Shown: positions 1 to 57,119 of the stretch, piece after piece
How the letters are laid out: each line of letters opens with the position of its first letter
Position numbering within the stretch: position 1 is the first letter of the stretch
From: an uncultured bacterium
Lineage (GTDB): Bacteria > Electryoneota > AABM5-125-24 > Hatepunaeales > Hatepunaeaceae
Direction of reading: 5' to 3'
Length of the DNA: 57,119 nt
NCBI GenBank assembly: GCA_964484805.1
Contig: CAZAGU010000001.1
Location: 1 to 57,119 of the forward strand
The notes under the pieces: model-generated
What the model was told of the DNA's origin: nothing
Database searches by the model: none
What the model saw: the letters and a program-made list of their open reading frames with translations, nothing else
Position numbers and translations under genes: made by a program

Positions 1-1496
1 TTCAGACTCCTGAAGCACTTGCCAAGGATGCTGTTTCCATTGTTGCAGATTTAGGATTTTACCCCCGTTCAATCATTGAACCAACATGTGGGTTGGGATC
101 GTTTGTAATAGAATCGCTTAGGAAATTCCCGCATGCTGAGCACGTGTTAGGCATTGACATAAATGAATCATACATCCGTTCTCTTCACGAAGAGATCATT
201 AAAAATGATTTTCTGGCAAATGTTGAAATTAGAAGAGGAGATTTTTTTAGCGTCAATTGGGATGCAGAATTACAAAAACTAAATGAACCCATATTAATCA
301 TAGGGAATCCTCCCTGGGTGACAAATTCTGATTTATCTCGAATCAACGGAAAAAATCTTCCACAAAAACAGAATATAGAAAGGCAAACTGGCATTACCGC
401 CATCACTGGAAAGAGTAACTTTGACATTTCTGAATCAATGTTGCTTTCATATTTTGACTGGCTGAAGAACAAGATTGGGCTTGTTGCAGTGTTGTGTAAA
501 ACAACTGTTGCGAGAAAGGTATTGGTCAATTTGTGGAAAAAAGCACTGCCCATTCAATCAGCAAAGATTTTGTTAATTGACGCTAAGGCTCATTTCAATG
601 CCTCAGTTGATGCCTGCTTATTCATTGTAAATATAGCGAAGGTTGGCAATTCCACTGAATGTGCGGTATATGAAAAATTTTCGACAAAGCGTGAGATGTT
701 TCAAATGGCTTTTTCGGATGGCTCCGTTATAAAAAATGCGAAGTTGTATAATAAATGGAGGCATCTAGGCGGGGGCGATAATCCTTTAGTTTGGCGGTCG
801 GGGATCAAACACGACTGCGCCGGCGTGATGGAATTGGAAAAATTCGGTTCGTTTTACAGGAATAAGGCTAAGGAAAAAGTTGAACTTGAAGAAAATTATA
901 TTTTTCCATTGTTGAAAAGTTCGGATATTGGTAGTGGATCCGTCAGATACGGCAGAAGGTATTTGATCGTGCCACAAAAAAAGATTGGTGAGGAAACGAA
1001 CTCAATCAAGCGTATTGCTCCAAAATCGTACGCCTACTTAACGGACAATTCAACAAAATTTAATAAAAGAGCAAGTTCAATTTATAATAATAAGCCGCCG
1101 TTTTCAATTTTTGGAGTTGGTGATTATTCATTTGCGCCGTTCAAAGTGGCAATATCCGGGTTTTACAAGAATTTACATTTCAAGATTGTTAAGCCGTTTG
1201 AGGAAAAACCTGTAGTATTTGATGACACTATTTACTTTCTCCCTTGTTGGTCAGTCGAGGAAGCAACTTTTATTACAGAAATGCTAAATTCAAAACCTGC
1301 TCAAGAATATTTTGAATCGCAAACATTTTGGGATGACAAAAGACCGATTACCATTGATTTACTTTCTAGACTGAATTTGCTTAAATTAAGCGCAGAGCTT
1401 GGCAAATCTGAGGAATTTAATGTCCTGTTAAATCAACATGTTCGTAGAAAATCTGTTTTAGAAACGGGACAATTATCACTTAGAATCATGAGTTGA
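1..1496 (+). CDS. N6-adenine DNA methyltransferase (gamma-class, Eco57I/TaqI-like), 5' end cut by window edge
   Basis: Frame 3 is open from nt 3. Upstream of the listed ORF it reads QTPEALAKDAVSIVADLGFYPRSIIEPTCGLGSFV, which gives the xTP motif X and the ExxCGxGxF SAM motif I. IIGNPPWV (motif IV) lies at nt 306-317. A long C-terminal region could be a target-recognition domain. The gene is visibly AT-rich compared with the next gene. Confidence 0.75.
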   Translation, partial: QTPEALAKDAVSIVADLGFYPRSIIEPTCGLGSFVIESLRKFPHAEHVLGIDINESYIRSLHEEIIKNDFLANVEIRRGDFFSVNWDAELQKLNEPILIIGNPPWVTNSDLSRINGKNLPQKQNIERQTGITAITGKSNFDISESMLLSYFDWLKNKIGLVAVLCKTTVARKVLVNLWKKALPIQSAKILLIDAKAHFNASVDACLFIVNIAKVGNSTECAVYEKFSTKREMFQMAFSDGSVIKNAKLYNKWRHLGGGDNPLVWRSGIKHDCAGVMELEKFGSFYRNKAKEKVELEENYIFPLLKSSDIGSGSVRYGRRYLIVPQKKIGEETNSIKRIAPKSYAYLTDNSTKFNKRASSIYNNKPPFSIFGVGDYSFAPFKVAISGFYKNLHFKIVKPFEEKPVVFDDTIYFLPCWSVEEATFITEMLNSKPAQEYFESQTFWDDKRPITIDLLSRLNLLKLSAELGKSEEFNVLLNQHVRRKSVLETGQLSLRIMS

Positions 1497-1566
1497 AAGT
1501 GATTTACAACTGGTCAAGTAGATATTCCCTTCCCAACCCTAACATCTGGAGCGCCAGACACCTCTA

Positions 1567-3417
1567 ATGCCATCATCTGAAGCAAAATTCGACCCCGGAG
1601 ATCGGGGAATACTGAAGCGTTTTTTAACCTACTTCAAACCACATACGCCATCAATTGTCGCCTCAGTCGTCGGTGCGATTCTGGTTGGGCTGTCCTATGC
1701 CCTGACCGCTCCCATTGGTGGCATTCTGATGGACCTGTTCAGTGGTCTCACGCAAGCTTCGCTGTCCGGTGATGCAATTAACATCAGGCTGACCAGAGAG
1801 GCGTTGGGATACCGGCTCTATGATTTTCAGATTGACAGCGTCGAGCGCGCCCAGCACCTGATCTGGATGATAATCACTGCGGGTTTTGTGTTGATATTCT
1901 TCAAGAGCATTGTGCATTTTATCAAAGAATATCTGCTCTGGCGAGTAACCCACAAAGTCCTCATGCAACTGAAGTTTGAGCTATTCCACCATGTGGTTTA
2001 CTTGCCGCAAATGACCTTCGATCAGGAAAAATCCGGCGAAATGCTATCGCGGGTGACGTATGATGTAACTCAAGTTGAAACCGCCATCCGCTCCGCTATT
2101 AATCTCCTGAAGTCAATCATTTACGCGCTGATCTACGTGACGTTGATGTTCTATTTTGCCTGGTGGCTGACTTTGGTCTCACTGCTGGTGTTCCCACTCT
2201 CAGCCGTTATCATTAAAGTCTTTGGCGATCGGATTCGTGGTTTCAGTCGGCATGTTTCGTTGAATGTAGCAGACTATACTTCTTTTCTGGGCGAAGCGAT
2301 TACTGGCTCGAAAGTCATTAAAATTTTCGGACGGGAAGAGGATGAGACGGAATCTTTCCGCCGCAAGATCAAGGAAAATTATTCCTACAGCATGAAAATA
2401 TCGCGCCTGGGTGCGCTTCACGCGCCGATTCAGGAAGTGTTTTCCACAGTCGGGATGATGCTCGTGCTGTTGTTATGCGGCTTCGGAATGTTGAATGGCA
2501 ACATGACGCTCGGCGAATTGACTGCATTCCTGATTCTCTTAACCAACGCTTACAAGCCGATTAAAACCCTTGGTGAAGTCAATTCGGTTGTGCAACGAGC
2601 ATTGGCTTCTTCCAGACGCATTTTTAATCTGCTGGATATGCCCGATGAGAACCGCCAAATCGGCAACGGTAATGAGCGTCCATCTCCGATCAAAGGCAAT
2701 ATCTCCTTTAAGGATGTTTATTTTCACTACAATGAAAACAACCCGGTGCTGAATGGCGTGAATCTGGATATTGCCGCTGGTGAGACGATTGCTTTGGTGG
2801 GTCCTTCTGGTGGTGGAAAATCGACTATCATCAACCTCATCCCGCGTTATTATGGCATTCAGCGGGGCGCTATCACGTTGGACGGCATTGATACGAGCTC
2901 TTATAATATTGAATATCTGCGCGCTCAGATGGCGATGGTTCCGCAGGAGACTATCCTCTTTTCGGGCACTATCGACGAAAATATCCGTTTTGGCAGACCG
3001 GAAGCCACTCGCGAAGAAGTCGTCGCCGCCGCTATAGCTGCCAACGCTCATCATTTCATCCAGGAGCTTCCATGTGGCTACGAGGCGCAAGTTGGCGAGC
3101 GAGGTGTGCAGGTCTCCGGCGGGCAACGGCAGCGAATTGCGATTGCGCGGGCGATTTTGCGCGACCCGAGGATATTATTGCTTGATGAAGCGACCTCGGC
3201 GCTGGACACCGAGTCCGAGCGGCTGATTCAGGATGCTCTGGAAAAATTCCAGAAGAATCGAACAACTGTAGTCATTGCGCATCGGTTGTCAACGGTGAAA
3301 AATGCCACCCGGATAGCTGTGATTGTCGATGGCGAAATCGTTGAAGATGGCGCGCACCGAGAGCTATATGATCTTGGCGGTGTCTATCGCAAGCTTTGCG
3401 ACCAACAATTGGCTTAA
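1567..3417 (+). CDS. ABC exporter, fused 6-TM permease + ATPase (MsbA/lipid-exporter type)
   Basis: Hydrophobic N-terminal half. Walker A GPSGGGKST, ABC signature VSGGQRQRIAIARA, Walker B ILLLDEATSALD, H-loop VIAHRLST. Confidence 0.88.
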   Translation: MPSSEAKFDPGDRGILKRFLTYFKPHTPSIVASVVGAILVGLSYALTAPIGGILMDLFSGLTQASLSGDAINIRLTREALGYRLYDFQIDSVERAQHLIWMIITAGFVLIFFKSIVHFIKEYLLWRVTHKVLMQLKFELFHHVVYLPQMTFDQEKSGEMLSRVTYDVTQVETAIRSAINLLKSIIYALIYVTLMFYFAWWLTLVSLLVFPLSAVIIKVFGDRIRGFSRHVSLNVADYTSFLGEAITGSKVIKIFGREEDETESFRRKIKENYSYSMKISRLGALHAPIQEVFSTVGMMLVLLLCGFGMLNGNMTLGELTAFLILLTNAYKPIKTLGEVNSVVQRALASSRRIFNLLDMPDENRQIGNGNERPSPIKGNISFKDVYFHYNENNPVLNGVNLDIAAGETIALVGPSGGGKSTIINLIPRYYGIQRGAITLDGIDTSSYNIEYLRAQMAMVPQETILFSGTIDENIRFGRPEATREEVVAAAIAANAHHFIQELPCGYEAQVGERGVQVSGGQRQRIAIARAILRDPRILLLDEATSALDTESERLIQDALEKFQKNRTTVVIAHRLSTVKNATRIAVIVDGEIVEDGAHRELYDLGGVYRKLCDQQLA

Positions 3418-3462
3418 GCGTTCGTTTTGATATTTGTAAGGTAAATAAAAAAGGATTAAGCT

Positions 3463-3885
3463 GTGAAAATGAACGTTCATCTTAAACAACTTGACGGTCT
3501 TGCCATCATGGGTTATGGCGATTCCAAACATTTGGTTGCCATGGATTCGCCCGAAGAACTGGGCGGACTGGCTGCAGGATCGCGTCCGATGGAGCTGATT
3601 CTGATGGGAATAGCAGGATGCTCAGCGATGGACATCATCGCGATACTCCGGAAAAAGCGTGTGCCATTCACTGATTTTCAGACTGAAGCGAAAAGTGAGC
3701 GAGCAGATGAACACCCGCAGAAGTTCACGAAAATTGCACTGCATTATATCATCAAGGGCAAAGGCGTGCAAGCCAAAGATGTCCAGCGGTCGATAGATTT
3801 AACTGACGAACGTTATTGCGGCGCGATTGAGATGATCCGACATTCCGTTGAAGTGACGCACACTTTTGATATTATCGAAGAGTAG
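3463..3885 (+). CDS. OsmC/Ohr-family protein
   Basis: 140 aa. ELILMGIAGCSAMDIIAILRKKR and a C-terminal RYCGAIEMI give two Cys in the positions typical of the OsmC family. AAGGA lies upstream of the GTG/ATG start. Confidence 0.72.
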   Translation: MKMNVHLKQLDGLAIMGYGDSKHLVAMDSPEELGGLAAGSRPMELILMGIAGCSAMDIIAILRKKRVPFTDFQTEAKSERADEHPQKFTKIALHYIIKGKGVQAKDVQRSIDLTDERYCGAIEMIRHSVEVTHTFDIIEE

Positions 3886-4040
3886 CTGAAAAAGGTATTC
3901 TGATTTTGATTGCAGATTGCCGCCAATTTCGGGCGGTAATCTGGTTTTTGGGAACGGCGGTCGCCAGGCATCATTGCGGGTGAAGCTATCATTCCGGGTG
4001 GCATGTCCGGCTTGCCCTGACATGTTTCTCCTAACTGATT

Positions 4041-4640
4041 GAACAGCGGACAAAGTCCGCTGTCATACCTGCGAAGGCAGGTATCCATCGCATTGAAAAT
4101 GGTATTTCCCCAAATCCGTTTAATCCGTTAAATGTTGTGAATTAAAGACATAACCATTAAACTCACAATCTGGGTTCCCGATCAAGTCGGGAACGAGGAG
4201 ATGAGGGGATGAATGCAGTGGATGCCAGCCTTGGCAGGGATGACAATATGGAAGAATGACCCTGATTGGACGTTTTTAAAGCACTGGGCTCCAGCCTTCG
4301 CAGGAACGACAGTATTGGTGGCGGTTGGGTGCTCGGTGATAGGGAGGGTGATTCTCGAACTCGATGAGATTGCTTCGTTGCATTAATAATTGTTCCCACG
4401 CATGAGCATGGGAACAAGGTGGACTAGTGAGGGCTACTCGTTCCCACGCTTCCTGCGTGGGAATGCCAAGACTCTCAGCCTGAGTACTGGCTTTCGCCGG
4501 TACGACGGGGAGGGGATGAAAGCACTGGGTTCCTGCCTTCGCAGGAACGACAGCGTGGGGTGCGGCAAATGCGCTCGATGGTTGGGAGGGTGATTCTCGA
4601 ACTCCAATGAGGTTCCTTCTTCGCTTTGCGTCTTGCGGTG
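4041..4640. repeat. Cluster A of short REP-like hairpin repeats (mosaic of at least 5 unit types)
   Basis: Units present:
- CAGCGGACaaaGTCCGCTG at 4044-4062.
- gtcATACCTGCgaagGCAGGTATcc at 4062-4086.
- AATCCGTTTAATCCGTTAAATGTTGTGAATTAAAG at 4113-4147.
- GGGTTCCCGAtcaaGTCGGGAACGAGG at 4172-4198.
- AAAGCACTGGGyTCCwGCCTTCGCAGGAACGACAG at about 4278 and about 4513.
- GTTCCCACGC..GCGTGGGAA / GTTCCCACGCatgaGCATGGGAAC at about 4392 and about 4442.
- GGGAGGGTGATTCTCGAACTC at about 4343 and about 4583.
The same units recur at 34.3-34.8 kb, 44.5 kb and 48.9 kb. Confidence 0.75.
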
Positions 4641-4790
4641 CAACATGGAATAATGCCGTAGGAGGTAAATTTTTTTCTGAAGTGCAGTTATCTCTTGTCA
4701 ATTCACGAGAAAACCAATATCTTTCAAAGTTTCCATATCTGAAGAGATAGGGAGTTTTGGATTCACGATCTGTAGTAAAAGGAGTTTATA

Positions 4791-5648
4791 ATGAATAGTG
4801 AAAGCTGGGAATTTATCATCGCTCGTGAGCGCCAGGCAAAAGATCATTACTTTGCGCATAGTGACGGTTCACCACTGACTGACGAGCAGAAATCCGCTTT
4901 CGGAGGATTGCACTATTATCGTCTGGATGAGGCGCTCCGTTACCAACTCGAATTACATGAGCATGCGGTAAAACGGGAAATCAAAATACCTGATAGCGCT
5001 GGTGTTGATCGTGTTTTCATTTGCTGGGGAGAATTTCGCTTCAACGTGTCGGGAAAGGAATGTGTCTTGCAGGCTTATCGTATGCCTGATCAGGAGACTA
5101 TTGATTTGTTTATCCCATTCAAAGATACGACAAGTGGTCTGGAAACATACCCAATGGGCAGATATATTGACTTAGATGAGAACGATTTGAGCGATGACGG
5201 CAAGTGGGAGCTGGATTTTAATTTGGCATATTCTCCATTTTGTGCCTATAGTGACAGATTCGCGTGTGCGTTAATACCGACTGAGAACAATCTACAGGTT
5301 GCTACCAAAGCTGGCGAGAAATTGGCAGAGTCCGAAAAGAAAAAAGAAGTTATGAATTTTGAAGACGAAGTCACCAAAGCTATCAGCCAAGTGAAACACC
5401 CGGCGATTAACGCCACGTTGGTTGATCTGGGTCTCATCACTAAGATAGAAGTGATTGATAAGTTGGTCAAGGTTGAGTTTTCATTGCCTTTTGCCAAGAT
5501 TCCTGTTTTGGACTTTTTGATAAATAGCATTCGACAACCCGTGACCCGCTTGGGGTTTGAGCTTGAGACATCAACCAGAGAGATGTCAGAGAAAGAGCGC
5601 GAAGCCTTTTTTGTCAAGGAACGCGCCAACTGGATGGGATTGAAGTAG
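4791..5648 (+). CDS. DUF1684-like domain fused to a C-terminal DUF59/MIP18-type (Fe-S assembly-related) domain
   Basis: N-terminal part: DHYF..SPL..FGGLHYY and LAYSPFCAYSDRFACALIPTENNLQVATKAGEK match my recollection of DUF1684. C-terminal ~95 aa: EDEVTKAISQVKHPAINATLVDLGLITKIEV is DUF59-like. AAAGGAG lies 7 nt upstream of the ATG. Confidence 0.68.
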   Translation: MNSESWEFIIARERQAKDHYFAHSDGSPLTDEQKSAFGGLHYYRLDEALRYQLELHEHAVKREIKIPDSAGVDRVFICWGEFRFNVSGKECVLQAYRMPDQETIDLFIPFKDTTSGLETYPMGRYIDLDENDLSDDGKWELDFNLAYSPFCAYSDRFACALIPTENNLQVATKAGEKLAESEKKKEVMNFEDEVTKAISQVKHPAINATLVDLGLITKIEVIDKLVKVEFSLPFAKIPVLDFLINSIRQPVTRLGFELETSTREMSEKEREAFFVKERANWMGLK

Positions 5649-5680
5649 TTAAGAAATTTTGATTTTACGGAAGTAAAAAA

Positions 5681-7426
5681 ATGAGTGATAATAACTCAAA
5701 CGAAGACGGCAAGATAAATGAGGGTGAAAAATCGGAGCGAAGTGCTCCCGGTTTGGATTTCATCCGCACTAAGATTGAAGAAGACAACCGAACCGGCAAA
5801 TTCGACGGGAAAGTCATCACGCGCTTTCCGCCGGAACCAAACGGCTACTTGCACATAGGACATGCCAAATCCATTTGCCTGAACTTTGGCGTGGCTAAAG
5901 AATACAACGGCGTGACGCATCTGCGTTTCGACGACACAAACCCAAGCAAAGAAAACATCGAGTTCACGGAATCCATTATGGAAGATGTGCGCTGGCTGGG
6001 GTTTGAATGGGGCGAACGGCTTCACTACGCCTCCGATTATTTCGATCAGCTTTTTGCTTATGCCGAAGAGCTGATTAAGCTGGGCAAAGCTTACGTCTGC
6101 GATCTGAGCGCCGCTGAAGTGCGGGAATATCGCGGCACGTTGAAAGCCCCCGGTAAAAACAGCCCCTATCGCGAACGCTCGGTTGAGGAGAATCTCGACC
6201 TGTTCCACAAAATGCGCGCCGGGGAATTTGCCGATGGCACCAAGACCTTGCGAGCTAAGATCGACATGGCCTCGCCCAATTTGAACATGCGCGACCCAGC
6301 GATTTATCGCATCCGCCATGAACATCACCATCAGACTGGCGATAAATGGTGTATCTACCCGATGTATGACTTCGCACATTGCTTCTCGGATTCCATCGAA
6401 GGCATCACGCATTCGCTGTGCACGCTGGAATTTGAAGACCATCGCCCGCTGTACGACTGGTTTCTCGATCAACTTAAAGTGCATCACTCAGAACAGACCG
6501 AATTTGCTCGTTTGAATATTAACTACACCGTCGTCAGCAAACGCAAATTGCGCGAGCTGGTCGAGGCTGGAATTGTGAACGGCTGGGATGACCCACGAAT
6601 GCCAACGATCAAAGGCTTGCGGCGACGCGGCTACACACCGGAATCCATTCGTGTCTTTGCCGAAAAGATCGGCATCGCCAAGCGAAACAGCACAGTTGAT
6701 ATCGCATTGCTGGAGCATTGTCTCCGTGAAGGTTTGAACAAGACCGCCCGGCGATACATGGCTGTGTTGCGACCACTGAAACTGGTAATTGACAACTATC
6801 CAGATGATCTCGTCGAAGAGATGGACGCGGTGAACAATCCTGAAGACGAATCAGCAGGAATTCGCAAAGTGCCGTTCTCCAAGACGTTGTACATTGACCG
6901 TGCGGATTTCATCGAGAACCCGCCGCGCAAATTCTACAGGCTGTCTCCGGGGCGTGAAGTTCGCTTGCGCTATGCTTATTTCGTGATGTGTGGTGACATC
7001 ATCAAGGATGAAAACGGTGAAGTGACCGAAGTCCATTGCACTTACGACCCTGCTTCAAGGGGCGGAAATTCTCCCGATGGTCGCAAGGTCAAGGCTACGA
7101 TTCACTGGGTTTCGGCGGAACATTCCCTTCCGGCGGAAGTGCGACTGTATGACAAGCTGTTCACTGCCGAAAATCCGGAAGATGTCGAAGAGGGCGTGGA
7201 CTGGAAGAGCGCCATTAATCCGAATTCGCTGGAAGTGCTCACCGATTGCCGTGTTGAGCCGAGCTTGAAAGGCATCAGCCCGGAAACGACCTTGCAGTTC
7301 GAGCGGCAGGGATATTTCGTGGCTGACTGGCGAGATTCCACACCGGAAAAACTGGTGTTTAACCGCTCGGTTTCATTGAAGGACGAGTGGGCGAGGATTC
7401 AGAAATCTTCAGGCAAGAAAAAGTAA
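5681..7426 (+). CDS. glnS: Glutamine--tRNA ligase
   Basis: [17 protein letters not shown] (HIGH motif), VVSKRKL (KMSKS-type motif), the class-I GlxRS core, and the GlnRS-type C-terminal anticodon-binding beta-barrel region. Confidence 0.93.
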
Positions 7427-7461
7427 TATTGCCGCAAATTTAGCGTTTTTCAATATTTTGT

Positions 7462-7501
7462 CAGGCTGTCTCGAATCTGAGGCAGCCTGTTTGCTGTTTT
7501 T
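7462..7501 (+). terminator. Rho-independent terminator after glnS
   Basis: CAGGCTGtC..tcgaatctga..GgCAGCCTG stem followed by TTTGCTGTTTTT. Confidence 0.6.
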
Positions 7502-7568
7502 GGGGGCGTAAATTTGAGGGCGCAAGCACTTTGCGCACACCAACAGCCATGCACCTGTTGGAGAAAGG

Positions 7569-7629
7569 GAAAATATTACCTTTGACAAGAGGCTGAGCGG
7601 AAAATATTGCCGCAGGTGAAAATGTTGCC
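7569..7629. promoter_or_regulatory. Three GAAAATrTTrCC motifs, possible upstream activator sites for the flgB sigma54 promoter
   Basis: GAAAATATTACC at 7569-7580, GAAAATATTGCC at 7600-7611, GAAAATGTTGCC at 7618-7629. A fourth AATATTGCCGCA lies at 7425-7436. The motifs sit 120-180 nt upstream of the -24/-12 element. Confidence 0.3.
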
Positions 7630-7748
7630 CCTCAGGAAGATGTTGATCGTCGTCAGACTACTCAGTTCAATATTCCTATTATTCAGAATAACAGTGTATT
7701 AGAAAATGTCGAATTGAGAAATCCGGTCAATAATTACCGTATTTTGCG

Positions 7749-7764
7749 TGGCATAAGGATTGCG
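7749..7764 (+). promoter_or_regulatory. sigma54 (-24/-12) promoter upstream of flgB
   Basis: TGGCATaaggaTTGCG matches TGGCAC-N5-TTGCW with correct GG/GC spacing. It lies 33 nt upstream of the flgB ATG. Confidence 0.6.
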
Positions 7765-7796
7765 ATTAAAACTGGTGGATCACTCAAAGGAAAATC

Positions 7797-8270
7797 ATGG
7801 ACCTCAAAGAACTGCTTTTTGGAGCAACTCGAATCCCGCTGATCGGCAAAGGACTTGACGCCTTTGCATTGCGGCATCGGGCAATTTCCGACAATGTCGC
7901 CAATGCAGAGACAGCAGGCTACAAGCGTCGAGAGGTTGAGTTTGAGGAAAAACTGAAGCAAGTAGTTGGCAAGGATAAGATGACGGTTTCGCATCCAGAC
8001 CATATTGGCGGAAGCGGTTTTATGCGTCAGTCTGCCGGGCAGCTTGCTTACCGCGAAGCCATCAGTGTCGGTGAATCATTCATCCGGGAAGACAGAATCA
8101 ACCCTGAGTTACTCACAGATCATGATCCTTCTGATGTCAGCGACATAAACAACGTTGACATTGACCGTGAAATGGGCGATATGGCGGCAAACCACTTAAA
8201 ATTTACCTTCGCCGCCAAGATGGACAAAGCCTTTTTCGATCTGTTGAAATCTTCAATCAGTGGAGTATAG
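7797..8270 (+). CDS. flgB: Flagellar basal-body rod protein FlgB
   Basis: N-terminal rod motif RHRAISDNVANAETAGYKRREV. First gene of the flgBC-fliE core. AAAGGAAAA Shine-Dalgarno sequence. Confidence 0.9.
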   Translation: MDLKELLFGATRIPLIGKGLDAFALRHRAISDNVANAETAGYKRREVEFEEKLKQVVGKDKMTVSHPDHIGGSGFMRQSAGQLAYREAISVGESFIREDRINPELLTDHDPSDVSDINNVDIDREMGDMAANHLKFTFAAKMDKAFFDLLKSSISGV

Positions 8271-8275
8271 GCGTA

Positions 8276-8770
8276 ATGGAAAAACTTTCAGGGTTATTTG
8301 CATCAATGGGAATCAGCGCATCGGGTTTGGCTGCACAGCGCCGGCGCATGAACAACATTGCGGAAAATATTGCCAACATCCACACGACCCGAACGCCAGA
8401 AGGCGGTCCTTACAGGCGGAAGATTACGCAGTTTCATGAGATTCAAAAGCAGGCATCGCTGTTCAGGACTCATGAGAATAAATTGGCGCTGGATTCGACA
8501 TCTTCCGGGCAGTTGAGCAATGATAACGACTCAGTGATTTTGGGTGGTTTTTCAGGTGTTGAGATTGAAACAGTTCGGTCTCGGGCTTTGCCGCAAAGAG
8601 TGTATGAACCCGATCACCCGGATGCCAACGAGCAGGGATTCGTGCTGATGCCCAAGATAGATGTGGTGATGGAGATGGTCGATATGATCTCAGCATCGAG
8701 GGCTTATGAGGCAAATGTTACCGCCATTCAATCTGCGAAAGATATTGCGTTAAAAGCGCTGGAGATATAG
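8276..8770 (+). CDS. flgC: Flagellar basal-body rod protein FlgC
   Basis: NNIAENIANIHTTRTPEGGPYRRK at the N-terminus. EMVDMISASRAYEANVTAIQSAKD at the C-terminus. Confidence 0.93.
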   Translation: MEKLSGLFASMGISASGLAAQRRRMNNIAENIANIHTTRTPEGGPYRRKITQFHEIQKQASLFRTHENKLALDSTSSGQLSNDNDSVILGGFSGVEIETVRSRALPQRVYEPDHPDANEQGFVLMPKIDVVMEMVDMISASRAYEANVTAIQSAKDIALKALEI

Positions 8771-8773
8771 TCT

Positions 8774-8974
8774 ATGACCGATGGTATTGGCGCTCAGGAT
8801 GTTCGAGCCAGAACGTTGGCTCAAATTCAGAGGGCATCACTGGAAGTCAAATTGTCTGGGGCGATCAACCGGGCTCGCAATGATTATCTTAAAAACGAGA
8901 TCACCACAGTGAAGAAAAGCGTACCCACTCAAGGTCCGTCCTATCTTGGGCGGAACATTGACATTAAAGCTTAA
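8774..8974 (+). CDS. Hypothetical 66-aa protein between flgC and fliE
   Basis: ATG lies 3 nt after the flgC stop, with GGAG about 10 nt upstream. I recognise no motif. Its position inside an otherwise invariant gene triplet is the main support. Confidence 0.4.
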   Translation: MTDGIGAQDVRARTLAQIQRASLEVKLSGAINRARNDYLKNEITTVKKSVPTQGPSYLGRNIDIKA

Positions 8975-9078
8975 AGGAAAGAAATCTGCGGGGAGTAGTT
9001 TTAATTATTGATTTTGCTGTGATTTGATGTTACCATTAAACACTAGGTTTGACTGCTGTTGCAAGATTCGGATTAACT

Positions 9079-9384
9079 ATGGCTGAAGAAATCAGACACA
9101 TACAAAGGTTGCCAGACGGGCTAAAACCTGCGCAAAGCCTTAATAATCAGCGAGAAAAATCGGGGACATCGTTTAGCTCCGTACTCGACAATCTGGTTAA
9201 AGAGGTTGACGATCTTCACAAAACTGCCGAGAAAACAACTGACAAGATGTTGACCGGCGAGCTTGAAGATGTCCATCAGGTTGTGGTTGCCATGGAAGAG
9301 GCGCAAACAAGTTTCAGGTTGCTGATGGAAGTGCGCAATAAAATGGTTGAAGCCTATCGTGAAGTAATGAAGATGCAGGTCTGA
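9079..9384 (+). CDS. fliE: Flagellar hook-basal body complex protein FliE
   Basis: FSSVLDNLVKEVDDL...GELEDVHQVVVAMEEAQTSFRLLMEVRNKMVEAYREVMKMQV is the typical FliE C-terminus. The ATG at 9079 is preferred over the TTG at 9049. Confidence 0.85.
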   Translation: MAEEIRHIQRLPDGLKPAQSLNNQREKSGTSFSSVLDNLVKEVDDLHKTAEKTTDKMLTGELEDVHQVVVAMEEAQTSFRLLMEVRNKMVEAYREVMKMQV

Positions 9385-9574
9385 AGTGTTTATAGCATTG
9401 GCATAACCTGCTGGTTATCCTACGCTTAGGAATTGTGCACCCCGCATTTACCTCCCACACATAGTTATTTGACCAGATTACCATTCCCGCCAAAGTTTTG
9501 GTTTTCTGGCTTTGCATTTATTTTAGATTAGGGAACGGTGTGAAAATTCTTTTTAATCTGTTTCACTTCTTTGC

Positions 9575-11143
9575 TTGATGAATAGTTACCAAGACTTCAT
9601 TGACTCCTCCAAGGCGTTTTATCTGAATATTCCTCAGAAAAAACGTCAACTTCTCGTCGTCCTGTCTTTGATTGGATTGAGCGCTACAATACTGCTGGTT
9701 ACCTGGGCTTTTCGTCCACAGTATCGCGTTTTGTTCAACAATCTCTCTTTTAAAGATTCGGGCGATGTTGTCGCAGTGCTTGATGAAGAAAACATCAAGT
9801 ACAAACTCAAAGCTGAAGGGAAGCGAATTCTCGTTCCCGCCGAGGACATTTACCGCATTCGACTTAACCTTGCCACCAAAGAACTTCCCAACGATGCCAG
9901 CACTGGCTGGGAACTCTTCGACCAAACCAATCTTGGCGTAACTGATTTTGTTCAGAAGCTAAACTACCACCGCGGACTTGAGGGCGAGCTTGGGCGCACT
10001 ATCCTGCAACTCGACCCGGTTGAGGCTGTCCGAGTGCATCTGACTATGCCTGAGGAAAGCCTTTTCCGTGAGAACCAGAAACTCGCGATGGCTTCGGTCA
10101 CGTTGCGGTTGAACCAGAAAAATAAACTCAGCCCTGCTCAGGTGGAAGGCATCACCTATCTTGTCTCTTCAGCAGTTGAAGGACTTGAGCCAACGAATGT
10201 AACCATCATTGACTCGCGTGGTGTTGTGCTGTCTGAAAAAATGAATTCCGATCCTGTGATGAGACTTAGCGCCAGTCAACTTGAAATTCAACGACAAGTT
10301 GAGAAAGACCTCGTCGATAAAGGGCAAAAGCTCTTGGACATGCAGTTTGGTTTTGGTCATTCGACATTGCAGGTTACGGCTGATATGGATTTTCAGCAAC
10401 GTGAGATTACCCGTGAGACTTATGATTCTGACAATCCTTCAATTCGGTCAGAAGAAGTAACCTCGTCAAACTCCCGTGGCGCCGACACAACATCAAACAG
10501 CAACGAATCAACCGTCACAAACTATGAGCTGAATCTGACTCGCGAGCGTCAGGTGAATCCGGTTGGAATGATAAAAAGATTGTCTATTGCGGCGATGGTT
10601 GATGGAACATATCCGGTGACAGTTGATACTGCCACCGGCATTGAATTAGTGTCATTTCAGCCACTTGCTGATGATGTAATCACTGATGTTTCAACCATGA
10701 TTCGGTCAGCCTTGGGTTTTAACCCAGACCGCGGCGATGAGATTGCGGTTGTGTCCGTGCCATTCCAGGATGTTTCCCTGATGAAGCAGGAAGACTTCAT
10801 CAATCGGGATCTGCTGGATACAATCTTGCTGTTTGGTCAGAAGATTGTTCCATTAATAGCAGTTTTACTACTGTTGTTGACTGTGCGGAATTTCCTGAAA
10901 CGTGCCCAAGAAGTGACAATTGATGAAAGACAGCTTGAGCTTCCCCAACTTGGACCAGGAATTACTGCCGGAGCGTTAGGGCAAGCTGAACAGCCTGCAA
11001 TATCGCATCCTATAGAAACAGAGGTAACAGATGAGGCTAAAGAAACCCAGCAGATTAATGAACGACTCATTAAATATGTGTTAGAGAATTCAGAGATGGC
11101 GGCTCGGTTGGTTCGAGCCTGGATAGTTGATCAGAAAGACTAA
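9575..11143 (+). CDS. fliF: Flagellar MS-ring protein FliF
   Basis: N-terminal TM segment, YscJ/FliF-type region (RIRLNLATKELPNDASTGWELFD), a second TM segment near the C-terminus, and a cytoplasmic FliG-binding tail. Confidence 0.92.
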   Translation: MMNSYQDFIDSSKAFYLNIPQKKRQLLVVLSLIGLSATILLVTWAFRPQYRVLFNNLSFKDSGDVVAVLDEENIKYKLKAEGKRILVPAEDIYRIRLNLATKELPNDASTGWELFDQTNLGVTDFVQKLNYHRGLEGELGRTILQLDPVEAVRVHLTMPEESLFRENQKLAMASVTLRLNQKNKLSPAQVEGITYLVSSAVEGLEPTNVTIIDSRGVVLSEKMNSDPVMRLSASQLEIQRQVEKDLVDKGQKLLDMQFGFGHSTLQVTADMDFQQREITRETYDSDNPSIRSEEVTSSNSRGADTTSNSNESTVTNYELNLTRERQVNPVGMIKRLSIAAMVDGTYPVTVDTATGIELVSFQPLADDVITDVSTMIRSALGFNPDRGDEIAVVSVPFQDVSLMKQEDFINRDLLDTILLFGQKIVPLIAVLLLLLTVRNFLKRAQEVTIDERQLELPQLGPGITAGALGQAEQPAISHPIETEVTDEAKETQQINERLIKYVLENSEMAARLVRAWIVDQKD

Positions 11144-12182
11144 CGCAATCAAAAAAGAAACTGATCTGATGGTGAAATCCAATATTACGTTGACTGGTCA
11201 TAATTTGCGCAAAGCAGCGTTGTTTATGATCTCTATTGGCTCTAAAGCTTCAGCTAAAATATTTAAACACCTTACCAGTGAAGAGATAGAGGAGCTTTCC
11301 ACCGAAATAGCCAGAATAAATAATGTAACTTCTGAAGACCTGAACGAGGTTGATAAAGAATTTTTTGAGATGGTGCAGGCTCAGGAGTACATTACAAAAG
11401 GTGGAGTTTTATATGCACAGGAAATTCTGGAAGAAGCGCTGGGCACATCTCGCGCGTTGGAAATAACGCGACGTGTTCAGGCATCCTTACAGGTGCGAGG
11501 CTTTAACGTCCTCGAAAATGTTGATCAAAATCAGTTGCTCATCTTTCTTCAGAAAGAACACCCGCAAACCATAGCGCTTGTGTTGTCGCAAATGCCAGCA
11601 TTGCAGGCATCAAACATCTTAGTCGAACTTCCCAATGATGCTCAAGTTAATGTCATCCATCGCCTGGCGAAAATGGACAGGGTATCGCCGGAGACAATTC
11701 AGACCGTGGAGAGAGTATTGGAAAAAAATATTGACTTTTCCGCAGGCACTTCACAATTTGGCGGCGTGAAAGCGGCGGCAGAAATGTTGAATATGGTTGG
11801 CGCTCGCTACGAGAAGAACATTCTCGCAGGAATAGCCCGTGAAAATGCCGACCTCGCTGTGGAAATCAAGAACCTGATGTTTGTGTTTGAAGATATAGTC
11901 CACCTTGATGATCGTTCAATTCAGAAGGTGCTTAAGGAAGTTGAGAACCGTGAGCTCGCAATGGCACTGAAGCTGTGTAGCGAAGAATTGAAGGACAAGA
12001 TCCTTAGCAACATGTCGAAGCGTGCGGCGGAAATGATCAGGGAAGAACTCGACTACATGGGCCCCGTTCGACTCAAAGAGGTCGAGGAAATTCAACAGCG
12101 CATCATCGACATCATCCGTCGCCTCGAAGAGGAAGACGAGATTGTCATCAGTGGTGGCTCAGGCGAAGATCAGTTGATTTAA
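11127..12182 (+). CDS. fliG: Flagellar motor switch protein FliG
   Basis: KAALFMISIGSKASAKIFKHL, EHPQTIALVLSQM, MFVFEDIVHLDDRSIQKVLKEV and AAEMIREELDYMGPVRLKEVE. The true start is possibly the ATG at 11169. Confidence 0.93.
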   Translation: MIRKTNAIKKETDLMVKSNITLTGHNLRKAALFMISIGSKASAKIFKHLTSEEIEELSTEIARINNVTSEDLNEVDKEFFEMVQAQEYITKGGVLYAQEILEEALGTSRALEITRRVQASLQVRGFNVLENVDQNQLLIFLQKEHPQTIALVLSQMPALQASNILVELPNDAQVNVIHRLAKMDRVSPETIQTVERVLEKNIDFSAGTSQFGGVKAAAEMLNMVGARYEKNILAGIARENADLAVEIKNLMFVFEDIVHLDDRSIQKVLKEVENRELAMALKLCSEELKDKILSNMSKRAAEMIREELDYMGPVRLKEVEEIQQRIIDIIRRLEEEDEIVISGGSGEDQLI

Positions 12183-12207
12183 CAACCTATTCAAAGATAA
12201 ACCCAAA

Positions 12208-13038
12208 ATGCCAGAATCCCCCGTCAGATCATTGCGCATTCTTCGCGGAAATTATATCAAGGAACCCGCGGGAGAGATTAAGATACAGGTCAATCGCGAT
12301 CAAAATGAGATAGAGCGTGATGATATGCGGCGTGAGCGAATTGAGCAGGAATTGCGCCAGAAAATCGTTAATCTTGAGAAAGCTCTCGATGGCCTGCAAC
12401 AAAAAGCTGACAAGCAAATTGAAGTTGCTTTCAAACTTGGCGAAAAAAACGGCTTTAAGACGGGGCATGAACAGGGGCTGGAGGAGGGCATGTCCACTGC
12501 AATGCCATCAATCAACCAACTCCAGAACCTTGTGCGAACTACAGAAGCTGGCATCACAAAGGTGTGGGATGACAGCCGCGATGCAATTATCGACACCATT
12601 CTTGAGATCAGCCGCAGGATAGTTGGGTCAGCGGCTGAACATTACACTGATATTGCCAGAGAACTGACAATTCGCGCAATTAAGACAGTCAGGGATCAGA
12701 CGCATGTTACGATCTGCGTGAATGCTCAGGATGTCGATTCTTTGAAAAACGTAAAAACCGAGCTGGCGATGCTGACCGAGGGCACCAAGCACATTGAAAT
12801 TGTAGAACGCACCAGTGTGCCTCCCGGTGGAGTTATTATTGAGACAAACGCTGGACAGCTTGACGCGCGCCTCGACGAGCAGATGAAGGCTGTTGAAGCA
12901 ATTTTACGACCGGAATGGAGCACTCCTGCCCCACAACCAACCGCAGAAGCTTCGGAAGATGAAGAGAACGCAGAAATTGCATTTGCCGACTCAGGCAGTG
13001 TAAAAAAATCCGTAGAACCTAACCAATCCGAATCCTGA
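12208..13038 (+). CDS. fliH: Flagellar assembly/export protein FliH
   Basis: Lies between fliG and fliI. Charged coiled-coil N-terminal half. C-terminal GGVIIETNAGQLDARLDEQ motif typical of FliH/YscL. Confidence 0.78.
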   Translation: MPESPVRSLRILRGNYIKEPAGEIKIQVNRDQNEIERDDMRRERIEQELRQKIVNLEKALDGLQQKADKQIEVAFKLGEKNGFKTGHEQGLEEGMSTAMPSINQLQNLVRTTEAGITKVWDDSRDAIIDTILEISRRIVGSAAEHYTDIARELTIRAIKTVRDQTHVTICVNAQDVDSLKNVKTELAMLTEGTKHIEIVERTSVPPGGVIIETNAGQLDARLDEQMKAVEAILRPEWSTPAPQPTAEASEDEENAEIAFADSGSVKKSVEPNQSES

Positions 13039-13040
13039 CC

Positions 13041-14408
13041 ATGTCCGAGCAACCACCTCCAATTAGCCCATGGTTTAAAACTATCCGCAAGAAACTTGAT
13101 GGCATTGACACTGTCCGTCATCGGGGTCGAGTGCATCAGGTGATCGGCATGGTCATAGAGTCCGTGGGGCCTCAGGTTTCAGTTGGCGACCGGTGTTCAG
13201 TTTCTTCTGTGCGCAACGGTGAAGTAATCGCTGAAGTCGTAGGTTTCCGTGGCAATCGCGTGTTGCTGATGCCGCTGGGAACGATGGAGGGCGTGGCGCC
13301 GGGCTCAATGGTCACCGCGTCGGACGAACCTTTCACAATTGCTGTTGGCGAAGGGGTTTTAGGGCGCGTGTTGAATGGTCTTGGCGAGCCGATGGACAGC
13401 CTTGGAACGCTGAATTACAAAACCCGCCTGCCGATTTACGCTAACCCACCTAGTCCGTTGAACCGAAAAGCGATCCGAACACCATTGCCGACGGGAATCA
13501 GGGCGATAGACGCTTTGATAACTTGCGGGCGAGGACAAAGGTTTGGCGTGTTTGCCGGCAGTGGCGTGGGCAAGAGCATTCTGATGGGCATGGTGGCTCG
13601 GCACACAGCCGCCGATGTGAACGTGATTGCCCTGATCGGTGAGCGTGGGCGTGAAGTGCGTGAGTTCATCGAGCGTGATCTTGGTGAAGAGGGTCTGAAG
13701 CGTTCGGTGGTAATCGCGGTTACATCTGATCAGCCAGCATTGTTGCGTATCAAAGGCGGTTTTGCCGCGACAACGATTGCCGAGTATTTCCGCGATCAGG
13801 GCTTGGACGTGATGCTGATGATGGATTCGGTAACACGTCTGGCGATGGCTCAGCGCGAAGTGGGTTTGGCGGTTGGTGAACCACCGACTGCGCGTGGTTA
13901 TACGCCGTCTTTGTTCGCCATGTTGCCTCGATTGCTGGAACGAGCAGGTTCGTTCAATCGCGGGACAATCACGGGCTTATACACGGTGCTCGTCGAGGGT
14001 GATGACATGAACGAGCCAGTGGCGGACACGGTGCGGTCAATCCTCGATGGACATATTGTATTGTCAAGGAAACTTGCAGAGCGTGGGCATTATCCGGCGG
14101 TGGATACACTTCTGAGCCTCAGCCGTGTGATGAATGATGTGGTCAGCCCCGAACATCTTGCCGCCGCCCGGGAAATTAATCGCTTGCAGGCTGTTTACAA
14201 AGAGGCTGAAGATCTGATAAACATCGGAGCTTATGAAAAAGGCAGTAATCAGGAAATCGACAGAGCGCTGGCGTTGATAGAGCTTATTCGCAAATTTCTT
14301 CAGCAAGAATCCAGCTCGGGAGCGTCTTATGAAGAGACTGTCAACATGCTGATAAAAATCGCTGAAGCTTCAAAACAGTATAAGACTGAAGAGAAAAAGA
14401 AGAAATAA
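13041..14408 (+). CDS. fliI: Flagellum-specific ATPase FliI
   Basis: Walker A GSGVGKS, Walker B LMMDSVTRLAMAQRE, F1-beta-like core, PAVDTLLSLSR. Confidence 0.95.
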   Translation: MSEQPPPISPWFKTIRKKLDGIDTVRHRGRVHQVIGMVIESVGPQVSVGDRCSVSSVRNGEVIAEVVGFRGNRVLLMPLGTMEGVAPGSMVTASDEPFTIAVGEGVLGRVLNGLGEPMDSLGTLNYKTRLPIYANPPSPLNRKAIRTPLPTGIRAIDALITCGRGQRFGVFAGSGVGKSILMGMVARHTAADVNVIALIGERGREVREFIERDLGEEGLKRSVVIAVTSDQPALLRIKGGFAATTIAEYFRDQGLDVMLMMDSVTRLAMAQREVGLAVGEPPTARGYTPSLFAMLPRLLERAGSFNRGTITGLYTVLVEGDDMNEPVADTVRSILDGHIVLSRKLAERGHYPAVDTLLSLSRVMNDVVSPEHLAAAREINRLQAVYKEAEDLINIGAYEKGSNQEIDRALALIELIRKFLQQESSSGASYEETVNMLIKIAEASKQYKTEEKKKK

Positions 14409-14415
14409 TTATTGA

Positions 14416-14430
14416 CGGCACAGAGCTTGC
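14416..14430 (+). promoter_or_regulatory. sigma54-like -24/-12 element upstream of fliJ
   Basis: cGGCACagagcTTGCg has correct GG-N10-GC spacing. It lies in the 80-nt fliI-fliJ gap, 59 nt upstream of the fliJ ATG. Confidence 0.4.
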
Positions 14431-14488
14431 GCAATGTCTTTCTGGATAAATTCACAAGGTAACTTTTTCCCTAAATTTTCAGGGCTCA

Positions 14489-14932
14489 ATGCGGAAATTT
14501 AATTTTAGACTAGAGAAAGTTCGCGATACTTACACACTCAGAGAGCAACAATCACAACGCAACTTTGCCGAAGCGGCTCAACAGCGAGATCAGGAGCAAC
14601 AGCATCTGGATGAAATTAACTCTGAGATTGAAAATCTGGAAGCAGAACAATACAGCGTGGTTCAAAGTAATTTTTGTATTGGTGATGCCTTGATCGCTTC
14701 CAAATTTCACAACAAACTTGTCCAGACTAAAACTGCCCAGAACAGGCGTGTGGAAACCTGTGAGCAGATTGTTGATAATCGACGAGGTGAACTCACCAAA
14801 GCGATGCAGCGTCGGCAGATAATGGACAATCTCCGCGAGAAAAAACTTGCCGAGCATAAGATAGCAACAGGCAGGCAGGAGCAGAAAGAGCTTGATGATC
14901 TGGTTGCTCGGTCAAGAACAAAACCCAGATAG
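14489..14932 (+). CDS. fliJ: Flagellar export protein FliJ
   Basis: 147-aa all-coiled-coil protein directly after fliI. N-terminal FNFRLEKV is typical of FliJ. Confidence 0.72.
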   Translation: MRKFNFRLEKVRDTYTLREQQSQRNFAEAAQQRDQEQQHLDEINSEIENLEAEQYSVVQSNFCIGDALIASKFHNKLVQTKTAQNRRVETCEQIVDNRRGELTKAMQRRQIMDNLREKKLAEHKIATGRQEQKELDDLVARSRTKPR

Positions 14933-15009
14933 ACAGATTCATGCGAACTAGATACCGGAAAACCGTAAGTAAATTCGGGCGCTAAAAGGACAGAAAACTT
15001 TCGTAAAAG

Positions 15010-16248
15010 ATGCCACCAAAAGACAACATAGATTTCGATCAGAATTACCTGAACGAGGATGAAGGAAAAGATTTCCTTGACAATGTTATTGAGCCTGATG
15101 ACTTTGAAGGGGAAGCGTCACATCCTTTGAACATTGATGTTCAGGATGATCCCGATGACGATTTGACCGATGATGACATTGACGATATTCTCGGCAGATC
15201 TTCAAACAAGCGTCGAATGTATATCATCGCTGGGGTTATTGTTGTGACCCTGATAAGTATTTGGCTTTTTAATCGAAATGGTGATGAAGTTGCTGTAGAT
15301 GGGGACGGTGGCGATGGAGGCGAAACGACAGAATTCGTCGCCGCAAGTGCTGAGCAGGACAATGAGGCGGAATTAACGGAAATAGCTGATAATACAGAAA
15401 ATCTGGTGGCGGACACAGTTATGCCCACCATGGATTTGACGGAGATGAAAACGATTCCCGCCGATTCTCTGCCTGCGGAATTACAGCCACATTTTGAAAC
15501 CGACACAACTTTAAAATCGCTTGACACATCACGGAAGATTTTACACCCGCTTTATGAAGATTTCATAGCGACGAATAGAATTCCGACCATGAGATTGGTG
15601 ACCGGTGCACTAAGCGATGAAGAATTGTTCAGCAGTAGTCTGGAGCCTGACCTAGAGGAATTTGAGTGGATGTTGCGGGTTGATTTGACAAAAGATGAAA
15701 TTATTGACACGCTTCCAGATTCAGACGAAGAATTTTATCTCACGCTTCTTGAAATATTGCAGGTAATTGATGCCGCTCCACCTGCTAATCAGGAAGAATT
15801 GAACGCCATGTTGTACCGGTCGGTGGAAGTTGAGGTTGATTCTGTTGAGATCGCTCAGAGAGAATTTTTTGTTGTGCATGATACAGTAGTTGTCAACGAC
15901 CCGTCTGTGGTGGCTGCCAATGATTCCCTGTCAATAATTTTACAGAAGCTTCAGAAAGCATTGACGATTGCTCATGAAGACATTGCCGGCTTACAGGGCG
16001 AAATCAAGAAGTTTGTGAAAACCGTGAAGACGGCGGAAGATTCCCTGCGAGATTTTGAAGTTCGCAAGCTGGCAAGGATTCTTTCAAAAATGTCACCAGC
16101 AGACGCAGTGGCACGGCTGGAGGGTCGTTCGATTGAGGAGTTAATCGAGCTACTATTCCTCTTGCGCCAGCGGGAAGCGGCGAAAATAATCCAAGAGCTA
16201 CCACCAGAAAAAGGGCAGGCGGTGGCAGCAAAAATATTCAGGCGATGA
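15010..16248 (+). CDS. FlbB/YlxF-type flagellar protein (MgtE_N/MotE-like C-terminal domain) with expanded acidic N-terminal region and one TM
   Basis: Occupies the ylxF/flbB slot between fliJ and fliK. C-terminus: KLARILSKMSPADAVARLEGRSIEELIELLFLLRQREAAKIIQELPPEKGQAVAAKIF. TM segment: MYIIAGVIVVTLISIWLF. Confidence 0.6.
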   Translation: MPPKDNIDFDQNYLNEDEGKDFLDNVIEPDDFEGEASHPLNIDVQDDPDDDLTDDDIDDILGRSSNKRRMYIIAGVIVVTLISIWLFNRNGDEVAVDGDGGDGGETTEFVAASAEQDNEAELTEIADNTENLVADTVMPTMDLTEMKTIPADSLPAELQPHFETDTTLKSLDTSRKILHPLYEDFIATNRIPTMRLVTGALSDEELFSSSLEPDLEEFEWMLRVDLTKDEIIDTLPDSDEEFYLTLLEILQVIDAAPPANQEELNAMLYRSVEVEVDSVEIAQREFFVVHDTVVVNDPSVVAANDSLSIILQKLQKALTIAHEDIAGLQGEIKKFVKTVKTAEDSLRDFEVRKLARILSKMSPADAVARLEGRSIEELIELLFLLRQREAAKIIQELPPEKGQAVAAKIFRR

Positions 16249-16255
16249 GGCAAAT

Positions 16256-17659
16256 TTGGATTCTGGTTTAATCACATCACAGGCAATAATGCCTGACCAG
16301 TTGCTGAGCTTAATACAGTCCGGCGTGGGGATACTCTGTGATTCAGCCCAGGCGATTACTCCAGAAAGTCTTCAGAATTCCTTTGCGGCGATATTGACGA
16401 ACATTCAGCAGTCCAGTAATTACGAGCTATCAACAGAGCAACCATCCGAATCTGACGATGTTCAGACAATCGAATCAATAATTGCCAGCCTCACGGCGGG
16501 GATAATCGTCCCGCCAGCCGAAACGCCAGTTGCAGGGAACGGGCAGATAGCCGAAGTGATGACCCAGACCGCTCAGGCTGAAACTCCAACAGTCTTGACC
16601 GGGACAATCGCCGAAAGTGGCGTTTTGCTTGAAGGAAGTCTCGTCCCGTCTGAAACTGTCGCAGATCAGGTTAAGCTTGAGGCATCAGCAATAGTCATTG
16701 AAGAAGCCGCGTTTATTGATCCAGAGAACATGACCGGGAAAGATAATAAGATAAGCGAACACAAGGAAAGCATCCTTGACACTCAGGTTAAGCTCAGCCT
16801 CAAAGACCATCAGCTTCTTTCCAATACTGCTTCGCAAATAGTGCGGAAACCGCAGACAATCAGCCAGTCAAAACACTCGAAAGAAAATAATCTTACCGCA
16901 GACAAAACGTTTGCGAAGATGACAAATTCCCTTCAGGCAGATAATCCAGCCAACCTATTTCAGGATAGACGCGAGGGAATGAGTGCGCACAGACCGCCAG
17001 AAGATACGCGGGAGGAAAAATCACCAACCACTAATCCCGCTCCAGAACAGGCTGAAAAAGCACAGGTTACTTCCCAGGACGATGTTGCTCAGAAGTCAAC
17101 AGAGCCTGCTGTTTCGGTAAAATCGGTCGAGGAGAGTACAATTGGCTTGAAACATTTCGAGCAGGCGTTGAGCAAGGCTACTGATGCGCAAGGCTTGGCG
17201 AAACCCGCCAGCCCAGCTACGCCAAACACGCCTCATGCAGTAAATCCTGCTGAGTTGCTAAACGGAGTGAAACTAACGCTGAAACAGGGCGGGAGTCAGT
17301 TGCTGATGCAACTCAAGCCAGAAGTACTGGGCAGAGCGCTGGTAAGTATGAAGCACCTCGAAGGCAAGCTGAGTCTGGAATTTTTAGTCGAACATGAGAG
17401 CGCTCGTCAGACTATTCAATCTGAGGCAAGTCATCTGAAGGAAACGCTGGTGAGCGTTGGTTTCACCGAAGTCGTCATTGATGTGAAGACTATGCCGCCG
17501 ACACCTTTCCAGACAGATGTGGAGTCTGGGGAATCTCAGCTTCATCAGGAGCAATCGCGGAACGGCGATGGAAACGAGAGGCAGGCGCAGGAAGAGCAGG
17601 AACGTCTGTCGCGCAAGCCACTGATGCTTGGCTACAATACTTTTGAATTGATCGCCTAG
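16256..17659 (+). CDS. fliK: Flagellar hook-length control protein FliK
   Basis: Long low-complexity P/Q/S/T/E-rich ruler region. C-terminal Flg_hook-type domain: LLMQLKPEVLGRALVSMKHLEGKLSLEFLVEHESARQTIQSEASHLKETL. Confidence 0.78.
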   Translation: MDSGLITSQAIMPDQLLSLIQSGVGILCDSAQAITPESLQNSFAAILTNIQQSSNYELSTEQPSESDDVQTIESIIASLTAGIIVPPAETPVAGNGQIAEVMTQTAQAETPTVLTGTIAESGVLLEGSLVPSETVADQVKLEASAIVIEEAAFIDPENMTGKDNKISEHKESILDTQVKLSLKDHQLLSNTASQIVRKPQTISQSKHSKENNLTADKTFAKMTNSLQADNPANLFQDRREGMSAHRPPEDTREEKSPTTNPAPEQAEKAQVTSQDDVAQKSTEPAVSVKSVEESTIGLKHFEQALSKATDAQGLAKPASPATPNTPHAVNPAELLNGVKLTLKQGGSQLLMQLKPEVLGRALVSMKHLEGKLSLEFLVEHESARQTIQSEASHLKETLVSVGFTEVVIDVKTMPPTPFQTDVESGESQLHQEQSRNGDGNERQAQEEQERLSRKPLMLGYNTFELIA

Positions 17660-17687
17660 AAATTTTTGATCCCTCGGAATTTCATAC

Positions 17688-17715
17688 ACCGCGCCTGAAA
17701 CAGCGCGGTTTTTTT
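17688..17715 (+). terminator. Rho-independent terminator after fliK
   Basis: ACCGCGCctgaaacaGCGCGGT followed by TTTTTTT. Confidence 0.78.
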
Positions 17716-17828
17716 GTAGTCGGCAGATTTTTCCGTTTTGATGATACTGCCGGTATTCATTTAATAAAACTTACAGTATTTGTTCACATATTTTTGGAAT
17801 ATCACCCGATTTCACAGGTTTTACAGTC

Positions 17829-17844
17829 TGGCACTGAAGTTGCT
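17829..17844 (+). promoter_or_regulatory. sigma54 (-24/-12) promoter upstream of flgD
   Basis: TGGCACtgaagTTGCT is an exact match to TGGCAC-N5-TTGCW. It lies 54 nt upstream of the flgD start. Confidence 0.68.
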
Positions 17845-17897
17845 CAAATAGTAGTGAATTCGACCCCAAAGGCAGAAATGACCATTAAGAGGTAATT

Positions 17898-18641
17898 GTG
17901 AGTACAGTTAGTCCAACGACAAGCGCACTTCCGGTCGTCGGCGGTGGAGCCACACAGAACGTCGGCGGTGTTTCTCAGGAAAAACAGGATTTTCTCAATC
18001 TCCTGGTCACCCAACTTAAATATCAGGATCCATTGAACCCGATGGAGAGCGCTGAGTTTTCTTCACAGCTTGCTCAGTTCAGTAGCCTCGAGGAACTTCA
18101 GAACCTCGGCACAAAGCTGGATAATGGGCTTGAAGCCGACATGCTACTTGCTCAATCCATCAACAACACAATGGCTTCCACGTTAATCGGCAAGGAAGTT
18201 ATCGCCGCGGCGAATGTGGTTGAATTCGATGGCGAAAACAAAATTGACCTTGGCTACGATCTCACCGGTGCTGCTTCTGAAGTTACCATAGAAATCTTTG
18301 ACTCAAATGGCAAGCTGATTAAAACCATCACTGAAACATCAATGGAAGCTGGCGATCATACATTTGAATGGGATGGTAAGAACGAACAGAACGCCACTGT
18401 CCCCGAAGGAGATTACTCTATCGAGATTAATGCTAAGATCGGCGGCGAAGATATGGCGGTTCAGCCATTGATTCGTGGCTTGGTCGAGAGCGTGAAGTTT
18501 GTCAATGGCAACCCGATGCTGATGGTGAACGGCAAGGAGATTTCTTACGGCGCTGTTCTGGAAATAATCAACGCCACAGACACTACACCAAGTGACGATG
18601 AAGAAAACTTAATACGTCGCCTGATAAGGACTGTTGGCTGA
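17898..18641 (+). CDS. flgD: Flagellar hook assembly (capping) protein FlgD
   Basis: QDFLNLLVTQLKYQDPLNPMESAEFSSQLAQFSSLEELQNL, plus a FlgD Ig-like domain (TIEIFDSNGKLIKTI..GDHTFEWDGKNEQNATVPEGDYS). Confidence 0.93.
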   Translation: MSTVSPTTSALPVVGGGATQNVGGVSQEKQDFLNLLVTQLKYQDPLNPMESAEFSSQLAQFSSLEELQNLGTKLDNGLEADMLLAQSINNTMASTLIGKEVIAAANVVEFDGENKIDLGYDLTGAASEVTIEIFDSNGKLIKTITETSMEAGDHTFEWDGKNEQNATVPEGDYSIEINAKIGGEDMAVQPLIRGLVESVKFVNGNPMLMVNGKEISYGAVLEIINATDTTPSDDEENLIRRLIRTVG

Positions 18642-19038
18642 GATGGATTACGTCCCCGAAAGAATTAACGCCGACCGGCTAGGGCCTCCACCGCTTGTTA
18701 AAAAGCAGACCCAGACCGTTACTTCAGAGAATGGCAAGCCGAGTTTTTCCGATCACCTTAAATTGGCGATGGATGACCTGAAGCCAGCGGTTAATTTTTC
18801 CGCCCATGCAAAACAGCGCATGGAAAAGCGAAATATCCAACTGGACAACACACAAACCCGAAGACTTGCAAACGCCATAGACTCAGCTTCAAAAAAAGAT
18901 GCCGGAACCGCGCTCGTCCTGCTTGATGACCTCGCAATTCTGGTGGGAGTGAAAGACCGCAAAGTGATCACTCTGGTTGACAGAAACGACATGCAGGACA
19001 ACGTATTCACGGCGATTGATTCAGCTGTGATTGCTTAA
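18634..19038 (+). CDS. Small flagellar operon protein (resembles the family I recall as TIGR02530, found between flgD and flgE)
   Basis: Overlaps the flgD stop. FSAHAKQRMEKRNIQL motif. Conserved position. Identified from memory and not searched. Confidence 0.55.
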   Translation: MAEMDYVPERINADRLGPPPLVKKQTQTVTSENGKPSFSDHLKLAMDDLKPAVNFSAHAKQRMEKRNIQLDNTQTRRLANAIDSASKKDAGTALVLLDDLAILVGVKDRKVITLVDRNDMQDNVFTAIDSAVIA

Positions 19039-19163
19039 AAATGATTGTAATTCTTTATTTATAAATCTGATGGATGGGAACGGTTGGACCTCGAAAAGAG
19101 GAGACTTGAAATCGCTGATCGACTGACGCGGTTTCGCCATCCTGAAGTCTGGAGGCTTTTCAC

Positions 19164-21086
19164 ATGATGAGATCTCTATACGCAGGCATAAGCGGCTTGC
19201 GTAACTTTCAGACCAAGTTAGACATTATCGGCAACAACATTGCCAATGTCAACACGGTTGCTTTTAAAGGCTCACGGATCACATTTGCTGAAACCATGGC
19301 GCAGACCCTTTCGGGCGAAATAGCTCCGTCTGAAGGACAAGGCGGAATCAACTCGGTGCAGGTTGGGCTTGGAATGCGAACGATTGGCATCGACACGAAT
19401 TTTAACCAAGGCGCGCTCGAATCAACCGGAGTCAACACAGACCTGGCGATACAGGGCGATGGCTTCTTTATGGTTACCGATGGCAACAACCAATTCTACA
19501 CCCGCGCCGGCGCTTTTCAGCTTGATGCACTAGGCAATCTCGTCATGAGCGGCAGCGGGCAGAAAGTGCTTGGCTACACAGCAAATCAGGGCGCTGACGG
19601 CGTTGATGCTTCGACAGCGCGCACGATCCAGATTCCGCTTGGCTCTCGTAGCGAAGCAAAATCCACCACGGATGTAACCTTAAACGGCAACCTTGACATG
19701 AATGAAACCAGCTCGATTGCACGATTGCTCGATGCTGGCGAAACGGGCATCACTAACCTCACTGGCACAGCGCGAAATGGTGTCGGTGGGACTCACAGGC
19801 TTGCCATTACTGGTGAAAACGCCACCCAGAGCTTATCCTTTGGTCTGACTCAGGGGTTAGTATTAACAGACGCAATGGACACCCACGGCGTTACGACAGT
19901 TGATGGCATGACGGTCGTGGTTGATGGCGAGCGAGCGATCAGAATTTCCGGTTTGACGGCAACTTCAACAATCAGTGATTTGATTAATGCTATCAACTCA
20001 CAGGTTGATGGTGTGACTGCCAAGTTGAATGAAGAGGGCGCAATTCAGATTGCCAGAGATTTCTATGGTGATGGAGGTGTTTACAACGTGGAATTGCGGG
20101 ATTCCGCTGTTGCAGGTGAGGTCGTCGCTGGTGGTGTTGTGAGTAGCCTACTTGATCCGGGGTCATCCTTCGCAGTGAACAATGGAACTGGCTCGACTCT
20201 GGTGGCAATAGATAACTTCACATCCAATCAATCGTCCACAGTAGCTCCAGAGGTTCTGGCGATTGATTTTGATGAACGCACAGGTTTAGCTACTGGCATT
20301 AAAGACCTTGGCGATGGCGGAGTGTTCATCAATGCTGCCGGTGGGTTAAAGGCTGGGAATGCTGTTGTTGAAACGGCTGACACCACCCATTCCACTTCGA
20401 TTTTAGTTTATGACTCGATGGGCAACACCCATAACATGACCATGACTTACACACGCACCGGAACACCTAACACCTGGGACTGGAGCATTGATGTTCCTGA
20501 ACCAGCAGTGATTGTTGAGGGTGGAACGGGTTCAGTGGCGTTTAAGAGCGATGGCTCGCTGGAAAGTTTCCAGTATAACGGCGGAGTTACTGGCTTGGTG
20601 TTCAACCCCGGCAATGATGCCCAGAACATTAACCTGAGCTTTGACGCCGGGTCATTTGGCAGTTTCGAAGGCTTAACGCAATCTTCAGCCCCAACCACAG
20701 CGCTCGCCAGCCAGCAAGATGGCTATGGAATGGGCACTTTGCAGGGCATTTTCTTTGATGATGCTGGAAATATCTTCGGCAATTTCTCGAACGGTGTGAC
20801 CGATGTGCTGGCGCAGGTTCTGATGGCTAACTTTACCAATCCGCAAGGACTTGAGCGCGTTGGCGAAAACCTTTACCGTCAGACAACCAATTCCGGGGTA
20901 GCGCGTGTCAGCAATGCCGAGCAGGCAGGCGCAAAGATCAACAGTGGATTTCTCGAAGGCTCAAATGTGGATTTATCTCGTGAATTTACTGATATGATTA
21001 TTGCCCAGCGAGCATTTCAGGCTTCAGCAAGAGTGATAACCACTTCAGATGCACTGTTAGAGGAAGTGACAAGGTTGAAGGGATAA
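19164..21086 (+). CDS. flgE: Flagellar hook protein FlgE (long form, 640 aa)
   Basis: N-terminus: MMRSLYAGISGLRNFQTKLDIIGNNIANVNTVAFK. C-terminus: SNVDLSREFTDMIIAQRAFQASARVITTSDALLEEV. A large central G/T/V-rich insert. Confidence 0.93.
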   Translation: MMRSLYAGISGLRNFQTKLDIIGNNIANVNTVAFKGSRITFAETMAQTLSGEIAPSEGQGGINSVQVGLGMRTIGIDTNFNQGALESTGVNTDLAIQGDGFFMVTDGNNQFYTRAGAFQLDALGNLVMSGSGQKVLGYTANQGADGVDASTARTIQIPLGSRSEAKSTTDVTLNGNLDMNETSSIARLLDAGETGITNLTGTARNGVGGTHRLAITGENATQSLSFGLTQGLVLTDAMDTHGVTTVDGMTVVVDGERAIRISGLTATSTISDLINAINSQVDGVTAKLNEEGAIQIARDFYGDGGVYNVELRDSAVAGEVVAGGVVSSLLDPGSSFAVNNGTGSTLVAIDNFTSNQSSTVAPEVLAIDFDERTGLATGIKDLGDGGVFINAAGGLKAGNAVVETADTTHSTSILVYDSMGNTHNMTMTYTRTGTPNTWDWSIDVPEPAVIVEGGTGSVAFKSDGSLESFQYNGGVTGLVFNPGNDAQNINLSFDAGSFGSFEGLTQSSAPTTALASQQDGYGMGTLQGIFFDDAGNIFGNFSNGVTDVLAQVLMANFTNPQGLERVGENLYRQTTNSGVARVSNAEQAGAKINSGFLEGSNVDLSREFTDMIIAQRAFQASARVITTSDALLEEVTRLKG

Positions 21087-21174
21087 GCTAAAACCCTTTA
21101 GTATCGAGTGATAATAACTGTTGTTAAGGGTTTTGCAGGCGGGGAATTTTCTTTATTATTTAGGCAGGCTAATC

Positions 21175-21426
21175 ATGGTTGAGTTAACCAGTTTAAACGG
21201 TCAACGCTTCATACTGAATGCAGACCTGATAGAACGCATTGAAGCCAGACCAGACACCATCGTCAGTTTGACTTCTGGCAAGAAATTGATTGTGCAGGAG
21301 GCGGTAAGCGAAGTTGTGTCTCGGTTGATGCACTACAGGCGATCCATTTTCATGCCTGTGGAAACTAACGTGGACGTTGACCTTCAGAGGGAAAGTTGCA
21401 TTGCGCCATTTTCCCACGCAATTTAA
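21175..21426 (+). CDS. flbD: Flagellar protein FlbD (SwrD-like)
   Basis: MVELTSLNGQRFILNADLIERIEARPDTIVSLTSGKKLIVQE is a classic FlbD N-terminus. Lies immediately upstream of motA. The ATG at 21175 is preferred over the listed 21121 start. Confidence 0.82.
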   Translation: MVELTSLNGQRFILNADLIERIEARPDTIVSLTSGKKLIVQEAVSEVVSRLMHYRRSIFMPVETNVDVDLQRESCIAPFSHAI

Positions 21427-21444
21427 CAATAAAACATTGCCTGT

Positions 21445-22212
21445 ATGGACCTTGCAACAATAATAGGGATTTTCGCCGGCGCATCATTGGTCGTTGGCGC
21501 AATCATGGCAAAACCCGGTTCGGCGTTTTTTGTTGATCTGACTTCAATGATGATTGTCGTCGGCGGCACTATTGGCTCCACGTTGATCCACTTCCCACTA
21601 AAAGACGTGCTTTCGGTGTTTAAGGTGGTGCAGAAAGTTTTTTCGGAACATCGCCTCTCAAACGCTGAGACCATAGAAAATTTGGTGGGTTTAGCTGAAA
21701 AAGCCCGCCGGGAAGGCATTTTAGCCATTGAGCGTGAGATTGACAGCATTGATGACGAATTCCTTCGTAGCGGCATTCAGTATGCTGTCGATGGCACTGA
21801 GCCCGAGACGATCAGAACGATCATGGAGACTGAACTCACGAATCTCTACGACCGACACCAACTTGGGCAAAGTCTCTTCTTAGCAATGGCAACTTATGCG
21901 CCAGCATTTGGCATGATCGGAACGCTGATTGGTTTGATCCAGATGCTCCAGGCACTGGATGACCCGACCAAAATCGGCGCAGGTATGGCAACAGCTTTGG
22001 TGACAACATTCTATGGCGCTTTGCTGGCGAACCTGTTCCTTTTGCCCATGGCAGGAAAGTTGCAGAACAGAAGCAAAGAAGAGATGTTGCAAAAAGAGCT
22101 GGTTCTTGAAGGCATTTTATCTATTCAATCCGGCGATAACCCGCGCTTGGTCAGAGAAAGATTAATGACCTTTCTTTCGCCAAACTCCAGAGGTGGTGGA
22201 GGAGAAGGTTAA
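21445..22212 (+). CDS. motA: Flagellar stator protein MotA/PomA
   Basis: Four TM segments. FGMIGTLIGLIQML and ALVTTFYGALLANLFLLP are the conserved MotA/ExbB/TolQ channel helices. Confidence 0.9.
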   Translation: MDLATIIGIFAGASLVVGAIMAKPGSAFFVDLTSMMIVVGGTIGSTLIHFPLKDVLSVFKVVQKVFSEHRLSNAETIENLVGLAEKARREGILAIEREIDSIDDEFLRSGIQYAVDGTEPETIRTIMETELTNLYDRHQLGQSLFLAMATYAPAFGMIGTLIGLIQMLQALDDPTKIGAGMATALVTTFYGALLANLFLLPMAGKLQNRSKEEMLQKELVLEGILSIQSGDNPRLVRERLMTFLSPNSRGGGGEG

Positions 22213-22977
22213 ATGGCAAGGAAAAAGCGTGAAGGTCCCAAGGAACAAGGCGCCCCAATGTGGATGGTTACCTACGGTGACATGATGTCGCTGTTATTGA
22301 CTTTCTTTGTGCTAATCGTTTCCTTCTCCCAAATCGAAGTATCAAAATTCAAAGCCGCCATTGGTTCCTTGCGTGGCGCATTGCAACCTTGGAATCCTGA
22401 CCCAACTGGGAGCACGATGATCATGTCGCCAACGATTCGCTTCGGCAAAGCTCGAACGACAGAAGAAGCTATTGATGAGATTATGGAGGTCGTTGAAGGC
22501 GAGGGCTTGTCAAATTGGGTCGAGGTCGAAGAAACAGCCGGCGGAATACGAATTATTTTTTCTGATCCAGTGCTGTTTGATGTGGCAAGTGATGCAATGA
22601 AGCCGGGTGTCATTGGAATAATCGACAAACTTGTTCGAGTGGCGGAAAAAATAGAATCACGCGAAGTGCTGATAGAGGGACATACAGATGACTCTCCCAT
22701 CAACACCGATCGTTTCCCGACAAACTGGGAGCTTTCGGCGGCTCGGGCGTTGTCCGTTCTGAAATACTTCCAAAGCAAAGGTTTCCCGCCAGAAAAACTT
22801 GTGGCTGTTGGCTACGGCGAATATCGCCCAAGGGAAAAACTTCCACCGAATGCCACATCCGCTCAGAAAGCAGTCAACCGGCGAGTGGAAATATTCTTGA
22901 GGATGAGCCAGCCGATCAGTAGGATGTCAACTGATTTTTCTTATAATACTGGTGACATTGCCGATTGGGGCGACTGA
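22213..22977 (+). CDS. motB: Flagellar stator protein MotB (OmpA-like C-terminal PG-binding domain)
   Basis: WMVTYGDMMSLLLTFFVLI (plug/TM with the conserved Asp). GHTDDSPINTDRFPTNWELSAARA and NRRVEI OmpA-family motifs. Confidence 0.9.
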   Translation: MARKKREGPKEQGAPMWMVTYGDMMSLLLTFFVLIVSFSQIEVSKFKAAIGSLRGALQPWNPDPTGSTMIMSPTIRFGKARTTEEAIDEIMEVVEGEGLSNWVEVEETAGGIRIIFSDPVLFDVASDAMKPGVIGIIDKLVRVAEKIESREVLIEGHTDDSPINTDRFPTNWELSAARALSVLKYFQSKGFPPEKLVAVGYGEYRPREKLPPNATSAQKAVNRRVEIFLRMSQPISRMSTDFSYNTGDIADWGD

Positions 22978-23019
22978 TAAAGTAAACAATTCGCGAACTG
23001 AACGCGGAACAAACATTTT

Positions 23020-23547
23020 ATGAATGAATTCGATGACAGTGTTGAGCGAGTTTCTCTCGTTGAACCTGAGGATTCCGGCAGGAGTGGCCTTAAAAAAGTA
23101 CTGGTCATTGTTTTAATAGTACTGGTGCTTGGTGTCGGCGGCTTTCTTGCCTGGAAATTCCTCATGACCAAACCTGCGGAAGACGAGCTGGATAGCAAAA
23201 TTGTCGATGCGGTAGAGGAGCCCATGACTCCAGCGAAAGAAGCGCCGCCAATCGGTGAGATTTATATAATTTCAGATGTATTGGTAAACCCGGCACGGCA
23301 ACGGCGGATTTTCATGGTCTCGATTGGGCTTGAGGTTTCACGAAATGGAGTTATAGACGACATCCGGGCACGTGAGCCACTACTGAGGGACAATCTGATC
23401 ACCTTGTTCAGTTCGCAATCGCAGGAAGTTCTGACAGATATAAAATATCGTCAGGCATTTCGTATCAGGGTTAAGCGCATCATGGATTATCAACTTGGTG
23501 AAGGCGCTGTAAACCGGGTATTTTTCGAAAAGTGGGTTTTTCAATAG
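23020..23547 (+). CDS. fliL: Flagellar basal-body-associated protein FliL
   Basis: Single TM segment (VLVIVLIVLVLGVGGFLAW) and a FliL-type periplasmic domain (RRIFMVSIGLEV...LRDNLITLFSSQS). Lies between motB and fliM. Confidence 0.8.
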   Translation: MNEFDDSVERVSLVEPEDSGRSGLKKVLVIVLIVLVLGVGGFLAWKFLMTKPAEDELDSKIVDAVEEPMTPAKEAPPIGEIYIISDVLVNPARQRRIFMVSIGLEVSRNGVIDDIRAREPLLRDNLITLFSSQSQEVLTDIKYRQAFRIRVKRIMDYQLGEGAVNRVFFEKWVFQ

Positions 23548-23570
23548 AGATTTTGAGTTAGACGACAATT

Positions 23571-24575
23571 ATGAAGAAAGTCCTCTCACAAGAAGAGATT
23601 GATGCTCTACTGGCGAGTATTTCTGCTCCAGCAGTTGAAACCGAATCGCTTGGTGGCGCGCTCAGCCCTCGCTCAAAGCCTGTTCAGGTTTACGATTTTA
23701 AACACCCTGAACGGATCAACAAAGAGCAGTTACGCACGCTGAGGACGATCCATGACAACTTCGCCAGGTTGTTAGGAACATACTTGTCAACGACTCTAAG
23801 ATCGCTGGTTGATGTTGATTTTGCCAGCATAGATCAGGTTACCTTCAATGAATATGCGCTGTCATTAGCCATACCAAACGCGCTGTACACTATCAATTTG
23901 AGACATCTCGACGGTAAAGCGATTATCGAGGTCAGCCCGCAACTGATTTTACACATGGTGGATCGGCTGTTGGGTGGTTTGGGTGAGTCAGACAATACCG
24001 CTCGCGAAATCACAGTTATTGAGCAGAACGTCGTCGAACCGATAGTCCAGAATTTCATCCATCTTCTGAATGAAGCCTGGATGCAGGTGTATGAGGTAGG
24101 GGCGGAGCTTGAGAGCTTTGAGTCTGATCCTCAGTTTGTTCAGATCACACGCTCAACAGAAGCGCTGGCGATTATATTCTTTGATATTCGGATTCGCGGC
24201 ATTACTTACATGCTGAACATAGGTTTGCCATACTACGTTCTTGAGCCAATTCTGGCTAAGTTATCCGCTCAGGCAGTGCTTGCACAGACAAACCGCAAGC
24301 CTGATGCGACGCGGAGCGAACTGATTCGCGACAGACTTCGGGCTTCATATCTTCCAGTGAAAGTAGTTCTGGCAAATACAACGATAAAAGTGCGTGATTT
24401 CATCGAGTTGCAGTCCGATGATTTGATTCAGCTTGAAAAGAAAACAAATGCGCCACTTTTAATTTATACGGGTGGAAAACCAAAGTTTGTTGGTTCACCG
24501 GGAAAGCTGGGAAGGAAGCGTGCCATTAAAATTTTACGTCCTATCACCAGAGAAGAGGAATTGATATATGAGTGA
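23571..24575 (+). CDS. fliM: Flagellar motor switch protein FliM
   Basis: N-terminal LSQEEIDALL (CheY-P binding peptide), a CheC-like middle domain, and a C-terminal SpoA-type domain. Confidence 0.93.
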   Translation: MKKVLSQEEIDALLASISAPAVETESLGGALSPRSKPVQVYDFKHPERINKEQLRTLRTIHDNFARLLGTYLSTTLRSLVDVDFASIDQVTFNEYALSLAIPNALYTINLRHLDGKAIIEVSPQLILHMVDRLLGGLGESDNTAREITVIEQNVVEPIVQNFIHLLNEAWMQVYEVGAELESFESDPQFVQITRSTEALAIIFFDIRIRGITYMLNIGLPYYVLEPILAKLSAQAVLAQTNRKPDATRSELIRDRLRASYLPVKVVLANTTIKVRDFIELQSDDLIQLEKKTNAPLLIYTGGKPKFVGSPGKLGRKRAIKILRPITREEELIYE

Positions 24576-25584
24576 TAGTAAAAACAACAGGTACTCAGGT
24601 CGGCTTCTGATGTCTTTCCATAATTGGGTGGAAGCGACTCGGATTCAGGTTGAAACCGCCTTGACTATGCTGGTTGAACGCACGGTTCAGGTGTCGATTG
24701 AAAATGAAGAACCCTTCAGTACAGATCACATAGACCAGTTATTTGCCAAGGGTTTGGTCAGAGTTTCCGTGCCCATTAGCAGTACTGTGATCTGGCATTA
24801 TCTGTTCCCGATTCCCCTAGCTGGCGAAATGGCAGGTTTGATCGCCAGTGGTGAAGATAAAATGGACTACAATCCTGATGTGCACGCGGCGACTATTGGC
24901 GACATGATATTGCAGACGGTTGCCATGCTTGAGTCCGAAATTGGTAAGCTTACCAACGAGACGATCACAATTGATGAACCCGAAGTCAGTGACCAGCCTG
25001 ACATGAATCTCGATTATCTTGAAGGCTATCCATCTATCGTTTTACGGGTCAACATTGACCGATGGGGCGAAGGTTCGATTCTCAAGGTTATGGAGATTCA
25101 AGGTGGAGTTTCAGATGATGATGCCGATCAGGATGGAATATATTCACAGCCTGAATTAGCGCCAGTTTTCAAGGTGCCTGAGCCTGAACCATCGAAACCC
25201 CAACCCCGTAGCGAAGCCAGAAAAGAGCAGAGTAATTTCAGTCAGACTCCTCCAGTTCTACAAAACGCGGCTTTTGAAGATTTTGGTGAACAGCCACAGC
25301 CCTCACCCTATAACGAACCTCGCAACCTCGATATGTTGCTGGATGTATCTCTGCCGATTACCATTGAACTAGGCAGAACCAAAATGCTGGTCAGGGATGT
25401 CCTTGACCTTGGTCCCGGATCTGTAATTGAACTGGATAAGCTGTCCGGTGAGCCTGTTGATCTTTACGCAAACGACAAGTTATTTGCCCGTGGTGAAGTG
25501 GTGGTGATCGAGGAAAACTTTGGCGTGCGTATCACTGAACTACTTCAGATTGATGAGAGATTGAATGTTTTGAAAACATATTAG
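24568..25584 (+). CDS. fliN: Flagellar motor switch protein FliN with long N-terminal extension (FliY-like length)
   Basis: C-terminal SpoA domain: LLDVSLPITIELGRTKMLVRDVLDLGPGSVIELDKLSGEPVDLYANDKLFARGEVVVIEENFGVRITEL. A ~250-aa N-terminal region precedes it. Confidence 0.88.
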   Translation: MSDSKNNRYSGRLLMSFHNWVEATRIQVETALTMLVERTVQVSIENEEPFSTDHIDQLFAKGLVRVSVPISSTVIWHYLFPIPLAGEMAGLIASGEDKMDYNPDVHAATIGDMILQTVAMLESEIGKLTNETITIDEPEVSDQPDMNLDYLEGYPSIVLRVNIDRWGEGSILKVMEIQGGVSDDDADQDGIYSQPELAPVFKVPEPEPSKPQPRSEARKEQSNFSQTPPVLQNAAFEDFGEQPQPSPYNEPRNLDMLLDVSLPITIELGRTKMLVRDVLDLGPGSVIELDKLSGEPVDLYANDKLFARGEVVVIEENFGVRITELLQIDERLNVLKTY

Positions 25585-25605
25585 CAGTGGTTTGCTTTTA
25601 ATGGG

Positions 25606-26073
25606 ATGTGTATTCGATTGAGTTTAATTTTTCAAAAGTTTTTTCTCATAGCAATGACGGGTGTCGTGGCGCTGCCAGACACCTCTGGGATAGCTCTGCC
25701 TGAAAACATCTTTTCCTGGTGGCATCTCCTGAAAACGGGGGCAGTTCTGGCGCTAGTGCTGGCGTTGATCTGGGCGACACTGTGGGCATTTAAGCGAGTA
25801 ACCGGCAATAAGTTCGCAAATCCGTCCGGACTCAAGGTCATTGGCGGGATAGCGCTGGGCACTCGCCGGTCAATTCAACTGGTGATGATTGCCGAAAAAC
25901 TGTATGTCCTTGGTTTAACCGACAGTAATATCAGTCTCATTGACAAGATTGATGATCCTGATGAAATCGCGAAAATTCTCCCCAGTCTTTCAAAAGCAAG
26001 CAGTGGCGACCTTCCTTTCGCAAAAATTCTCCAGCGAATAAAAAATACTAATCCGACCGAGAAAGCGGAATGA
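25606..26073 (+). CDS. fliO: Flagellar biosynthesis protein FliO/FliZ
   Basis: Sits in the slot before fliP. One TM segment (GAVLALVLALIWATLWAF) plus LKVIGGIALGTRRSIQLVMIAEKLYVLGLTD, typical of FliO. The start codon is uncertain. Confidence 0.68.
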   Translation: MCIRLSLIFQKFFLIAMTGVVALPDTSGIALPENIFSWWHLLKTGAVLALVLALIWATLWAFKRVTGNKFANPSGLKVIGGIALGTRRSIQLVMIAEKLYVLGLTDSNISLIDKIDDPDEIAKILPSLSKASSGDLPFAKILQRIKNTNPTEKAE

Positions 26074-26885
26074 ATCAAAGATCCGTACTCAGTCGATTCA
26101 AGCTCGAATTCCAAGCCCTTATTGCTATGCTTCGCAAATCCCATAGCTTCAAGGCTATCGTATTTCTCATTTTTTTACTGGCGATTCCAGCAGTTGCTCA
26201 GACTCCCATCCCCAAAATCAGTTTAGGCATAGATCAGGCGACTTCCAGTCAGGATGTTGCTGTCACCATTCAGATTCTGATTTTAATCACACTCCTGACG
26301 CTAGCCCCTTCGATCCTGATTATGATGACCTCGTTCACACGAATTATCGTTGTTCTGCATTTTGTCCGGCAGGCAATGGGCACTCAGCAGATGCCGCCCA
26401 ATCAGGTGATGATCGGCTTGGCGCTATTCATGACGCTATTCACCATGCAGGGAACGATAAAAGATATTTACAACGAGGCATGGAAGCCTTACGAGCAAGG
26501 GCAAATTACCATTCAGGATGCCTACAAAGTTGGTCAGGGGCCACTGAAGCTTTTCATGTTGCGGCAGGCACGCGAGAAAGATTTGGCGTTGTTTGTTCAG
26601 ATGGCAAATATGGATCAGCCCGAAACAGCCTTGGATTTACCATTTCATGTCATCATACCGGGGTTTATCATCAGCGAGTTGAGGGTTGCCTTTCAGATAG
26701 GATTTTTGATCTACATGCCATTTCTCATTGTCGATATGGTCGTGGCTTCGGTGCTGATGTCAATGGGTATGCTGATGTTGCCTCCTTTGATGATCTCCCT
26801 GCCTTTCAAAATTCTACTCTTTGTGCTTGTTGATGGCTGGTACTTGATAATCGGTTCGGTGATTCGCGGTTTTAATCAGGGTTAA
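26070..26885 (+). CDS. fliP: Flagellar export apparatus protein FliP
   Basis: Signal-like N-terminus. TSFTRIIVVL and PFKILLFVLVDGW are conserved FliP motifs. Confidence 0.94.
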   Translation: MNQRSVLSRFKLEFQALIAMLRKSHSFKAIVFLIFLLAIPAVAQTPIPKISLGIDQATSSQDVAVTIQILILITLLTLAPSILIMMTSFTRIIVVLHFVRQAMGTQQMPPNQVMIGLALFMTLFTMQGTIKDIYNEAWKPYEQGQITIQDAYKVGQGPLKLFMLRQAREKDLALFVQMANMDQPETALDLPFHVIIPGFIISELRVAFQIGFLIYMPFLIVDMVVASVLMSMGMLMLPPLMISLPFKILLFVLVDGWYLIIGSVIRGFNQG

Positions 26886-26894
26886 AACTCAATT

Positions 26895-27161
26895 ATGACA
26901 CCAGAATTCGCCATTTGGGTTTGCAAAGAAACCATATTCACAGCGTTGATGATTGCGGCGCCGATGTTGCTCGCTGGACTGGTCGTGGGTCTGATAGTAT
27001 CCATCTTTCAGGCGGCGACGCAGGTAAACGAGATGACTCTGACTTTTATTCCAAAAATCATTGCCGTGGTTGTTGTCTTGCTGTTTACATTGCCCTGGAT
27101 GTTAAATACCATGGTCGCCTTTACTAAAGAACTGTTCAGCTTCGTTTCTGCTGGATTTTAA
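26895..27161 (+). CDS. fliQ: Flagellar export apparatus protein FliQ
   Basis: 88 aa with two TM segments. GLIVSIFQAATQVNEMTLTFIPKI is a conserved FliQ motif. Confidence 0.92.
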   Translation: MTPEFAIWVCKETIFTALMIAAPMLLAGLVVGLIVSIFQAATQVNEMTLTFIPKIIAVVVVLLFTLPWMLNTMVAFTKELFSFVSAGF

Positions 27162-27176
27162 AGGAAAGTTCAGCAG

Positions 27177-27953
27177 ATGTTTTTATGGAATCCAGAACTT
27201 CTCGAAGGATTTTTTCTCGCCTTTCTGCGTTGTAGTACAGCGCTCGTTTTAATGCCTATCTTCGGTTTTAACGGAATACCCAATCAGATCAAAGCAGGTC
27301 TGGCGCTTATTTTGGCAATCATCATGGCTCCAGAAGCCAGTCAGAATCTGTTTAACGCTCCACCGGGTGTGATGGCAATGGCAACAGTGGCTATCAGTGA
27401 GGTTCTGGTAGGGCTGGTGTTTGGCATGGTGACCACGCTGATTTTAGTCAGTGCTGAGTTTGCTGGCACTATCGTTGGAATGCAAATGGGGTTTGCCATC
27501 GTCAATCTGTTTGATCCGCAACTTGGTCAAGTAGCGTTGATTGGACGCTACCAGTATTTCGTTGCGATGATTATTTTCCTTTGCTTGGATATGCACCTGC
27601 CATTTTTACGAGCTCTTGGCGATAGCTTTGTTCTCATCCCGCTGGGGAGCGCGTTGTTTCAGGATGCCATTGCGATGCAATATGCGCGTCTTTCTGCGCA
27701 AGTGTTTGTTATTGCAATAAAAATTGCTGCGCCAGTGATGGCGATGATGTTCATTACCGAGCTGACTCTTGGTGTGATTGCCAGAGTTGTGCCACAAATG
27801 AATGTGTTCATCGTTGGATTTCCATTGAAAATTGGTGTTGGAATGTACGGATTGGTAATAACAGGTCCGTTGTTTGTATTTGTAATTGCGAAGGTTTTTC
27901 GTGGATATGAGCATGAACTCAGGACGATAATGATCTTGTTATCTGGGTCATAA
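27177..27953 (+). CDS. fliR: Flagellar export apparatus protein FliR
   Basis: 258-aa polytopic protein. FLLAFLRCSTALVLMPIFG and the FliR-type helices. Follows fliQ. Confidence 0.9.
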   Translation: MFLWNPELLEGFFLAFLRCSTALVLMPIFGFNGIPNQIKAGLALILAIIMAPEASQNLFNAPPGVMAMATVAISEVLVGLVFGMVTTLILVSAEFAGTIVGMQMGFAIVNLFDPQLGQVALIGRYQYFVAMIIFLCLDMHLPFLRALGDSFVLIPLGSALFQDAIAMQYARLSAQVFVIAIKIAAPVMAMMFITELTLGVIARVVPQMNVFIVGFPLKIGVGMYGLVITGPLFVFVIAKVFRGYEHELRTIMILLSGS

Positions 27954-28089
27954 CTGAGCAGTAATTGCGTTTTGAATTTTCAGATGTCTTGTGAGTACAG
28001 TTTTAGATTATTATATTATAAATCTTGTTAATTATGCATGTTGGGATTGCTCCCACCATCAACCACATTTGAACTTCATGGGAGAAAAG

Positions 28090-29955
28090 ATGTCTTCTCG
28101 AATAATGCGTTTTCTGTTCTTGTTTTTCGTCGTCCTGACAGTTGGCATAATAGCCTGCGATAGTGGTGGCGATGACAATAGCAATCCTGTTATCCCTAAC
28201 TCTGACACACTTGGCACAGTGTCTGGATTTGTGTATGATGATGATACCGACTTGCCCATTTCTGGCGCTACGATTGTTTCAGATGATAGCGTTTCAGCAA
28301 CTTCAGGTGAAGACGGAAGTTACACAATGGACATCAGCCTGGGCGATCGAACGCTCATAGCTTCGGCTCAAGGTTATGAACCCCAGCAGAAAACTGTGAC
28401 CACCCTTGATGATTTTCCGAAGACAAAACGCTTCGATCTGAATCCAATTCCTGTGCAGGAAGAGATTTCCACAGTCACCGGAACCATCATCAGCGCTGAA
28501 GATAGTTCGGCAGTTCAAAGCGCTATAGTTACTTGTGATGGTGAGGATGTTTATACAAACTCCTCTGGTGTCTATACTGTTGTCGTTTCTGTGGGAACGC
28601 ATACGGTATCGGTCGTTATATCTGGTTTTGTCGCTCAGGAACAGGAAGTGGAATGTCTGATTGGTGAAACCCAGACCGTTGATTTTGTTCTGGAACCTGC
28701 TTACGCCGAACGCGGAACTGTGCATGGGAAAGTCTTCGATGGTCGCTCAAACGACCCGATTCCCGGCGCTCGCGTGGCTTATGGTGACGACGAAATTTAT
28801 TCCGATAATTCAGGCGACTATGAAATCCTTCTTAATCCAGGTTCTCATGTGATCGTTGTTTCGGCTGCGGGTTATGTTACATTAGGACAGGATGTTGAGG
28901 TAGCTGTGCGAGGCAACCACATTCTGGACTATGCCATGGATGCATCTGGAGTTGGCGAATTTGGTATGGTGACTGGTCAAGTCTTAGATGCCACCACAAA
29001 CTCCCCGATTGGCGGTGTCAGATTAAGTTGTGTCACTGAAGTCGCCGTTACCGATGGACATGGTGTTTACTCCTTCCGAGTTCCAGCAGGCAATCAGGTT
29101 ATCCTTGCCCAAGCCAACGGCTATAATTCTGTCAGCTTGCCAGTGGTTATTATCTCCAATCAGGTTCACAGCTTGAGCTTCACCATGACACCAATTGGTG
29201 GCGGTGATGAAACAGGTATTTTACAGGGTCGTGTTACTGATGCAAGCAACGGTGGCGGCATCAACGCCGCAACTGTTGCTTGTGCCGGAAGAACCACACG
29301 CACCGATGCCAGCGGCAATTATTCGCTTCAGGTTCCCATTGGCAATCAGTCAGCGACAGCGTCACAGATTGGCTATACTTCTCAAAGCCGGCAGGTGGCC
29401 ATTAATGCGGGACAGCACACAACGCAGAACTTCACCTTGTCGCCCGGTGGCGGTGGTGGAGATGAATTCGGCAATGTATCAGGACGGATTTCCGATTCAT
29501 CGAACAACCACGGCATTTATCTGGCGTTAGTCGAATGTGGTGGCAAGACAACACGAAGTGACTTCAGCGGGAATTATCTTCTTTCTGATGTGGCTGTCGG
29601 CAACCAGACAGTCGATGTTTCTGCCGAAGGCTATCATTCTGCAAGTTATCCAGTGGTGGTGATAGCAAACCAGACTTCGACTGTCAACATTGCCATGGCC
29701 CCGGATGCGGGAAGCGGCACTGGGCGTATTAGTGGGCGTGTTACCAATAGCGGTGGATCTCCAATTGCAGGAGCAACCGTTCGTTCCGATGATGGTCCAT
29801 CAACTAGCACTGACGGTAGTGGTCGTTATCAGTTTGATGTCGGCGCTGGCAACAGGTCTATCACAGCAAGCGCAGGCGGCTATAGTCCGTCCTCGCAAAA
29901 TTTAGCGGTGCAGACCAATCGTAGCTATACTGTTAATTTTGTGCTGACAAACTAG
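28090..29955 (+). CDS. Lipoprotein with seven tandem carboxypeptidase-regulatory-like (CarboxypepD_reg/Ig-like beta-sandwich) domains
   Basis: GGAG lies 8 nt upstream of the ATG at 28090. Signal plus lipobox: FLFFVVLTVGIIAC. Seven ~85-95-aa repeats fit the pattern G.v.G.V.D....pi.GA.V......t.tD..G.Y.l.v..G...v..s..GY......v. Confidence 0.8.
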   Translation: MSSRIMRFLFLFFVVLTVGIIACDSGGDDNSNPVIPNSDTLGTVSGFVYDDDTDLPISGATIVSDDSVSATSGEDGSYTMDISLGDRTLIASAQGYEPQQKTVTTLDDFPKTKRFDLNPIPVQEEISTVTGTIISAEDSSAVQSAIVTCDGEDVYTNSSGVYTVVVSVGTHTVSVVISGFVAQEQEVECLIGETQTVDFVLEPAYAERGTVHGKVFDGRSNDPIPGARVAYGDDEIYSDNSGDYEILLNPGSHVIVVSAAGYVTLGQDVEVAVRGNHILDYAMDASGVGEFGMVTGQVLDATTNSPIGGVRLSCVTEVAVTDGHGVYSFRVPAGNQVILAQANGYNSVSLPVVIISNQVHSLSFTMTPIGGGDETGILQGRVTDASNGGGINAATVACAGRTTRTDASGNYSLQVPIGNQSATASQIGYTSQSRQVAINAGQHTTQNFTLSPGGGGGDEFGNVSGRISDSSNNHGIYLALVECGGKTTRSDFSGNYLLSDVAVGNQTVDVSAEGYHSASYPVVVIANQTSTVNIAMAPDAGSGTGRISGRVTNSGGSPIAGATVRSDDGPSTSTDGSGRYQFDVGAGNRSITASAGGYSPSSQNLAVQTNRSYTVNFVLTN

Positions 29956-29988
29956 CTAGCCAAAATTCGATTTTTACCGTTTACCATG

Positions 29989-30018
29989 TCGAGGGTGGCG
30001 TTTTCGCGCCACCCTCGA
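29989..30018 (+). terminator. Perfect 12-bp GC-rich hairpin after the lipoprotein gene (terminator-like, no U-tract)
   Basis: TCGAGGGTGGCGttttcgCGCCACCCTCGA. Confidence 0.5.
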
Positions 30019-30042
30019 TGCTATCAAATACTTAAGTGAACT

Positions 30043-32931
30043 TTGACTGAAACTTCAACTACATCAGATTCTGTTTTCTGGGAATTGCTCGGAATAAAAG
30101 AATTCATCGCCCTTGATCTGGAAACCACAGGCTTAAACTCAAAGACCGACGAAATCATTGAGCTAGGCGCAGCTCGTTTCGTCAATGGTGTTATGACCGA
30201 GAAGTACAGTCAATTGGTTCAGCCGGAAATTCAGAACCTTCCCGAAGAGATTATCCAGCTCACGGGCATCACCGATGAAGACCTCGATGACGCTCCTCAG
30301 CTAGATGATGTAGCCGACGATTTCATCAAGTTTGTCGGTGATCTGCCGATTGTCGGGCAGAACATTGCTTTCGACCTCGGTTTTCTGTCCGCAGATCAGG
30401 CGACACTCGACGCTTTTCATCCATCCCGGACGGTTCCGCGCACCCATGACACAAATCTGATCGCCAGATTTCTACTTCCTGCTTTCAACTCCTATGGATT
30501 GTCAAATCTCTGCCAGCATTTTCAGATTGAGTGGACACCCAACCACCGCGCGACTGACGATGCTATTGCCACCGGGATGCTGTTTGCGTTATTGCTCAAA
30601 AAACTGGCATCACTACCGTTAAATCAGTTGAATGATGCCTTTGGTTTCGTCAAGGGCACCGCATCACCACTTGCGAACACACTTGAACGAGTGATGGCGG
30701 CTCGTGGCGCTGGATTCATTCCATCTGAAGTTCCACCGATGGCGTTGACCGGCACATTTGAAGGACGTAGTAATATCTTTGAGGTATTCGGCGACAACAA
30801 ACCGGCAAATCCCGCCACCAGTGGGCAGATCGCCCGTTTATTCAATGATAAGAGTCGTTTCGAGGCAGTAATGCCCGGCTATGAGATGCGCCAGGAGCAG
30901 GTTGGCATGTCAATGGAAGTTGCCGGAGCAATGGCGGAGAACCGGATTTTAGTCGTGGAAGCCGGCACTGGCGTTGGAAAATCCATGGGCTATTTGATTC
31001 CGGCGTTGCTCAGCGGCGAGCAGGCTGTCATCTCCACGCACACAAAGAATCTTCAGGATCAGCTTTTCTACGATGAAATTCCCCGATTGGGCAGGTTGTT
31101 TAAGTTTGGCTTCACTGCGGCATTGCTGAAGGGGCGGCGAAACTACCTTTGCACCCTCAAGTGGCGCAACTGGTCTGCCAACCCTGAGCGCGGTGGAATT
31201 TCTGCCAGTTTGCGCGAAAAAGCCGCGATGGCGACGCGCTGGGTGTCGGAAACTCAGACTGGCGACACCTCAGAGCTGAACGCGATCTATGATAAAGAAA
31301 ATGCCTTCTTCCCGTTGATCTCGTCCGAGCCGGGTTTTTGTCTGGGCAATCGTTGTCCGTTTGCCCGCGACTGCCATCTCCAGAAAATTCGGCAAGCCAG
31401 CCAGAAAGCGGATCTGATCATTGCCAACCACAGTCTGGTGTTCTCAGATATTGTCAACGACGCTGGTCTGCTCGGCGAGCGAGTGAGCAGGATGGTGCTC
31501 GACGAAGCGCACCATCTGGAGGATGTTGCCACCGATCAGTTCGGATTGGATTTTGCTCCACAGTTTGTGAAAGCCACACTTGATCGGGTCGCCACAGCCT
31601 GTGTGAGAAAAGGTGAACTGTGGACGCGGCTTGCGGCGCACGAAAGCCTCAACCGCCTGGTGAAACCGCTTGAGCTGAGTGCCGTGAACGCTGGCGAAAC
31701 GTCTGCAGAAGTGGATAAATTCTTTGAAGCGCTGTCGATTACAGTGCGAGACAAAGTGCCGCTGGATTCCAACTATTCGGTCTCGTTACGATTTCATGCT
31801 GGTGACGGTCTTCATCAGCAGATTGCTGAATCAGGCGAAAATACTGCCACATCTTTGGCGGGGCTTGCGAAATCGCTGAAGCGGATCCGCGACCGCATGG
31901 AAACCGAAATCGAAGACACTTTCCCGCTGGAACTGATGCAGGAGCTTCGGTCGGTCACGGATAGCATCGTTGAGATTGCCACATCAATCCAACTCTTGCG
32001 GGAAGCTGATGACACCAATCGCGTCTATTGGGCGGAAGTGCACCCTGACCTCACCCGTCCGATTCACCTGAAGAGCGCGCCGCTCGAACTAGGTGAGATG
32101 TTGCACGAGGGACTTTGGACGAAGGTTGACTCGGCGATTTTGACCTCGGCAACTCTGAGCACTGGTGAAGCCAAGGATGCGTTCGGCTTGCTAGTGCGGA
32201 GTCTGGGACTTGATCTGGTTGAGCCGGAGCGACTGCGCACGATTGTCTATGGCTCGCCCTTTAATTACATGAAGAACTGTGGCATGTTCTACCCGCGCCA
32301 CATTCCAGCGCCAACGGAAGATGCTCAAGGGCACTTGCAGATGGTCGCGGATATCTGCGGCGATCTTGCCCGCGAAACGAGGCGGGGCATACTGGTGCTG
32401 TTTACCTCCTACCACGCCATGCGCTCGGTGAAGCGAATGCTGGATGAAAATCTCTCGGACACCGATATCGAAGTGATGATACAGCGAGGCGCTCGCGACC
32501 GGCACCGGCTGATAAACACCTTCAAGAATGCTAAAAACGGCGCTGTTTTAATGGGCACGGATTCATTCTGGGAGGGCATTGATCTGCCGGGTTCGGCGCT
32601 GGAGATCGTCCTGATCCCGCGGTTGCCGTTTGGCGTTCCTAATGATCCGATTATTTCGGCACGAATTGACAGGATGCGGAGCGCTGGGCGTAACCCATTC
32701 AATGAGTATCAACTGCCAGCTGCGATATTGCGGATGCGGCAAGGGACAGGGCGGTTGATTCGCACGCAATCCGACCGGGGAGTGGTGATGGTTCTCGATT
32801 CTCGCGTAGTAAATAAGCGATATGGCAGGGATTTTCGGCAGGTATTGCCAGGCAGGGTGTACTCGCCATCGACGAATAATGAATTAGTCGGCTTGGTGAA
32901 AGATTTTTTCAAATCTGATAAAGGAAAATAG
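30043..32931 (+). CDS. dinG: DnaQ-like 3'-5' exonuclease fused to a DinG-family (XPD-like, Fe-S) helicase
   Basis: ExoI: FIALDLETTGL. ExoIII: HRATDDAIAT. Helicase Walker A: EAGTGVGKS. DEAH box: LDEAHHLED. Cys-rich segment: C..GNRCPFARDC. C-terminal motifs: TDSFWEGIDLPG and QGTGRLIR. Confidence 0.88.
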   Translation: MTETSTTSDSVFWELLGIKEFIALDLETTGLNSKTDEIIELGAARFVNGVMTEKYSQLVQPEIQNLPEEIIQLTGITDEDLDDAPQLDDVADDFIKFVGDLPIVGQNIAFDLGFLSADQATLDAFHPSRTVPRTHDTNLIARFLLPAFNSYGLSNLCQHFQIEWTPNHRATDDAIATGMLFALLLKKLASLPLNQLNDAFGFVKGTASPLANTLERVMAARGAGFIPSEVPPMALTGTFEGRSNIFEVFGDNKPANPATSGQIARLFNDKSRFEAVMPGYEMRQEQVGMSMEVAGAMAENRILVVEAGTGVGKSMGYLIPALLSGEQAVISTHTKNLQDQLFYDEIPRLGRLFKFGFTAALLKGRRNYLCTLKWRNWSANPERGGISASLREKAAMATRWVSETQTGDTSELNAIYDKENAFFPLISSEPGFCLGNRCPFARDCHLQKIRQASQKADLIIANHSLVFSDIVNDAGLLGERVSRMVLDEAHHLEDVATDQFGLDFAPQFVKATLDRVATACVRKGELWTRLAAHESLNRLVKPLELSAVNAGETSAEVDKFFEALSITVRDKVPLDSNYSVSLRFHAGDGLHQQIAESGENTATSLAGLAKSLKRIRDRMETEIEDTFPLELMQELRSVTDSIVEIATSIQLLREADDTNRVYWAEVHPDLTRPIHLKSAPLELGEMLHEGLWTKVDSAILTSATLSTGEAKDAFGLLVRSLGLDLVEPERLRTIVYGSPFNYMKNCGMFYPRHIPAPTEDAQGHLQMVADICGDLARETRRGILVLFTSYHAMRSVKRMLDENLSDTDIEVMIQRGARDRHRLINTFKNAKNGAVLMGTDSFWEGIDLPGSALEIVLIPRLPFGVPNDPIISARIDRMRSAGRNPFNEYQLPAAILRMRQGTGRLIRTQSDRGVVMVLDSRVVNKRYGRDFRQVLPGRVYSPSTNNELVGLVKDFFKSDKGK

Positions 32932-33214
32932 ACCGGCAAGCATTCTTATTTAAACGGTCATTGTCTTGCATCGAATAATTGCATAAATGCACTTACGTAA
33001 CTATTATCGAATCTGCTGAAAATACCTCAAACATTTCCAACCAAACTGTAAAGCCAATCCACAAACTTGATTTTCCACTGCCATGTTTTTAACTTTACCT
33101 ATTAGTGAAACATATAACATTGATTGTCGCTTAAGCGCTAATAGCATTTATGCAATCAATGTCCGATTGTGTGGCAGTCATTGAAACACCTCACTTCAAA
33201 CAGAAACGTAAACG

Positions 33215-34270
33215 TTGATTAAACATATACCTCTGCATGTTCGCTCGAAAGAAGACCATCAGACACTAAATTCGCGGTTCGGTTTTCCGGTGGCATTTAT
33301 CGCTGTGATTATGGCGTTGTTTGTTGTGGTCATCGCTCGTCAGGAGAGCGACCATGCTCGCCTCAGCCGCGCGCGCCAGATGATGGACACATATTTCACC
33401 ATCATCGCTTACGGTGATTCGGCGGAGATCGAGCCTGTGATTGATCGGGCATTCAGCAGAATCGCCGCGATCGAAGGTTTTGCGTCAATTTACGATTCTG
33501 GCGCTGAAGCATTTATCTTGAATCAAACTGGCAAAATTGCTGAGGCTGACCCTGAGTTGATCGGGATAATTGAGCGAGCTAATAATGTCAGCCATCTCAC
33601 CGATTCCGCCTTCGACATCACTGTAAACCCCATTTTAAAACTCTGGAAACTTGGGCTTTGGCAAAAACCCGATGTGCAACAAGCCCAAGAGATTAAAGCT
33701 CTGTTGCCGTTGGTTGGCAGTGACATGATTACCATTGATGGGAAATCTATCAATTTTCAGCGAGAAGGTATGTCGATTTGCTTGGGCGGGATTGCCAAAG
33801 GATACGCTGTGGATGCCGCGCTTTCTGTTTTGAAGGCTGGCGGTGTAACTTCAGCGTTGGTGAACGGAGGCGGTGATATAGCAGTCATCGGGTTGAAGCC
33901 GGAATATGAGCCATGGCTGATTGAAATGGAAAATCCAGATGATCGGTTGGAGAAGCTTGCATCCTTTAAGGTTGTTGGGGTTGCGGTAGCTACATCGGGC
34001 AACTATGAACGGTATTTTGACCCACAGAAGAAGGCGCATCATATCATTGACCCGCGATCTGGTTTTCCTGCCCAAGGTTGCATCAGCGTTTCTATTATCG
34101 CGGAGAACTGCGAAATGGCGGATGCGCTGGCGACGGCAGTGTTTGTGTTGGGTGTTGATGATGGGCTGGCGTTGATCGAGCGGCTGGACGGAGTCGAGGG
34201 AATGATTGTGGATGAAGCGAGGGAGATACATCACTCAGGCGGAATGTCTCAGTATGAAGCAGGCGAGTAG
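33215..34270 (+). CDS. apbE: FAD:protein FMN transferase ApbE
   Basis: N-terminal TM segment. FDITVNPILKLW, GGIAKGYAVD, VNGGGDI, TSGNYERYF and HIIDPRSG motifs. The TTG start is uncertain. Confidence 0.86.
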   Translation: MIKHIPLHVRSKEDHQTLNSRFGFPVAFIAVIMALFVVVIARQESDHARLSRARQMMDTYFTIIAYGDSAEIEPVIDRAFSRIAAIEGFASIYDSGAEAFILNQTGKIAEADPELIGIIERANNVSHLTDSAFDITVNPILKLWKLGLWQKPDVQQAQEIKALLPLVGSDMITIDGKSINFQREGMSICLGGIAKGYAVDAALSVLKAGGVTSALVNGGGDIAVIGLKPEYEPWLIEMENPDDRLEKLASFKVVGVAVATSGNYERYFDPQKKAHHIIDPRSGFPAQGCISVSIIAENCEMADALATAVFVLGVDDGLALIERLDGVEGMIVDEAREIHHSGGMSQYEAGE

Positions 34271-34290
34271 GGGCGAGGGTGTACTTGGAA

Positions 34291-34796
34291 TTCACAACAG
34301 ATTTAACGGATTAAACAGATTGTTTTGCGGTGTTTATTTCTTTAATCAGTGAAATCTGTGGATACGATTTGCTTAAGGAAGAATAACCCTGTTTGGACGT
34401 TTTAAAGCACTGGGTTCCTGCCTTCGCAGGAACGACATAATAAATAATAACCCTGAAAACGTTTCTCAGGATCCCCGCTTTCGCGAGGATGACAGCGGAC
34501 AAAGTCCGCTGTGGATTAGTTCAATGCTCTTCACAACACACACTTTGTGCACTTGGTGTGCTTCGTGGTTAATGCTTTAAACTCTCTATCTGGGTTCCCG
34601 GTCAAGCCGGGAACGAGGATAAAAAAATTTGGAACGACAGTGCAGGGTGTGTTTGACGCGCTCGCCAATTGGAAGGGTTATTCTCGAAGTCTGAAATAAT
34701 GACTTCGTTCCCACGCAGGAGCATGGGAACGAGGAAAATCTGGGTTCCCGGTCAAGCCGGGAACGAGGATAAAAAAATATTGAACGACAGTGTGAG
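34291..34796. repeat. Cluster B of REP-like hairpin repeats, including a ~59-nt near-identical direct repeat
   Basis: Units present:
- TTCACAACAGATTTAACGGATTAAACAGATT at 34291-34321.
- The CCTGTTTGGACGTTTTAAAGCACTGGGTTCCTGCCTTCGCAGGAACGACA unit at about 34388-34437.
- GGATCCCCGCTTTCGCGAGGATGACAGCGGACAAAGTCCGCTGT at about 34470-34513.
- ATCTGGGTTCCCGGTCAAGCCGGGAACGAGGATAAAAAAAT..GAACGACAGTG at 34588 and again at 34738.
- GTTCCCACGCAGGAGCATGGGAAC at about 34707. Confidence 0.75.
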
Positions 34797-34862
34797 GTGC
34801 GACATCGCCTCGCAACACAACTAAGAAAAATTTTTGGTAAACCAATTTGAGATATACATAAC

Positions 34863-36239
34863 ATGTTTACTGCAATTAAAAAGAAGAGCGCTTTTACCGG
34901 GCAGAAGCTCGAAGAGAATAAGCTTACCGAGCATATTCCCATCGAACGGATGCCATTGCCCGAGAAAGTCGTTCTTCCGATGCAACAACATATCGGTGCT
35001 CCCTGTACACTCACGGTGAAAAAGAAGTCTGAAGTCCGCGTGGGACAGACAATTGCCGAGAGCAAAGGATTTTGCTCAGCGCCGATACACGCGACCATTT
35101 CTGGCACAATTGGCAAGGTTGTGCAAATGATTGGCCCCGGCAACAGCAACATCATCGAAGCTGTTGAAATCAATGGCGATGGTGAAGATAATTGGGTTGA
35201 TCTGGAGCGTTTAGCCGATGTGGATCATGGCGAGAACATTGCCGCAACACTCAGGGCTATCGACGGTCTTGACCGTCAGTCTGTAATTGACCGCGCTAAG
35301 GAAATGGGGCTGGTCGGGCTCGGTGGGGCGGCATTCCCCACGTTCATCAAGCTGATGAAGCCGAAAGATAAAACGATAGACACGATTATCCTTAATGGTT
35401 GCGAGTGCGAGCCGTGGATTACTTCAGATCACAGGACGATGCTGGAACGCGCTCAAGAAGTCTTGCTGGGCTTCTATATCATTCGCCACATGCACGAGCC
35501 GCAGAATGCTTTCATTGCCATCGAGGACAACAAACCCGATGTGATCAAGCTTTACTGCAAACTGATCCCTGACATGGGCTTGGAAGGCATTTTCGAGGTC
35601 GTGTCGCTACGGTCGCAGTATCCGATGGGTGCGGAGAAGACGCTGATAAAAACTATCGTCGGTCGGGAAGTTCCTATGTTGGGTTTACCGCTCGATGTCG
35701 GTTGCGTAGTGCAGAATGTCACCACCGCGGTTATGCTATGGGAAGCCGTCGCCAATGGTCGTCCGCTGGTGGATCGTCTAGTGACAGTTACCGGCGCTGT
35801 GAAAACCCCGAAGAATGTGCTCGCTCGGATTGGCACGCCTATACAGGAGTTGATCGACTTCTGTGGTGGTTTGCAGGATGGCGTTACCGAGATCATCGCT
35901 GGAGGCCCCATGATGGGCGTGTCGGTGGTTGATCCTTCATTTCCTGTGACGAAAGGAACGAACAACATTCTTGCCAAGAAAAGTAAAAACTTGCAGACCT
36001 ACGAGTGTATCAATTGTGGCGCGTGTTTGCAAGCTTGCCCGATGCGCCTGATGCCGCTGATGTTCGTTCGCGCTATCAAGCATAATCGCTATGAAGTGTG
36101 CCTCGATTATCACATTGACGATTGCATGGAATGCGGATCCTGCGCGTATGGATGCCCGGCGAACATTCCGATTTGCGAGTATGTGAAGTCCGGCAAGGGC
36201 ATGTTACGGCGGATAAAAGCCGCTCAGAAATCGGCTTAA
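34863..36239 (+). CDS. rnfC: Rnf electron-transport complex subunit C
   Basis: GLVGLGGAAFPT (NADH/FMN-binding region), NGCECEPW, and two ferredoxin motifs: CINCGACLQACP and CMECGSCAYGCP. Confidence 0.92.
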   Translation: MFTAIKKKSAFTGQKLEENKLTEHIPIERMPLPEKVVLPMQQHIGAPCTLTVKKKSEVRVGQTIAESKGFCSAPIHATISGTIGKVVQMIGPGNSNIIEAVEINGDGEDNWVDLERLADVDHGENIAATLRAIDGLDRQSVIDRAKEMGLVGLGGAAFPTFIKLMKPKDKTIDTIILNGCECEPWITSDHRTMLERAQEVLLGFYIIRHMHEPQNAFIAIEDNKPDVIKLYCKLIPDMGLEGIFEVVSLRSQYPMGAEKTLIKTIVGREVPMLGLPLDVGCVVQNVTTAVMLWEAVANGRPLVDRLVTVTGAVKTPKNVLARIGTPIQELIDFCGGLQDGVTEIIAGGPMMGVSVVDPSFPVTKGTNNILAKKSKNLQTYECINCGACLQACPMRLMPLMFVRAIKHNRYEVCLDYHIDDCMECGSCAYGCPANIPICEYVKSGKGMLRRIKAAQKSA

Positions 36240-36250
36240 GGTTAAAATAT

Positions 36251-37225
36251 ATGACTACTAAAAATACATCTGAAAACAACGTGGGGCTGAAACTATTCAT
36301 CTCCCATGCGCCTCACGCCTGGAAAGGGATTTCCGTCAGCCGCATCATGTGGCTGGTGATGGCATCCTTGGCGTTGCCTACTCTGATGGGCATCTATTTG
36401 TTTGGATATTACGCGCTTGGCGTGATCCTCGTTTGCATGGTGTTCGCGGTCGGAACCGAATGGGCATGCAAAAAACTGCGCAAGAAACCGTTCGTCATGG
36501 ATGGCAGCGCGGCGCTGACGGGGCTTTTGTTGGCGTTGATCTTGCCGCCGACGATGCCACTATGGCAGGCAGCGGTTGGGTCAATTTTCGCGATTGCAAT
36601 TGGCAAGGAAGTATTCGGAGGACTGGGCTTCAATATTTTCAACCCAGCATTGGCTGGCAGAGCTTTTCTCTCGGTCTGCTTCGCTGGTCGAATGACCACT
36701 TGGGCGTTGCCGATGGGGTTCAAATTTGACGCTGTCACTGGCGCGACCCCATTGAACGAAAGCTTTGTGATGCCGGCAGCGAAAGCCAGTTTGCACTGGG
36801 ATCTGTTCATCGGCAATGTCGGTGGCAGTATCGGCGAAACATCGCTTCTGCTCTGCCTGATCGGCGGCATTTTCCTGCTGGTGACCAAAATAATCAAATG
36901 GCATATTCCGGTTGCATTTATGGGCTCGGTGGCAGTGTTTGCGCTGATATTTGGCGAGGACATCGGGTTCCATTTGCTCGCTGGCGGAGTGGTGTTCGGC
37001 GCGTTTTTCATGGCGACCGACTACGCGACATCGCCGTTGACAGTCAAAGGCAGGCTGATATTCGGTGTGGGATGTGGCTTGATTACGATGTTGATTCGGC
37101 AGTTCGGCGGAATGCCTGAAGGAGTTTGTTTCTCAATTCTGATTATGAATTCCTTAGTGCCGCTGATTGACCGCTACATACAGCCGAAGCCGTTTGGTTT
37201 CCGCAAAGACTTACAGAAAGCGTGA
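36251..37225 (+). CDS. rnfD: Rnf complex subunit D
   Basis: Polytopic NqrB/RnfD family protein. FDAVTGATPL is the covalent-FMN Thr motif. The ATG at 36251 lies just after the rnfC stop. The listed 36122 start overlaps rnfC and is rejected. Confidence 0.92.
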   Translation: MTTKNTSENNVGLKLFISHAPHAWKGISVSRIMWLVMASLALPTLMGIYLFGYYALGVILVCMVFAVGTEWACKKLRKKPFVMDGSAALTGLLLALILPPTMPLWQAAVGSIFAIAIGKEVFGGLGFNIFNPALAGRAFLSVCFAGRMTTWALPMGFKFDAVTGATPLNESFVMPAAKASLHWDLFIGNVGGSIGETSLLLCLIGGIFLLVTKIIKWHIPVAFMGSVAVFALIFGEDIGFHLLAGGVVFGAFFMATDYATSPLTVKGRLIFGVGCGLITMLIRQFGGMPEGVCFSILIMNSLVPLIDRYIQPKPFGFRKDLQKA

Positions 37226-37236
37226 GGCACACCAAC

Positions 37237-37782
37237 ATGGCTAAAAAAATTACAGACAATAACGCTTACGCGATCATCTTTCTGACGCTTGTAACGCTCG
37301 CTTCGGTGAGCCTTCTTTCGGCAATCGACAGCAAAGCCCGTCCGCAGATTATCGCTCAGCAACAAGCGAAAATCAGGCAACTGCTGGGTGATATATTCCC
37401 CGAAATGCAGGAATTCACGCAGGAAGATGGCATATACACCATTACTGGTGGAAATGACTTGATCGGCTACGCTTTCCTCGGCAAAGGCAAAGGATATGGC
37501 GGCGACATCAAGATTCTGGTGGGCATTGGTAATCTTTTCAAAATCAAAGACGTGGTCGTCATTTCCCACACGGAAACCCCGGGGCTTGGTGATAAAATCA
37601 TCAAGCAGGAATCCTTTGCCGCGCAGTTTGTGGGTATGAATGCCAGCGATGTCAAGCTGAAGAAAGACGGCGGCAAGGTTGATGCCATCACGGGCGCGAC
37701 GATCAGCTCGAAAGCTGTGACCGATGGTGTACGCGCGATGATGGAAGATAAGATAGCAATCATCAACGGCAGGAGGGGCTAA
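37237..37782 (+). CDS. rnfG: Rnf complex subunit G (FMN-binding)
   Basis: N-terminal TM segment. HTETPGLGDKI and VDAITGATISSKAV (flavinylation site). Confidence 0.9.
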   Translation: MAKKITDNNAYAIIFLTLVTLASVSLLSAIDSKARPQIIAQQQAKIRQLLGDIFPEMQEFTQEDGIYTITGGNDLIGYAFLGKGKGYGGDIKILVGIGNLFKIKDVVVISHTETPGLGDKIIKQESFAAQFVGMNASDVKLKKDGGKVDAITGATISSKAVTDGVRAMMEDKIAIINGRRG

Positions 37783-37783
37783 G

Positions 37784-38425
37784 ATGACGGATAAAAAACA
37801 ACTGAGTTCAGCCGCTCGATTCGGCAAGGAATTCACCAAGGGCATTGTCATCTCAAATCCGGTCTTCGTCCTGACACTGGGATTATGTCCGACGCTTGCC
37901 GTGACCAATACAATCGACAACGCTCTGGGAATGGGCGCGGGTGTGATTTTTGTGCTACTCTGCGCGAATGTCATCATCTCGCTACTGCGGAATGTCATCC
38001 CGAACATGGTGCGGATTCCGGTTTTTATCGTGATTATCGCGACCTTCGTCACCATCCTCAGCCTTGTGTTTGAGGCTTATGTGCCAGCGTTGTATGAATC
38101 GCTGGGGATTTATCTGCCGCTGATCGTGGTCAACTGCATCATTCTCGGCAGGGCGGAAGTGTTCGCCTCGAAGAATGGCATTGTCCTATCCATCAGCGAT
38201 GCGTTTGGCATTGGCGTTGGCTTTACGCTGGCGCTGGTCATCATTGCCATCTGCCGTGAATTGCTGGGTGCGGGAAGCCTGTCCTTGTTTGGGACGATTT
38301 ACATCAAGCTTCCTGTGCTGTTCAACGAGCCGATGGCGTTCTTCATTCTGGCACCGGGAGCGTTCCTGGTGATTGGGCTGTTGCTGGCGTTGTTCCGTTG
38401 GGTGGGAGTGATTGACAATGAGTAA
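37784..38425 (+). CDS. rnfE: Rnf complex subunit E
   Basis: NqrD/RnfE family. NPVFVLTLGLCPTLAVT, LGIYLPLIVVNCIILGRAE. Confidence 0.92.
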   Translation: MTDKKQLSSAARFGKEFTKGIVISNPVFVLTLGLCPTLAVTNTIDNALGMGAGVIFVLLCANVIISLLRNVIPNMVRIPVFIVIIATFVTILSLVFEAYVPALYESLGIYLPLIVVNCIILGRAEVFASKNGIVLSISDAFGIGVGFTLALVIIAICRELLGAGSLSLFGTIYIKLPVLFNEPMAFFILAPGAFLVIGLLLALFRWVGVIDNE

Positions 38426-38993
38426 TCTATTTGGAATTTTTATTGTAACGGCGATTGTCAACAACCTTGTTCTCGCCAAGTTTCTCGGTCTGTGCCCGTT
38501 CTTTGGTGTGTCCAAGAAAACATCGAACGCCGTCAGCATGGGCATCGCGGTAACACTGGTGATGGTGATAGCATCGGTGGCAACTTTCCTGATCGAGCGG
38601 TTCATTTTGATTCCGTTCTCGGTCGAATACATGAACATCGTCGTCTATATTCTCGTCATCGCTTCGCTGGTGCAGATCACCGAGATCACCATCAAGCGGA
38701 CGAACGTGACGCTGTATAATGCACTGGGAATTTTCCTGCCGCTCATCACCACAAACTGCGCCGTTCTGGGCATCACGCTGATAAACTCTTCGGAAGGATT
38801 CAATCTGATCGAGGCTATCGTCAGCGCGTTGGGTGCTGGTGTCGGTTTCAGCCTGGTGCTGGTCATTATGTCGGGCATACGCGAGAAGCTTGAGCTTTGC
38901 GACTGTCCGAAGACGATGAAGGGATTGCCGCTGGCGTTTATCACCGCGGCGCTCCTGGCTTTGGCGTTCATGGGCTTTGCAGGAATGGTTTAA
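38418..38993 (+). CDS. rnfA: Rnf complex subunit A
   Basis: NqrE/RnfA family. VNNLVLAKFLGLCPFFGVS, LGIFLPLITTNCAVLG. The ATG at 38418 overlaps the rnfE stop; the TTG at 38412 is also possible. Confidence 0.92.
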   Translation: MSNLFGIFIVTAIVNNLVLAKFLGLCPFFGVSKKTSNAVSMGIAVTLVMVIASVATFLIERFILIPFSVEYMNIVVYILVIASLVQITEITIKRTNVTLYNALGIFLPLITTNCAVLGITLINSSEGFNLIEAIVSALGAGVGFSLVLVIMSGIREKLELCDCPKTMKGLPLAFITAALLALAFMGFAGMV

Positions 38994-39007
38994 GGAGGAT
39001 ATGAATA

Positions 39008-39901
39008 ATGATCGGCGCGATTATAGCATTAACATCGGTAGGATTGGGTTGCGGCGTTTTGATTTTAATCGTCAGCAGTGTTCTGCCACCCGAACCTGAA
39101 TCATTCCGCAAAGTTCAGGAATTGACCGAGCATTTGCCGGGTTTAAACTGCGGCGCATGTGGCGAAGCTGGGTGTTTTGCCTATGCTCAGGCATTGGTGA
39201 TTGATAAAGAGCACTTCAACGAATGCCCCTGTCCGGGTGTGTTGCAGGATGAGGACATGTTGGCGGCATTGCAGGAAGCACTTGACCTTAAGATTGACGC
39301 TTCAGCCATGGGCAAGAAGGCGTTTATTTCCTGCGCTGGCGATAATGAAATCATTGGTTTGTACAACGGTGTGAATTCCTGCAAGACCTCGGCGTTGCTG
39401 TTGCACGGCTTCAAACAGTGTCCTTTCGGTTGTTTCGGGCTGGGCGATTGCGCGACAGTCTGCCCGGAGGACGCCATCACCATTGATCCGAAGCTCCATG
39501 TGGCAAAGGTGGACTGGGACAAGTGTATAGGATGTGGCTTGTGTGTGATCGAATGTCCGCACAACCTGATAACGCTGGTTTCGTCGGACACCAAGCTGGC
39601 GCTGGCTTGCAGTTATCTGCCGATGCGGGACATTCCCGGTCGAGGCAAATGCGAGCGCGGCTGTCTGCACTGCCGCAAGTGTGTGCGAGCCTGTGACTAC
39701 GATGCCATCGAATGGGATAAAGACAAAGGCATTCCGATTTTCCACAGCGAGAATTGTGTGCTCTGTGGCGCGTGTATTGCGGTTTGTAATCCTGGAGCGA
39801 TTATCCAGACAACCGACGAGCCATTGCATCCTGAACTAATCAAAGAGAAGCCAAAGGCGAAACCGAAGCCTATAGCGAAAACCGCAACGGCAGAAGTTTA
39901 A
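39008..39901 (+). CDS. rnfB: Rnf complex subunit B (polyferredoxin)
   Basis: N-terminal TM segment. LPGLNCGACGEAGCFAYA (4Fe-4S/Fe-S N-domain), then CIGCGLCVIECP, CRKCVRACD and CVLCGACIAVCNP. AAGGAGG lies 8 nt upstream. Confidence 0.9.
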   Translation: MIGAIIALTSVGLGCGVLILIVSSVLPPEPESFRKVQELTEHLPGLNCGACGEAGCFAYAQALVIDKEHFNECPCPGVLQDEDMLAALQEALDLKIDASAMGKKAFISCAGDNEIIGLYNGVNSCKTSALLLHGFKQCPFGCFGLGDCATVCPEDAITIDPKLHVAKVDWDKCIGCGLCVIECPHNLITLVSSDTKLALACSYLPMRDIPGRGKCERGCLHCRKCVRACDYDAIEWDKDKGIPIFHSENCVLCGACIAVCNPGAIIQTTDEPLHPELIKEKPKAKPKPIAKTATAEV

Positions 39902-39915
39902 CTGGATTGCCTCGT

Positions 39916-39956
39916 AATAATCCCCTTGCTTTCATCAGGCAGGGGGATTATTTTTT
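39916..39956 (+). terminator. Rho-independent terminator after rnfB
   Basis: AATAATCCCCTTGCtttcatcagGCAGGGGGATTATT followed by TTTT. Confidence 0.78.
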
Positions 39957-40256
39957 AGCGATTCGGTCTAATTAGGGCTGATTTTTTTAGTCAGGATAAA
40001 ATCAAACATTTGGATTTTGTTTTCCGATTCTGGTTATATATATTTAATGGTCGTCAACTTGCCTTTAATGTGAAAGGACTTATGTTTAAGCTTGCACTCA
40101 TCATGGATCTTGCGAAATAAAGGTGGTAACTGGATACGTTCGTTAACTGACTCCGGTCCCCCCTGTTTCCTTGATCCCATTCCTTCAATCCGCCGTTATT
40201 TTTCGGTCGGATAGGGTTTTTATTGCCATTAATGGAAAAAATGCAGAGAGCAAGAA

Positions 40257-41327
40257 ATGTTTGAACTTTCATCCTTAGGATTTTCCCCCTTTTTTGAAAA
40301 CCAACTCGAAGACTCGACTTTAGACAAAAAACGACTCGCGCGGATCATAGCCGAACACCGCAACGAGTTCGAAACTCTTTCTATAGACGGAGCCGGAAAA
40401 GCACGCCTTTCCGGGCGGCAGCTCACTGAGCTCAAAGGTGAAATGTTGCCAAAAGTGGGCGATTGGGTGGTCTTGGATTTTTCAGATGAGATCGTCTTTA
40501 TCGAACGGGTACTCGCCCGGAAAACGTCACTGAATCGAGGTTCCGCGAGCAAAGAGGGCGTTAGCCAAGTACTGGCGACTAATGTCGATGTGGTTTTCAT
40601 CGTCGCGGGTTTGGATTTGGCGCTGAACCCAAACCGAATTGAGCGCTATCTGTCACTAGTCTGGTCGAGCGGCGCTATGCCTATTGTTGTGCTGAACAAG
40701 ACTGATTTAGTGGAGGATACTTCCGCTTTAAAACTCGAAACCGAAATCCATAGCCCGGGTGTAGATGTGATACTTGCCAGCTCGAAAACGACCGAGGGCT
40801 TGCAGGAAATCCATTCGCAACTGCGCCCTGGGATTACCGCGGCGTTTGTTGGGCCGTCGGGCGTGGGTAAATCGACCCTGATCAACACGCTGACCGGCAA
40901 AAACATGATGGACACCGGAGCAGTTCGTGGCGTGGATTCAAAAGGACGCCATACCACGGTTCATCGTCAGTTGATCGTGCTTCCCGATGGCGGCTTGGTG
41001 ATTGATACACCCGGATTGCGTGAACTGCAGCTTGTCGAAAGCGATGGCATTGCGTCGGTCTTTCCGGAAATTGAGGCTCTGGCTGACCAGTGTCGTTTCA
41101 GTGACTGCACGCATCAATCGGAACCCGGATGCGCGGTAAAAGATGGCATTGAGCGCGGTTTAATCAAGCCTGATCGCTATGAGCATTATCTGAAACTTCA
41201 GCATGACGCGCAATCGTTCGAGATGCGCCATGACGTGCATTTGCGCCGTCAATCCGAGCGCGTCTGGGGAAATATCTGCCGCGAAGGGAAGACGATAACG
41301 CGTTTAAAAAAAGGAATCCGCGGGTAG
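40257..41327 (+). CDS. rsgA: Ribosome small-subunit-dependent GTPase A (RsgA/YjeQ)
   Basis: Circularly permuted GTPase: VLNKTDL (G4) precedes GPSGVGKSTLINTL (G1). Zn-finger: CRFSDCTHQSEPGCAV. Confidence 0.93.
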   Translation: MFELSSLGFSPFFENQLEDSTLDKKRLARIIAEHRNEFETLSIDGAGKARLSGRQLTELKGEMLPKVGDWVVLDFSDEIVFIERVLARKTSLNRGSASKEGVSQVLATNVDVVFIVAGLDLALNPNRIERYLSLVWSSGAMPIVVLNKTDLVEDTSALKLETEIHSPGVDVILASSKTTEGLQEIHSQLRPGITAAFVGPSGVGKSTLINTLTGKNMMDTGAVRGVDSKGRHTTVHRQLIVLPDGGLVIDTPGLRELQLVESDGIASVFPEIEALADQCRFSDCTHQSEPGCAVKDGIERGLIKPDRYEHYLKLQHDAQSFEMRHDVHLRRQSERVWGNICREGKTITRLKKGIRG

Positions 41328-41479
41328 CGAATATTGCCGGGATTGGCTTCTGGAAATCCTTTCACAGGGTCGGATGGCGTGAAAATTTGTGTTGTCTGGC
41401 TCTGTGGATGGGTTAAAGGAAATCAACTTGCTCAATACAGATTTATCTTTAATGGTCACAAATTTCTCTGTGTGTTTTT

Positions 41480-42034
41480 TTATTCATTGAATTTTTTTAG
41501 ATACTTTTCCCGACAATAGTCGGGACATAAAAATTCCACGTTAATACCTTTTTCCTTGAGAGCGTCCTTCCAACCCCACCATTTGCTGTCAGTTGCTTGT
41601 AAGATGGGTGGTTTTTGGGGATGAGCGTTTGCCACTGCAACGAATTTGCGATCTGATAAATCAAAATCCTTTAACCCTTCGTGCATAGGAAATTCTTTAT
41701 AACTATCTCCTTGCTTTGTAATTTTTACACGGTAATCCTGTGGAAGTTGCCACCGAAAATCATGCACCAATTTTAGGAACATATCTCCGACGCCAGGCTG
41801 ACCTTGCAGGTTAAGTTTATGTCTATATTCATCATATATCTCGTTGCCTTCATCCATGACAAATGATTTATTATTTGAAACCTGTCGTATTGCCTCAACA
41901 CAATTTTCAATGCATTCAATTAATGACAAATCAGTAATATCATTGAGGTCTCTAACTTTATTCGCTGTGATAGGCACGTTAGTATCAACAACACACTTGG
42001 TTGGAAATTTAGCCATTTGCGTCCTCACGGGCAT
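41480..42034 (-). CDS. PIN-like domain protein (putative nuclease effector), partner of the upstream ATPase
   Basis: KCVVDTNVPITAN is the first PIN Asp motif. MDEGNEIYDEY and DLSDRKFVAVANA supply further acidic positions in PIN-like order. Its start (42034 or ATG 42016) overlaps the ATPase stop at 42009. AT-rich. Confidence 0.6.
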   Translation of the reverse strand: MPVRTQMAKFPTKCVVDTNVPITANKVRDLNDITDLSLIECIENCVEAIRQVSNNKSFVMDEGNEIYDEYRHKLNLQGQPGVGDMFLKLVHDFRWQLPQDYRVKITKQGDSYKEFPMHEGLKDFDLSDRKFVAVANAHPQKPPILQATDSKWWGWKDALKEKGINVEFLCPDYCREKYLKKFNE

Positions 42035-43424
42035 CTAAAATCTGTTGTTTCCTTCTACTTAAGGCTGCTTTTGATTGTTCTACGATATCGGTCATTTCAT
42101 CTCCGAAGAAGTCCTTTGGCCAATTTTCTATATTGCCGAACAGATCAATCTGAAGAGGAATTAATTTAGCTGGATGTTGTGTGGCATCAGCGAAATATGC
42201 CGCAACATCATCTTTCGAGATGGTTTCATCGGCGATTCTTCGCTGAATTCGTCTGAGAAAATGTTCGGAGTGAGTCTCAATAATCAATTGAACATTTCTA
42301 TCGTTATTATTTTCTCGAGCTTTTACAGCATCAATCATTACATCAGCCAGAGCAGATTGGGCGCTGGGGTGCAGATGAATTTCGGGTTGTTCCATTATAA
42401 TTATCGAATTCTTAGGAGCATAAAACACCTGAGTGATAACAGGAAGCACCTGTGAAACACCGAATCCAACATCAGGCAAACTCACATAAGAATTTGACCC
42501 TTTAGTTTTTAGTTTCACTTCATATTCGTGCCTTCCTTCCGCAATAGCTTTAACCTTAAAATCATCAATTATATTCATTTCTTTTAATTTTTTTGCAATA
42601 ACTTCACTAAATGATTTGTAACGCGTATTTTTTCCGAAATTAATCTTTCGATTTCTTGCTGCAAGAATTGCAGCTATAGTATTTTCTCCAGAATACCCGA
42701 CACTTTCTGGTTCATTGCCTGACCATGAATAAATCCGTTCTGTTTTTGTTCTTAGTGGACCTAAATAGAACATCGAGCCAAACATATTCTCGTGGTGAAG
42801 GTTTAGTCCTTTAACGAAATCTGCGTTTTGATGGTAGGCAACAAACTCATCAGTAAATCCATAAAATCGCATAGGATTTCCAAGATCCCATGGTCTTCCC
42901 TTTTGCCTGACTAACTTAAACTTTTCTTTATCGCATTCAGCTGAATAGTTCCCCTTGTTATCCTTGATATTCATGCCAATAGAGATCAAATCAATGCCTT
43001 CATCGTTGTAGAGTGTATAATTAAAATTGGCAACAGATAGTGCAGGTTTCTCCTTGTCTCTAAATTCAAGTGCAGATTCAAAAAGTAATGATTTCCCTTT
43101 GTATGGATTATTGGTTACTGGGTCTTTAATGGTCAATGACTCAGGCATATTCCATTTATATTGGAATTTAATGTCATTTTCTGTGTTTCGTTCAAAAACC
43201 ATTTCATTGAAGGAACCGAGTTGAACAGGGGAATTGTTTTCTCCGGGAAAGAGTACAGCTTTTCTGTCCGCAGATTCCACGGTTTGTTTCAGCATCATCA
43301 GGAACTGACCGATACTCGATTTTCCAGAGCTGTTTGTTCCGAAAAATATGGTGATAGGCGCTAAACGTATTCGACCTGTATCTTTCCAGATTTTAAAGTT
43401 TTGGATTCTTAGTTCGTTCAGCAT
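42009..43424 (-). CDS. ABC/SMC-type AAA ATPase with DUF3696-like C-terminal region
   Basis: LRIQNFKIW...ITIFFGTNSSGKSS (Walker A), YLGPLR, signature-like DVGFGVSQVLP, Walker B IIIMEQPEIHLHP, H-loop IIETHSEH, and C-terminal ...IENWPKDFFGDE. GGGAG lies upstream of the ATG. Confidence 0.82.
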   Translation of the reverse strand: MLNELRIQNFKIWKDTGRIRLAPITIFFGTNSSGKSSIGQFLMMLKQTVESADRKAVLFPGENNSPVQLGSFNEMVFERNTENDIKFQYKWNMPESLTIKDPVTNNPYKGKSLLFESALEFRDKEKPALSVANFNYTLYNDEGIDLISIGMNIKDNKGNYSAECDKEKFKLVRQKGRPWDLGNPMRFYGFTDEFVAYHQNADFVKGLNLHHENMFGSMFYLGPLRTKTERIYSWSGNEPESVGYSGENTIAAILAARNRKINFGKNTRYKSFSEVIAKKLKEMNIIDDFKVKAIAEGRHEYEVKLKTKGSNSYVSLPDVGFGVSQVLPVITQVFYAPKNSIIIMEQPEIHLHPSAQSALADVMIDAVKARENNNDRNVQLIIETHSEHFLRRIQRRIADETISKDDVAAYFADATQHPAKLIPLQIDLFGNIENWPKDFFGDEMTDIVEQSKAALSRRKQQILDAREDANG

Positions 43425-43452
43425 GAAAAACTCCCATGGTTAATTTATATTC

Positions 43453-43481
43453 ATTATAATCTTTGATCAAATCCATTACAA
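43453..43481 (-). promoter_or_regulatory. Candidate sigma70 promoter for the ATPase/PIN cassette
   Basis: On the minus strand: TTGTAA-N17-TATAAT, about 30 nt upstream of the ATPase ATG. Confidence 0.3.
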
Positions 43482-43669
43482 CTCTCTTTCTTGGTTAAAT
43501 TGATAGTTAGGTTATAATTTCTTTCCGATTGAAAATTTCTCCCGCCTTTTTCCCTTCATCTATTCCCGCAATGCCCCTAAAAGGTGCAAAATGGCTTTCA
43601 CCGTTGTATCTTATCTCACTTCAAACATCTGTAAAACAGATAGTACGTTCCTCAAACATCAAGTTACAA

Positions 43670-44428
43670 ATGCGAATTCTCATCTCCAATGACGACGGAT
43701 ACAGCGCACCCGGTATTCGGGCGCTTTACGATGCCCTGGAATCACTCGGCGAAGTCTGGCTCTCTGCGCCCGCCTCAGAGCGGAGCGGAGTCAGCCATTC
43801 CTTTACTATGCGCGATGTCCTGCGAGTTGATAATGTCGATTGGGTTGCAGGAGGTCGCGGATTTGCTGTTCATGGAATGCCCGTTGATTCCGTAAAACTT
43901 GCCATACGATCTCTGATGGATGGTATGCCGGATATCGTCGTGTCTGGAATCAATCAAGGTGAAAACACCGGCGTTGATCTGCTGTACAGTGGCACAGTCG
44001 CCGCCGCTATGGAAGGAGCAATACTCGGAGTGCCTTCAGTGGCAGTATCTTTGGCTTCCAAGAGGTATAATGATTTCTCAGTCGCGGCGAAATATGCCCA
44101 GCAGGTGGTTGAGCAGGTTTTAGCGCATGGCATCCCCAAGGGGAATTTGATCAATGTTAATGTTCCACCGTTATCATTGGCTGAAATCAAAGGCGTCCGC
44201 TTGACCAAGCAGGGTGCTTCGCGGTATATTGAACAAGTGAGATGTGAAAAAGGTAAAAATGGTGTCGATTGCCATTGGACTGAGTACCACAAGGAACTGA
44301 CCGAAGACGGCGCGGGCACGGATATAGAGGCGATACGCGATGGCTATGTCTCAATCACGCCAGTTCATGCGCGGATGACCGAAACCAGGATGTTGAAGAC
44401 GTTGGAAGACTGGGATTTTGGCGTTTAG
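43670..44428 (+). CDS. surE: 5'/3'-nucleotidase SurE
   Basis: MRILISNDDGYSAPGIRALYDAL, SGINQGENTGVDLLYSGTVAAAMEG. The ATG at 43670 is preferred over the listed 43529 extension. Confidence 0.93.
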   Translation: MRILISNDDGYSAPGIRALYDALESLGEVWLSAPASERSGVSHSFTMRDVLRVDNVDWVAGGRGFAVHGMPVDSVKLAIRSLMDGMPDIVVSGINQGENTGVDLLYSGTVAAAMEGAILGVPSVAVSLASKRYNDFSVAAKYAQQVVEQVLAHGIPKGNLINVNVPPLSLAEIKGVRLTKQGASRYIEQVRCEKGKNGVDCHWTEYHKELTEDGAGTDIEAIRDGYVSITPVHARMTETRMLKTLEDWDFGV

Positions 44429-44439
44429 TGTGGTAATTG

Positions 44440-44582
44440 CCTTTGTGCTGTTATCCCAACGAAGTCTGGGATCCGTAGCCCGGAAGCGACTGCATTCCGG
44501 GGCTAATAATTAACCGCCAAGGGCACAAAGGATTGTGTAGCTGGGGATGAATGCGATGGATACCTGCCTTCGCAGGTATGAC
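44440..44582. repeat. Cluster C of REP-like hairpins
   Basis: CCTTTGTGC...GCACAAAGG encloses TAGCCCGGAAgcgactgcaTTCCGGGGCTA. GAATGCGATGGATACCTGCCTTCGCAGGTATGAC at 44549-44582 is the reverse complement of the 4062-4095 unit. Confidence 0.65.
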
Positions 44583-44614
44583 ATTTAGGATTTAATGTTT
44601 AGATCGGAAATATA

Positions 44615-46159
44615 GTGTTGAAACCAGAAGAAACGGTTCTTATACTCGATTTCGGCTCACAATTCACCCAGCTCATCGCGCGAAGGTGTCGAGAGGAAGG
44701 TGTGTTCAGCCGCATTGAAGCTTGGGATTTGTCTCAAGCGGAAATCGAAAAGATCAACCCGATTGGGATTATCCTTTCGGGAGGTCCCAGCTCAACCTAC
44801 GATCAAGGCGCTCCCAGTCGTTGGGATGATCTGGTCGAGTTGAACCTGTCCATACTCGGCATTTGCTACGGGATGCAACTCATGACGCTGGGCAATGGCG
44901 GCAAGGTTGAAGCTTCGGCGCGCCGCGAATATGGCAGAGCGTTGGTCGAAGTCATTCAACCATCTCAGCTTCTGAAAGGTTTAACTGAAGCCGAGCAGGT
45001 TTGGATGAGCCATGGCGATCATGTTTCGGTGCCACCGCCCGGCTGGAATCTGACGGGAATGAGTGATTCGGGCATTGTTGCGGCAATCGAGAATCCCGAC
45101 CTTAAGTTCTATGGTGTGCAATTCCACCCTGAAGTAAGCCATACGCTTTCCGGTGATGTGATCCTCAGAAATTTCCTCTATGAAATATGCGGCGCCAAAG
45201 GTGGCTGGAATATGGGAGCCTTCGCTGAAAATGTTGTCGAAGAGCTTAAGATCATGATCGGCGACCGGAAGGTCATCGGGGCATTTTCTGGTGGCGTGGA
45301 TTCCGCTGTTGCCGCCACACTGGTTCATCAAGCTATTGGCGATCAACTGCGCCTGGTGCTGGTTGACAACGGGCTTTTGCGCAAAGATGAAGCCAAGCAG
45401 GTCAAAGAAGTTTTCGAGCCAAGATTTGGTGACAGTTTACATATTGTTGATGCCAGCCAGCAATTTTATGACGACCTCAAGGGCGTGGATGACCCTGAGA
45501 AGAAACGCAAGTTAATTGGCCATCGCTTCATCAAAGTATTTCAGGACGAAGCGAAGAAATTCACCGATGCAAAACTATTGCTTCAAGGGACATTATACCC
45601 TGATGTGATCGAGTCCTCACATTCTCGAGGTCCCGCCGCGGTGATTAAAACTCATCACAACGTTGGTGGATTGCCTGATTTGCTGGGTTTGGAATTAATC
45701 GAACCGCTTCGTGATCTATTCAAAGATGAAGTGCGTAAAGTCGGCAGGGAAATCGGCTTACCGGAACATATCGTTATGCGTCATCCGTTCCCTGGACCCG
45801 GCTTGGCTGTGAGAATTCTGGGAGCTTTAACACCTGAAGCTGTGAGAATCGTTCAGGAAGCCGATGCGATATTCATCGAAGAATTACGGAAATCCGGCTG
45901 GTATGAGCGGGTTTCGCAGGCGTTATCCGTGCTTCTGCCGATCAGGACGGTGGGCGTGATGGGCGATGCTCGAACTTATGACCAAGTTCTGGCGCTTAGG
46001 TCTGTGGACAGTCGCGACTTCATGACGGCTGAATACAGCCCACTACCGCATGATCTGTTGGCGAAAATTTCATCCCGCATTACTGGTGAAGTGTCCGGTG
46101 TCAACCGGGTTGTGTATGACATAACCTCAAAACCCCCGGCGACGGTGGAATGGGAATAA
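44615..46159 (+). CDS. guaA: GMP synthase (glutamine-hydrolysing)
   Basis: GATase: ILGICYGMQ and FHPEV. PP-loop: AFSGGVDS. C-terminal dimerisation domain ending PPATVEWE. GTG start. Confidence 0.95.
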   Translation: MLKPEETVLILDFGSQFTQLIARRCREEGVFSRIEAWDLSQAEIEKINPIGIILSGGPSSTYDQGAPSRWDDLVELNLSILGICYGMQLMTLGNGGKVEASARREYGRALVEVIQPSQLLKGLTEAEQVWMSHGDHVSVPPPGWNLTGMSDSGIVAAIENPDLKFYGVQFHPEVSHTLSGDVILRNFLYEICGAKGGWNMGAFAENVVEELKIMIGDRKVIGAFSGGVDSAVAATLVHQAIGDQLRLVLVDNGLLRKDEAKQVKEVFEPRFGDSLHIVDASQQFYDDLKGVDDPEKKRKLIGHRFIKVFQDEAKKFTDAKLLLQGTLYPDVIESSHSRGPAAVIKTHHNVGGLPDLLGLELIEPLRDLFKDEVRKVGREIGLPEHIVMRHPFPGPGLAVRILGALTPEAVRIVQEADAIFIEELRKSGWYERVSQALSVLLPIRTVGVMGDARTYDQVLALRSVDSRDFMTAEYSPLPHDLLAKISSRITGEVSGVNRVVYDITSKPPATVEWE

Positions 46160-46173
46160 ATTTAAGAGTGACA

Positions 46174-48063
46174 ATGAAGAAGCTATTCTATATCCTTGCA
46201 GTCTGCCTAATCCCGCTCATCTTTTCTACATCGACTACTGCTCAATCTAATACAAGATCGGTTTGGTTGTCAGACCAGCAGGCGATTGATGAAATCAAAG
46301 CTAATTTTAACAATCATGACTGGGATCGAGTGATTTCGAGCGGGGAAAAATTTCGCACAGCCTTCCCACGCTCCAAATTTAGCTCGACAGTAACGATTTT
46401 GGTGGCACAGGCGGCATTAAATATGCGCGATGTTGACCTGGCGCTCCTCGAAGTTAAGTTCCTCTTTCTGAAATATCCCAATTCAAAATACATTGACAAC
46501 GGCCGGATGGTGCTCGCTGAAGCGTCGTTGATGGCTGAGAAATGGTCTGAAGCCCGTGAGTATCTGAGCTGGATCGTCAGTTTCTCGACCGATGATAAGC
46601 TGGTAAAAACAGCCCGTAGCTGGCTGGATGAATTGGATCAGTATCTGGATCAATCGAGAATGCTCAGCCAGAAAGAAGATGATTTTAATAGTAGCGCCTT
46701 TAAGGTCAGTCTGGTGCTTCCGTTTACCGGCGCGGATTCAACGGCTACTAATGAATTCCAGCAGGGATTCAAGATTTACTGGGACAGCGCACATCTGGGC
46801 GAGTTAGAATACTTTGACACGGCGGATGATCCGGTGCGAGCTGCGCTTATCACTCAGCAGGCTATTCGTGAAGGCGCTTGGGCGATTGTCGGCGGGATGA
46901 ATCCATCCGAAGCTGCGACTTTAGCTTCAATTTGTGAGGCTGAGGAAACTCCTTTTGTAACCACCACTTGCCCGGTGGAAGGCGTCGCGGCTATTGGCAG
47001 AAATGTCTTTCAGGGCAGATCGGATTATGCTGTTATCGGCAGGAAATTAGCTCGCCATGCCATCTCCATGATGGGACTGGGGCAATTTGGCTTGCTGGTG
47101 CCGGGCAATCAGGAAGGTCGCCAGATAGCGAGGAGCTTTGAGCAAGATGCGGCAGAAGCTGGTGTTGAGATACTGGCTGAGGAATTCTATTATCCGGGAA
47201 CACAGGATTTTAAGACCTACTTTGCTCGAATGCGTCAGATTGGTTTACGCCGGGCTTACGATGACTCGCTGAAGACATTTTTTGCGGTGAACGGCTATCT
47301 GATGAAGGACACAACCTACGTCACAGAAGAGAAAGTAAGGGCATTTTACTTCGCTGACAGCATCAGGTGGATGGATCGGCTCCGGTATATTCCACTGGAC
47401 GTGTGTTTAGATTTGGTATTGCCACCGGAGGGCATTGAGCTTGAGCCAGATGAATTGCCCGGTTTGACGCTGTCGCAGAGCTTCCTCGACTCGCTCTGGG
47501 AATTTGACCACCGTCGCATTCGCGGCTGGATGGTTGAAAACAAAAAAGATGTTGATTCTCTGGAAATCCCCTTGAATATTTTTGATGGCTTTTTATTTGT
47601 GATTGAACCGGGCATGGTGCAGATGGTCGCACCTCAGTTTGCTCGTTCAAACATTAAAACGCAATTGCTTGGCAACGAGTCGTGGGGCGATGCCGAAGCT
47701 TTATCGAAGAACAGCGGTTATGTGGATGGTTTGATTTTTGCCGAACCGATTGCCGGAGTTGGCGGCGAAGAATACTACAAATTTGCCGAAGCGGTTGCTG
47801 GCGATAGCATGGCTGTCGTTTCGCCGTTTCACTTGCTTGGTGAACGAGCGGCGCGGATGATTGCATTTGGTGCGCGTCATGCCGCCAACAGAGCGGAAAT
47901 GCGTCAGGTGTTGTCGCAGATACGCTATTTGAAAACCCTTTCCGGCGAAGTCTCGCTTTTGAAAGAGGAGAGAGTGGATCGGAATGTGGAATTCAAGCAG
48001 TTTATAAATGGTCATGTCGAGACCGTCAGCGAGATTAGAGGTATGTTCAGCGCGCCGGAATAA
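46174..48063 (+). CDS. Secreted TPR-like + type-1 periplasmic-binding-fold (Leu/Ile/Val-binding/LpoA-like) protein
   Basis: Signal peptide: MKKLFYILAVCLIPLIFSTSTTAQ. Helical-repeat N-domain. Then KVSLVLPFTG...AIVGGMNPSEAATLASICEAEETPFV...GLLVPGNQEGRQIARSF, typical of the Peripla_BP_6 fold. Confidence 0.68.
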   Translation: MKKLFYILAVCLIPLIFSTSTTAQSNTRSVWLSDQQAIDEIKANFNNHDWDRVISSGEKFRTAFPRSKFSSTVTILVAQAALNMRDVDLALLEVKFLFLKYPNSKYIDNGRMVLAEASLMAEKWSEAREYLSWIVSFSTDDKLVKTARSWLDELDQYLDQSRMLSQKEDDFNSSAFKVSLVLPFTGADSTATNEFQQGFKIYWDSAHLGELEYFDTADDPVRAALITQQAIREGAWAIVGGMNPSEAATLASICEAEETPFVTTTCPVEGVAAIGRNVFQGRSDYAVIGRKLARHAISMMGLGQFGLLVPGNQEGRQIARSFEQDAAEAGVEILAEEFYYPGTQDFKTYFARMRQIGLRRAYDDSLKTFFAVNGYLMKDTTYVTEEKVRAFYFADSIRWMDRLRYIPLDVCLDLVLPPEGIELEPDELPGLTLSQSFLDSLWEFDHRRIRGWMVENKKDVDSLEIPLNIFDGFLFVIEPGMVQMVAPQFARSNIKTQLLGNESWGDAEALSKNSGYVDGLIFAEPIAGVGGEEYYKFAEAVAGDSMAVVSPFHLLGERAARMIAFGARHAANRAEMRQVLSQIRYLKTLSGEVSLLKEERVDRNVEFKQFINGHVETVSEIRGMFSAPE

Positions 48064-48104
48064 TTTTCGAGATGCGAAATTTGCGTAAATTTGGAGAGTA
48101 ATTA

Positions 48105-48884
48105 ATGACTCCTGTGCAGGGGGCAATAATGGGGGTGGTGCAGGGGCTGACTGAGTTCCTGCCGGTTTCATCGAGTGGTCATCTGGCGGTGGCGAGGCAT
48201 CTTTTGCACGCTGGTCTGGCAGAGGATGTTGGGTTTGAAGTAGCGGTGCACCTCGGGACTCTGGTTGCTGTGCTGATTTTCTTCCGCCAGCGTATTATCA
48301 GCATCTTTTCCGAGGCGCTCAAGGGCGGTAAAGAAGGCTTGAACTGGATCGGCTACATTGTCATCGGCACGATTCCTGCTGGTGTGGTTGGCTTGATGTT
48401 TAAGGATCAGATTGATGAATTGTTTAACGACATTCATCTGGTAGGGATTGCCTGGATATTCACTGCCATCATTTTATTCGCATCAGAACGGTTTGGCAAG
48501 CCGAAAGTCGCGGTCAGTCAGATGGGGTACTTGCGAGCTTTCACGATTGGCTTGGCGCAGGCGTTGGCGATCATTCCCGGCATTTCACGCTCTGGATCGA
48601 CCATTGCCGCCAGCATGGCGACTGGTGTCAAGAAGGAAGGTTCTGTAGATTTCGTGTTTATCTTATCATTACCAGCAATAGGCGGCGCGGCGCTGTTGAC
48701 GATCAAGGACTGGATGGATGGCTCGGCGGGGTTTGGTATCGAGCATATCCTTGGTGGAATCACCGCGGCGATTTCCGGCTATTTTGCGATTGCTATAATG
48801 CTGAAAGTTGTTTCTGGCGGCAAGCTGTTCTGGTTTGCGGCTTATTGTCTGGTTGCTGGCGTGGTGACGGTTATTTTGGTGTGA
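48105..48884 (+). CDS. uppP: Undecaprenyl-diphosphate phosphatase UppP/BacA
   Basis: GLTEFLPVSSSGHL, PGISRSGSTI, 7-8 TM segments. Confidence 0.93.
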   Translation: MTPVQGAIMGVVQGLTEFLPVSSSGHLAVARHLLHAGLAEDVGFEVAVHLGTLVAVLIFFRQRIISIFSEALKGGKEGLNWIGYIVIGTIPAGVVGLMFKDQIDELFNDIHLVGIAWIFTAIILFASERFGKPKVAVSQMGYLRAFTIGLAQALAIIPGISRSGSTIAASMATGVKKEGSVDFVFILSLPAIGGAALLTIKDWMDGSAGFGIEHILGGITAAISGYFAIAIMLKVVSGGKLFWFAAYCLVAGVVTVILV

Positions 48885-48890
48885 GGCCCC

Positions 48891-48970
48891 GTCATACCAG
48901 CGAAGGCTGGTATCCACCGCATTCGTCCCTAGTCTTTAATTCACAACAGATTTAACGGATTTAGCAGATT
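48891..48970. repeat. Cluster D of REP-like repeats
   Basis: GTCATACCAGCGAAGGCTGGTATCCACCGCATTC at 48891-48924 and CTTTAATTCACAACAGATTTAACGGATTTAGCAGATT at 48934-48970. Both unit types are shared with clusters A and B. Confidence 0.65.
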
Positions 48971-49144
48971 AGGGATGTACTCAACATTGACGTAAATAAT
49001 CAAGGTAATCTGCCGTGAATTCAAAGACGGTTTGCATTATTCTTTTTCAAAATGTTTCAACTCCGTAATTTTCCTTGCTTGACTTCTCTTCTATTATTTC
49101 TTAGATTAGCCTAGAGTATTTTCGAAATATACAGGGGGAAATTT

Positions 49145-49612
49145 ATGAATCTCAAAAGCTTGATCACTTTGCTTGTGCTTGTTTTATTGTTTAGTTCTTC
49201 AAATGCTGAGATTACGCTATGGGTTCACACATCTGAAGGAGAATCTGTTCCGTTCGTTATTTCGGATGTTGAGTTCATTGATTTCGATGGACTTAATGCC
49301 GTCAAAGACTTAGACAAAGCAAGCAACATCCTCAACAGCTTTCGCCTGTTGAGCAATCATCCAAATCCATTCAACCCTTCAACCAACATCAGCTACGAGC
49401 TAACCCAACCCGGTTTTGTTGAAATCATCATCTACGACGTAATGGGCAAAGAAATCACAAAGCTTGTATCTGATCAACAAATCGTTGGTTCTTACCAAAC
49501 CCAATGGAATGGTAAGAACTCAAACAACGTCAAAGTGGCAGCCGGAATGTACTTCTATCAACTGTCGTTCAGCGGATCCGCCGAAACCAAGAAAATGTTA
49601 CTCATCAAATAA
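49145..49612 (+). CDS. Small secreted protein with T9SS-type C-terminal sorting domain
   Basis: Signal peptide: LITLLVLVLLFSSSNA. C-terminal LLSNHPNPFNPSTNISYEL...IIIYDVMGKEI...GMYFYQLSF...KKMLLIK is typical of a Por/T9SS CTD. Confidence 0.72.
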   Translation: MNLKSLITLLVLVLLFSSSNAEITLWVHTSEGESVPFVISDVEFIDFDGLNAVKDLDKASNILNSFRLLSNHPNPFNPSTNISYELTQPGFVEIIIYDVMGKEITKLVSDQQIVGSYQTQWNGKNSNNVKVAAGMYFYQLSFSGSAETKKMLLIK

Positions 49613-49626
49613 TCGGAGGAATCAAA

Positions 49627-50514
49627 ATGACTTTTCGTAAAATTTTACTAGGACTGTTAGTCCTATTGCTGGGTGTTGCGACTGCACCCGCTCAAGTGAT
49701 GCAGATTCACACCGACGATGGGGAGACAGCATCATTCAATCTTGCTGATGTTGACAGTATTACATTTGCTGAGGAGGGAGAAGGACCTCAAGCCGGTGAT
49801 GAACGTGAGTTTCAACTGACCGATGACGTAACCGTTACAATGGTTTGGATTCCATCCGGTGAATTTGAAATGGGTAGTCCAAACGATGAGGATGGCCGCC
49901 AAGTTAGTGAGGGACCGGTTCATTCTGTACAATTTGAGAACGGTTTTTGGGTTGGTAAGCATGAGGTAATTCAAGCCCAATGGGAAGCGGTGATGGGTGA
50001 TAATCCTGCTCACGATTATGGTATTGGTGATAATCATCCGGTATATTATGTTAGTTGGGATGACATACAGGAATTTGAGGCTGAATTGGATAATAATTTT
50101 CGTTTGCCATCGGAGTCAGAATGGGAGTATGCTTGTCGAGCAGGAACGAATACACGTTTTTACTGGGGCGATGATCCCGATTATGAAGACATTGGCGATT
50201 ATGCTGTTTATAGCGAAAATAATCCAGATGGAACTACTGATGTAGGGACGAAGTTGCCCAACGCCTGGGGATTATATGATATGAGTGGTAATGTTTGGGA
50301 GTGGTGTGAGGATCGCTGGCATACCGATTATGATGATGCACCGGATGATGGTAGTCCATGGTTGGAAAACTCAGAAGGCGGCACTATTCGGATCTGGCGT
50401 GGTGCTGGCTTTCTCTATTATCCTTGGTTCTGCCGTTCGGCGCAACGCTATGCTACCTCACCTTCCTTCCGGGATTACCACATCGGCTTCCGCCTTGTCC
50501 GAGATGCTGATTGA
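49627..50514 (+). CDS. Formylglycine-generating-enzyme (SUMF1/FGE-sulfatase) family protein, secreted
   Basis: Signal peptide. MVWIPSGEFEMGSP, HPVYYVSWDDIQEF, FRLPSESEWEYACRAG, NAWGLYDMSGNVWEWCED, IGFRLV. Confidence 0.88.
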   Translation: MTFRKILLGLLVLLLGVATAPAQVMQIHTDDGETASFNLADVDSITFAEEGEGPQAGDEREFQLTDDVTVTMVWIPSGEFEMGSPNDEDGRQVSEGPVHSVQFENGFWVGKHEVIQAQWEAVMGDNPAHDYGIGDNHPVYYVSWDDIQEFEAELDNNFRLPSESEWEYACRAGTNTRFYWGDDPDYEDIGDYAVYSENNPDGTTDVGTKLPNAWGLYDMSGNVWEWCEDRWHTDYDDAPDDGSPWLENSEGGTIRIWRGAGFLYYPWFCRSAQRYATSPSFRDYHIGFRLVRDAD

Positions 50515-50533
50515 ATTTGCAAATATTTACAGC

Positions 50534-50585
50534 AATAACACGGATTAAGCAGATTTCAATCTGCCTAATCCGTGTTATTTTTTTA
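50534..50585. terminator. Long hairpin terminator between convergent genes
   Basis: AATAACACGGATTAAGCAGATTtcAATCTGCCTAATCCGTGTTATT followed by TTTTTT. Confidence 0.68.
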
Positions 50586-50604
50586 TGGGAAATCGGTGGC
50601 ATTG

Positions 50605-51312
50605 CTACCGAATCGAGACAAACCGCTGGCTGGCGGTTCCCAGATCACCCGTGACCATCAGGAAATACACGCCATTGGCAAGCTGACGAGGCATCGGAAT
50701 GTTGTAAACCCCTGCCGACATTGCACCGCTCAGAAGCGTCTCCATTCGCTGACCAGCGACATTATACACTGCCACAGATAAATTTGACAAGCTCGGCACG
50801 TTCAACTGCCAGCCATCGGCGCTGAAACCAGCATGATTCTGCAAATCGTAGGACAAGCGATTGTTAGAACGAGGCGCTTGGTCGCCGCCTACGCCAGTTT
50901 CACCAACCGTCAGGACGAAGGTGATTTCTTCGCGGATGTTAGTGTCTGCTTCAGCCACCATTAACATTGTTGCCCATCCCACACCCTCGGTTTCGTTGGT
51001 ATGAAACTTAACAAACAATGTGTCCCTGCCATTTGGTGGTAAAACCAATGTATCTTGTGTTATCCAGGGAGCCCAGCAGAAAAGCAAACCCTGGCAAATT
51101 TCCACCGTCCAGCCCTCAGGTGTATTGGATGTTAATGTCCACAGAATATGATTCTCCTGATCCCATTGATTTACGATCAGAGAGCCAAAAATATTGAGAT
51201 CATCAGGAACGCCGATACCCTCGGTAGAATCTGGTGTTACTTCGAATTGCTGTGCCATTATTGGAGTGGCAAGCAGCAGGATTGCTAAAAACAATATGTT
51301 GCTAACACGCAT
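50605..51312 (-). CDS. Secreted protein with T9SS-type C-terminal sorting domain
   Basis: Signal peptide: MRVSNILFLAILLLATPIMAQ. C-terminal LSVAVYNVAGQRMETLLSG..SAGVYNIPMP..LANGVYFLMVTG...RFVSIR. Confidence 0.7.
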   Translation of the reverse strand: MRVSNILFLAILLLATPIMAQQFEVTPDSTEGIGVPDDLNIFGSLIVNQWDQENHILWTLTSNTPEGWTVEICQGLLFCWAPWITQDTLVLPPNGRDTLFVKFHTNETEGVGWATMLMVAEADTNIREEITFVLTVGETGVGGDQAPRSNNRLSYDLQNHAGFSADGWQLNVPSLSNLSVAVYNVAGQRMETLLSGAMSAGVYNIPMPRQLANGVYFLMVTGDLGTASQRFVSIR

Positions 51313-51356
51313 AATGTATCCTTAAGTTAGTTGTTTCGGGCGTGTGTTTTGTTAAA

Positions 51357-52367
51357 CTAATTTTCAGATTGGGACAAAAGTCCGTTTACCTTGCCTCTGA
51401 GTTCCTCTTCTAAAACTGATGGAAGCACTTCGGCAATCTTGCCGGTTCGGTCAACCAGAATGTTTCGTGGGAAGGGATTCACGCCATAAAGCGTTGTTGT
51501 TACATAACGATCCCAATCGAGGAGCAATTGGAATGTCAAGCCCAGTTCACTGCGCACCCGAAGCACTTCATCACGGTCATCCGGGAACATGGGATTAATC
51601 GCCAGTATCTTAAAACCTGAACTGCCGAGGTCGCGATAGACGTTTTCAATGCCGGGGAATTCATGAATACAAGGTGTGCAGTCTGCATACCAGAAATTTA
51701 CTAGCACAACATAGCCGGTCAGGTCGCTGAGGCGTACCGAATCACCCTCGACATTCTCGCGCGTGAAGTCGAACGGGAGCTTTCCGGCTTCCTGCGCAGT
51801 TTCAACTTCGGCTAATGTAAACTCAAAGTCTGTTGTCTCACCGGCGCGGACTTCGGCAGATGGTAACAACGGAGAGACAGTGGCGTGACCTTCCAGATGA
51901 ACCGATAGCTGATAAACGCCCCAGGGAAGATACAGATTTGCCGGTGTTCGAGCCAGTTCGCCATTAATTTCCACAGCGTGTCCATCCATCAGCACTCTAG
52001 CGCCTGATGGATTTGAAGTAACAGCCAGAATTCCGGTCTGTCCGACAGCCACAGGTGTGAGCGTAAATTCGGACACGGTTGTGTCACCACTGGTGATAAC
52101 GGCTTCAGACATTTTACTGAAGAAACCCAGCTTGCGCACAGTGACTTCGTGGGTGCCTGTTCGCAGTCCATTCAGAATTGCGGGAGTGCGCTCGGCGCGC
52201 TCGACATTGTCAACGAGGACGGTTGCGCCTGTTATTTCCGCACCCAGCGTATCGACGGCGCTGACAAACAGGAAGCCTTCGTGGCCGCCTTCAACCTCTT
52301 CAATTGCACATCCTGCCAAAGACACCAGAAAAGTGAAAATCAGTAGTGTATTAAAAATATGTCGCAT
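51357..52367 (-). CDS. Lipoprotein: two PEGA/Ig-like domains fused to a TlpA/ResA-like thioredoxin-fold (CxxC) domain
   Basis: Lipobox: FLVSLAGC. PEGA-like: GATVLVDNVERAERTPAIL..LRTGTHEVTVRKLGF and GARVLMDGH..ARTPANLYLPWGVYQLSVHLEGH. Redoxin: VLVNFWYADCTPCIHEFP. Confidence 0.8.
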   Translation of the reverse strand: MRHIFNTLLIFTFLVSLAGCAIEEVEGGHEGFLFVSAVDTLGAEITGATVLVDNVERAERTPAILNGLRTGTHEVTVRKLGFFSKMSEAVITSGDTTVSEFTLTPVAVGQTGILAVTSNPSGARVLMDGHAVEINGELARTPANLYLPWGVYQLSVHLEGHATVSPLLPSAEVRAGETTDFEFTLAEVETAQEAGKLPFDFTRENVEGDSVRLSDLTGYVVLVNFWYADCTPCIHEFPGIENVYRDLGSSGFKILAINPMFPDDRDEVLRVRSELGLTFQLLLDWDRYVTTTLYGVNPFPRNILVDRTGKIAEVLPSVLEEELRGKVNGLLSQSEN

Positions 52368-52414
52368 TTTTCTTTTTCGTGAAATTGTCTAAAATCAGCC
52401 AGTATCTCCAGAGA

Positions 52415-53143
52415 TTATTGCTGATCTTTATTTACCGGGAAGCTTAACTTCCAACCAACACCAATTTCATCACCATAAAGTGTTACGTTGCCACCCTTGA
52501 TACCTAAGGCTGAAAGAGTGCCAATGAGAAGGTCAGGCAGTTTCTCATCTTTCCAGAATTTTATCTGGTCTGCATAAGTCGAAGGTTGCTCAAGCTCAGC
52601 GGAAACAGACCAAAACTCGGAGGACTTTGCTGTGTTAATCCTAAGCTTGCCTTTGCCTTTTAAAACATTAATAAAAAGCATGAGCATTTCTAAAAAGATA
52701 AACTCAAGAATGGATGGATCATAATAGAGGAGAAGTTGCTTTTTCTCATCAGGGAATTCGACATCCAATCCATCCAACAATGTTCTGCGTTTAAACGCGA
52801 ACAGGGCATTGTTCAGGGTTTGATATGGATTAACCTCGGCTTTTTTTCCGGTCAGCCGTGATCCGAAACTTCCCACTCGCCCGATGGTGTTTTCAATGCG
52901 AGAAATTTGATCCATAATCAAATTCAATCTGCTATTTAAATCATCGGTGTCAAGTCCATCCCTTTTCATCTGCATTATTTGAACATTGCCAGAGATAACC
53001 GTGAGGGCATTGCCAATATCGTGCATGATTGCGCTGGACATATAGCCGAGTGCGCTTATGCGGCAAAGATCAGTGCAATAATCGCTGATCTGAGTAGTCA
53101 AATGTTTTGGCGGTTCGGGAGTAAACTCGAATTTATGAGTCAT
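52415..53143 (-). CDS. Soluble histidine-kinase-like protein (HisKA-type H-box, degenerate ATP-binding domain, no sensor domain)
   Basis: H-box: LGYMSSAIMHDIGNALTVISGNVQIM. I could not recognise N, G1 (DxGxG) or G2 boxes in the C-terminal half. Its start overlaps the stop of the upstream gene (ATGA). Confidence 0.58.
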   Translation of the reverse strand: MTHKFEFTPEPPKHLTTQISDYCTDLCRISALGYMSSAIMHDIGNALTVISGNVQIMQMKRDGLDTDDLNSRLNLIMDQISRIENTIGRVGSFGSRLTGKKAEVNPYQTLNNALFAFKRRTLLDGLDVEFPDEKKQLLLYYDPSILEFIFLEMLMLFINVLKGKGKLRINTAKSSEFWSVSAELEQPSTYADQIKFWKDEKLPDLLIGTLSALGIKGGNVTLYGDEIGVGWKLSFPVNKDQQ

Positions 53144-54798
53144 ACGGTCTCCCCTTTTCCTGCTAGTTTTGCTAAATTTATTACCATAGAGACTTCATCA
53201 CGCCCTAAATTTAGAGAGCGAGCGATTTCGAGTTCAGTTTGTCCTTGTGCAGCCATGTCGAGAATCCTTGACACCGGAATTCTGCTGTCTTCGCCTTGAA
53301 CTCTATCATGCTGAAACTGTGTTTCAGTAGGTTGCTGAGGTTCTCGTGGTGGGCGAGATTCATGCTTATATGCGTTGGAAACTCTTTGTGAATAGGCGGT
53401 GTTGCTATCGTCAACCCGTCCTCGATACCTGTCATCTTCGGAGGAGTAATAGGCTTCACGCCTCGAGGTTGTTGGGCGTTGCGAAAATCCGCCATTGGCA
53501 TTATTGTATTCAGAGTCTCTGGAATGATCAGAGCGGAAATCCCGTCGAGAATCGTAACGATCCTCGCTAACGAATTGCTCGGCATCAAAGTTCGGATGTC
53601 TGTTACGTCGGGAAAAATCTGATGTCTGGTAGTCTTGCTCCTGATAATCTGCCATTTCCTGTTCCCAGGATGGAGGCTTTGGAGCGTAGTTGTCTTCAAT
53701 TGGGTCAAATCCCGACATTGTGTTTATCGGTGATTCTTTCCGGTATCGTTCCCCACTTGCAGGTTGCATGGGTCTTTCGCGCGATCCAAAGTCATAATTG
53801 CGATGACGGCTGGGGTTAGGATGTACCGCCGCGGGTTTGGCGTTTCGGCTGTCAAAAACAAATTTAATCAACACTAATGCGCCAATGAGCAAAAGAGACC
53901 ATCCGATAAATTTAAAGCTACTTTCGCCAGCTTTGAGGATTTCTTTAGCTCGTTCGCCAACGTCACTTTCCACTTCACGAGGTGGAGTCTGAATAATTTG
54001 TCTTTCAAGCGGTTGTCTATTTGATGTAGTCAAACCCGTGTGAACTGGCGTTGATTGTTGCGCAGGCTGTTGCCCGTGAAAATAGGTTGCCCATTCTCGT
54101 CCAGAGGATGTGGTGTCGCCCATTGCCAGATATATCATCGCGCGTCGGGCTCGCACATCGGCGGCATAGCGAGGGTCGTTGCACAGGCTGGCGAAGCTTG
54201 CCAGCGCGGCATCGAATCGTTTAAGCTTATGCTGGATAATACCAGCACGATGGGTGAAATCCGGTTCGTTTGGCTCAATGTTGCGGATGTGCTCGATGTA
54301 CGGCAGAGCGACTTCGTAGCGGTGCATTCTCTCGGCAGCTTCTGCTTCAGCCAGATATGTGTCAAGGCTGAGTTCGTAGGGCAGTTGGCGGGCTATGTCT
54401 TCAGTTGGGCTGATATCAATCATCAGCGCGGTGGGACCTGTTACCATGTAGGTTCGCAGAAAGGCGGTCTTATGAAAATGAATTACTAACGTCGCGCCGT
54501 CATATCCACGTGAGATGTCTTTTATCAGCGGGCTTGCCGCAAGATTCTGAATCTGGCGTTCGGTGCGTTCGGAAAGGGTTGTCTGTGAAATGTCAACACG
54601 GCACTCTGCGAGAACGCGGTCATATTGCAGACTGGTTTGAGACAGAGAGTCATAGTAGATCACAAGCAATTCATAACCGGCATAAACACCGCGTTGAATG
54701 TCTGTGATCTGATTTGCATTAGCAACAGGTATTACTAAGAAAAACAGAGTCATTGTTAAAAAAACAATGAGGGTAGCTTTGTTACGAGTTGTTGTCAT
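53140..54798 (-). CDS. Membrane protein: signal/TM, AMIN-like beta domain, TPR, TM, R/D/Y/S-rich disordered region, C-terminal HTH-like module
   Basis: N-terminal TM segment: LIVFLTMTLFFLVIPVANA. TPR-like: YLAEAEAAERMHRYEVALPYIEHIRNIEPNEP...ALASFASLCND. Second TM segment: FIGWSLLLIGALVLIKFVF. Low-complexity tail. C-terminus: SRILDMAAQGQTELEIARSLNLGRDEVSMVINLAKL. Confidence 0.6.
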   Translation of the reverse strand: MTTTRNKATLIVFLTMTLFFLVIPVANANQITDIQRGVYAGYELLVIYYDSLSQTSLQYDRVLAECRVDISQTTLSERTERQIQNLAASPLIKDISRGYDGATLVIHFHKTAFLRTYMVTGPTALMIDISPTEDIARQLPYELSLDTYLAEAEAAERMHRYEVALPYIEHIRNIEPNEPDFTHRAGIIQHKLKRFDAALASFASLCNDPRYAADVRARRAMIYLAMGDTTSSGREWATYFHGQQPAQQSTPVHTGLTTSNRQPLERQIIQTPPREVESDVGERAKEILKAGESSFKFIGWSLLLIGALVLIKFVFDSRNAKPAAVHPNPSRHRNYDFGSRERPMQPASGERYRKESPINTMSGFDPIEDNYAPKPPSWEQEMADYQEQDYQTSDFSRRNRHPNFDAEQFVSEDRYDSRRDFRSDHSRDSEYNNANGGFSQRPTTSRREAYYSSEDDRYRGRVDDSNTAYSQRVSNAYKHESRPPREPQQPTETQFQHDRVQGEDSRIPVSRILDMAAQGQTELEIARSLNLGRDEVSMVINLAKLAGKGETV

Positions 54799-55678
54799 CT
54801 CTGAGGACTTTTAAAAATTCCTGTGCCCTTTCCATTTCGCGTTCGAGTAAATCTTCGTAGTAAGGCCAGTCAATTTCGCCTTCTTCGGTTTGTTTAAGAT
54901 TCAGATATGCGCCAACTTTTGGGTGAAGGTCTGGGAGAATTTCATCGTTAAACAGCCCATACCCCAGGCGTTTAGCGAGATGATCCGAGAAATGCACCAA
55001 CATCCCAAGATTTGGCCTCCTGAATGATAGCCAAGGATTTGGATGATCGTAAACTGCCGCAATCTGATGCGTTGGAAGTTTCCACGATTCCAACAACCAC
55101 CCACCTAAATCGGCATGGTTAAATCCGAGTATATCCATTTCAGCATCATACAAATCAGTTCCATGATATCGAGCTTCATAGAGAGCCTTTTTGTATAACT
55201 CGGATATCTCATTGCACAATATCAGCACGCCGACATCATGCAATAGCCCACTGATGAATATCTCCCCAGTAATCTTAAAGCTACCTTCTTGCCCAAGAAT
55301 CTTACACCCCGCGGCGACAGCAATCGAGTGTGTCCAAAATTTGATGGGTTTAAAGAATTCATCACATTCGCCACCACCGAAGGTTTTAACAACAGTTGCC
55401 GCAAGAGCCAGATCCTTGACAGATTGAAATCCTAAAACGACAATAGCGAGGTTGATTGTGCCGATTTTGTGCGGAAATCCATAGAATGCCGAATTCGCCA
55501 GCTTAAGAATTTTCGATGTCATCGGTGGGTCATTGCTGATGAAACGCGCCAGTTTGGGCGCTGTTGTATTGGGGTCGTCCACCAATTCAATCAGCTTCAT
55601 CATAACGACCGGTAAAGTCGGCATGTTTTTTACATAATGAGCAATCTGGCTCACTCTTTCCATCCGGCTGGATTCCAA
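54782..55678 (-). CDS. HDOD-domain signalling protein
   Basis: MPTLPVVMMKLIELVDDPNTTAPKLARFISNDPPMTSKILKLANSAFYGFPHKIGTINLAIVVLG and HSIAVA...GLLHDVG are typical of HDOD. AAGGAGG lies upstream of the start. Confidence 0.87.
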   Translation of the reverse strand: MESSRMERVSQIAHYVKNMPTLPVVMMKLIELVDDPNTTAPKLARFISNDPPMTSKILKLANSAFYGFPHKIGTINLAIVVLGFQSVKDLALAATVVKTFGGGECDEFFKPIKFWTHSIAVAAGCKILGQEGSFKITGEIFISGLLHDVGVLILCNEISELYKKALYEARYHGTDLYDAEMDILGFNHADLGGWLLESWKLPTHQIAAVYDHPNPWLSFRRPNLGMLVHFSDHLAKRLGYGLFNDEILPDLHPKVGAYLNLKQTEEGEIDWPYYEDLLEREMERAQEFLKVLRDDNNS

Positions 55679-55800
55679 TGACTTACCTCCTTAAAATCGG
55701 CTAAATGTCAGAATAACGTTAAAATCACATCCATAAAATAACGAACTTGTTGGCAACGATGCGCATTGCAAGTCACATCTCAGGCATATTTCCAAAAATT

Positions 55801-56016
55801 TTATGCCTGGATGTCTATTTTTTTGCCCTTAATCTCTGCAGATTGTTCGCTGCTGCCAGAATTTTGCTTGTTGCGTTTACGTTTTTTCTGGCTATCTGCG
55901 GTGTCGCCTTTTTTTCGTTCATCAGGGGGCGCGCTCTCTTGCCGACGTTGAACGACTTTGTGCTTTGGAGCCTTTGTGACGGAACCTAGTCCCTCACTCC
56001 TGTTTATCTCAGCCAT
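55801..56016 (-). CDS. Hypothetical small, highly basic low-complexity protein downstream of fliA
   Basis: AAGGAA lies 1 nt upstream of the ATG, and the ATG is 5 nt after the fliA stop. K/R/S/Q-rich (KKRKRNKQNSGSS). Competing plus-strand ORFs overlap it, so coding status is uncertain. Confidence 0.35.
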   Translation of the reverse strand: MAEINRSEGLGSVTKAPKHKVVQRRQESAPPDERKKGDTADSQKKRKRNKQNSGSSEQSAEIKGKKIDIQA

Positions 56017-56021
56017 TTCCT

Positions 56022-56798
56022 TTACTCAAGTAGTTTGCGCAAGCGTACTCTAAGTATAGTAATGATTTTTGTGTGAATCTGACATACTCGCGATTCGCTT
56101 ACGCCGATTACTTCACCAATTTCTCTGAAAGTTAAACTTTCATAATAATATAGCGCTACGACGGTGCGTTCCTGATCTGACAACTCGTCTATCAGGTGAA
56201 GCGCCGTCTGTTGAATGTCTGCTTCTTCCACCATATCGTATGGATTTTGTTGAGCGTCATCAGAAATGACTTCGTACAATGAACCACCATCACCCTCAGC
56301 CCCGGATACATGGATATCTAATGAAACCAGTGAGGCTGCGCCAACATGGTCGATATATTTGTAGTACTCGTCAAGGTTCATTTCGAGTTCTTTGGCGATC
56401 TCTTCATCAGTAGGAATTCTTCCGAGTCTTGCGAACAGCTTCTCCATCGTTTGATCCAACTTCCGGCTCTTCTGGCGATATGATCTTGGAAGCCAATCAA
56501 CGTCTCTTAAGCCATCAAGTATTGCTCCGCGAACTCTTGGTGCCGCGTATGTTTCAAACTTAAATCCACGCTTTGGGTTGAAATTATCTATGCTATTTAT
56601 CAGCCCAATGAGACCAGAACTCACAAGGTCGTTATACTCAACCGAACCGGGCAAGGTGACTTTCATCCTTCCAGCGATGATTTTAACCAGAGAGAGGTAG
56701 TGAATCAGGAGACTTTCTCTGATGTTCTCATCTCGCGTATCCTGGAATTTATTCCAGAGTTCATCAATCTGAGTATCGTTCAATGTGTCCGTGCTCAC
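56022..56798 (-). CDS. fliA: Flagellar sigma factor FliA (sigma28/WhiG family)
   Basis: Region 2: LLIHYLSLVKIIAGRM...DLVSSGLIGLINSIDNFNPKRGFKFETYAAPRVRGAILD. Region 3. Region 4: ESLTFREIGEVIGVSESRVCQIHTKII. Confidence 0.9.
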   Translation of the reverse strand: MSTDTLNDTQIDELWNKFQDTRDENIRESLLIHYLSLVKIIAGRMKVTLPGSVEYNDLVSSGLIGLINSIDNFNPKRGFKFETYAAPRVRGAILDGLRDVDWLPRSYRQKSRKLDQTMEKLFARLGRIPTDEEIAKELEMNLDEYYKYIDHVGAASLVSLDIHVSGAEGDGGSLYEVISDDAQQNPYDMVEEADIQQTALHLIDELSDQERTVVALYYYESLTFREIGEVIGVSESRVCQIHTKIITILRVRLRKLLE

Positions 56799-57119
56799 AC
56801 TCCTGCTCCGGTTTCAAAAGGCTTTTCAGGTATCGGAGAATCTTCCATTTCCTCTAGTTTTTCTCTCTCAAGCTTTGCCTGATAAGCTGCATTTGCTTCA
56901 GCAGCTTCCTCCTCGGCTTTCTCGCGAATTTTTCGGTTAGCTTCGGCAACAGACCACTGCTGTGCGCGAAGCAAAATAATCTCGATTGAAAATACTATTA
57001 TTGAGCCAATCAGATAAACAATGACCGAGTGGTAGAGGCTCATTAATAGCTTAACGCTGTTCATTGTACTCCAGATGAAAGTACAAAGCGTTAGTATCAG
57101 AACACCTTGATGAAAGAGC
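56795..57119 (-). CDS. Hypothetical membrane/coiled-coil protein upstream of fliA (5' end may lie beyond the window)
   Basis: The ATG at 57064 is listed, but the frame stays open to nt 57118 (..LFHQGVLILTLCTFIWST-M..). Hydrophobic N-terminus plus an E/A/K-rich helix. Its stop overlaps the fliA start. Confidence 0.45.
   Translation of the reverse strand, partial: LFHQGVLILTLCTFIWSTMNSVKLLMSLYHSVIVYLIGSIIVFSIEIILLRAQQWSVAEANRKIREKAEEEAAEANAAYQAKLEREKLEEMEDSPIPEKPFETGAGV

Follow-up and report, generated by a model that had tools for sequence, protein, structure and literature searches.

Between the housekeeping genes rsgA and surE, an uncultured bacterium carries two adjoining minus-strand genes for an ABC-type ATPase and a small PIN-like protein. 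The first-pass annotation of this 57,119-nucleotide stretch of DNA, here called the window, proposed an uncharacterised defence or toxin system with no named counterpart, which raises the question of whether the cassette represents a new class. Our result is mainly a correction. Judged by homology, the cassette belongs to HEC-03, a named and validated anti-phage defence system, and forms no new class. It is probably a copy that arrived by horizontal transfer and stands by itself. The features of the locus, numbered along the window, are as follows.

41300..43600, no strand: low-GC island, presumed horizontally acquired segment (composition; synteny break at the surE 5' end)
41316..41332, minus: candidate weak terminator-like hairpin with T-run, downstream of the PIN-like gene and overlapping the rsgA stop (consensus scan)
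41480..42016, minus: PIN-like putative nuclease gene, 178 aa, start moved from 42034 to 42016
42009..42016, minus: overlap of PIN-like start and ATPase stop, 8 nt, ATGGCTAA (read from the sequence)
42022..42026, minus: Shine-Dalgarno GAGGA, 5 nt before the PIN-like ATG at 42016
42009..43424, minus: HEC-03 ATPase gene, ORF of 471 aa with a DUF3696 C-terminal tail
43431..43435, minus: Shine-Dalgarno GGGAG, 6 nt before the ATPase ATG at 43424
43453..43481, minus: candidate promoter TTGTAA-17-TATAAT upstream of the ATPase (consensus scan, 10/12 matches)

Both minus-strand ORFs are present as originally claimed (42009..43424, 471 aa; 41480..42034, 184 aa), and Pfam matches bear out RsgA (2.9e-50) and SurE (1.2e-63) as the flanking genes. 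The cassette is compositionally foreign to its surroundings. Its AT-richness, earlier judged by eye, now has a value: GC is 37.8% against 47.9% in the remaining window (z = -4.2), the minimum among all same-length stretches of the window, and GC3 is 0.33 compared with 0.52-0.63 in six neighbouring genes. The low-GC island spans ~2.3 kb and has sharp edges at ~41300 and ~43600. Positions 40663-43765, which include both junctions, are 100% identical in five independent metagenome contigs, which rules out an assembly artefact. Relatives found via GuaA also have the SurE-GuaA-PBP-BacA order; the gene upstream differs, and synteny breaks at the surE 5' end. These relatives give a synteny breakpoint only, with no clean empty site to prove insertion, and none emerged from the RsgA relatives in metagenome contigs, which are at best 43% identical and have no surE nearby. 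Around the cassette we found neither direct repeats nor an integrase, a tRNA or any other RNA gene. The wider neighbours in the window are RnfC/D/E/A/B, RsgA, SurE, GuaA, a periplasmic binding protein and BacA, and the annotated neighbour genes place the pair outside Hma, BREX or any defence island.

We moved the start of the PIN-like gene to 42016 because a Shine-Dalgarno sequence precedes this ATG and none precedes the ATG at 42034, because the database gene call (P0001) is 178 aa long, and because the 2362 homologues measure 175-183 aa. The ORF proposed for this gene and its acidic motifs, which are conserved, therefore stand, while its length of 184 aa is replaced by 178 aa. The ATPase stop does lie inside the start region of its partner, as had been pointed out, with an 8-nt overlap for the corrected start, and either start makes it plausible that the two genes are translationally coupled. 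The junction between the two genes is tight or overlapping in 80/80 genome loci. Promoter-like sites in the region are no more numerous than in shuffled sequence, so the site at 43453..43481 is only a candidate.

HEC-03 (Hma-embedded candidate 03) consists of an ABC ATPase and a PIN-like nuclease (Payne et al. 2024, bioRxiv 10.1101/2024.01.29.577857). [quoted passage not shown] Both window proteins match the corresponding models in PADLOC-DB v2. The ATPase matches PDLC04148 with an E-value of 2.6e-134 (aa 1-460; profile positions 1-454 of 458), far more strongly than the NsnB model (4e-65); all other models are weaker too, with AriA, AbiLi, GajA and PtuA scoring much lower. The PIN-like protein matches PDLC04147 at 2.4e-29 (aa 13-174; profile 2-155 of 159). 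This is its sole PADLOC match, and no PtuB, AriB or GajB model matches. In BLASTP the ATPase is 41% identical to the validated P. cichorii ATPase (E 3e-102; first 399 aa available), and the PIN-like protein is 37% identical to its counterpart (E 1e-23).

On this homology, the window pair is a divergent copy of the named and experimentally supported HEC-03, and the pairing is not new. A match to a named system is what the first-pass annotation had itself listed as refuting its proposal, and its view of the pair as uncharacterised is withdrawn here. The window copy may have an anti-phage function, although its identity to the validated pair is only 37-41%. Embedding in a larger defence system is how HEC-03 was found and is not required by PADLOC. 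A 2026 preprint still describes the mode of action of HEC-03 as unknown.

The ATPase is of the ABC/SMC type and belongs to the AAA_15 / OLD-ABC branch. Pfam identifies AAA_15 (6.8e-29), AAA_21 (1.6e-18) and, at aa 402-449, DUF3696 (1.7e-10); the last of these substantiates the tail assignment of the first-pass annotation. The ABC-type layout recognised earlier, with Walker A, a signature-like GFG, Walker B and H-loop, is not only there but invariant in the family, as GxNSSGKSS, YLGPLR, GFGxSQ, hhhMEQPEIHLHP and ETHSEH. The Walker A lysine is Lys35. The motifs deviate in that GFG replaces SGG, an Arg occupies the Q position, and Gln346, next to Glu345 in Walker B, sits at the catalytic-Glu position. 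By comparison with PMC12065111, this set is NsnB-like: R for Q, GxG, and Walker B E-Q in 24/25 members. A Foldseek search with the ATPase model (pLDDT 72.5) returns PtuA at 4.9e-09, then Rad50/RecN/SMC heads, to 1e-06; within this range, PtuA and the retron Eco8/Eco7/Ec78 ATPases are the closest solved folds. The proposed membership in the class of ATPase-plus-nuclease defence systems agrees with these structural neighbours.

For the small protein, the PIN assignment is probably right, although the fold and Pfam statistics are weak. Its AF2 model has a pLDDT of 92.3 and a secondary-structure order that fits the PIN pattern, and the top five Foldseek matches in the PDB are all PIN-like (1y82, three times 7e8k, and 2hwx), at E-values of 0.28-0.64 and TM-scores of 0.30-0.40. 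The VapC structure 6A7V has been aligned to the HEC-03 PIN protein (Payne et al. 2024, bioRxiv 10.1101/2024.01.29.577857). The only recurrent Pfam match in the family is PIN_3, below the gathering score throughout (4/30 and 12/57 members, best E 0.002), and for the protein from the window Pfam returns no PIN match. Searching PDB sequences with a family profile gave one chance match (E = 1), and a Foldseek search of BFVD viral structures with the model gave nothing informative.

As first noticed, acidic motifs fall in PIN order; the residues are D11 in VVDTNV, E63, D122 in SDRKFVAVA and D143 in ATD. These four would occupy the canonical PIN positions, namely a D after strand 1, an E, the D of DxxhAAxA and a D after strand 4. 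Across 57 divergent members, D55, E63 and D122 show no variation, and conservation is at least 90% for D11, D119 and D143; (D/E)TNV, E63, SDRKFxAxA and TD143 are kept down to 35% identity. The P. cichorii protein has the acidic residues in common, with D11 replaced by E. Two other proteins were set aside: P0246 (3796 aa), the first of the best 150 matches of an exhaustive profile search, is an unrelated repeat protein, and P0378, an apparent ATPase-PIN fusion, is a probable frameshift artefact, rejected because its DUF3696 segment is an out-of-frame Arg-rich sequence.

The two genes are syntenic well beyond the window: in 80/80 genome loci from many phyla, the PIN-like gene is immediately preceded by the ATPase gene on its own strand. 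In all, there are about 2,400 PIN-like and at least 8,000 ATPase homologues. In 27/80 of the related loci the pair is located between BREX PglX and BrxHI/PglZ, and others adjoin MADS, AriA-like, PtuA-like, type I RM or pAgo genes. Directly after the PIN-like gene, 74/79 related loci (~90%) and 9/12 plasmids carry a PF09414 RNA ligase gene, which is absent from the PADLOC HEC-03 definition and from the HEC-03 paper. Examples of this ligase are the gene at 6522-7208 of locus L005 and Aeromonas WP_182936412.1. We found no description of this linkage in the searchable literature, though Burroughs & Aravind 2016 (PMC5062991) may cover it. The only literature match for RNA ligase with BREX, CoCoNuTs, refers to RtcB and is unrelated. 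In the window itself, neither tblastn (best E 0.73) nor a full-sensitivity HMM search of all six frames detects a ligase or a remnant of one; the 152 nt past the PIN-like stop lead into the convergent rsgA. Elsewhere the ligase can be seen in decay, as a 37-aa stub at locus L050 and split over two frames at L052.

The linkage of an RNA ligase to the PIN-like gene suggests that the target is RNA, which would then be a more likely substrate of the nuclease than DNA. It also raises the possibility, which we hold tentatively and at somewhat under even chances, that published HEC-03 is only the core of a three-gene module, in which an ATPase-gated PIN-like RNase is joined by a dedicated ATP-dependent RNA ligase re-sealing 5'-phosphate/3'-OH nicks. 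By analogy with the prediction for its close relative, Menshen NsnB, the ABC ATPase would probably form a dimer or tetramer. Its C-terminal DUF3696 helices may bind the PIN-like nuclease and hold it silent, an arrangement taken over from what AlphaFold 3 predicts for Menshen. A phage cue, sensed by variable inserts in the ATPase, could change the nucleotide state of this protein, and the Gln at the catalytic-Glu position of Walker B suggests a slow switch and not a motor. On infection, the nuclease would be released or activated and cut RNA, leaving 5'-phosphate and 3'-OH ends and stopping growth or phage replication. In most relatives the co-transcribed ATP-dependent RNA ligase could re-seal such ends, making the response reversible or self-protective.

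Three other explanations of the cassette deserve consideration. The pair might be mainly a toxin-antitoxin-like addiction module, in which a VapC-type PIN toxin is neutralised by the ATPase, persistence in the chromosome is selfish and defence is incidental. The HEC-03 paper does liken the PIN protein to VapC toxins and reports toxicity on induction, the AAA_21 family matched by the ATPase is described as 'putative AbiEii toxin, type IV TA', copies on conjugative plasmids adjoin AbiEii and Hok/Gef, and the window copy has only housekeeping genes around it. We nevertheless regard this as improbable: the homologous pair protects by several orders of magnitude and requires both genes to do so, a third of the relatives lie inside BREX operons, which are a defence and not a plasmid-maintenance context, and a 471-aa ABC ATPase resembles no VapB antitoxin.

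The missing ligase bears on a different question. As the window copy has neither a ligase nor a defence island around it, it could be decaying or repurposed, and at the extreme it would be a non-functional remnant of a three-gene ATPase-PIN-ligase cassette. The frequency of the ligase in related loci, its traceless absence here and its decay at L050 and L052 fit such a history. However, neither ORF is interrupted, every residue that is invariant in the family is retained, the sequence is identical in five samples, good ribosome-binding sites are present, and the validated P. cichorii construct is active with two genes only, so that loss of function seems at least as improbable as an addiction module. 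Least probable of all, in our judgement, is that the small protein is no catalytic RNase, acting instead on DNA like FEN/Mut7-C-type PIN-like nucleases or serving as a non-catalytic adaptor like the Menshen NsnC PIN. Sub-threshold support for a canonical PIN fold and Pfam family would allow this, the ATPase-bound PIN-like domains of Menshen are inactive adaptors, and the BREX and RM neighbours act on DNA. Yet the family, divergent as it is, keeps its acidic residues with little or no variation, unlike the Menshen inPINs, the protein has no second effector domain, and it is accompanied by a dedicated subfamily of RNA ligases.

Read as a horizontally acquired HEC-03 copy, the cassette extends this system to a lineage of the FCB group that has been sampled little. 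As a single 2.3-kb insertion surrounded by housekeeping genes, it implies that HEC-03 spreads and persists outside defence islands. That most of the clade carries an RNA ligase outside current detection models suggests a testable damage-and-repair mechanism. If the three-gene proposal is correct, HEC-03 and its ligase would together form an immune switch that damages and repairs RNA, is encoded by the host and often sits inside BREX. Loci without the ligase, the window copy and a few others, would then be naturally occurring 'no-repair' forms that could not reverse their activation.

Compared with HEC-03 as published, the window copy has homologous proteins, the same ATPase-then-PIN order, overlapping genes and the DUF3696 tail, and like the construct tested in the P. 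cichorii work it consists of two genes without a ligase. It differs in being divergent and from an FCB-group (Calditrichota / Ca. Hatepunaea-like) bacterium, a rough placement based on GuaA, in standing apart from Hma, BREX and defence islands, in a PIN-like protein ~20 aa longer, and in belonging to a clade that usually has the ligase as a third gene, absent from the published definition.

Another named system to compare is Menshen (NsnABC; Millman et al. 2022). According to PMC12065111, its DUF3696 tails are predicted by AlphaFold 3 to clamp a PIN-like domain that is an inactive adaptor. The window ATPase is a close relative of NsnB and shares with it the DUF3696 tail, the Arg at the Q-loop position, a GxG signature and a non-canonical Walker B, and its partner likewise has a probable PIN-like fold. 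These NsnB-like motifs and the tail link HEC-03 to Menshen, and the link suggests one shared coupling of ATPase to PIN-like partner. In contrast to Menshen, no NsnA (DUF262/ParB) gene accompanies the window pair, which has surE and rsgA on either side. The partner in the window has one domain only, of 178 aa, and its acidic residues are conserved, whereas NsnC joins an inactive PIN-like N-domain to a toxin domain at its C-terminus.

Septu (PtuAB), PARIS (AriAB), Gabija (GajAB) and the retrons Eco8/Ec78 have in common with the window pair a plan in which an ABC/SMC-type ATPase would control a nuclease, and PtuA and the retron ATPases are the nearest solved structures. The window effector is PIN-like and not HNH or TOPRIM; in PADLOC it matches none of the cognate effectors of Septu, PARIS, Gabija or AbiL (PtuB HNH, AriB TOPRIM, GajA TOPRIM with GajB helicase, AbiLii). 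The DUF3696 tail is confined to the NsnB/HEC-03 branch and sets it apart from the Septu, PARIS, Gabija and retron ATPases. A possible functional parallel is offered by the anticodon nucleases PrrC and RloC. PrrC is an ABC-ATPase-regulated RNase within a type I R-M system, much as the HEC-03 family is often found in BREX, and is met by RNA ligation as a counter-activity (phage T4 Pnkp/Rnl1). Unlike HEC-03, PrrC combines ATPase and nuclease in one protein and leaves 2',3'-cyclic phosphate and 5'-OH ends. The ligase that opposes PrrC is encoded by the phage, whereas in the HEC-03 family the ligase, where present, is part of the host cassette itself.

The window pair is a new, divergent member of HEC-03, the anti-phage defence system of an ABC ATPase and a PIN-like protein named by Payne et al. 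in 2024, and it stands alone and lacks a ligase gene. Against PADLOC-DB, the ATPase matches the HEC-03 model PDLC04148 over its full length (2.6e-134), and PDLC04147 is the sole match of the small protein (2.4e-29). HEC-03 was defined as an ABC ATPase and a PIN-domain protein embedded in Hma systems, and in E. coli the pair from Pseudomonas cichorii ATCC 10857, for which both genes were needed, cut plaque formation by orders of magnitude for at least two phages and was toxic on induction (bioRxiv 10.1101/2024.01.29.577857). With reference sequences taken from Table S2 of that preprint, the window ATPase is 41% identical (E 3e-102) and the window PIN-like protein 37% identical (E 1e-23) to the P. 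cichorii pair. The defence reading proposed in the first-pass annotation is thus supported; the system is, however, already named and validated. That these proteins are not paired in any named system does not hold in view of the PADLOC models and the P. cichorii homology, and with this match, one of the refuting outcomes listed in the first-pass annotation, the pair loses its uncharacterised status. A 2026 preprint records HEC-03 activity as demonstrated and still lists the mechanism as undescribed. The naming is inverted between sources: HEC-03A is the PIN-like protein and HEC-03B the ATPase in PADLOC, whereas in the paper HEC-03A stands for the ATPase and HEC-03B for the PIN protein.

Both minus-strand open reading frames of the cassette were borne out, as were its flanks, RsgA and SurE.

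Features of the cassette and its surroundings
42009-43424, minus strand: ATPase gene, 471 aa
41480-42034, minus strand: reading frame of the PIN-like protein, 184 aa from ATG 42034
42387-42392, in the ATPase gene: Walker B E345-Q346 codons (hhhM-E-Q-PE)
43670-48884: block encoding SurE, GuaA, periplasmic binding protein and BacA, syntenic with 7184-12644 of a relative's contig (L134; GuaA 72% identical)

The second reading frame stands, but its length of 184 aa does not: the gene almost certainly begins at ATG 42016 and encodes 178 aa, since the public gene call for an identical protein is 178 aa, homologues have 175-183 aa, and a GAGGA ribosome-binding site lies 5 nt before ATG 42016, while ATG 42034 has none. 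This start codon overlaps the ATPase stop within ATGGCTAA (42009-42016). The AT-richness, previously judged by eye, was computed: the cassette has 37.8% GC against 47.9% in the rest of the window (z = -4.2), the minimum among all window stretches of equal length. GC3 is 0.33, compared with 0.52-0.63 in adjoining genes, and the low-GC segment has sharp borders near 41300 and 43600. A second, smaller dip (0.42) occurs at 39750-40250, in the gap of about 355 nt between rnfB and rsgA. The cassette is solitary amid housekeeping genes: beyond its immediate neighbours lie RnfC/D/E/A/B in one direction and, in the other, GuaA, a periplasmic binding protein and BacA. The region 40663-43765, including both junctions, is 100% identical in five contigs from other samples, which rules out mis-assembly as the source of the gene arrangement.

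The host is a bacterium of the FCB group, and the named organisms with the most similar GuaA are Candidatus Hatepunaea meridiana (69%) and Calditrichota (67%). The lineage appears sparsely sampled, since no relative in the metagenome collection is more than 43% identical to its RsgA. In the relative with the 72% identical GuaA, the gene order is Amidase_3-SurE-GuaA-PBP-BacA with no cassette, and synteny with the window extends exactly as far as surE's 5' end. Horizontal acquisition of the cassette is supported by this synteny break and the shift in GC, by its opposite strand and by its patchy occurrence among phyla. No clean empty site turned up in the searches, nor any flanking repeats, tRNA or integrase.

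The ATPase matches the Pfam families AAA_15 (6.8e-29), AAA_21 and, at residues 402-449, DUF3696 (1.7e-10). Motif conservation was scored on an alignment of 25 family members.

ATPase motifs invariant in the 25-member alignment
Walker A: GxNSSGKSS
Q-loop position: YLGPLR
Signature-like: GFGxSQ
Walker B: hhhMEQPEIHLHP
H-loop: ETHSEH

The usual catalytic-Glu position is occupied by Gln346, with Gln in 24 of the 25 members and Lys in one. In experiments, the same Glu-to-Gln change serves to lock ABC ATPases in the ATP-bound state. With a moderate pLDDT of 72.5, the AlphaFold model is closest, among solved structures, to Septu PtuA (E 4.9e-09) and the ATPases of retrons Eco8, Eco7 and Ec78, followed by the Rad50, RecN and SMC heads.

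The small protein is a probable PIN protein, in agreement with the VapC similarity claimed in the HEC-03 paper (bioRxiv 10.1101/2024.01.29.577857), though short of statistical proof here. A Pfam search with the protein itself gave no match, and among members of its large, tightly conserved family (2362 homologue matches; 1347 clusters at 50% identity) PIN_3 is the sole recurring Pfam family, in 4 of 30 members and then in 12 of 57 from a more divergent set, every match being sub-threshold. The structure model is confident (pLDDT 92.3). The top five PDB fold matches are all PIN-like nucleases, including 1y82, HARP/PRORP (7e8k) and SMG6 (2hwx), yet with E values of 0.28-0.64 and TM scores of 0.30-0.40. 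Conserved residues match the classic PIN pattern, with (D/E)TNV after strand 1, E63, D122 in SDRKFxAxA, and D143. One 479-aa protein from the profile search (P0378) resembles an ATPase-PIN fusion; its DUF3696 segment is an out-of-frame Arg-rich sequence, and an artefact of a frameshift or of gene calling is more probable than a true fusion.

Co-conservation was checked in a synteny scan of one genome per species, covering 80 loci that encode the small protein in Desulfobacterota, Myxococcota, Planctomycetota, Chlorobiota, Nitrospirota, Acidobacteriota, Spirochaetota, Pseudomonadota and others. At every one of these loci, the ATPase gene lies directly upstream of the PIN-like gene on the same strand. 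BREX type 1 genes surround 27 of the 80, PglX or BrxC preceding the cassette and BrxHI or PglZ following it; 22 have BREX genes on both sides. The ATPase-PIN-ligase cassette occurs within BREX at L003-L008, L012, L020, L022, L025-L027, L030, L033, L034, L045, L056, L066, L067, L074 and other loci. The remaining loci have mixed defence neighbours (MADS mad3, AriA-like, PtuA-like, type I methyltransferases, pAgo), and copies adjoining AbiEii and Hok/Gef modules are carried by Aeromonas, Azotobacter, Rhodococcus and Tistrella plasmids that are conjugative or mobilisable.

Downstream sequence sufficed at 79 loci; in 74 of them a third gene of about 225 aa begins 0-24 nt past the PIN-like stop (one a 37-aa stub, one split over two frames), and in five it is cleanly absent. 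All 31 aligned products match Pfam RNA_ligase PF09414 (best 2.6e-34), with motif I EEKVDGAN, FGEW and RAK invariant; their closest solved relatives are archaeal Rnl3-type ligases.

Examples of the ligase gene
L005, genome locus: 6522-7208
L010, genome locus: 6531-7211
L128, plasmid: 8927-9619
L129, plasmid: 7928-8629
L130, plasmid: 5964-6563

In L050 (6522-6632, the stub) and L052 (about 6520-7210, two frames) the ligase has decayed beside intact ATPase and PIN-like genes. Nine of 12 annotated plasmid copies carry an 'RNA ligase family protein' at the third position; among plasmid homologues of the ligase, the nine nearest are precisely these cassette-linked ones, which therefore form a dedicated subfamily. 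In the other three, from Acinetobacter soli, an HNH endonuclease replaces it. One such plasmid, pAS903-1-2 (L131, 4001-6658), carries a more distant variant with a 33% identical ATPase, annotated as two ORFs, possibly through a frameshift; its upstream neighbours are an N-6 DNA methylase and a 402-aa hypothetical protein. The ligase had no match among PADLOC models, and a text search of the HEC-03 paper and its stored supplements did not find the word 'ligase'. Neither a ligase nor a remnant was found in the window, where 152 nt past the PIN-like stop lead into convergent rsgA. The near-universal RNA ligase partner in the related clade is the broader point and, judged by the papers searched, a possibly new one; the interest of the window copy itself is modest.

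The firm basis for a mechanism is homology to a phage-defence pair dependent on two genes, strict gene co-occurrence and intact motifs in the window. An ATPase oligomer may bind and silence the PIN-like nuclease via its DUF3696 tail until a phage cue shifts its nucleotide state, whereupon the nuclease would be freed or activated; the Gln that naturally replaces the catalytic Glu suggests that the switching is slow. Ends with 5'-phosphate and 3'-OH are left by PIN-like metallonucleases, PRORP/HARP and SMG6 among them, and are exactly those sealed by ATP-dependent RNA ligases. Because the conserved ligase would join the ends that PIN-like nucleases leave, it speaks for RNA as the target, with repair or self-protection as its role in the three-gene form. 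The window copy would act without repair, as would the two-gene construct that was tested.

The second-best PADLOC match of the ATPase is NsnB of the Menshen system (4e-65). A 2025 analysis describes NsnB as an ABC ATPase with a DUF3696 helical tail, an Arg at the Q-loop position, GxG replacing SGG and a non-canonical Walker B, and AlphaFold 3 predicts an NsnB tetramer with its DUF3696 tails paired as a clamp around the PIN-like N-domain of NsnC (PMC12065111). The window ATPase has these sequence features too. In contrast to Menshen, the window pair is not accompanied by an NsnA gene, and its partner is a single domain with conserved acidic residues, whereas NsnC joins an inactive PIN to a toxin. 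The pair is thus a system other than Menshen. Nevertheless, the window ATPase probably couples to its partner as in Menshen.

Follow-up and report, generated by a model that had tools for sequence, protein, structure and literature searches.

Results

Gene content and conservation of the locus

The window analysed here is an entire contig of 57,119 nt which ends within the gene upstream of fliA. Its terminal part carries a minus-strand string of genes encoding a small membrane protein, the flagellar sigma factor, a small K/R-rich protein, an HDOD protein, a membrane protein with an HTH-like domain (TM+HTH), a kinase-like protein, a PEGA/TlpA lipoprotein and a protein with a T9SS tail (Table 1). 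The ORF listing agrees with the six co-directional ORFs described in a sequence-only reading of the region, and the overlaps described there exist at 56795-56798 (GTGA, stop of the small membrane gene and start of fliA), 54782-54798 and 53140-53143 (ATGA, 552-aa gene and kinase-like gene); the two further conserved genes, PEGA/TlpA and T9SS-tail, were missed in it.

A comparison with relatives, which had been suggested as a check, showed that the order fliA, small ORF, (HDOD), TM+HTH, kinase-like recurs, being present in eight loci (the window, L005, L015, L017, L021, L022, L023 and L030). The string arrangement recurs in over a dozen independent contigs; their FliA proteins are 64-78% identical to that of the window, their kinase-like proteins only 25-47%, and because of this recurrence in independent, diverged contigs the arrangement is beyond chance. 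The coding strand carried no terminator-like site from 50000 to 57119, and from this and the gene spacing only we infer co-transcription of the string.

Table 1. Position of the genes and protein domains of the fliA gene string in the window.
Feature	Position	Strand	Basis
FlgV-position small membrane protein, incomplete, N-terminus lost at contig end	56795..57119	-	open frame, alignment, hydropathy
fliA, sigma-28 (FliA/WhiG family), 258 aa, GTG start	56022..56798	-	Pfam Sigma70 r2, r3, r4; TIGR02479
Small disordered K/R-rich protein, 71 aa	55801..56016	-	ORF conserved directly after fliA
HDOD-domain protein, 298 aa, TTG start	54782..55678	-	PF08668
SwrB-family (DUF6115) TM+HTH protein, 552 aa, periplasmic module added	53140..54798	-	PF19610, AF2 model
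Periplasmic beta-sandwich, aa 29-131 of 552-aa protein	54406..54714	-	AF2 all-beta, pLDDT ~95
Periplasmic TPR helices, aa 145-240 of 552-aa protein	54079..54366	-	AF2 pLDDT > 95
Transmembrane helix, aa 295-319 of 552-aa protein	53842..53916	-	AF2 helix; hydrophobic FKFIGWSLLLIGALVLIKFVF, then basic residues
Cytoplasmic C-terminal three-helix HTH-like domain, aa 509-551 of 552-aa protein	53146..53274	-	pLDDT 96; DUF6115/DUF2802 matches
Soluble histidine-kinase core, DHp + CA-like fold, no sensor domain, 242 aa	52415..53143	-	PF00512, AF2, alignment
Lipoprotein, PEGA/CarboxypepD_reg + TlpA/ResA-like thioredoxin	51357..52367	-	AhpC-TSA 1.8e-17, PEGA 2.2e-16, ResA 4.8e-21
235-aa protein, T9SS C-terminal sorting domain, last conserved gene of string	50605..51312	-	TIGR04183, 9.6e-7

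fliA and its upstream context

The fliA product scored 255 bits against the NCBIfam model TIGR02479 FliA_WhiG (cut-off 190). The frame of the small membrane gene preceding it is still open at base 57119 in the ORF reading, and the length of 89 aa given to it earlier is that of a gene truncated by the contig end; locus L001 and one Logan unitig end at the identical base. The protein aligns with the 103-109-aa proteins found between flhG and fliA in L003-L006, its homologues being 95-109 aa in all (95-102 aa outside these loci) with about 13 extra N-terminal residues in the alignment. Hydropathy analysis showed two hydrophobic segments, the protein also having an acidic coiled tail, and the hhalign match to FlgV-position proteins of other phyla was weak (probability 20%, E 1e-3).

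The structural cluster flgB...fliR occupies 7797-27953, with fliR ending at 27953 on the plus strand, about 28.8 kb from fliA on the minus strand, and the distance of 28 kb and opposite orientation reported earlier are thus correct. The accompanying claim, that fliA does not follow flhF-flhG, is unreadable from this contig. FlhB, FlhA, FlhF and FlhG gave no tblastn match in all 57 kb, FliR being recovered by the same search, and in all relatives reaching far enough flhF-flhG lie immediately upstream, next either to the small membrane gene or to fliA itself, in most of them with flhA as well. The order flhF-flhG-2TM-fliA-small ORF, plus flhA upstream, was read in L003, L004, L005, L006, L015, L017 and L021, and the order 2TM-fliA-small ORF in L030. 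The apparent separation of fliA from flhF-flhG therefore most likely comes from the contig end and not from the genome; as the break falls inside the flgV-position gene, flhG and the preceding genes probably lie just beyond the window.

The small K/R-rich and HDOD proteins

A small ORF of 71-82 aa lies directly 3' of fliA in 12 loci, with a gap of 5 nt in the window. The 71-aa protein of the window contains 12 K and 6 R residues, a conserved N-terminal M-E-x-I ... P-L-[VI]-T motif and a conserved C-terminal peptide K-G-x-K-I-D-I-Q-[AV], and it matched no Pfam family, FlgM and YjfB included, at E <= 10. As had been noted before, no FlgM-like anti-sigma factor, CheY or response regulator is present: none of the eight window genes scanned against Pfam gave a match to FlgM, CheY or a REC/receiver domain. 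The next gene starts with TTG, 7 nt past an AAGGAGG ribosome-binding site, and its product matches PF08668 over residues 19-215 (2.6e-54); HDOD genes take the same position in L003, L015, L017, L022, L023 and L031.

The 552-aa TM+HTH protein

In the AF2 model the 552-aa protein consists of a signal/TM helix, a beta domain, TPR helices, a TM helix, a long disordered stretch (~185 aa) and the HTH-like domain. The AMIN/TPR/TM/IDR/HTH architecture proposed earlier is therefore retained in its TPR, TM, disordered and HTH parts, whereas the AMIN domain found no support in Pfam, either in the window protein (E <= 0.1) or in 22 family members (E <= 0.01). TPR matches were obtained for 15 of these 22 members, and Foldseek related the TPR part to MamA and consensus TPR proteins. 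PF19610 (DUF6115) matched the protein with 32.7 bits (cut-off 27), and the same model was found in a Bacillus spizizenii fragment named SwrB (P0030) and in a very similar unnamed fragment (P0029). The family of C-terminal domains aligned with Bacillus SwrB at a probability of 90% (E 1.6e-6, hhalign). Profile comparison thus shows membership in the SwrB/DUF6115 family, the shared part being limited to some 36 residues at the C-terminus. Foldseek ranked 9hmf_K first for the complete model (E 5e-5, 280 columns), a chain which we take to be C. jejuni PflA.

The kinase-like protein

HisKA was the sole Pfam match of the 242-aa protein (PF00512, 2.5e-6). Its AF2 model (pLDDT 88.7) gave Foldseek matches to HK853, KinB, DivL and ChpT at E ~1e-10. 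In the alignment of 23 homologues the H41-[D/E]-x-x-N45 motif is invariant and the ATP-binding N, G1 and G2 boxes are gone; for example, the N-box 'NLvqNA' of ThkA lines up with 'elLelf'. Model and alignment together show a predicted histidine-kinase DHp+CA fold whose H-box is intact and whose ATP-binding boxes have degenerated. In 14 of about 18 distinct loci the gene stands immediately behind that of the TM+HTH protein.

Downstream genes and loci without fliA

The PEGA/TlpA gene comes next after the kinase-like gene in L013, L015, L017, L019, L020, L024, L025, L026 and L027, and homologues of the 235-aa T9SS-tail protein (1e-49 to 1e-56) follow it in L013, L015, L019 and L020. Both are probably envelope neighbours and not flagellar parts. 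In a single lineage (L013/L014, L019 and L020) the HDOD, kinase-like, PEGA/TlpA and T9SS cargo genes stay together, and the 10 kb around them contain neither fliA nor any other flagellar gene; L026, a shorter contig, has the same arrangement as far as it extends. This half of the string persists without fliA and is therefore separable, not strictly bound to sigma-28. Moreover, since the HDOD and kinase-like genes of these four loci stand without a TM+HTH gene as well, the kinase-like protein is not strictly dependent on its SwrB-like partner. Identity to the kinase-like protein of the window is 39-41% in loci of the L013/L014, L019, L020 and L026 type and 34% in L015 and L017.

Discussion

The region probably forms the distal part of a flagellar operon, of the widespread type ...flhA-flhF-flhG-flgV-fliA-small protein-TM+HTH, in an uncultured marine bacterium of the FCB group; one related MAG carries the label Calditrichaeota. 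Zamba-Campero et al. 2024 have described a sub-module in which a 2TM protein (FlgV) after flhG is followed by sigma-28, a small protein and a TM+HTH protein, as part of a flagellar superoperon (FlgV, sigma-28, (FapA), YjfB, TM+HTH; PMC10802407). The present family agrees with it in the small polar-tailed 2TM protein encoded between flhG and fliA and in the two genes, for a small protein and for a TM+HTH protein, that come after fliA; gene order is the same in the relatives examined. On the other hand, FapA is absent from the string of the window, the tail of the 2TM protein is without the conserved C-terminal peptide of FlgV, the basic residue of TM2 is His, Lys or Arg instead of the conserved Arg, and the small protein has no Pfam YjfB match. 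Further, the string has an added HDOD protein and pseudo-kinase, and its TM+HTH protein is extended in the periplasm. The FCB group and Calditrichota are not among the phyla listed in the published study, in which the term 'HDOD' has no occurrence (PMC10802407). The 2TM protein may work at the motor, like FlgV.

The sequence-only reading saw here an undescribed regulatory or positioning module associated with sigma-28, which would imply that fliA has moved out of its flhF-flhG neighbourhood into a signalling operon. In its favour, fliA lies about 28.8 kb from fliR and on the other strand, synteny with fliA holds in eight loci (that of the window counted), and the published sub-module contains neither an HDOD nor a kinase-like gene. 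However, the contig end falls inside the gene upstream of fliA, flhB, flhA, flhF and flhG are absent from the whole window, every relative reaching that far has flhF-flhG directly upstream, and the core of 2TM protein, sigma-28, small protein and TM+HTH protein is already described (PMC10802407), with the 552-aa protein being of the SwrB family. We consider this reading very improbable. What survives of the proposal is confined to two lineage-specific additions that look new, an HDOD gene inserted in the string and a pseudo-kinase gene paired with the TM+HTH gene.

It is somewhat less improbable, though still unlikely, that two unrelated units adjoin here, a flagellar one (FlgV-like, fliA, small, SwrB-like) and a non-motility one for envelope/redox signalling (HDOD, kinase-like, PEGA/TlpA, T9SS). 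The fliA-less loci, where HDOD, kinase-like, PEGA/TlpA and a 239-aa gene stand together, favour this division, as does the closer similarity of their kinase-like proteins to that of the window (~40%) in comparison to those of the flagellar-type loci (34%). Against it, type B loci (L005, L021, L030, L033) keep the kinase-like gene with fliA, the small ORF and TM+HTH, HDOD and TlpA being absent; in type A loci the TM+HTH gene lies between the HDOD and kinase-like genes and overlaps both; and most loci have the TM+HTH gene just in front of the kinase-like gene. As for the small K/R-rich protein, its constant place directly after fliA, its composition, which appears intrinsically disordered as FlgM is, and the missing FlgM among the scanned genes would suit an anti-sigma-28 factor of this lineage, a functional FlgM analogue perhaps exported by the flagellum. 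We hold this to be a very doubtful role. The protein has no FlgM match, a canonical flgM may be elsewhere in the genome, e.g. with flgK and flgL (neither is in the window), and its K-I-D-I-Q-[AV] peptide resembles the tails of FlgV-position and small post-FapA proteins of other phyla, a likeness indicating a shared motor-associated partner and not sigma-28.

Within the distal flagellar operon proposed above, the 552-aa gene follows a flagellar sigma factor just as swrB (SwrB/YlxL) follows sigD in B. subtilis, and both products have a single membrane anchor, a cytoplasmic C-terminus and a homologous C-terminal HTH-like domain. Full sigma-D activity depends on SwrB, which also activates flagellar type III secretion, and the L155P substitution near the SwrB C-terminus lowers sigma-D reporter activity. 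By our own count, L155 presumably lies inside the domain common to the 552-aa protein. SwrB is far smaller (167 aa) and lacks a periplasmic domain, whereas the 552-aa protein has a signal peptide, beta-sandwich, TPR and ~185-aa disorder; the transmembrane His required for SwrB localisation is not conserved in it, and neither an HDOD gene nor a kinase-like partner accompanies swrB. Kearns and co-workers regarded SwrB as conserved in Bacillus only. PflA, a periplasmic spoke protein of the Campylobacter/Helicobacter flagellar motor (PMC12222027), likewise has an N-terminal beta-sandwich followed by TPR repeats in the periplasm. It differs in having 16 TPR motifs and no cytoplasmic part, and no similarity was found at sequence level. 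With low TM-scores (0.16, 0.12) against a PDB entry that is a C-alpha trace, the modelled likeness to PflA is a resemblance only. The SwrB-like protein may be a membrane component at the basal body or close to it, and its beta-sandwich/TPR part may touch structures of the motor or the cell wall in the periplasm. Its action would follow that of SwrB in B. subtilis: by helping the flagellar type III export apparatus to change over to hook and late-substrate export, it would increase sigma-28-dependent expression.

The kinase-like protein resembles ChpT/Spo0B and DivL in joining a DHp hairpin to a CA-like alpha/beta domain without ATP-binding motifs, and in being soluble without a sensor domain, ChpT and DivL being among its fold matches. 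Its best fold and sequence matches, however, are the true kinases HK853 and ThkA, and no partner kinase or receiver gene lies near it. Translationally coupled to the SwrB-like gene, as the overlap suggests, it would be unable to autophosphorylate, retaining the H-[E/D]-x-x-N chemistry for phosphotransfer or phosphatase reactions. We propose that it may bind the cytoplasmic part of the SwrB-like protein and act there as a ChpT/Spo0B-like phosphotransferase, a phosphatase or a scaffold for a receiver encoded elsewhere. A comparable idea, a kinase core that reads the assembly state of the flagellum, is found in Campylobacter FlgS, a cytoplasmic histidine kinase without sensor whose activity needs formation of the export apparatus and MS-ring. 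FlgS, however, is active as an autokinase and has FlgR and sigma-54 as its partners, whereas the protein of the window is without ATP-binding motifs and has no assigned partner.

GsmR of Xanthomonas carries a receiver domain, and SadB of Pseudomonas has a YbaK-like domain, whereas the window protein has HDOD only; neither of the two is encoded beside fliA. Both tie HDOD to the control of flagellar gene expression or function, and SadB is reported as a c-di-GMP binder (PMC6543031). The HDOD protein of the window may similarly be an accessory, ligand-sensing input.

Organization of the minus-strand gene string

Eight co-directional genes, with short or overlapping spacing, were found on the minus strand from 50.6 kb to the window end. 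As a sub-module, the core of this string is already known from Zamba-Campero et al. (2024, PMC10802407). The two-transmembrane (2TM) protein, sigma-28, the small protein and the TM+HTH protein are all described there, and the label "undescribed" given to the module in the sequence-only reading had to be withdrawn. The ORF, Pfam and NCBIfam calls agree with the ORFs, lengths and overlaps of that reading, and its observation is partly confirmed in this respect; its detached fliA, its AMIN domain and its 89-aa length of the first protein did not hold.

Domain assignments in the string were made with Pfam and NCBIfam. FliA matched TIGR02479 with 255.2 bits (cut-off 189.6), along with the Pfam sigma-70 regions 2, 3 and 4, and the HDOD protein matched PF08668 with 184 bits over profile positions 1-196 of 196. 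No terminator-like hairpin was present on the coding strand of the string (50000-57119 scanned), and sigma-70-like sites in it were no commoner than in shuffled sequence in a promoter scan, falling below the expected number. Nothing was found in the window with Rfam or in a tRNA scan, and the HDOD and kinase-like proteins had no match in PADLOC. A sigma-28-like motif, TAAC-N16-GCCGATTT, read by eye before the HDOD RBS (55690-55725, minus strand), is probably due to chance, because it is not kept in the related loci L003, L015 and L017 or in the type C loci described below and lies too near the RBS and start codon.

Coordinates of the gene string, of the predicted parts of the 552-aa protein and of proteins with the shared C-terminal peptide
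Feature	Position	Strand	Remark
2TM (FlgV-position) ORF	from 56795, open to last window base	-	N-terminus beyond the contig end
fliA	56022-56798	-	GTG start overlaps stop of preceding gene (GTGA)
Small ORF, 71 aa, K/R-rich	55801-56016	-	5 nt after fliA
Small-ORF C-terminal peptide	55801-55830	-	
HDOD gene	54782-55678	-	122-nt gap after small ORF
552-aa TM+HTH gene	53140-54798	-	17-nt overlap with HDOD gene
552-aa protein, signal/TM helix	aa 3-22		AF2
552-aa protein, beta-sandwich	aa 29-131		AF2
552-aa protein, TPR	aa 145-240		AF2
552-aa protein, TM helix	aa 295-319		AF2
552-aa protein, disordered stretch	~185 aa, between TM helix and HTH		AF2
552-aa protein, three-helix HTH	aa 509-551		AF2
242-aa HisKA-only kinase-like gene	52415-53143	-	ATGA overlap with 552-aa gene
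PEGA/TlpA-type thioredoxin lipoprotein	51357-52367	-	47 nt after kinase-like gene
235-aa protein with T9SS sorting tail	50605-51312	-	44 nt after PEGA/TlpA gene
FlgV-position proteins with peptide	L007 9604-9897; L008 7707-8021; L010 9704-9982		
Post-FapA/post-fliA proteins with peptide	L007 12575-12901; L008 10531-10851; L009 10890-11219; L010 12448-12765		

The contig end and the flhF-flhG context

The window is one complete contig of 57,119 bp. The same sequence ends at the same base, 57119, in two other assemblies, namely L001, an ENA contig of a different sample, and a Logan unitig built from a marine metagenome run in which the window sequence has ~4x depth. This shared stop suggests either a gap in coverage at ~4x depth or a graph branch caused by strain variants or a repeat. 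The 2TM protein is cut by it: homologues are 95-109 aa long, and those aligned start about 13 residues earlier.

The flagellar cluster on the plus strand (7797-27953) contains flgB, flgC, fliE, fliF ... fliJ, fliK ... fliP and fliR, and is followed by genes for an S-layer-like protein, DinG, ApbE and Rnf. Using FlhB, FlhA, FlhF and FlhG of a relative as queries, tblastn gave no match anywhere in the window, in the same search that located FliR at 27369-27899. As these four genes are essential, they must lie elsewhere in the genome. The S-layer-like gene directly after fliR (27991-29955, plus strand; 654 aa with five Kustd1514-type S-layer glycoprotein repeats, 1e-58) occupies the position of flhB in the relatives and marks the break of the flagellar cluster.

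Among the relatives, the order flhA-flhF-flhG-2TM-fliA-small ORF was observed in L003, L004, L005, L006, L015, L017 and L021, the FliA of L003-L006 being 64-78% identical to that of the window, and L022 has flhF-flhG-fliA. Every relative with a contig long enough upstream has flhF-flhG directly upstream of the 2TM gene, or of fliA in L022. The split point varies: fliR-flhB precedes flhA in L005 and L017, with fliR-flhB-flhA continuous in L017, and flhA follows unrelated genes in L015 and L021. The window likely holds an flh...fliA operon which is split from fliR and starts just beyond base 57119. Since the window lacks the flh genes and the relatives keep flhF-flhG directly upstream, the claim that fliA has left flhF-flhG is unsupported; the contig ends inside the upstream gene, and the mistaken reading which this end produced is now corrected.

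The FlgV-position protein

As described by Zamba-Campero et al. (2024, PMC10802407), FlgV spans the membrane twice and carries a disordered, polar cytoplasmic tail. The order flhF-flhG-(PilZ)-2TM-fliA-FapA-small protein (~106 aa) in the distant loci L007, L008 and L010 is the same as the published one, with the TM+HTH gene next in L007 and L010; the contig of L008 stops before this point. L009 (Planctomycetota) shows flhF-flhG-2TM-fliA followed by a 109-aa protein. The 2TM gene also lies between flhG and fliA in L003-L006, L015, L017 and L021, the window showing the fliA side only.

In the window protein, an acidic/coiled tail comes after two hydrophobic segments. The conserved TM2 Arg of FlgV (type 1) is not kept throughout, the TM2 start being His in the window, Arg in L003 and Lys in L004-L006. 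Moreover, FlgV has a conserved hydrophobic/basic C-terminal peptide, whereas the tails of this clade end differently and have no common peptide. Sequence support was weak: an hhalign comparison of the 2TM family with FlgV-position proteins from four distant loci, none of them a verified FlgV, gave a probability of 20% (E 1e-3), and phmmer matched the Planctomycetota ORF with E 0.006 in a small database. From its position and architecture the first gene may be termed FlgV-position and FlgV-like, short of proven FlgV membership.

Assignment of the 552-aa protein to the SwrB family by its C-terminal domain

The C-terminus of the 552-aa TM+HTH protein matches DUF6115 (PF19610) with 32.7 bits against a gathering threshold of 27, and DUF2802 weakly. 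PF19610 is matched by 17 of the 22 family members, and the TM+HTH proteins of L007 and L010 match both domains. A profile search found a Bacillus spizizenii fragment named "Swarming motility protein SwrB" (P0030), which an unnamed fragment (P0029) closely resembles; both carry precomputed PF19610. An approximate B. subtilis SwrB sequence, not identical to a database entry, served as bait only (DUF6115, 27.0 bits), and the comparison itself was made with database fragments. With a profile of seven TM+HTH C-termini, built without any SwrB sequence, hhalign against P0030, P0029 and P0032 (the named SwrB fragment and two related unnamed ones) gave a probability of 90% and E 1.6e-6 over 36 columns. 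On this profile evidence, the 552-aa protein is assigned to the SwrB family.

Like SwrB, the protein has a membrane anchor and a cytoplasmic C-terminal HTH, and its gene lies downstream of the flagellar sigma factor. Sigma-D-dependent expression requires SwrB, and flagellar type III export is activated by it. Its puncta require the transmembrane histidine H13, whereas the TM segment of the 552-aa protein (FKFIGWSLLLIGALVLIKFVF) has no His. The loss-of-function allele L155P lies near the C-terminus of SwrB and presumably, by our own count on the approximate sequence, inside the domain shared with the 552-aa protein. SwrB is described as Bacillus-specific in the SwrB papers, and the FlgV paper contains no occurrence of "SwrB" (PMC10802407); for these reasons, the identification of "TM+HTH" with SwrB is a modest new link.

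The AF2 model of the protein, made from a 22-sequence alignment, is confident in architecture. The AMIN label of the sequence-only reading was not borne out, as PF11741 matched neither the window protein (E <= 0.1) nor the 22 members (E <= 0.01); Pfam detected TPR among these members. The best Foldseek match of the model is 9hmf_K (773 residues, corresponding to C. jejuni PflA residues 16-788), with E 5e-5 and TM-scores of only 0.16/0.12. PflA is the beta-sandwich and TPR spoke of the periplasmic motor scaffold (PMC12222027). Because the TM-scores are low and a PDB profile search gave no sequence similarity to PflA, the likeness of the predicted fold is a lead, not membership.

Not all members of the TM+HTH family have the periplasmic module: the window, L003, L017, L022 and L023 do, whereas L015 (340 aa), L005 (168 aa) and L021 (160 aa) do not. 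When residues 1-310 were searched exhaustively, about 22 related clusters came up among 1.84 billion representatives, the remaining matches being generic TPR proteins. A word-index search with the full 552-aa query returned only itself, probably on account of the low-complexity disordered region.

The kinase-like protein

The kinase-like protein has 23 homologues of 234-248 aa, which form a tight family. H41 and N45 are invariant in all 23, with D or E following the His (PF00512, 2.5e-6). The H-E/D-x-x-N/T motif of HisKA kinases serves both phosphotransfer and phosphatase chemistry. No Pfam match to HATPase_c was obtained for the protein. In the alignment, the N-box Asn positions are taken by E/Q and L (ThkA "NLvqNA" stands opposite "elLelf"), and the G1 and G2 glycine motifs are absent. 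The AF2 model (pLDDT 88.7) has a DHp hairpin and an alpha/beta CA-like domain. Foldseek matches of this model included HK853, KinB and YycG, along with DivL and ChpT. The H-box and the fold are thus kept, and the N, G1 and G2 boxes lost.

The protein is a soluble kinase core without a sensor domain, and judging from the loss of the ATP-lid motifs it very probably cannot autophosphorylate. It resembles the ChpT/Spo0B phosphotransferases in combining DHp with a degenerate CA, and ChpT is among the fold matches; phosphotransfer itself is a prediction. No receiver partner was found by Pfam among the window genes scanned. In L022 the gene (4462-5199) was called from an internal ATG and the upstream open frame encodes the H-box (THSLCNALAILSGHIQII); it is probably full length there, overlapping the TM+HTH gene.

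The small protein after fliA

The small ORF is a conserved gene, found in 12 loci with products of 71-82 aa. Conserved in them are M-E-x-I...P-L-[VI]-T at the N-terminus and K-G-x-K-I-D-I-Q-[AV] at the C-terminus, with a charged stretch of low complexity in between. Five members gave no relevant Pfam match at E <= 10, by which FlgM (PF04316) was rejected as an identity. YjfB_motility (PF14070) was likewise rejected, with no match in the five members or in the post-FapA small proteins of L007-L010. The C-terminal peptide may resemble that of YjfB_motility, judged by comparison with the L007-L010 proteins only.

[quoted passage not shown] A C-terminal peptide K-G-x-K-[IL]-D-[IL]-x-[AVI] is thus common to three kinds of protein, which suggests a shared docking partner. 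We make no claim of homology between the small ORF and the post-FapA proteins, as hhalign matched the last 7 residues only (probability 1%).

Conservation of the string and its possible role

In 14 of about 18 distinct loci, the kinase-like gene comes immediately after the TM+HTH gene and in most cases overlaps it. All of these contigs that extend upstream (the window, L005, L015, L017, L021, L022, L023 and L030) carry fliA and the small ORF, and the synteny with fliA expected from the sequence-only reading does recur in relatives. Among the loci compared, the pairing of TM+HTH and kinase-like genes is the strongest new association.

Three arrangements were observed. In type A (window, L015, L017), fliA and the small ORF are followed by HDOD, TM+HTH, kinase-like, PEGA/TlpA and T9SS cargo genes; partial strings in L003, L022, L023 and L031 are consistent with this order, and the TM+HTH protein is long except in L015. 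Type B (L005, L021, L030, L033) has fliA, the small ORF, a short TM+HTH gene and the kinase-like gene. Type C (L013/L014, L019, L020 and, on a shorter contig, L026) has WD40, HDOD, a ~350-bp non-coding gap, and the kinase-like, PEGA/TlpA and T9SS cargo genes, with no flagellar genes within 10 kb.

The HDOD, kinase-like, TlpA and T9SS cargo block can therefore occur without fliA, and the main rival explanation is that it forms an unrelated envelope unit merely abutting the operon. The type C loci favour such a separate unit. However, the type B loci oppose it, and so does the position of the TM+HTH gene between the HDOD and kinase-like genes. Type C looks derived, since its kinase-like proteins (~40%, 39-41%, identity to that of the window) are nearer to the window protein than their counterparts in L015 and L017 of type A (34%). 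The HDOD/kinase-like gaps of L013, L019 and L020 are unusually long (335-380 bp), with stop codons in all frames and neither an ORF nor a TM+HTH remnant. Lying exactly at the TM+HTH position of other lineages, they may represent the scar of a deletion or have a regulatory function.

With gene identities, order and conservation as observed, we infer that the string is the distal portion of a flagellar operon. As in Bacillus, the SwrB-like protein would act at the basal body to license export, and sigma-28 activity would follow from this. The pseudo-kinase may be its lineage-specific cytoplasmic partner, acting as a phosphotransferase, phosphatase or scaffold for a receiver encoded elsewhere, and the HDOD protein may be an accessory input, for which the motility-controlling HDOD proteins SadB and GsmR are precedents (PMC6543031).

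A bolder proposal, which we consider quite unlikely, is that the SwrB-like protein and the ATP-blind kinase core jointly sense the assembly state of the flagellum as a new sigma-28 checkpoint. The PflA-like beta-sandwich/TPR part would then read motor or cell-wall context and the HTH-like domain in the cytoplasm would be the docking site of the kinase core, which would tune sigma-28 output through His-Asp phosphotransfer or phosphatase activity on an orphan receiver. HDOD would be a nucleotide-sensing input, and the small protein with the K-I-D-I-Q-[AV] tail would serve in motor docking or as an anti-sigma component. If true, this would provide a checkpoint route beside or instead of FlgM export.

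If the operon-based explanation holds, the SwrB family reaches far beyond Bacillus and the published unnamed flagellar "TM+HTH" protein is SwrB. This widespread protein would gain a testable function, the licensing of type III export and sigma-28 activity. It would also follow that the family can take on a scaffold-like module in the periplasm and a pseudo-kinase partner of its own, which hints at a possible way of coupling assembly state to phosphorelay signalling. The earlier interpretation survives in part, in the synteny with fliA and the new kinase-like pairing, and not as a detached or categorically new sigma-28 system. The SwrB/"TM+HTH" link, the PflA-like periplasmic extension and the conserved pseudo-kinase partner are moderately noteworthy.

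Other observations in the window

Two overlapping genes at 41480-43424 (minus strand) match a PADLOC candidate defence system, HEC-03, with HEC-03A at 2e-29 and HEC-03B, an AAA_15/AAA_21/DUF3696 ATPase, at 3e-134. They probably represent a small anti-phage island, as they lie in a low-GC patch (0.40 vs ~0.48). A type II DNA methyltransferase gene (93-1496, plus strand; PADLOC MTase_II, 9e-139) lies in low-GC sequence at the left end of the contig.
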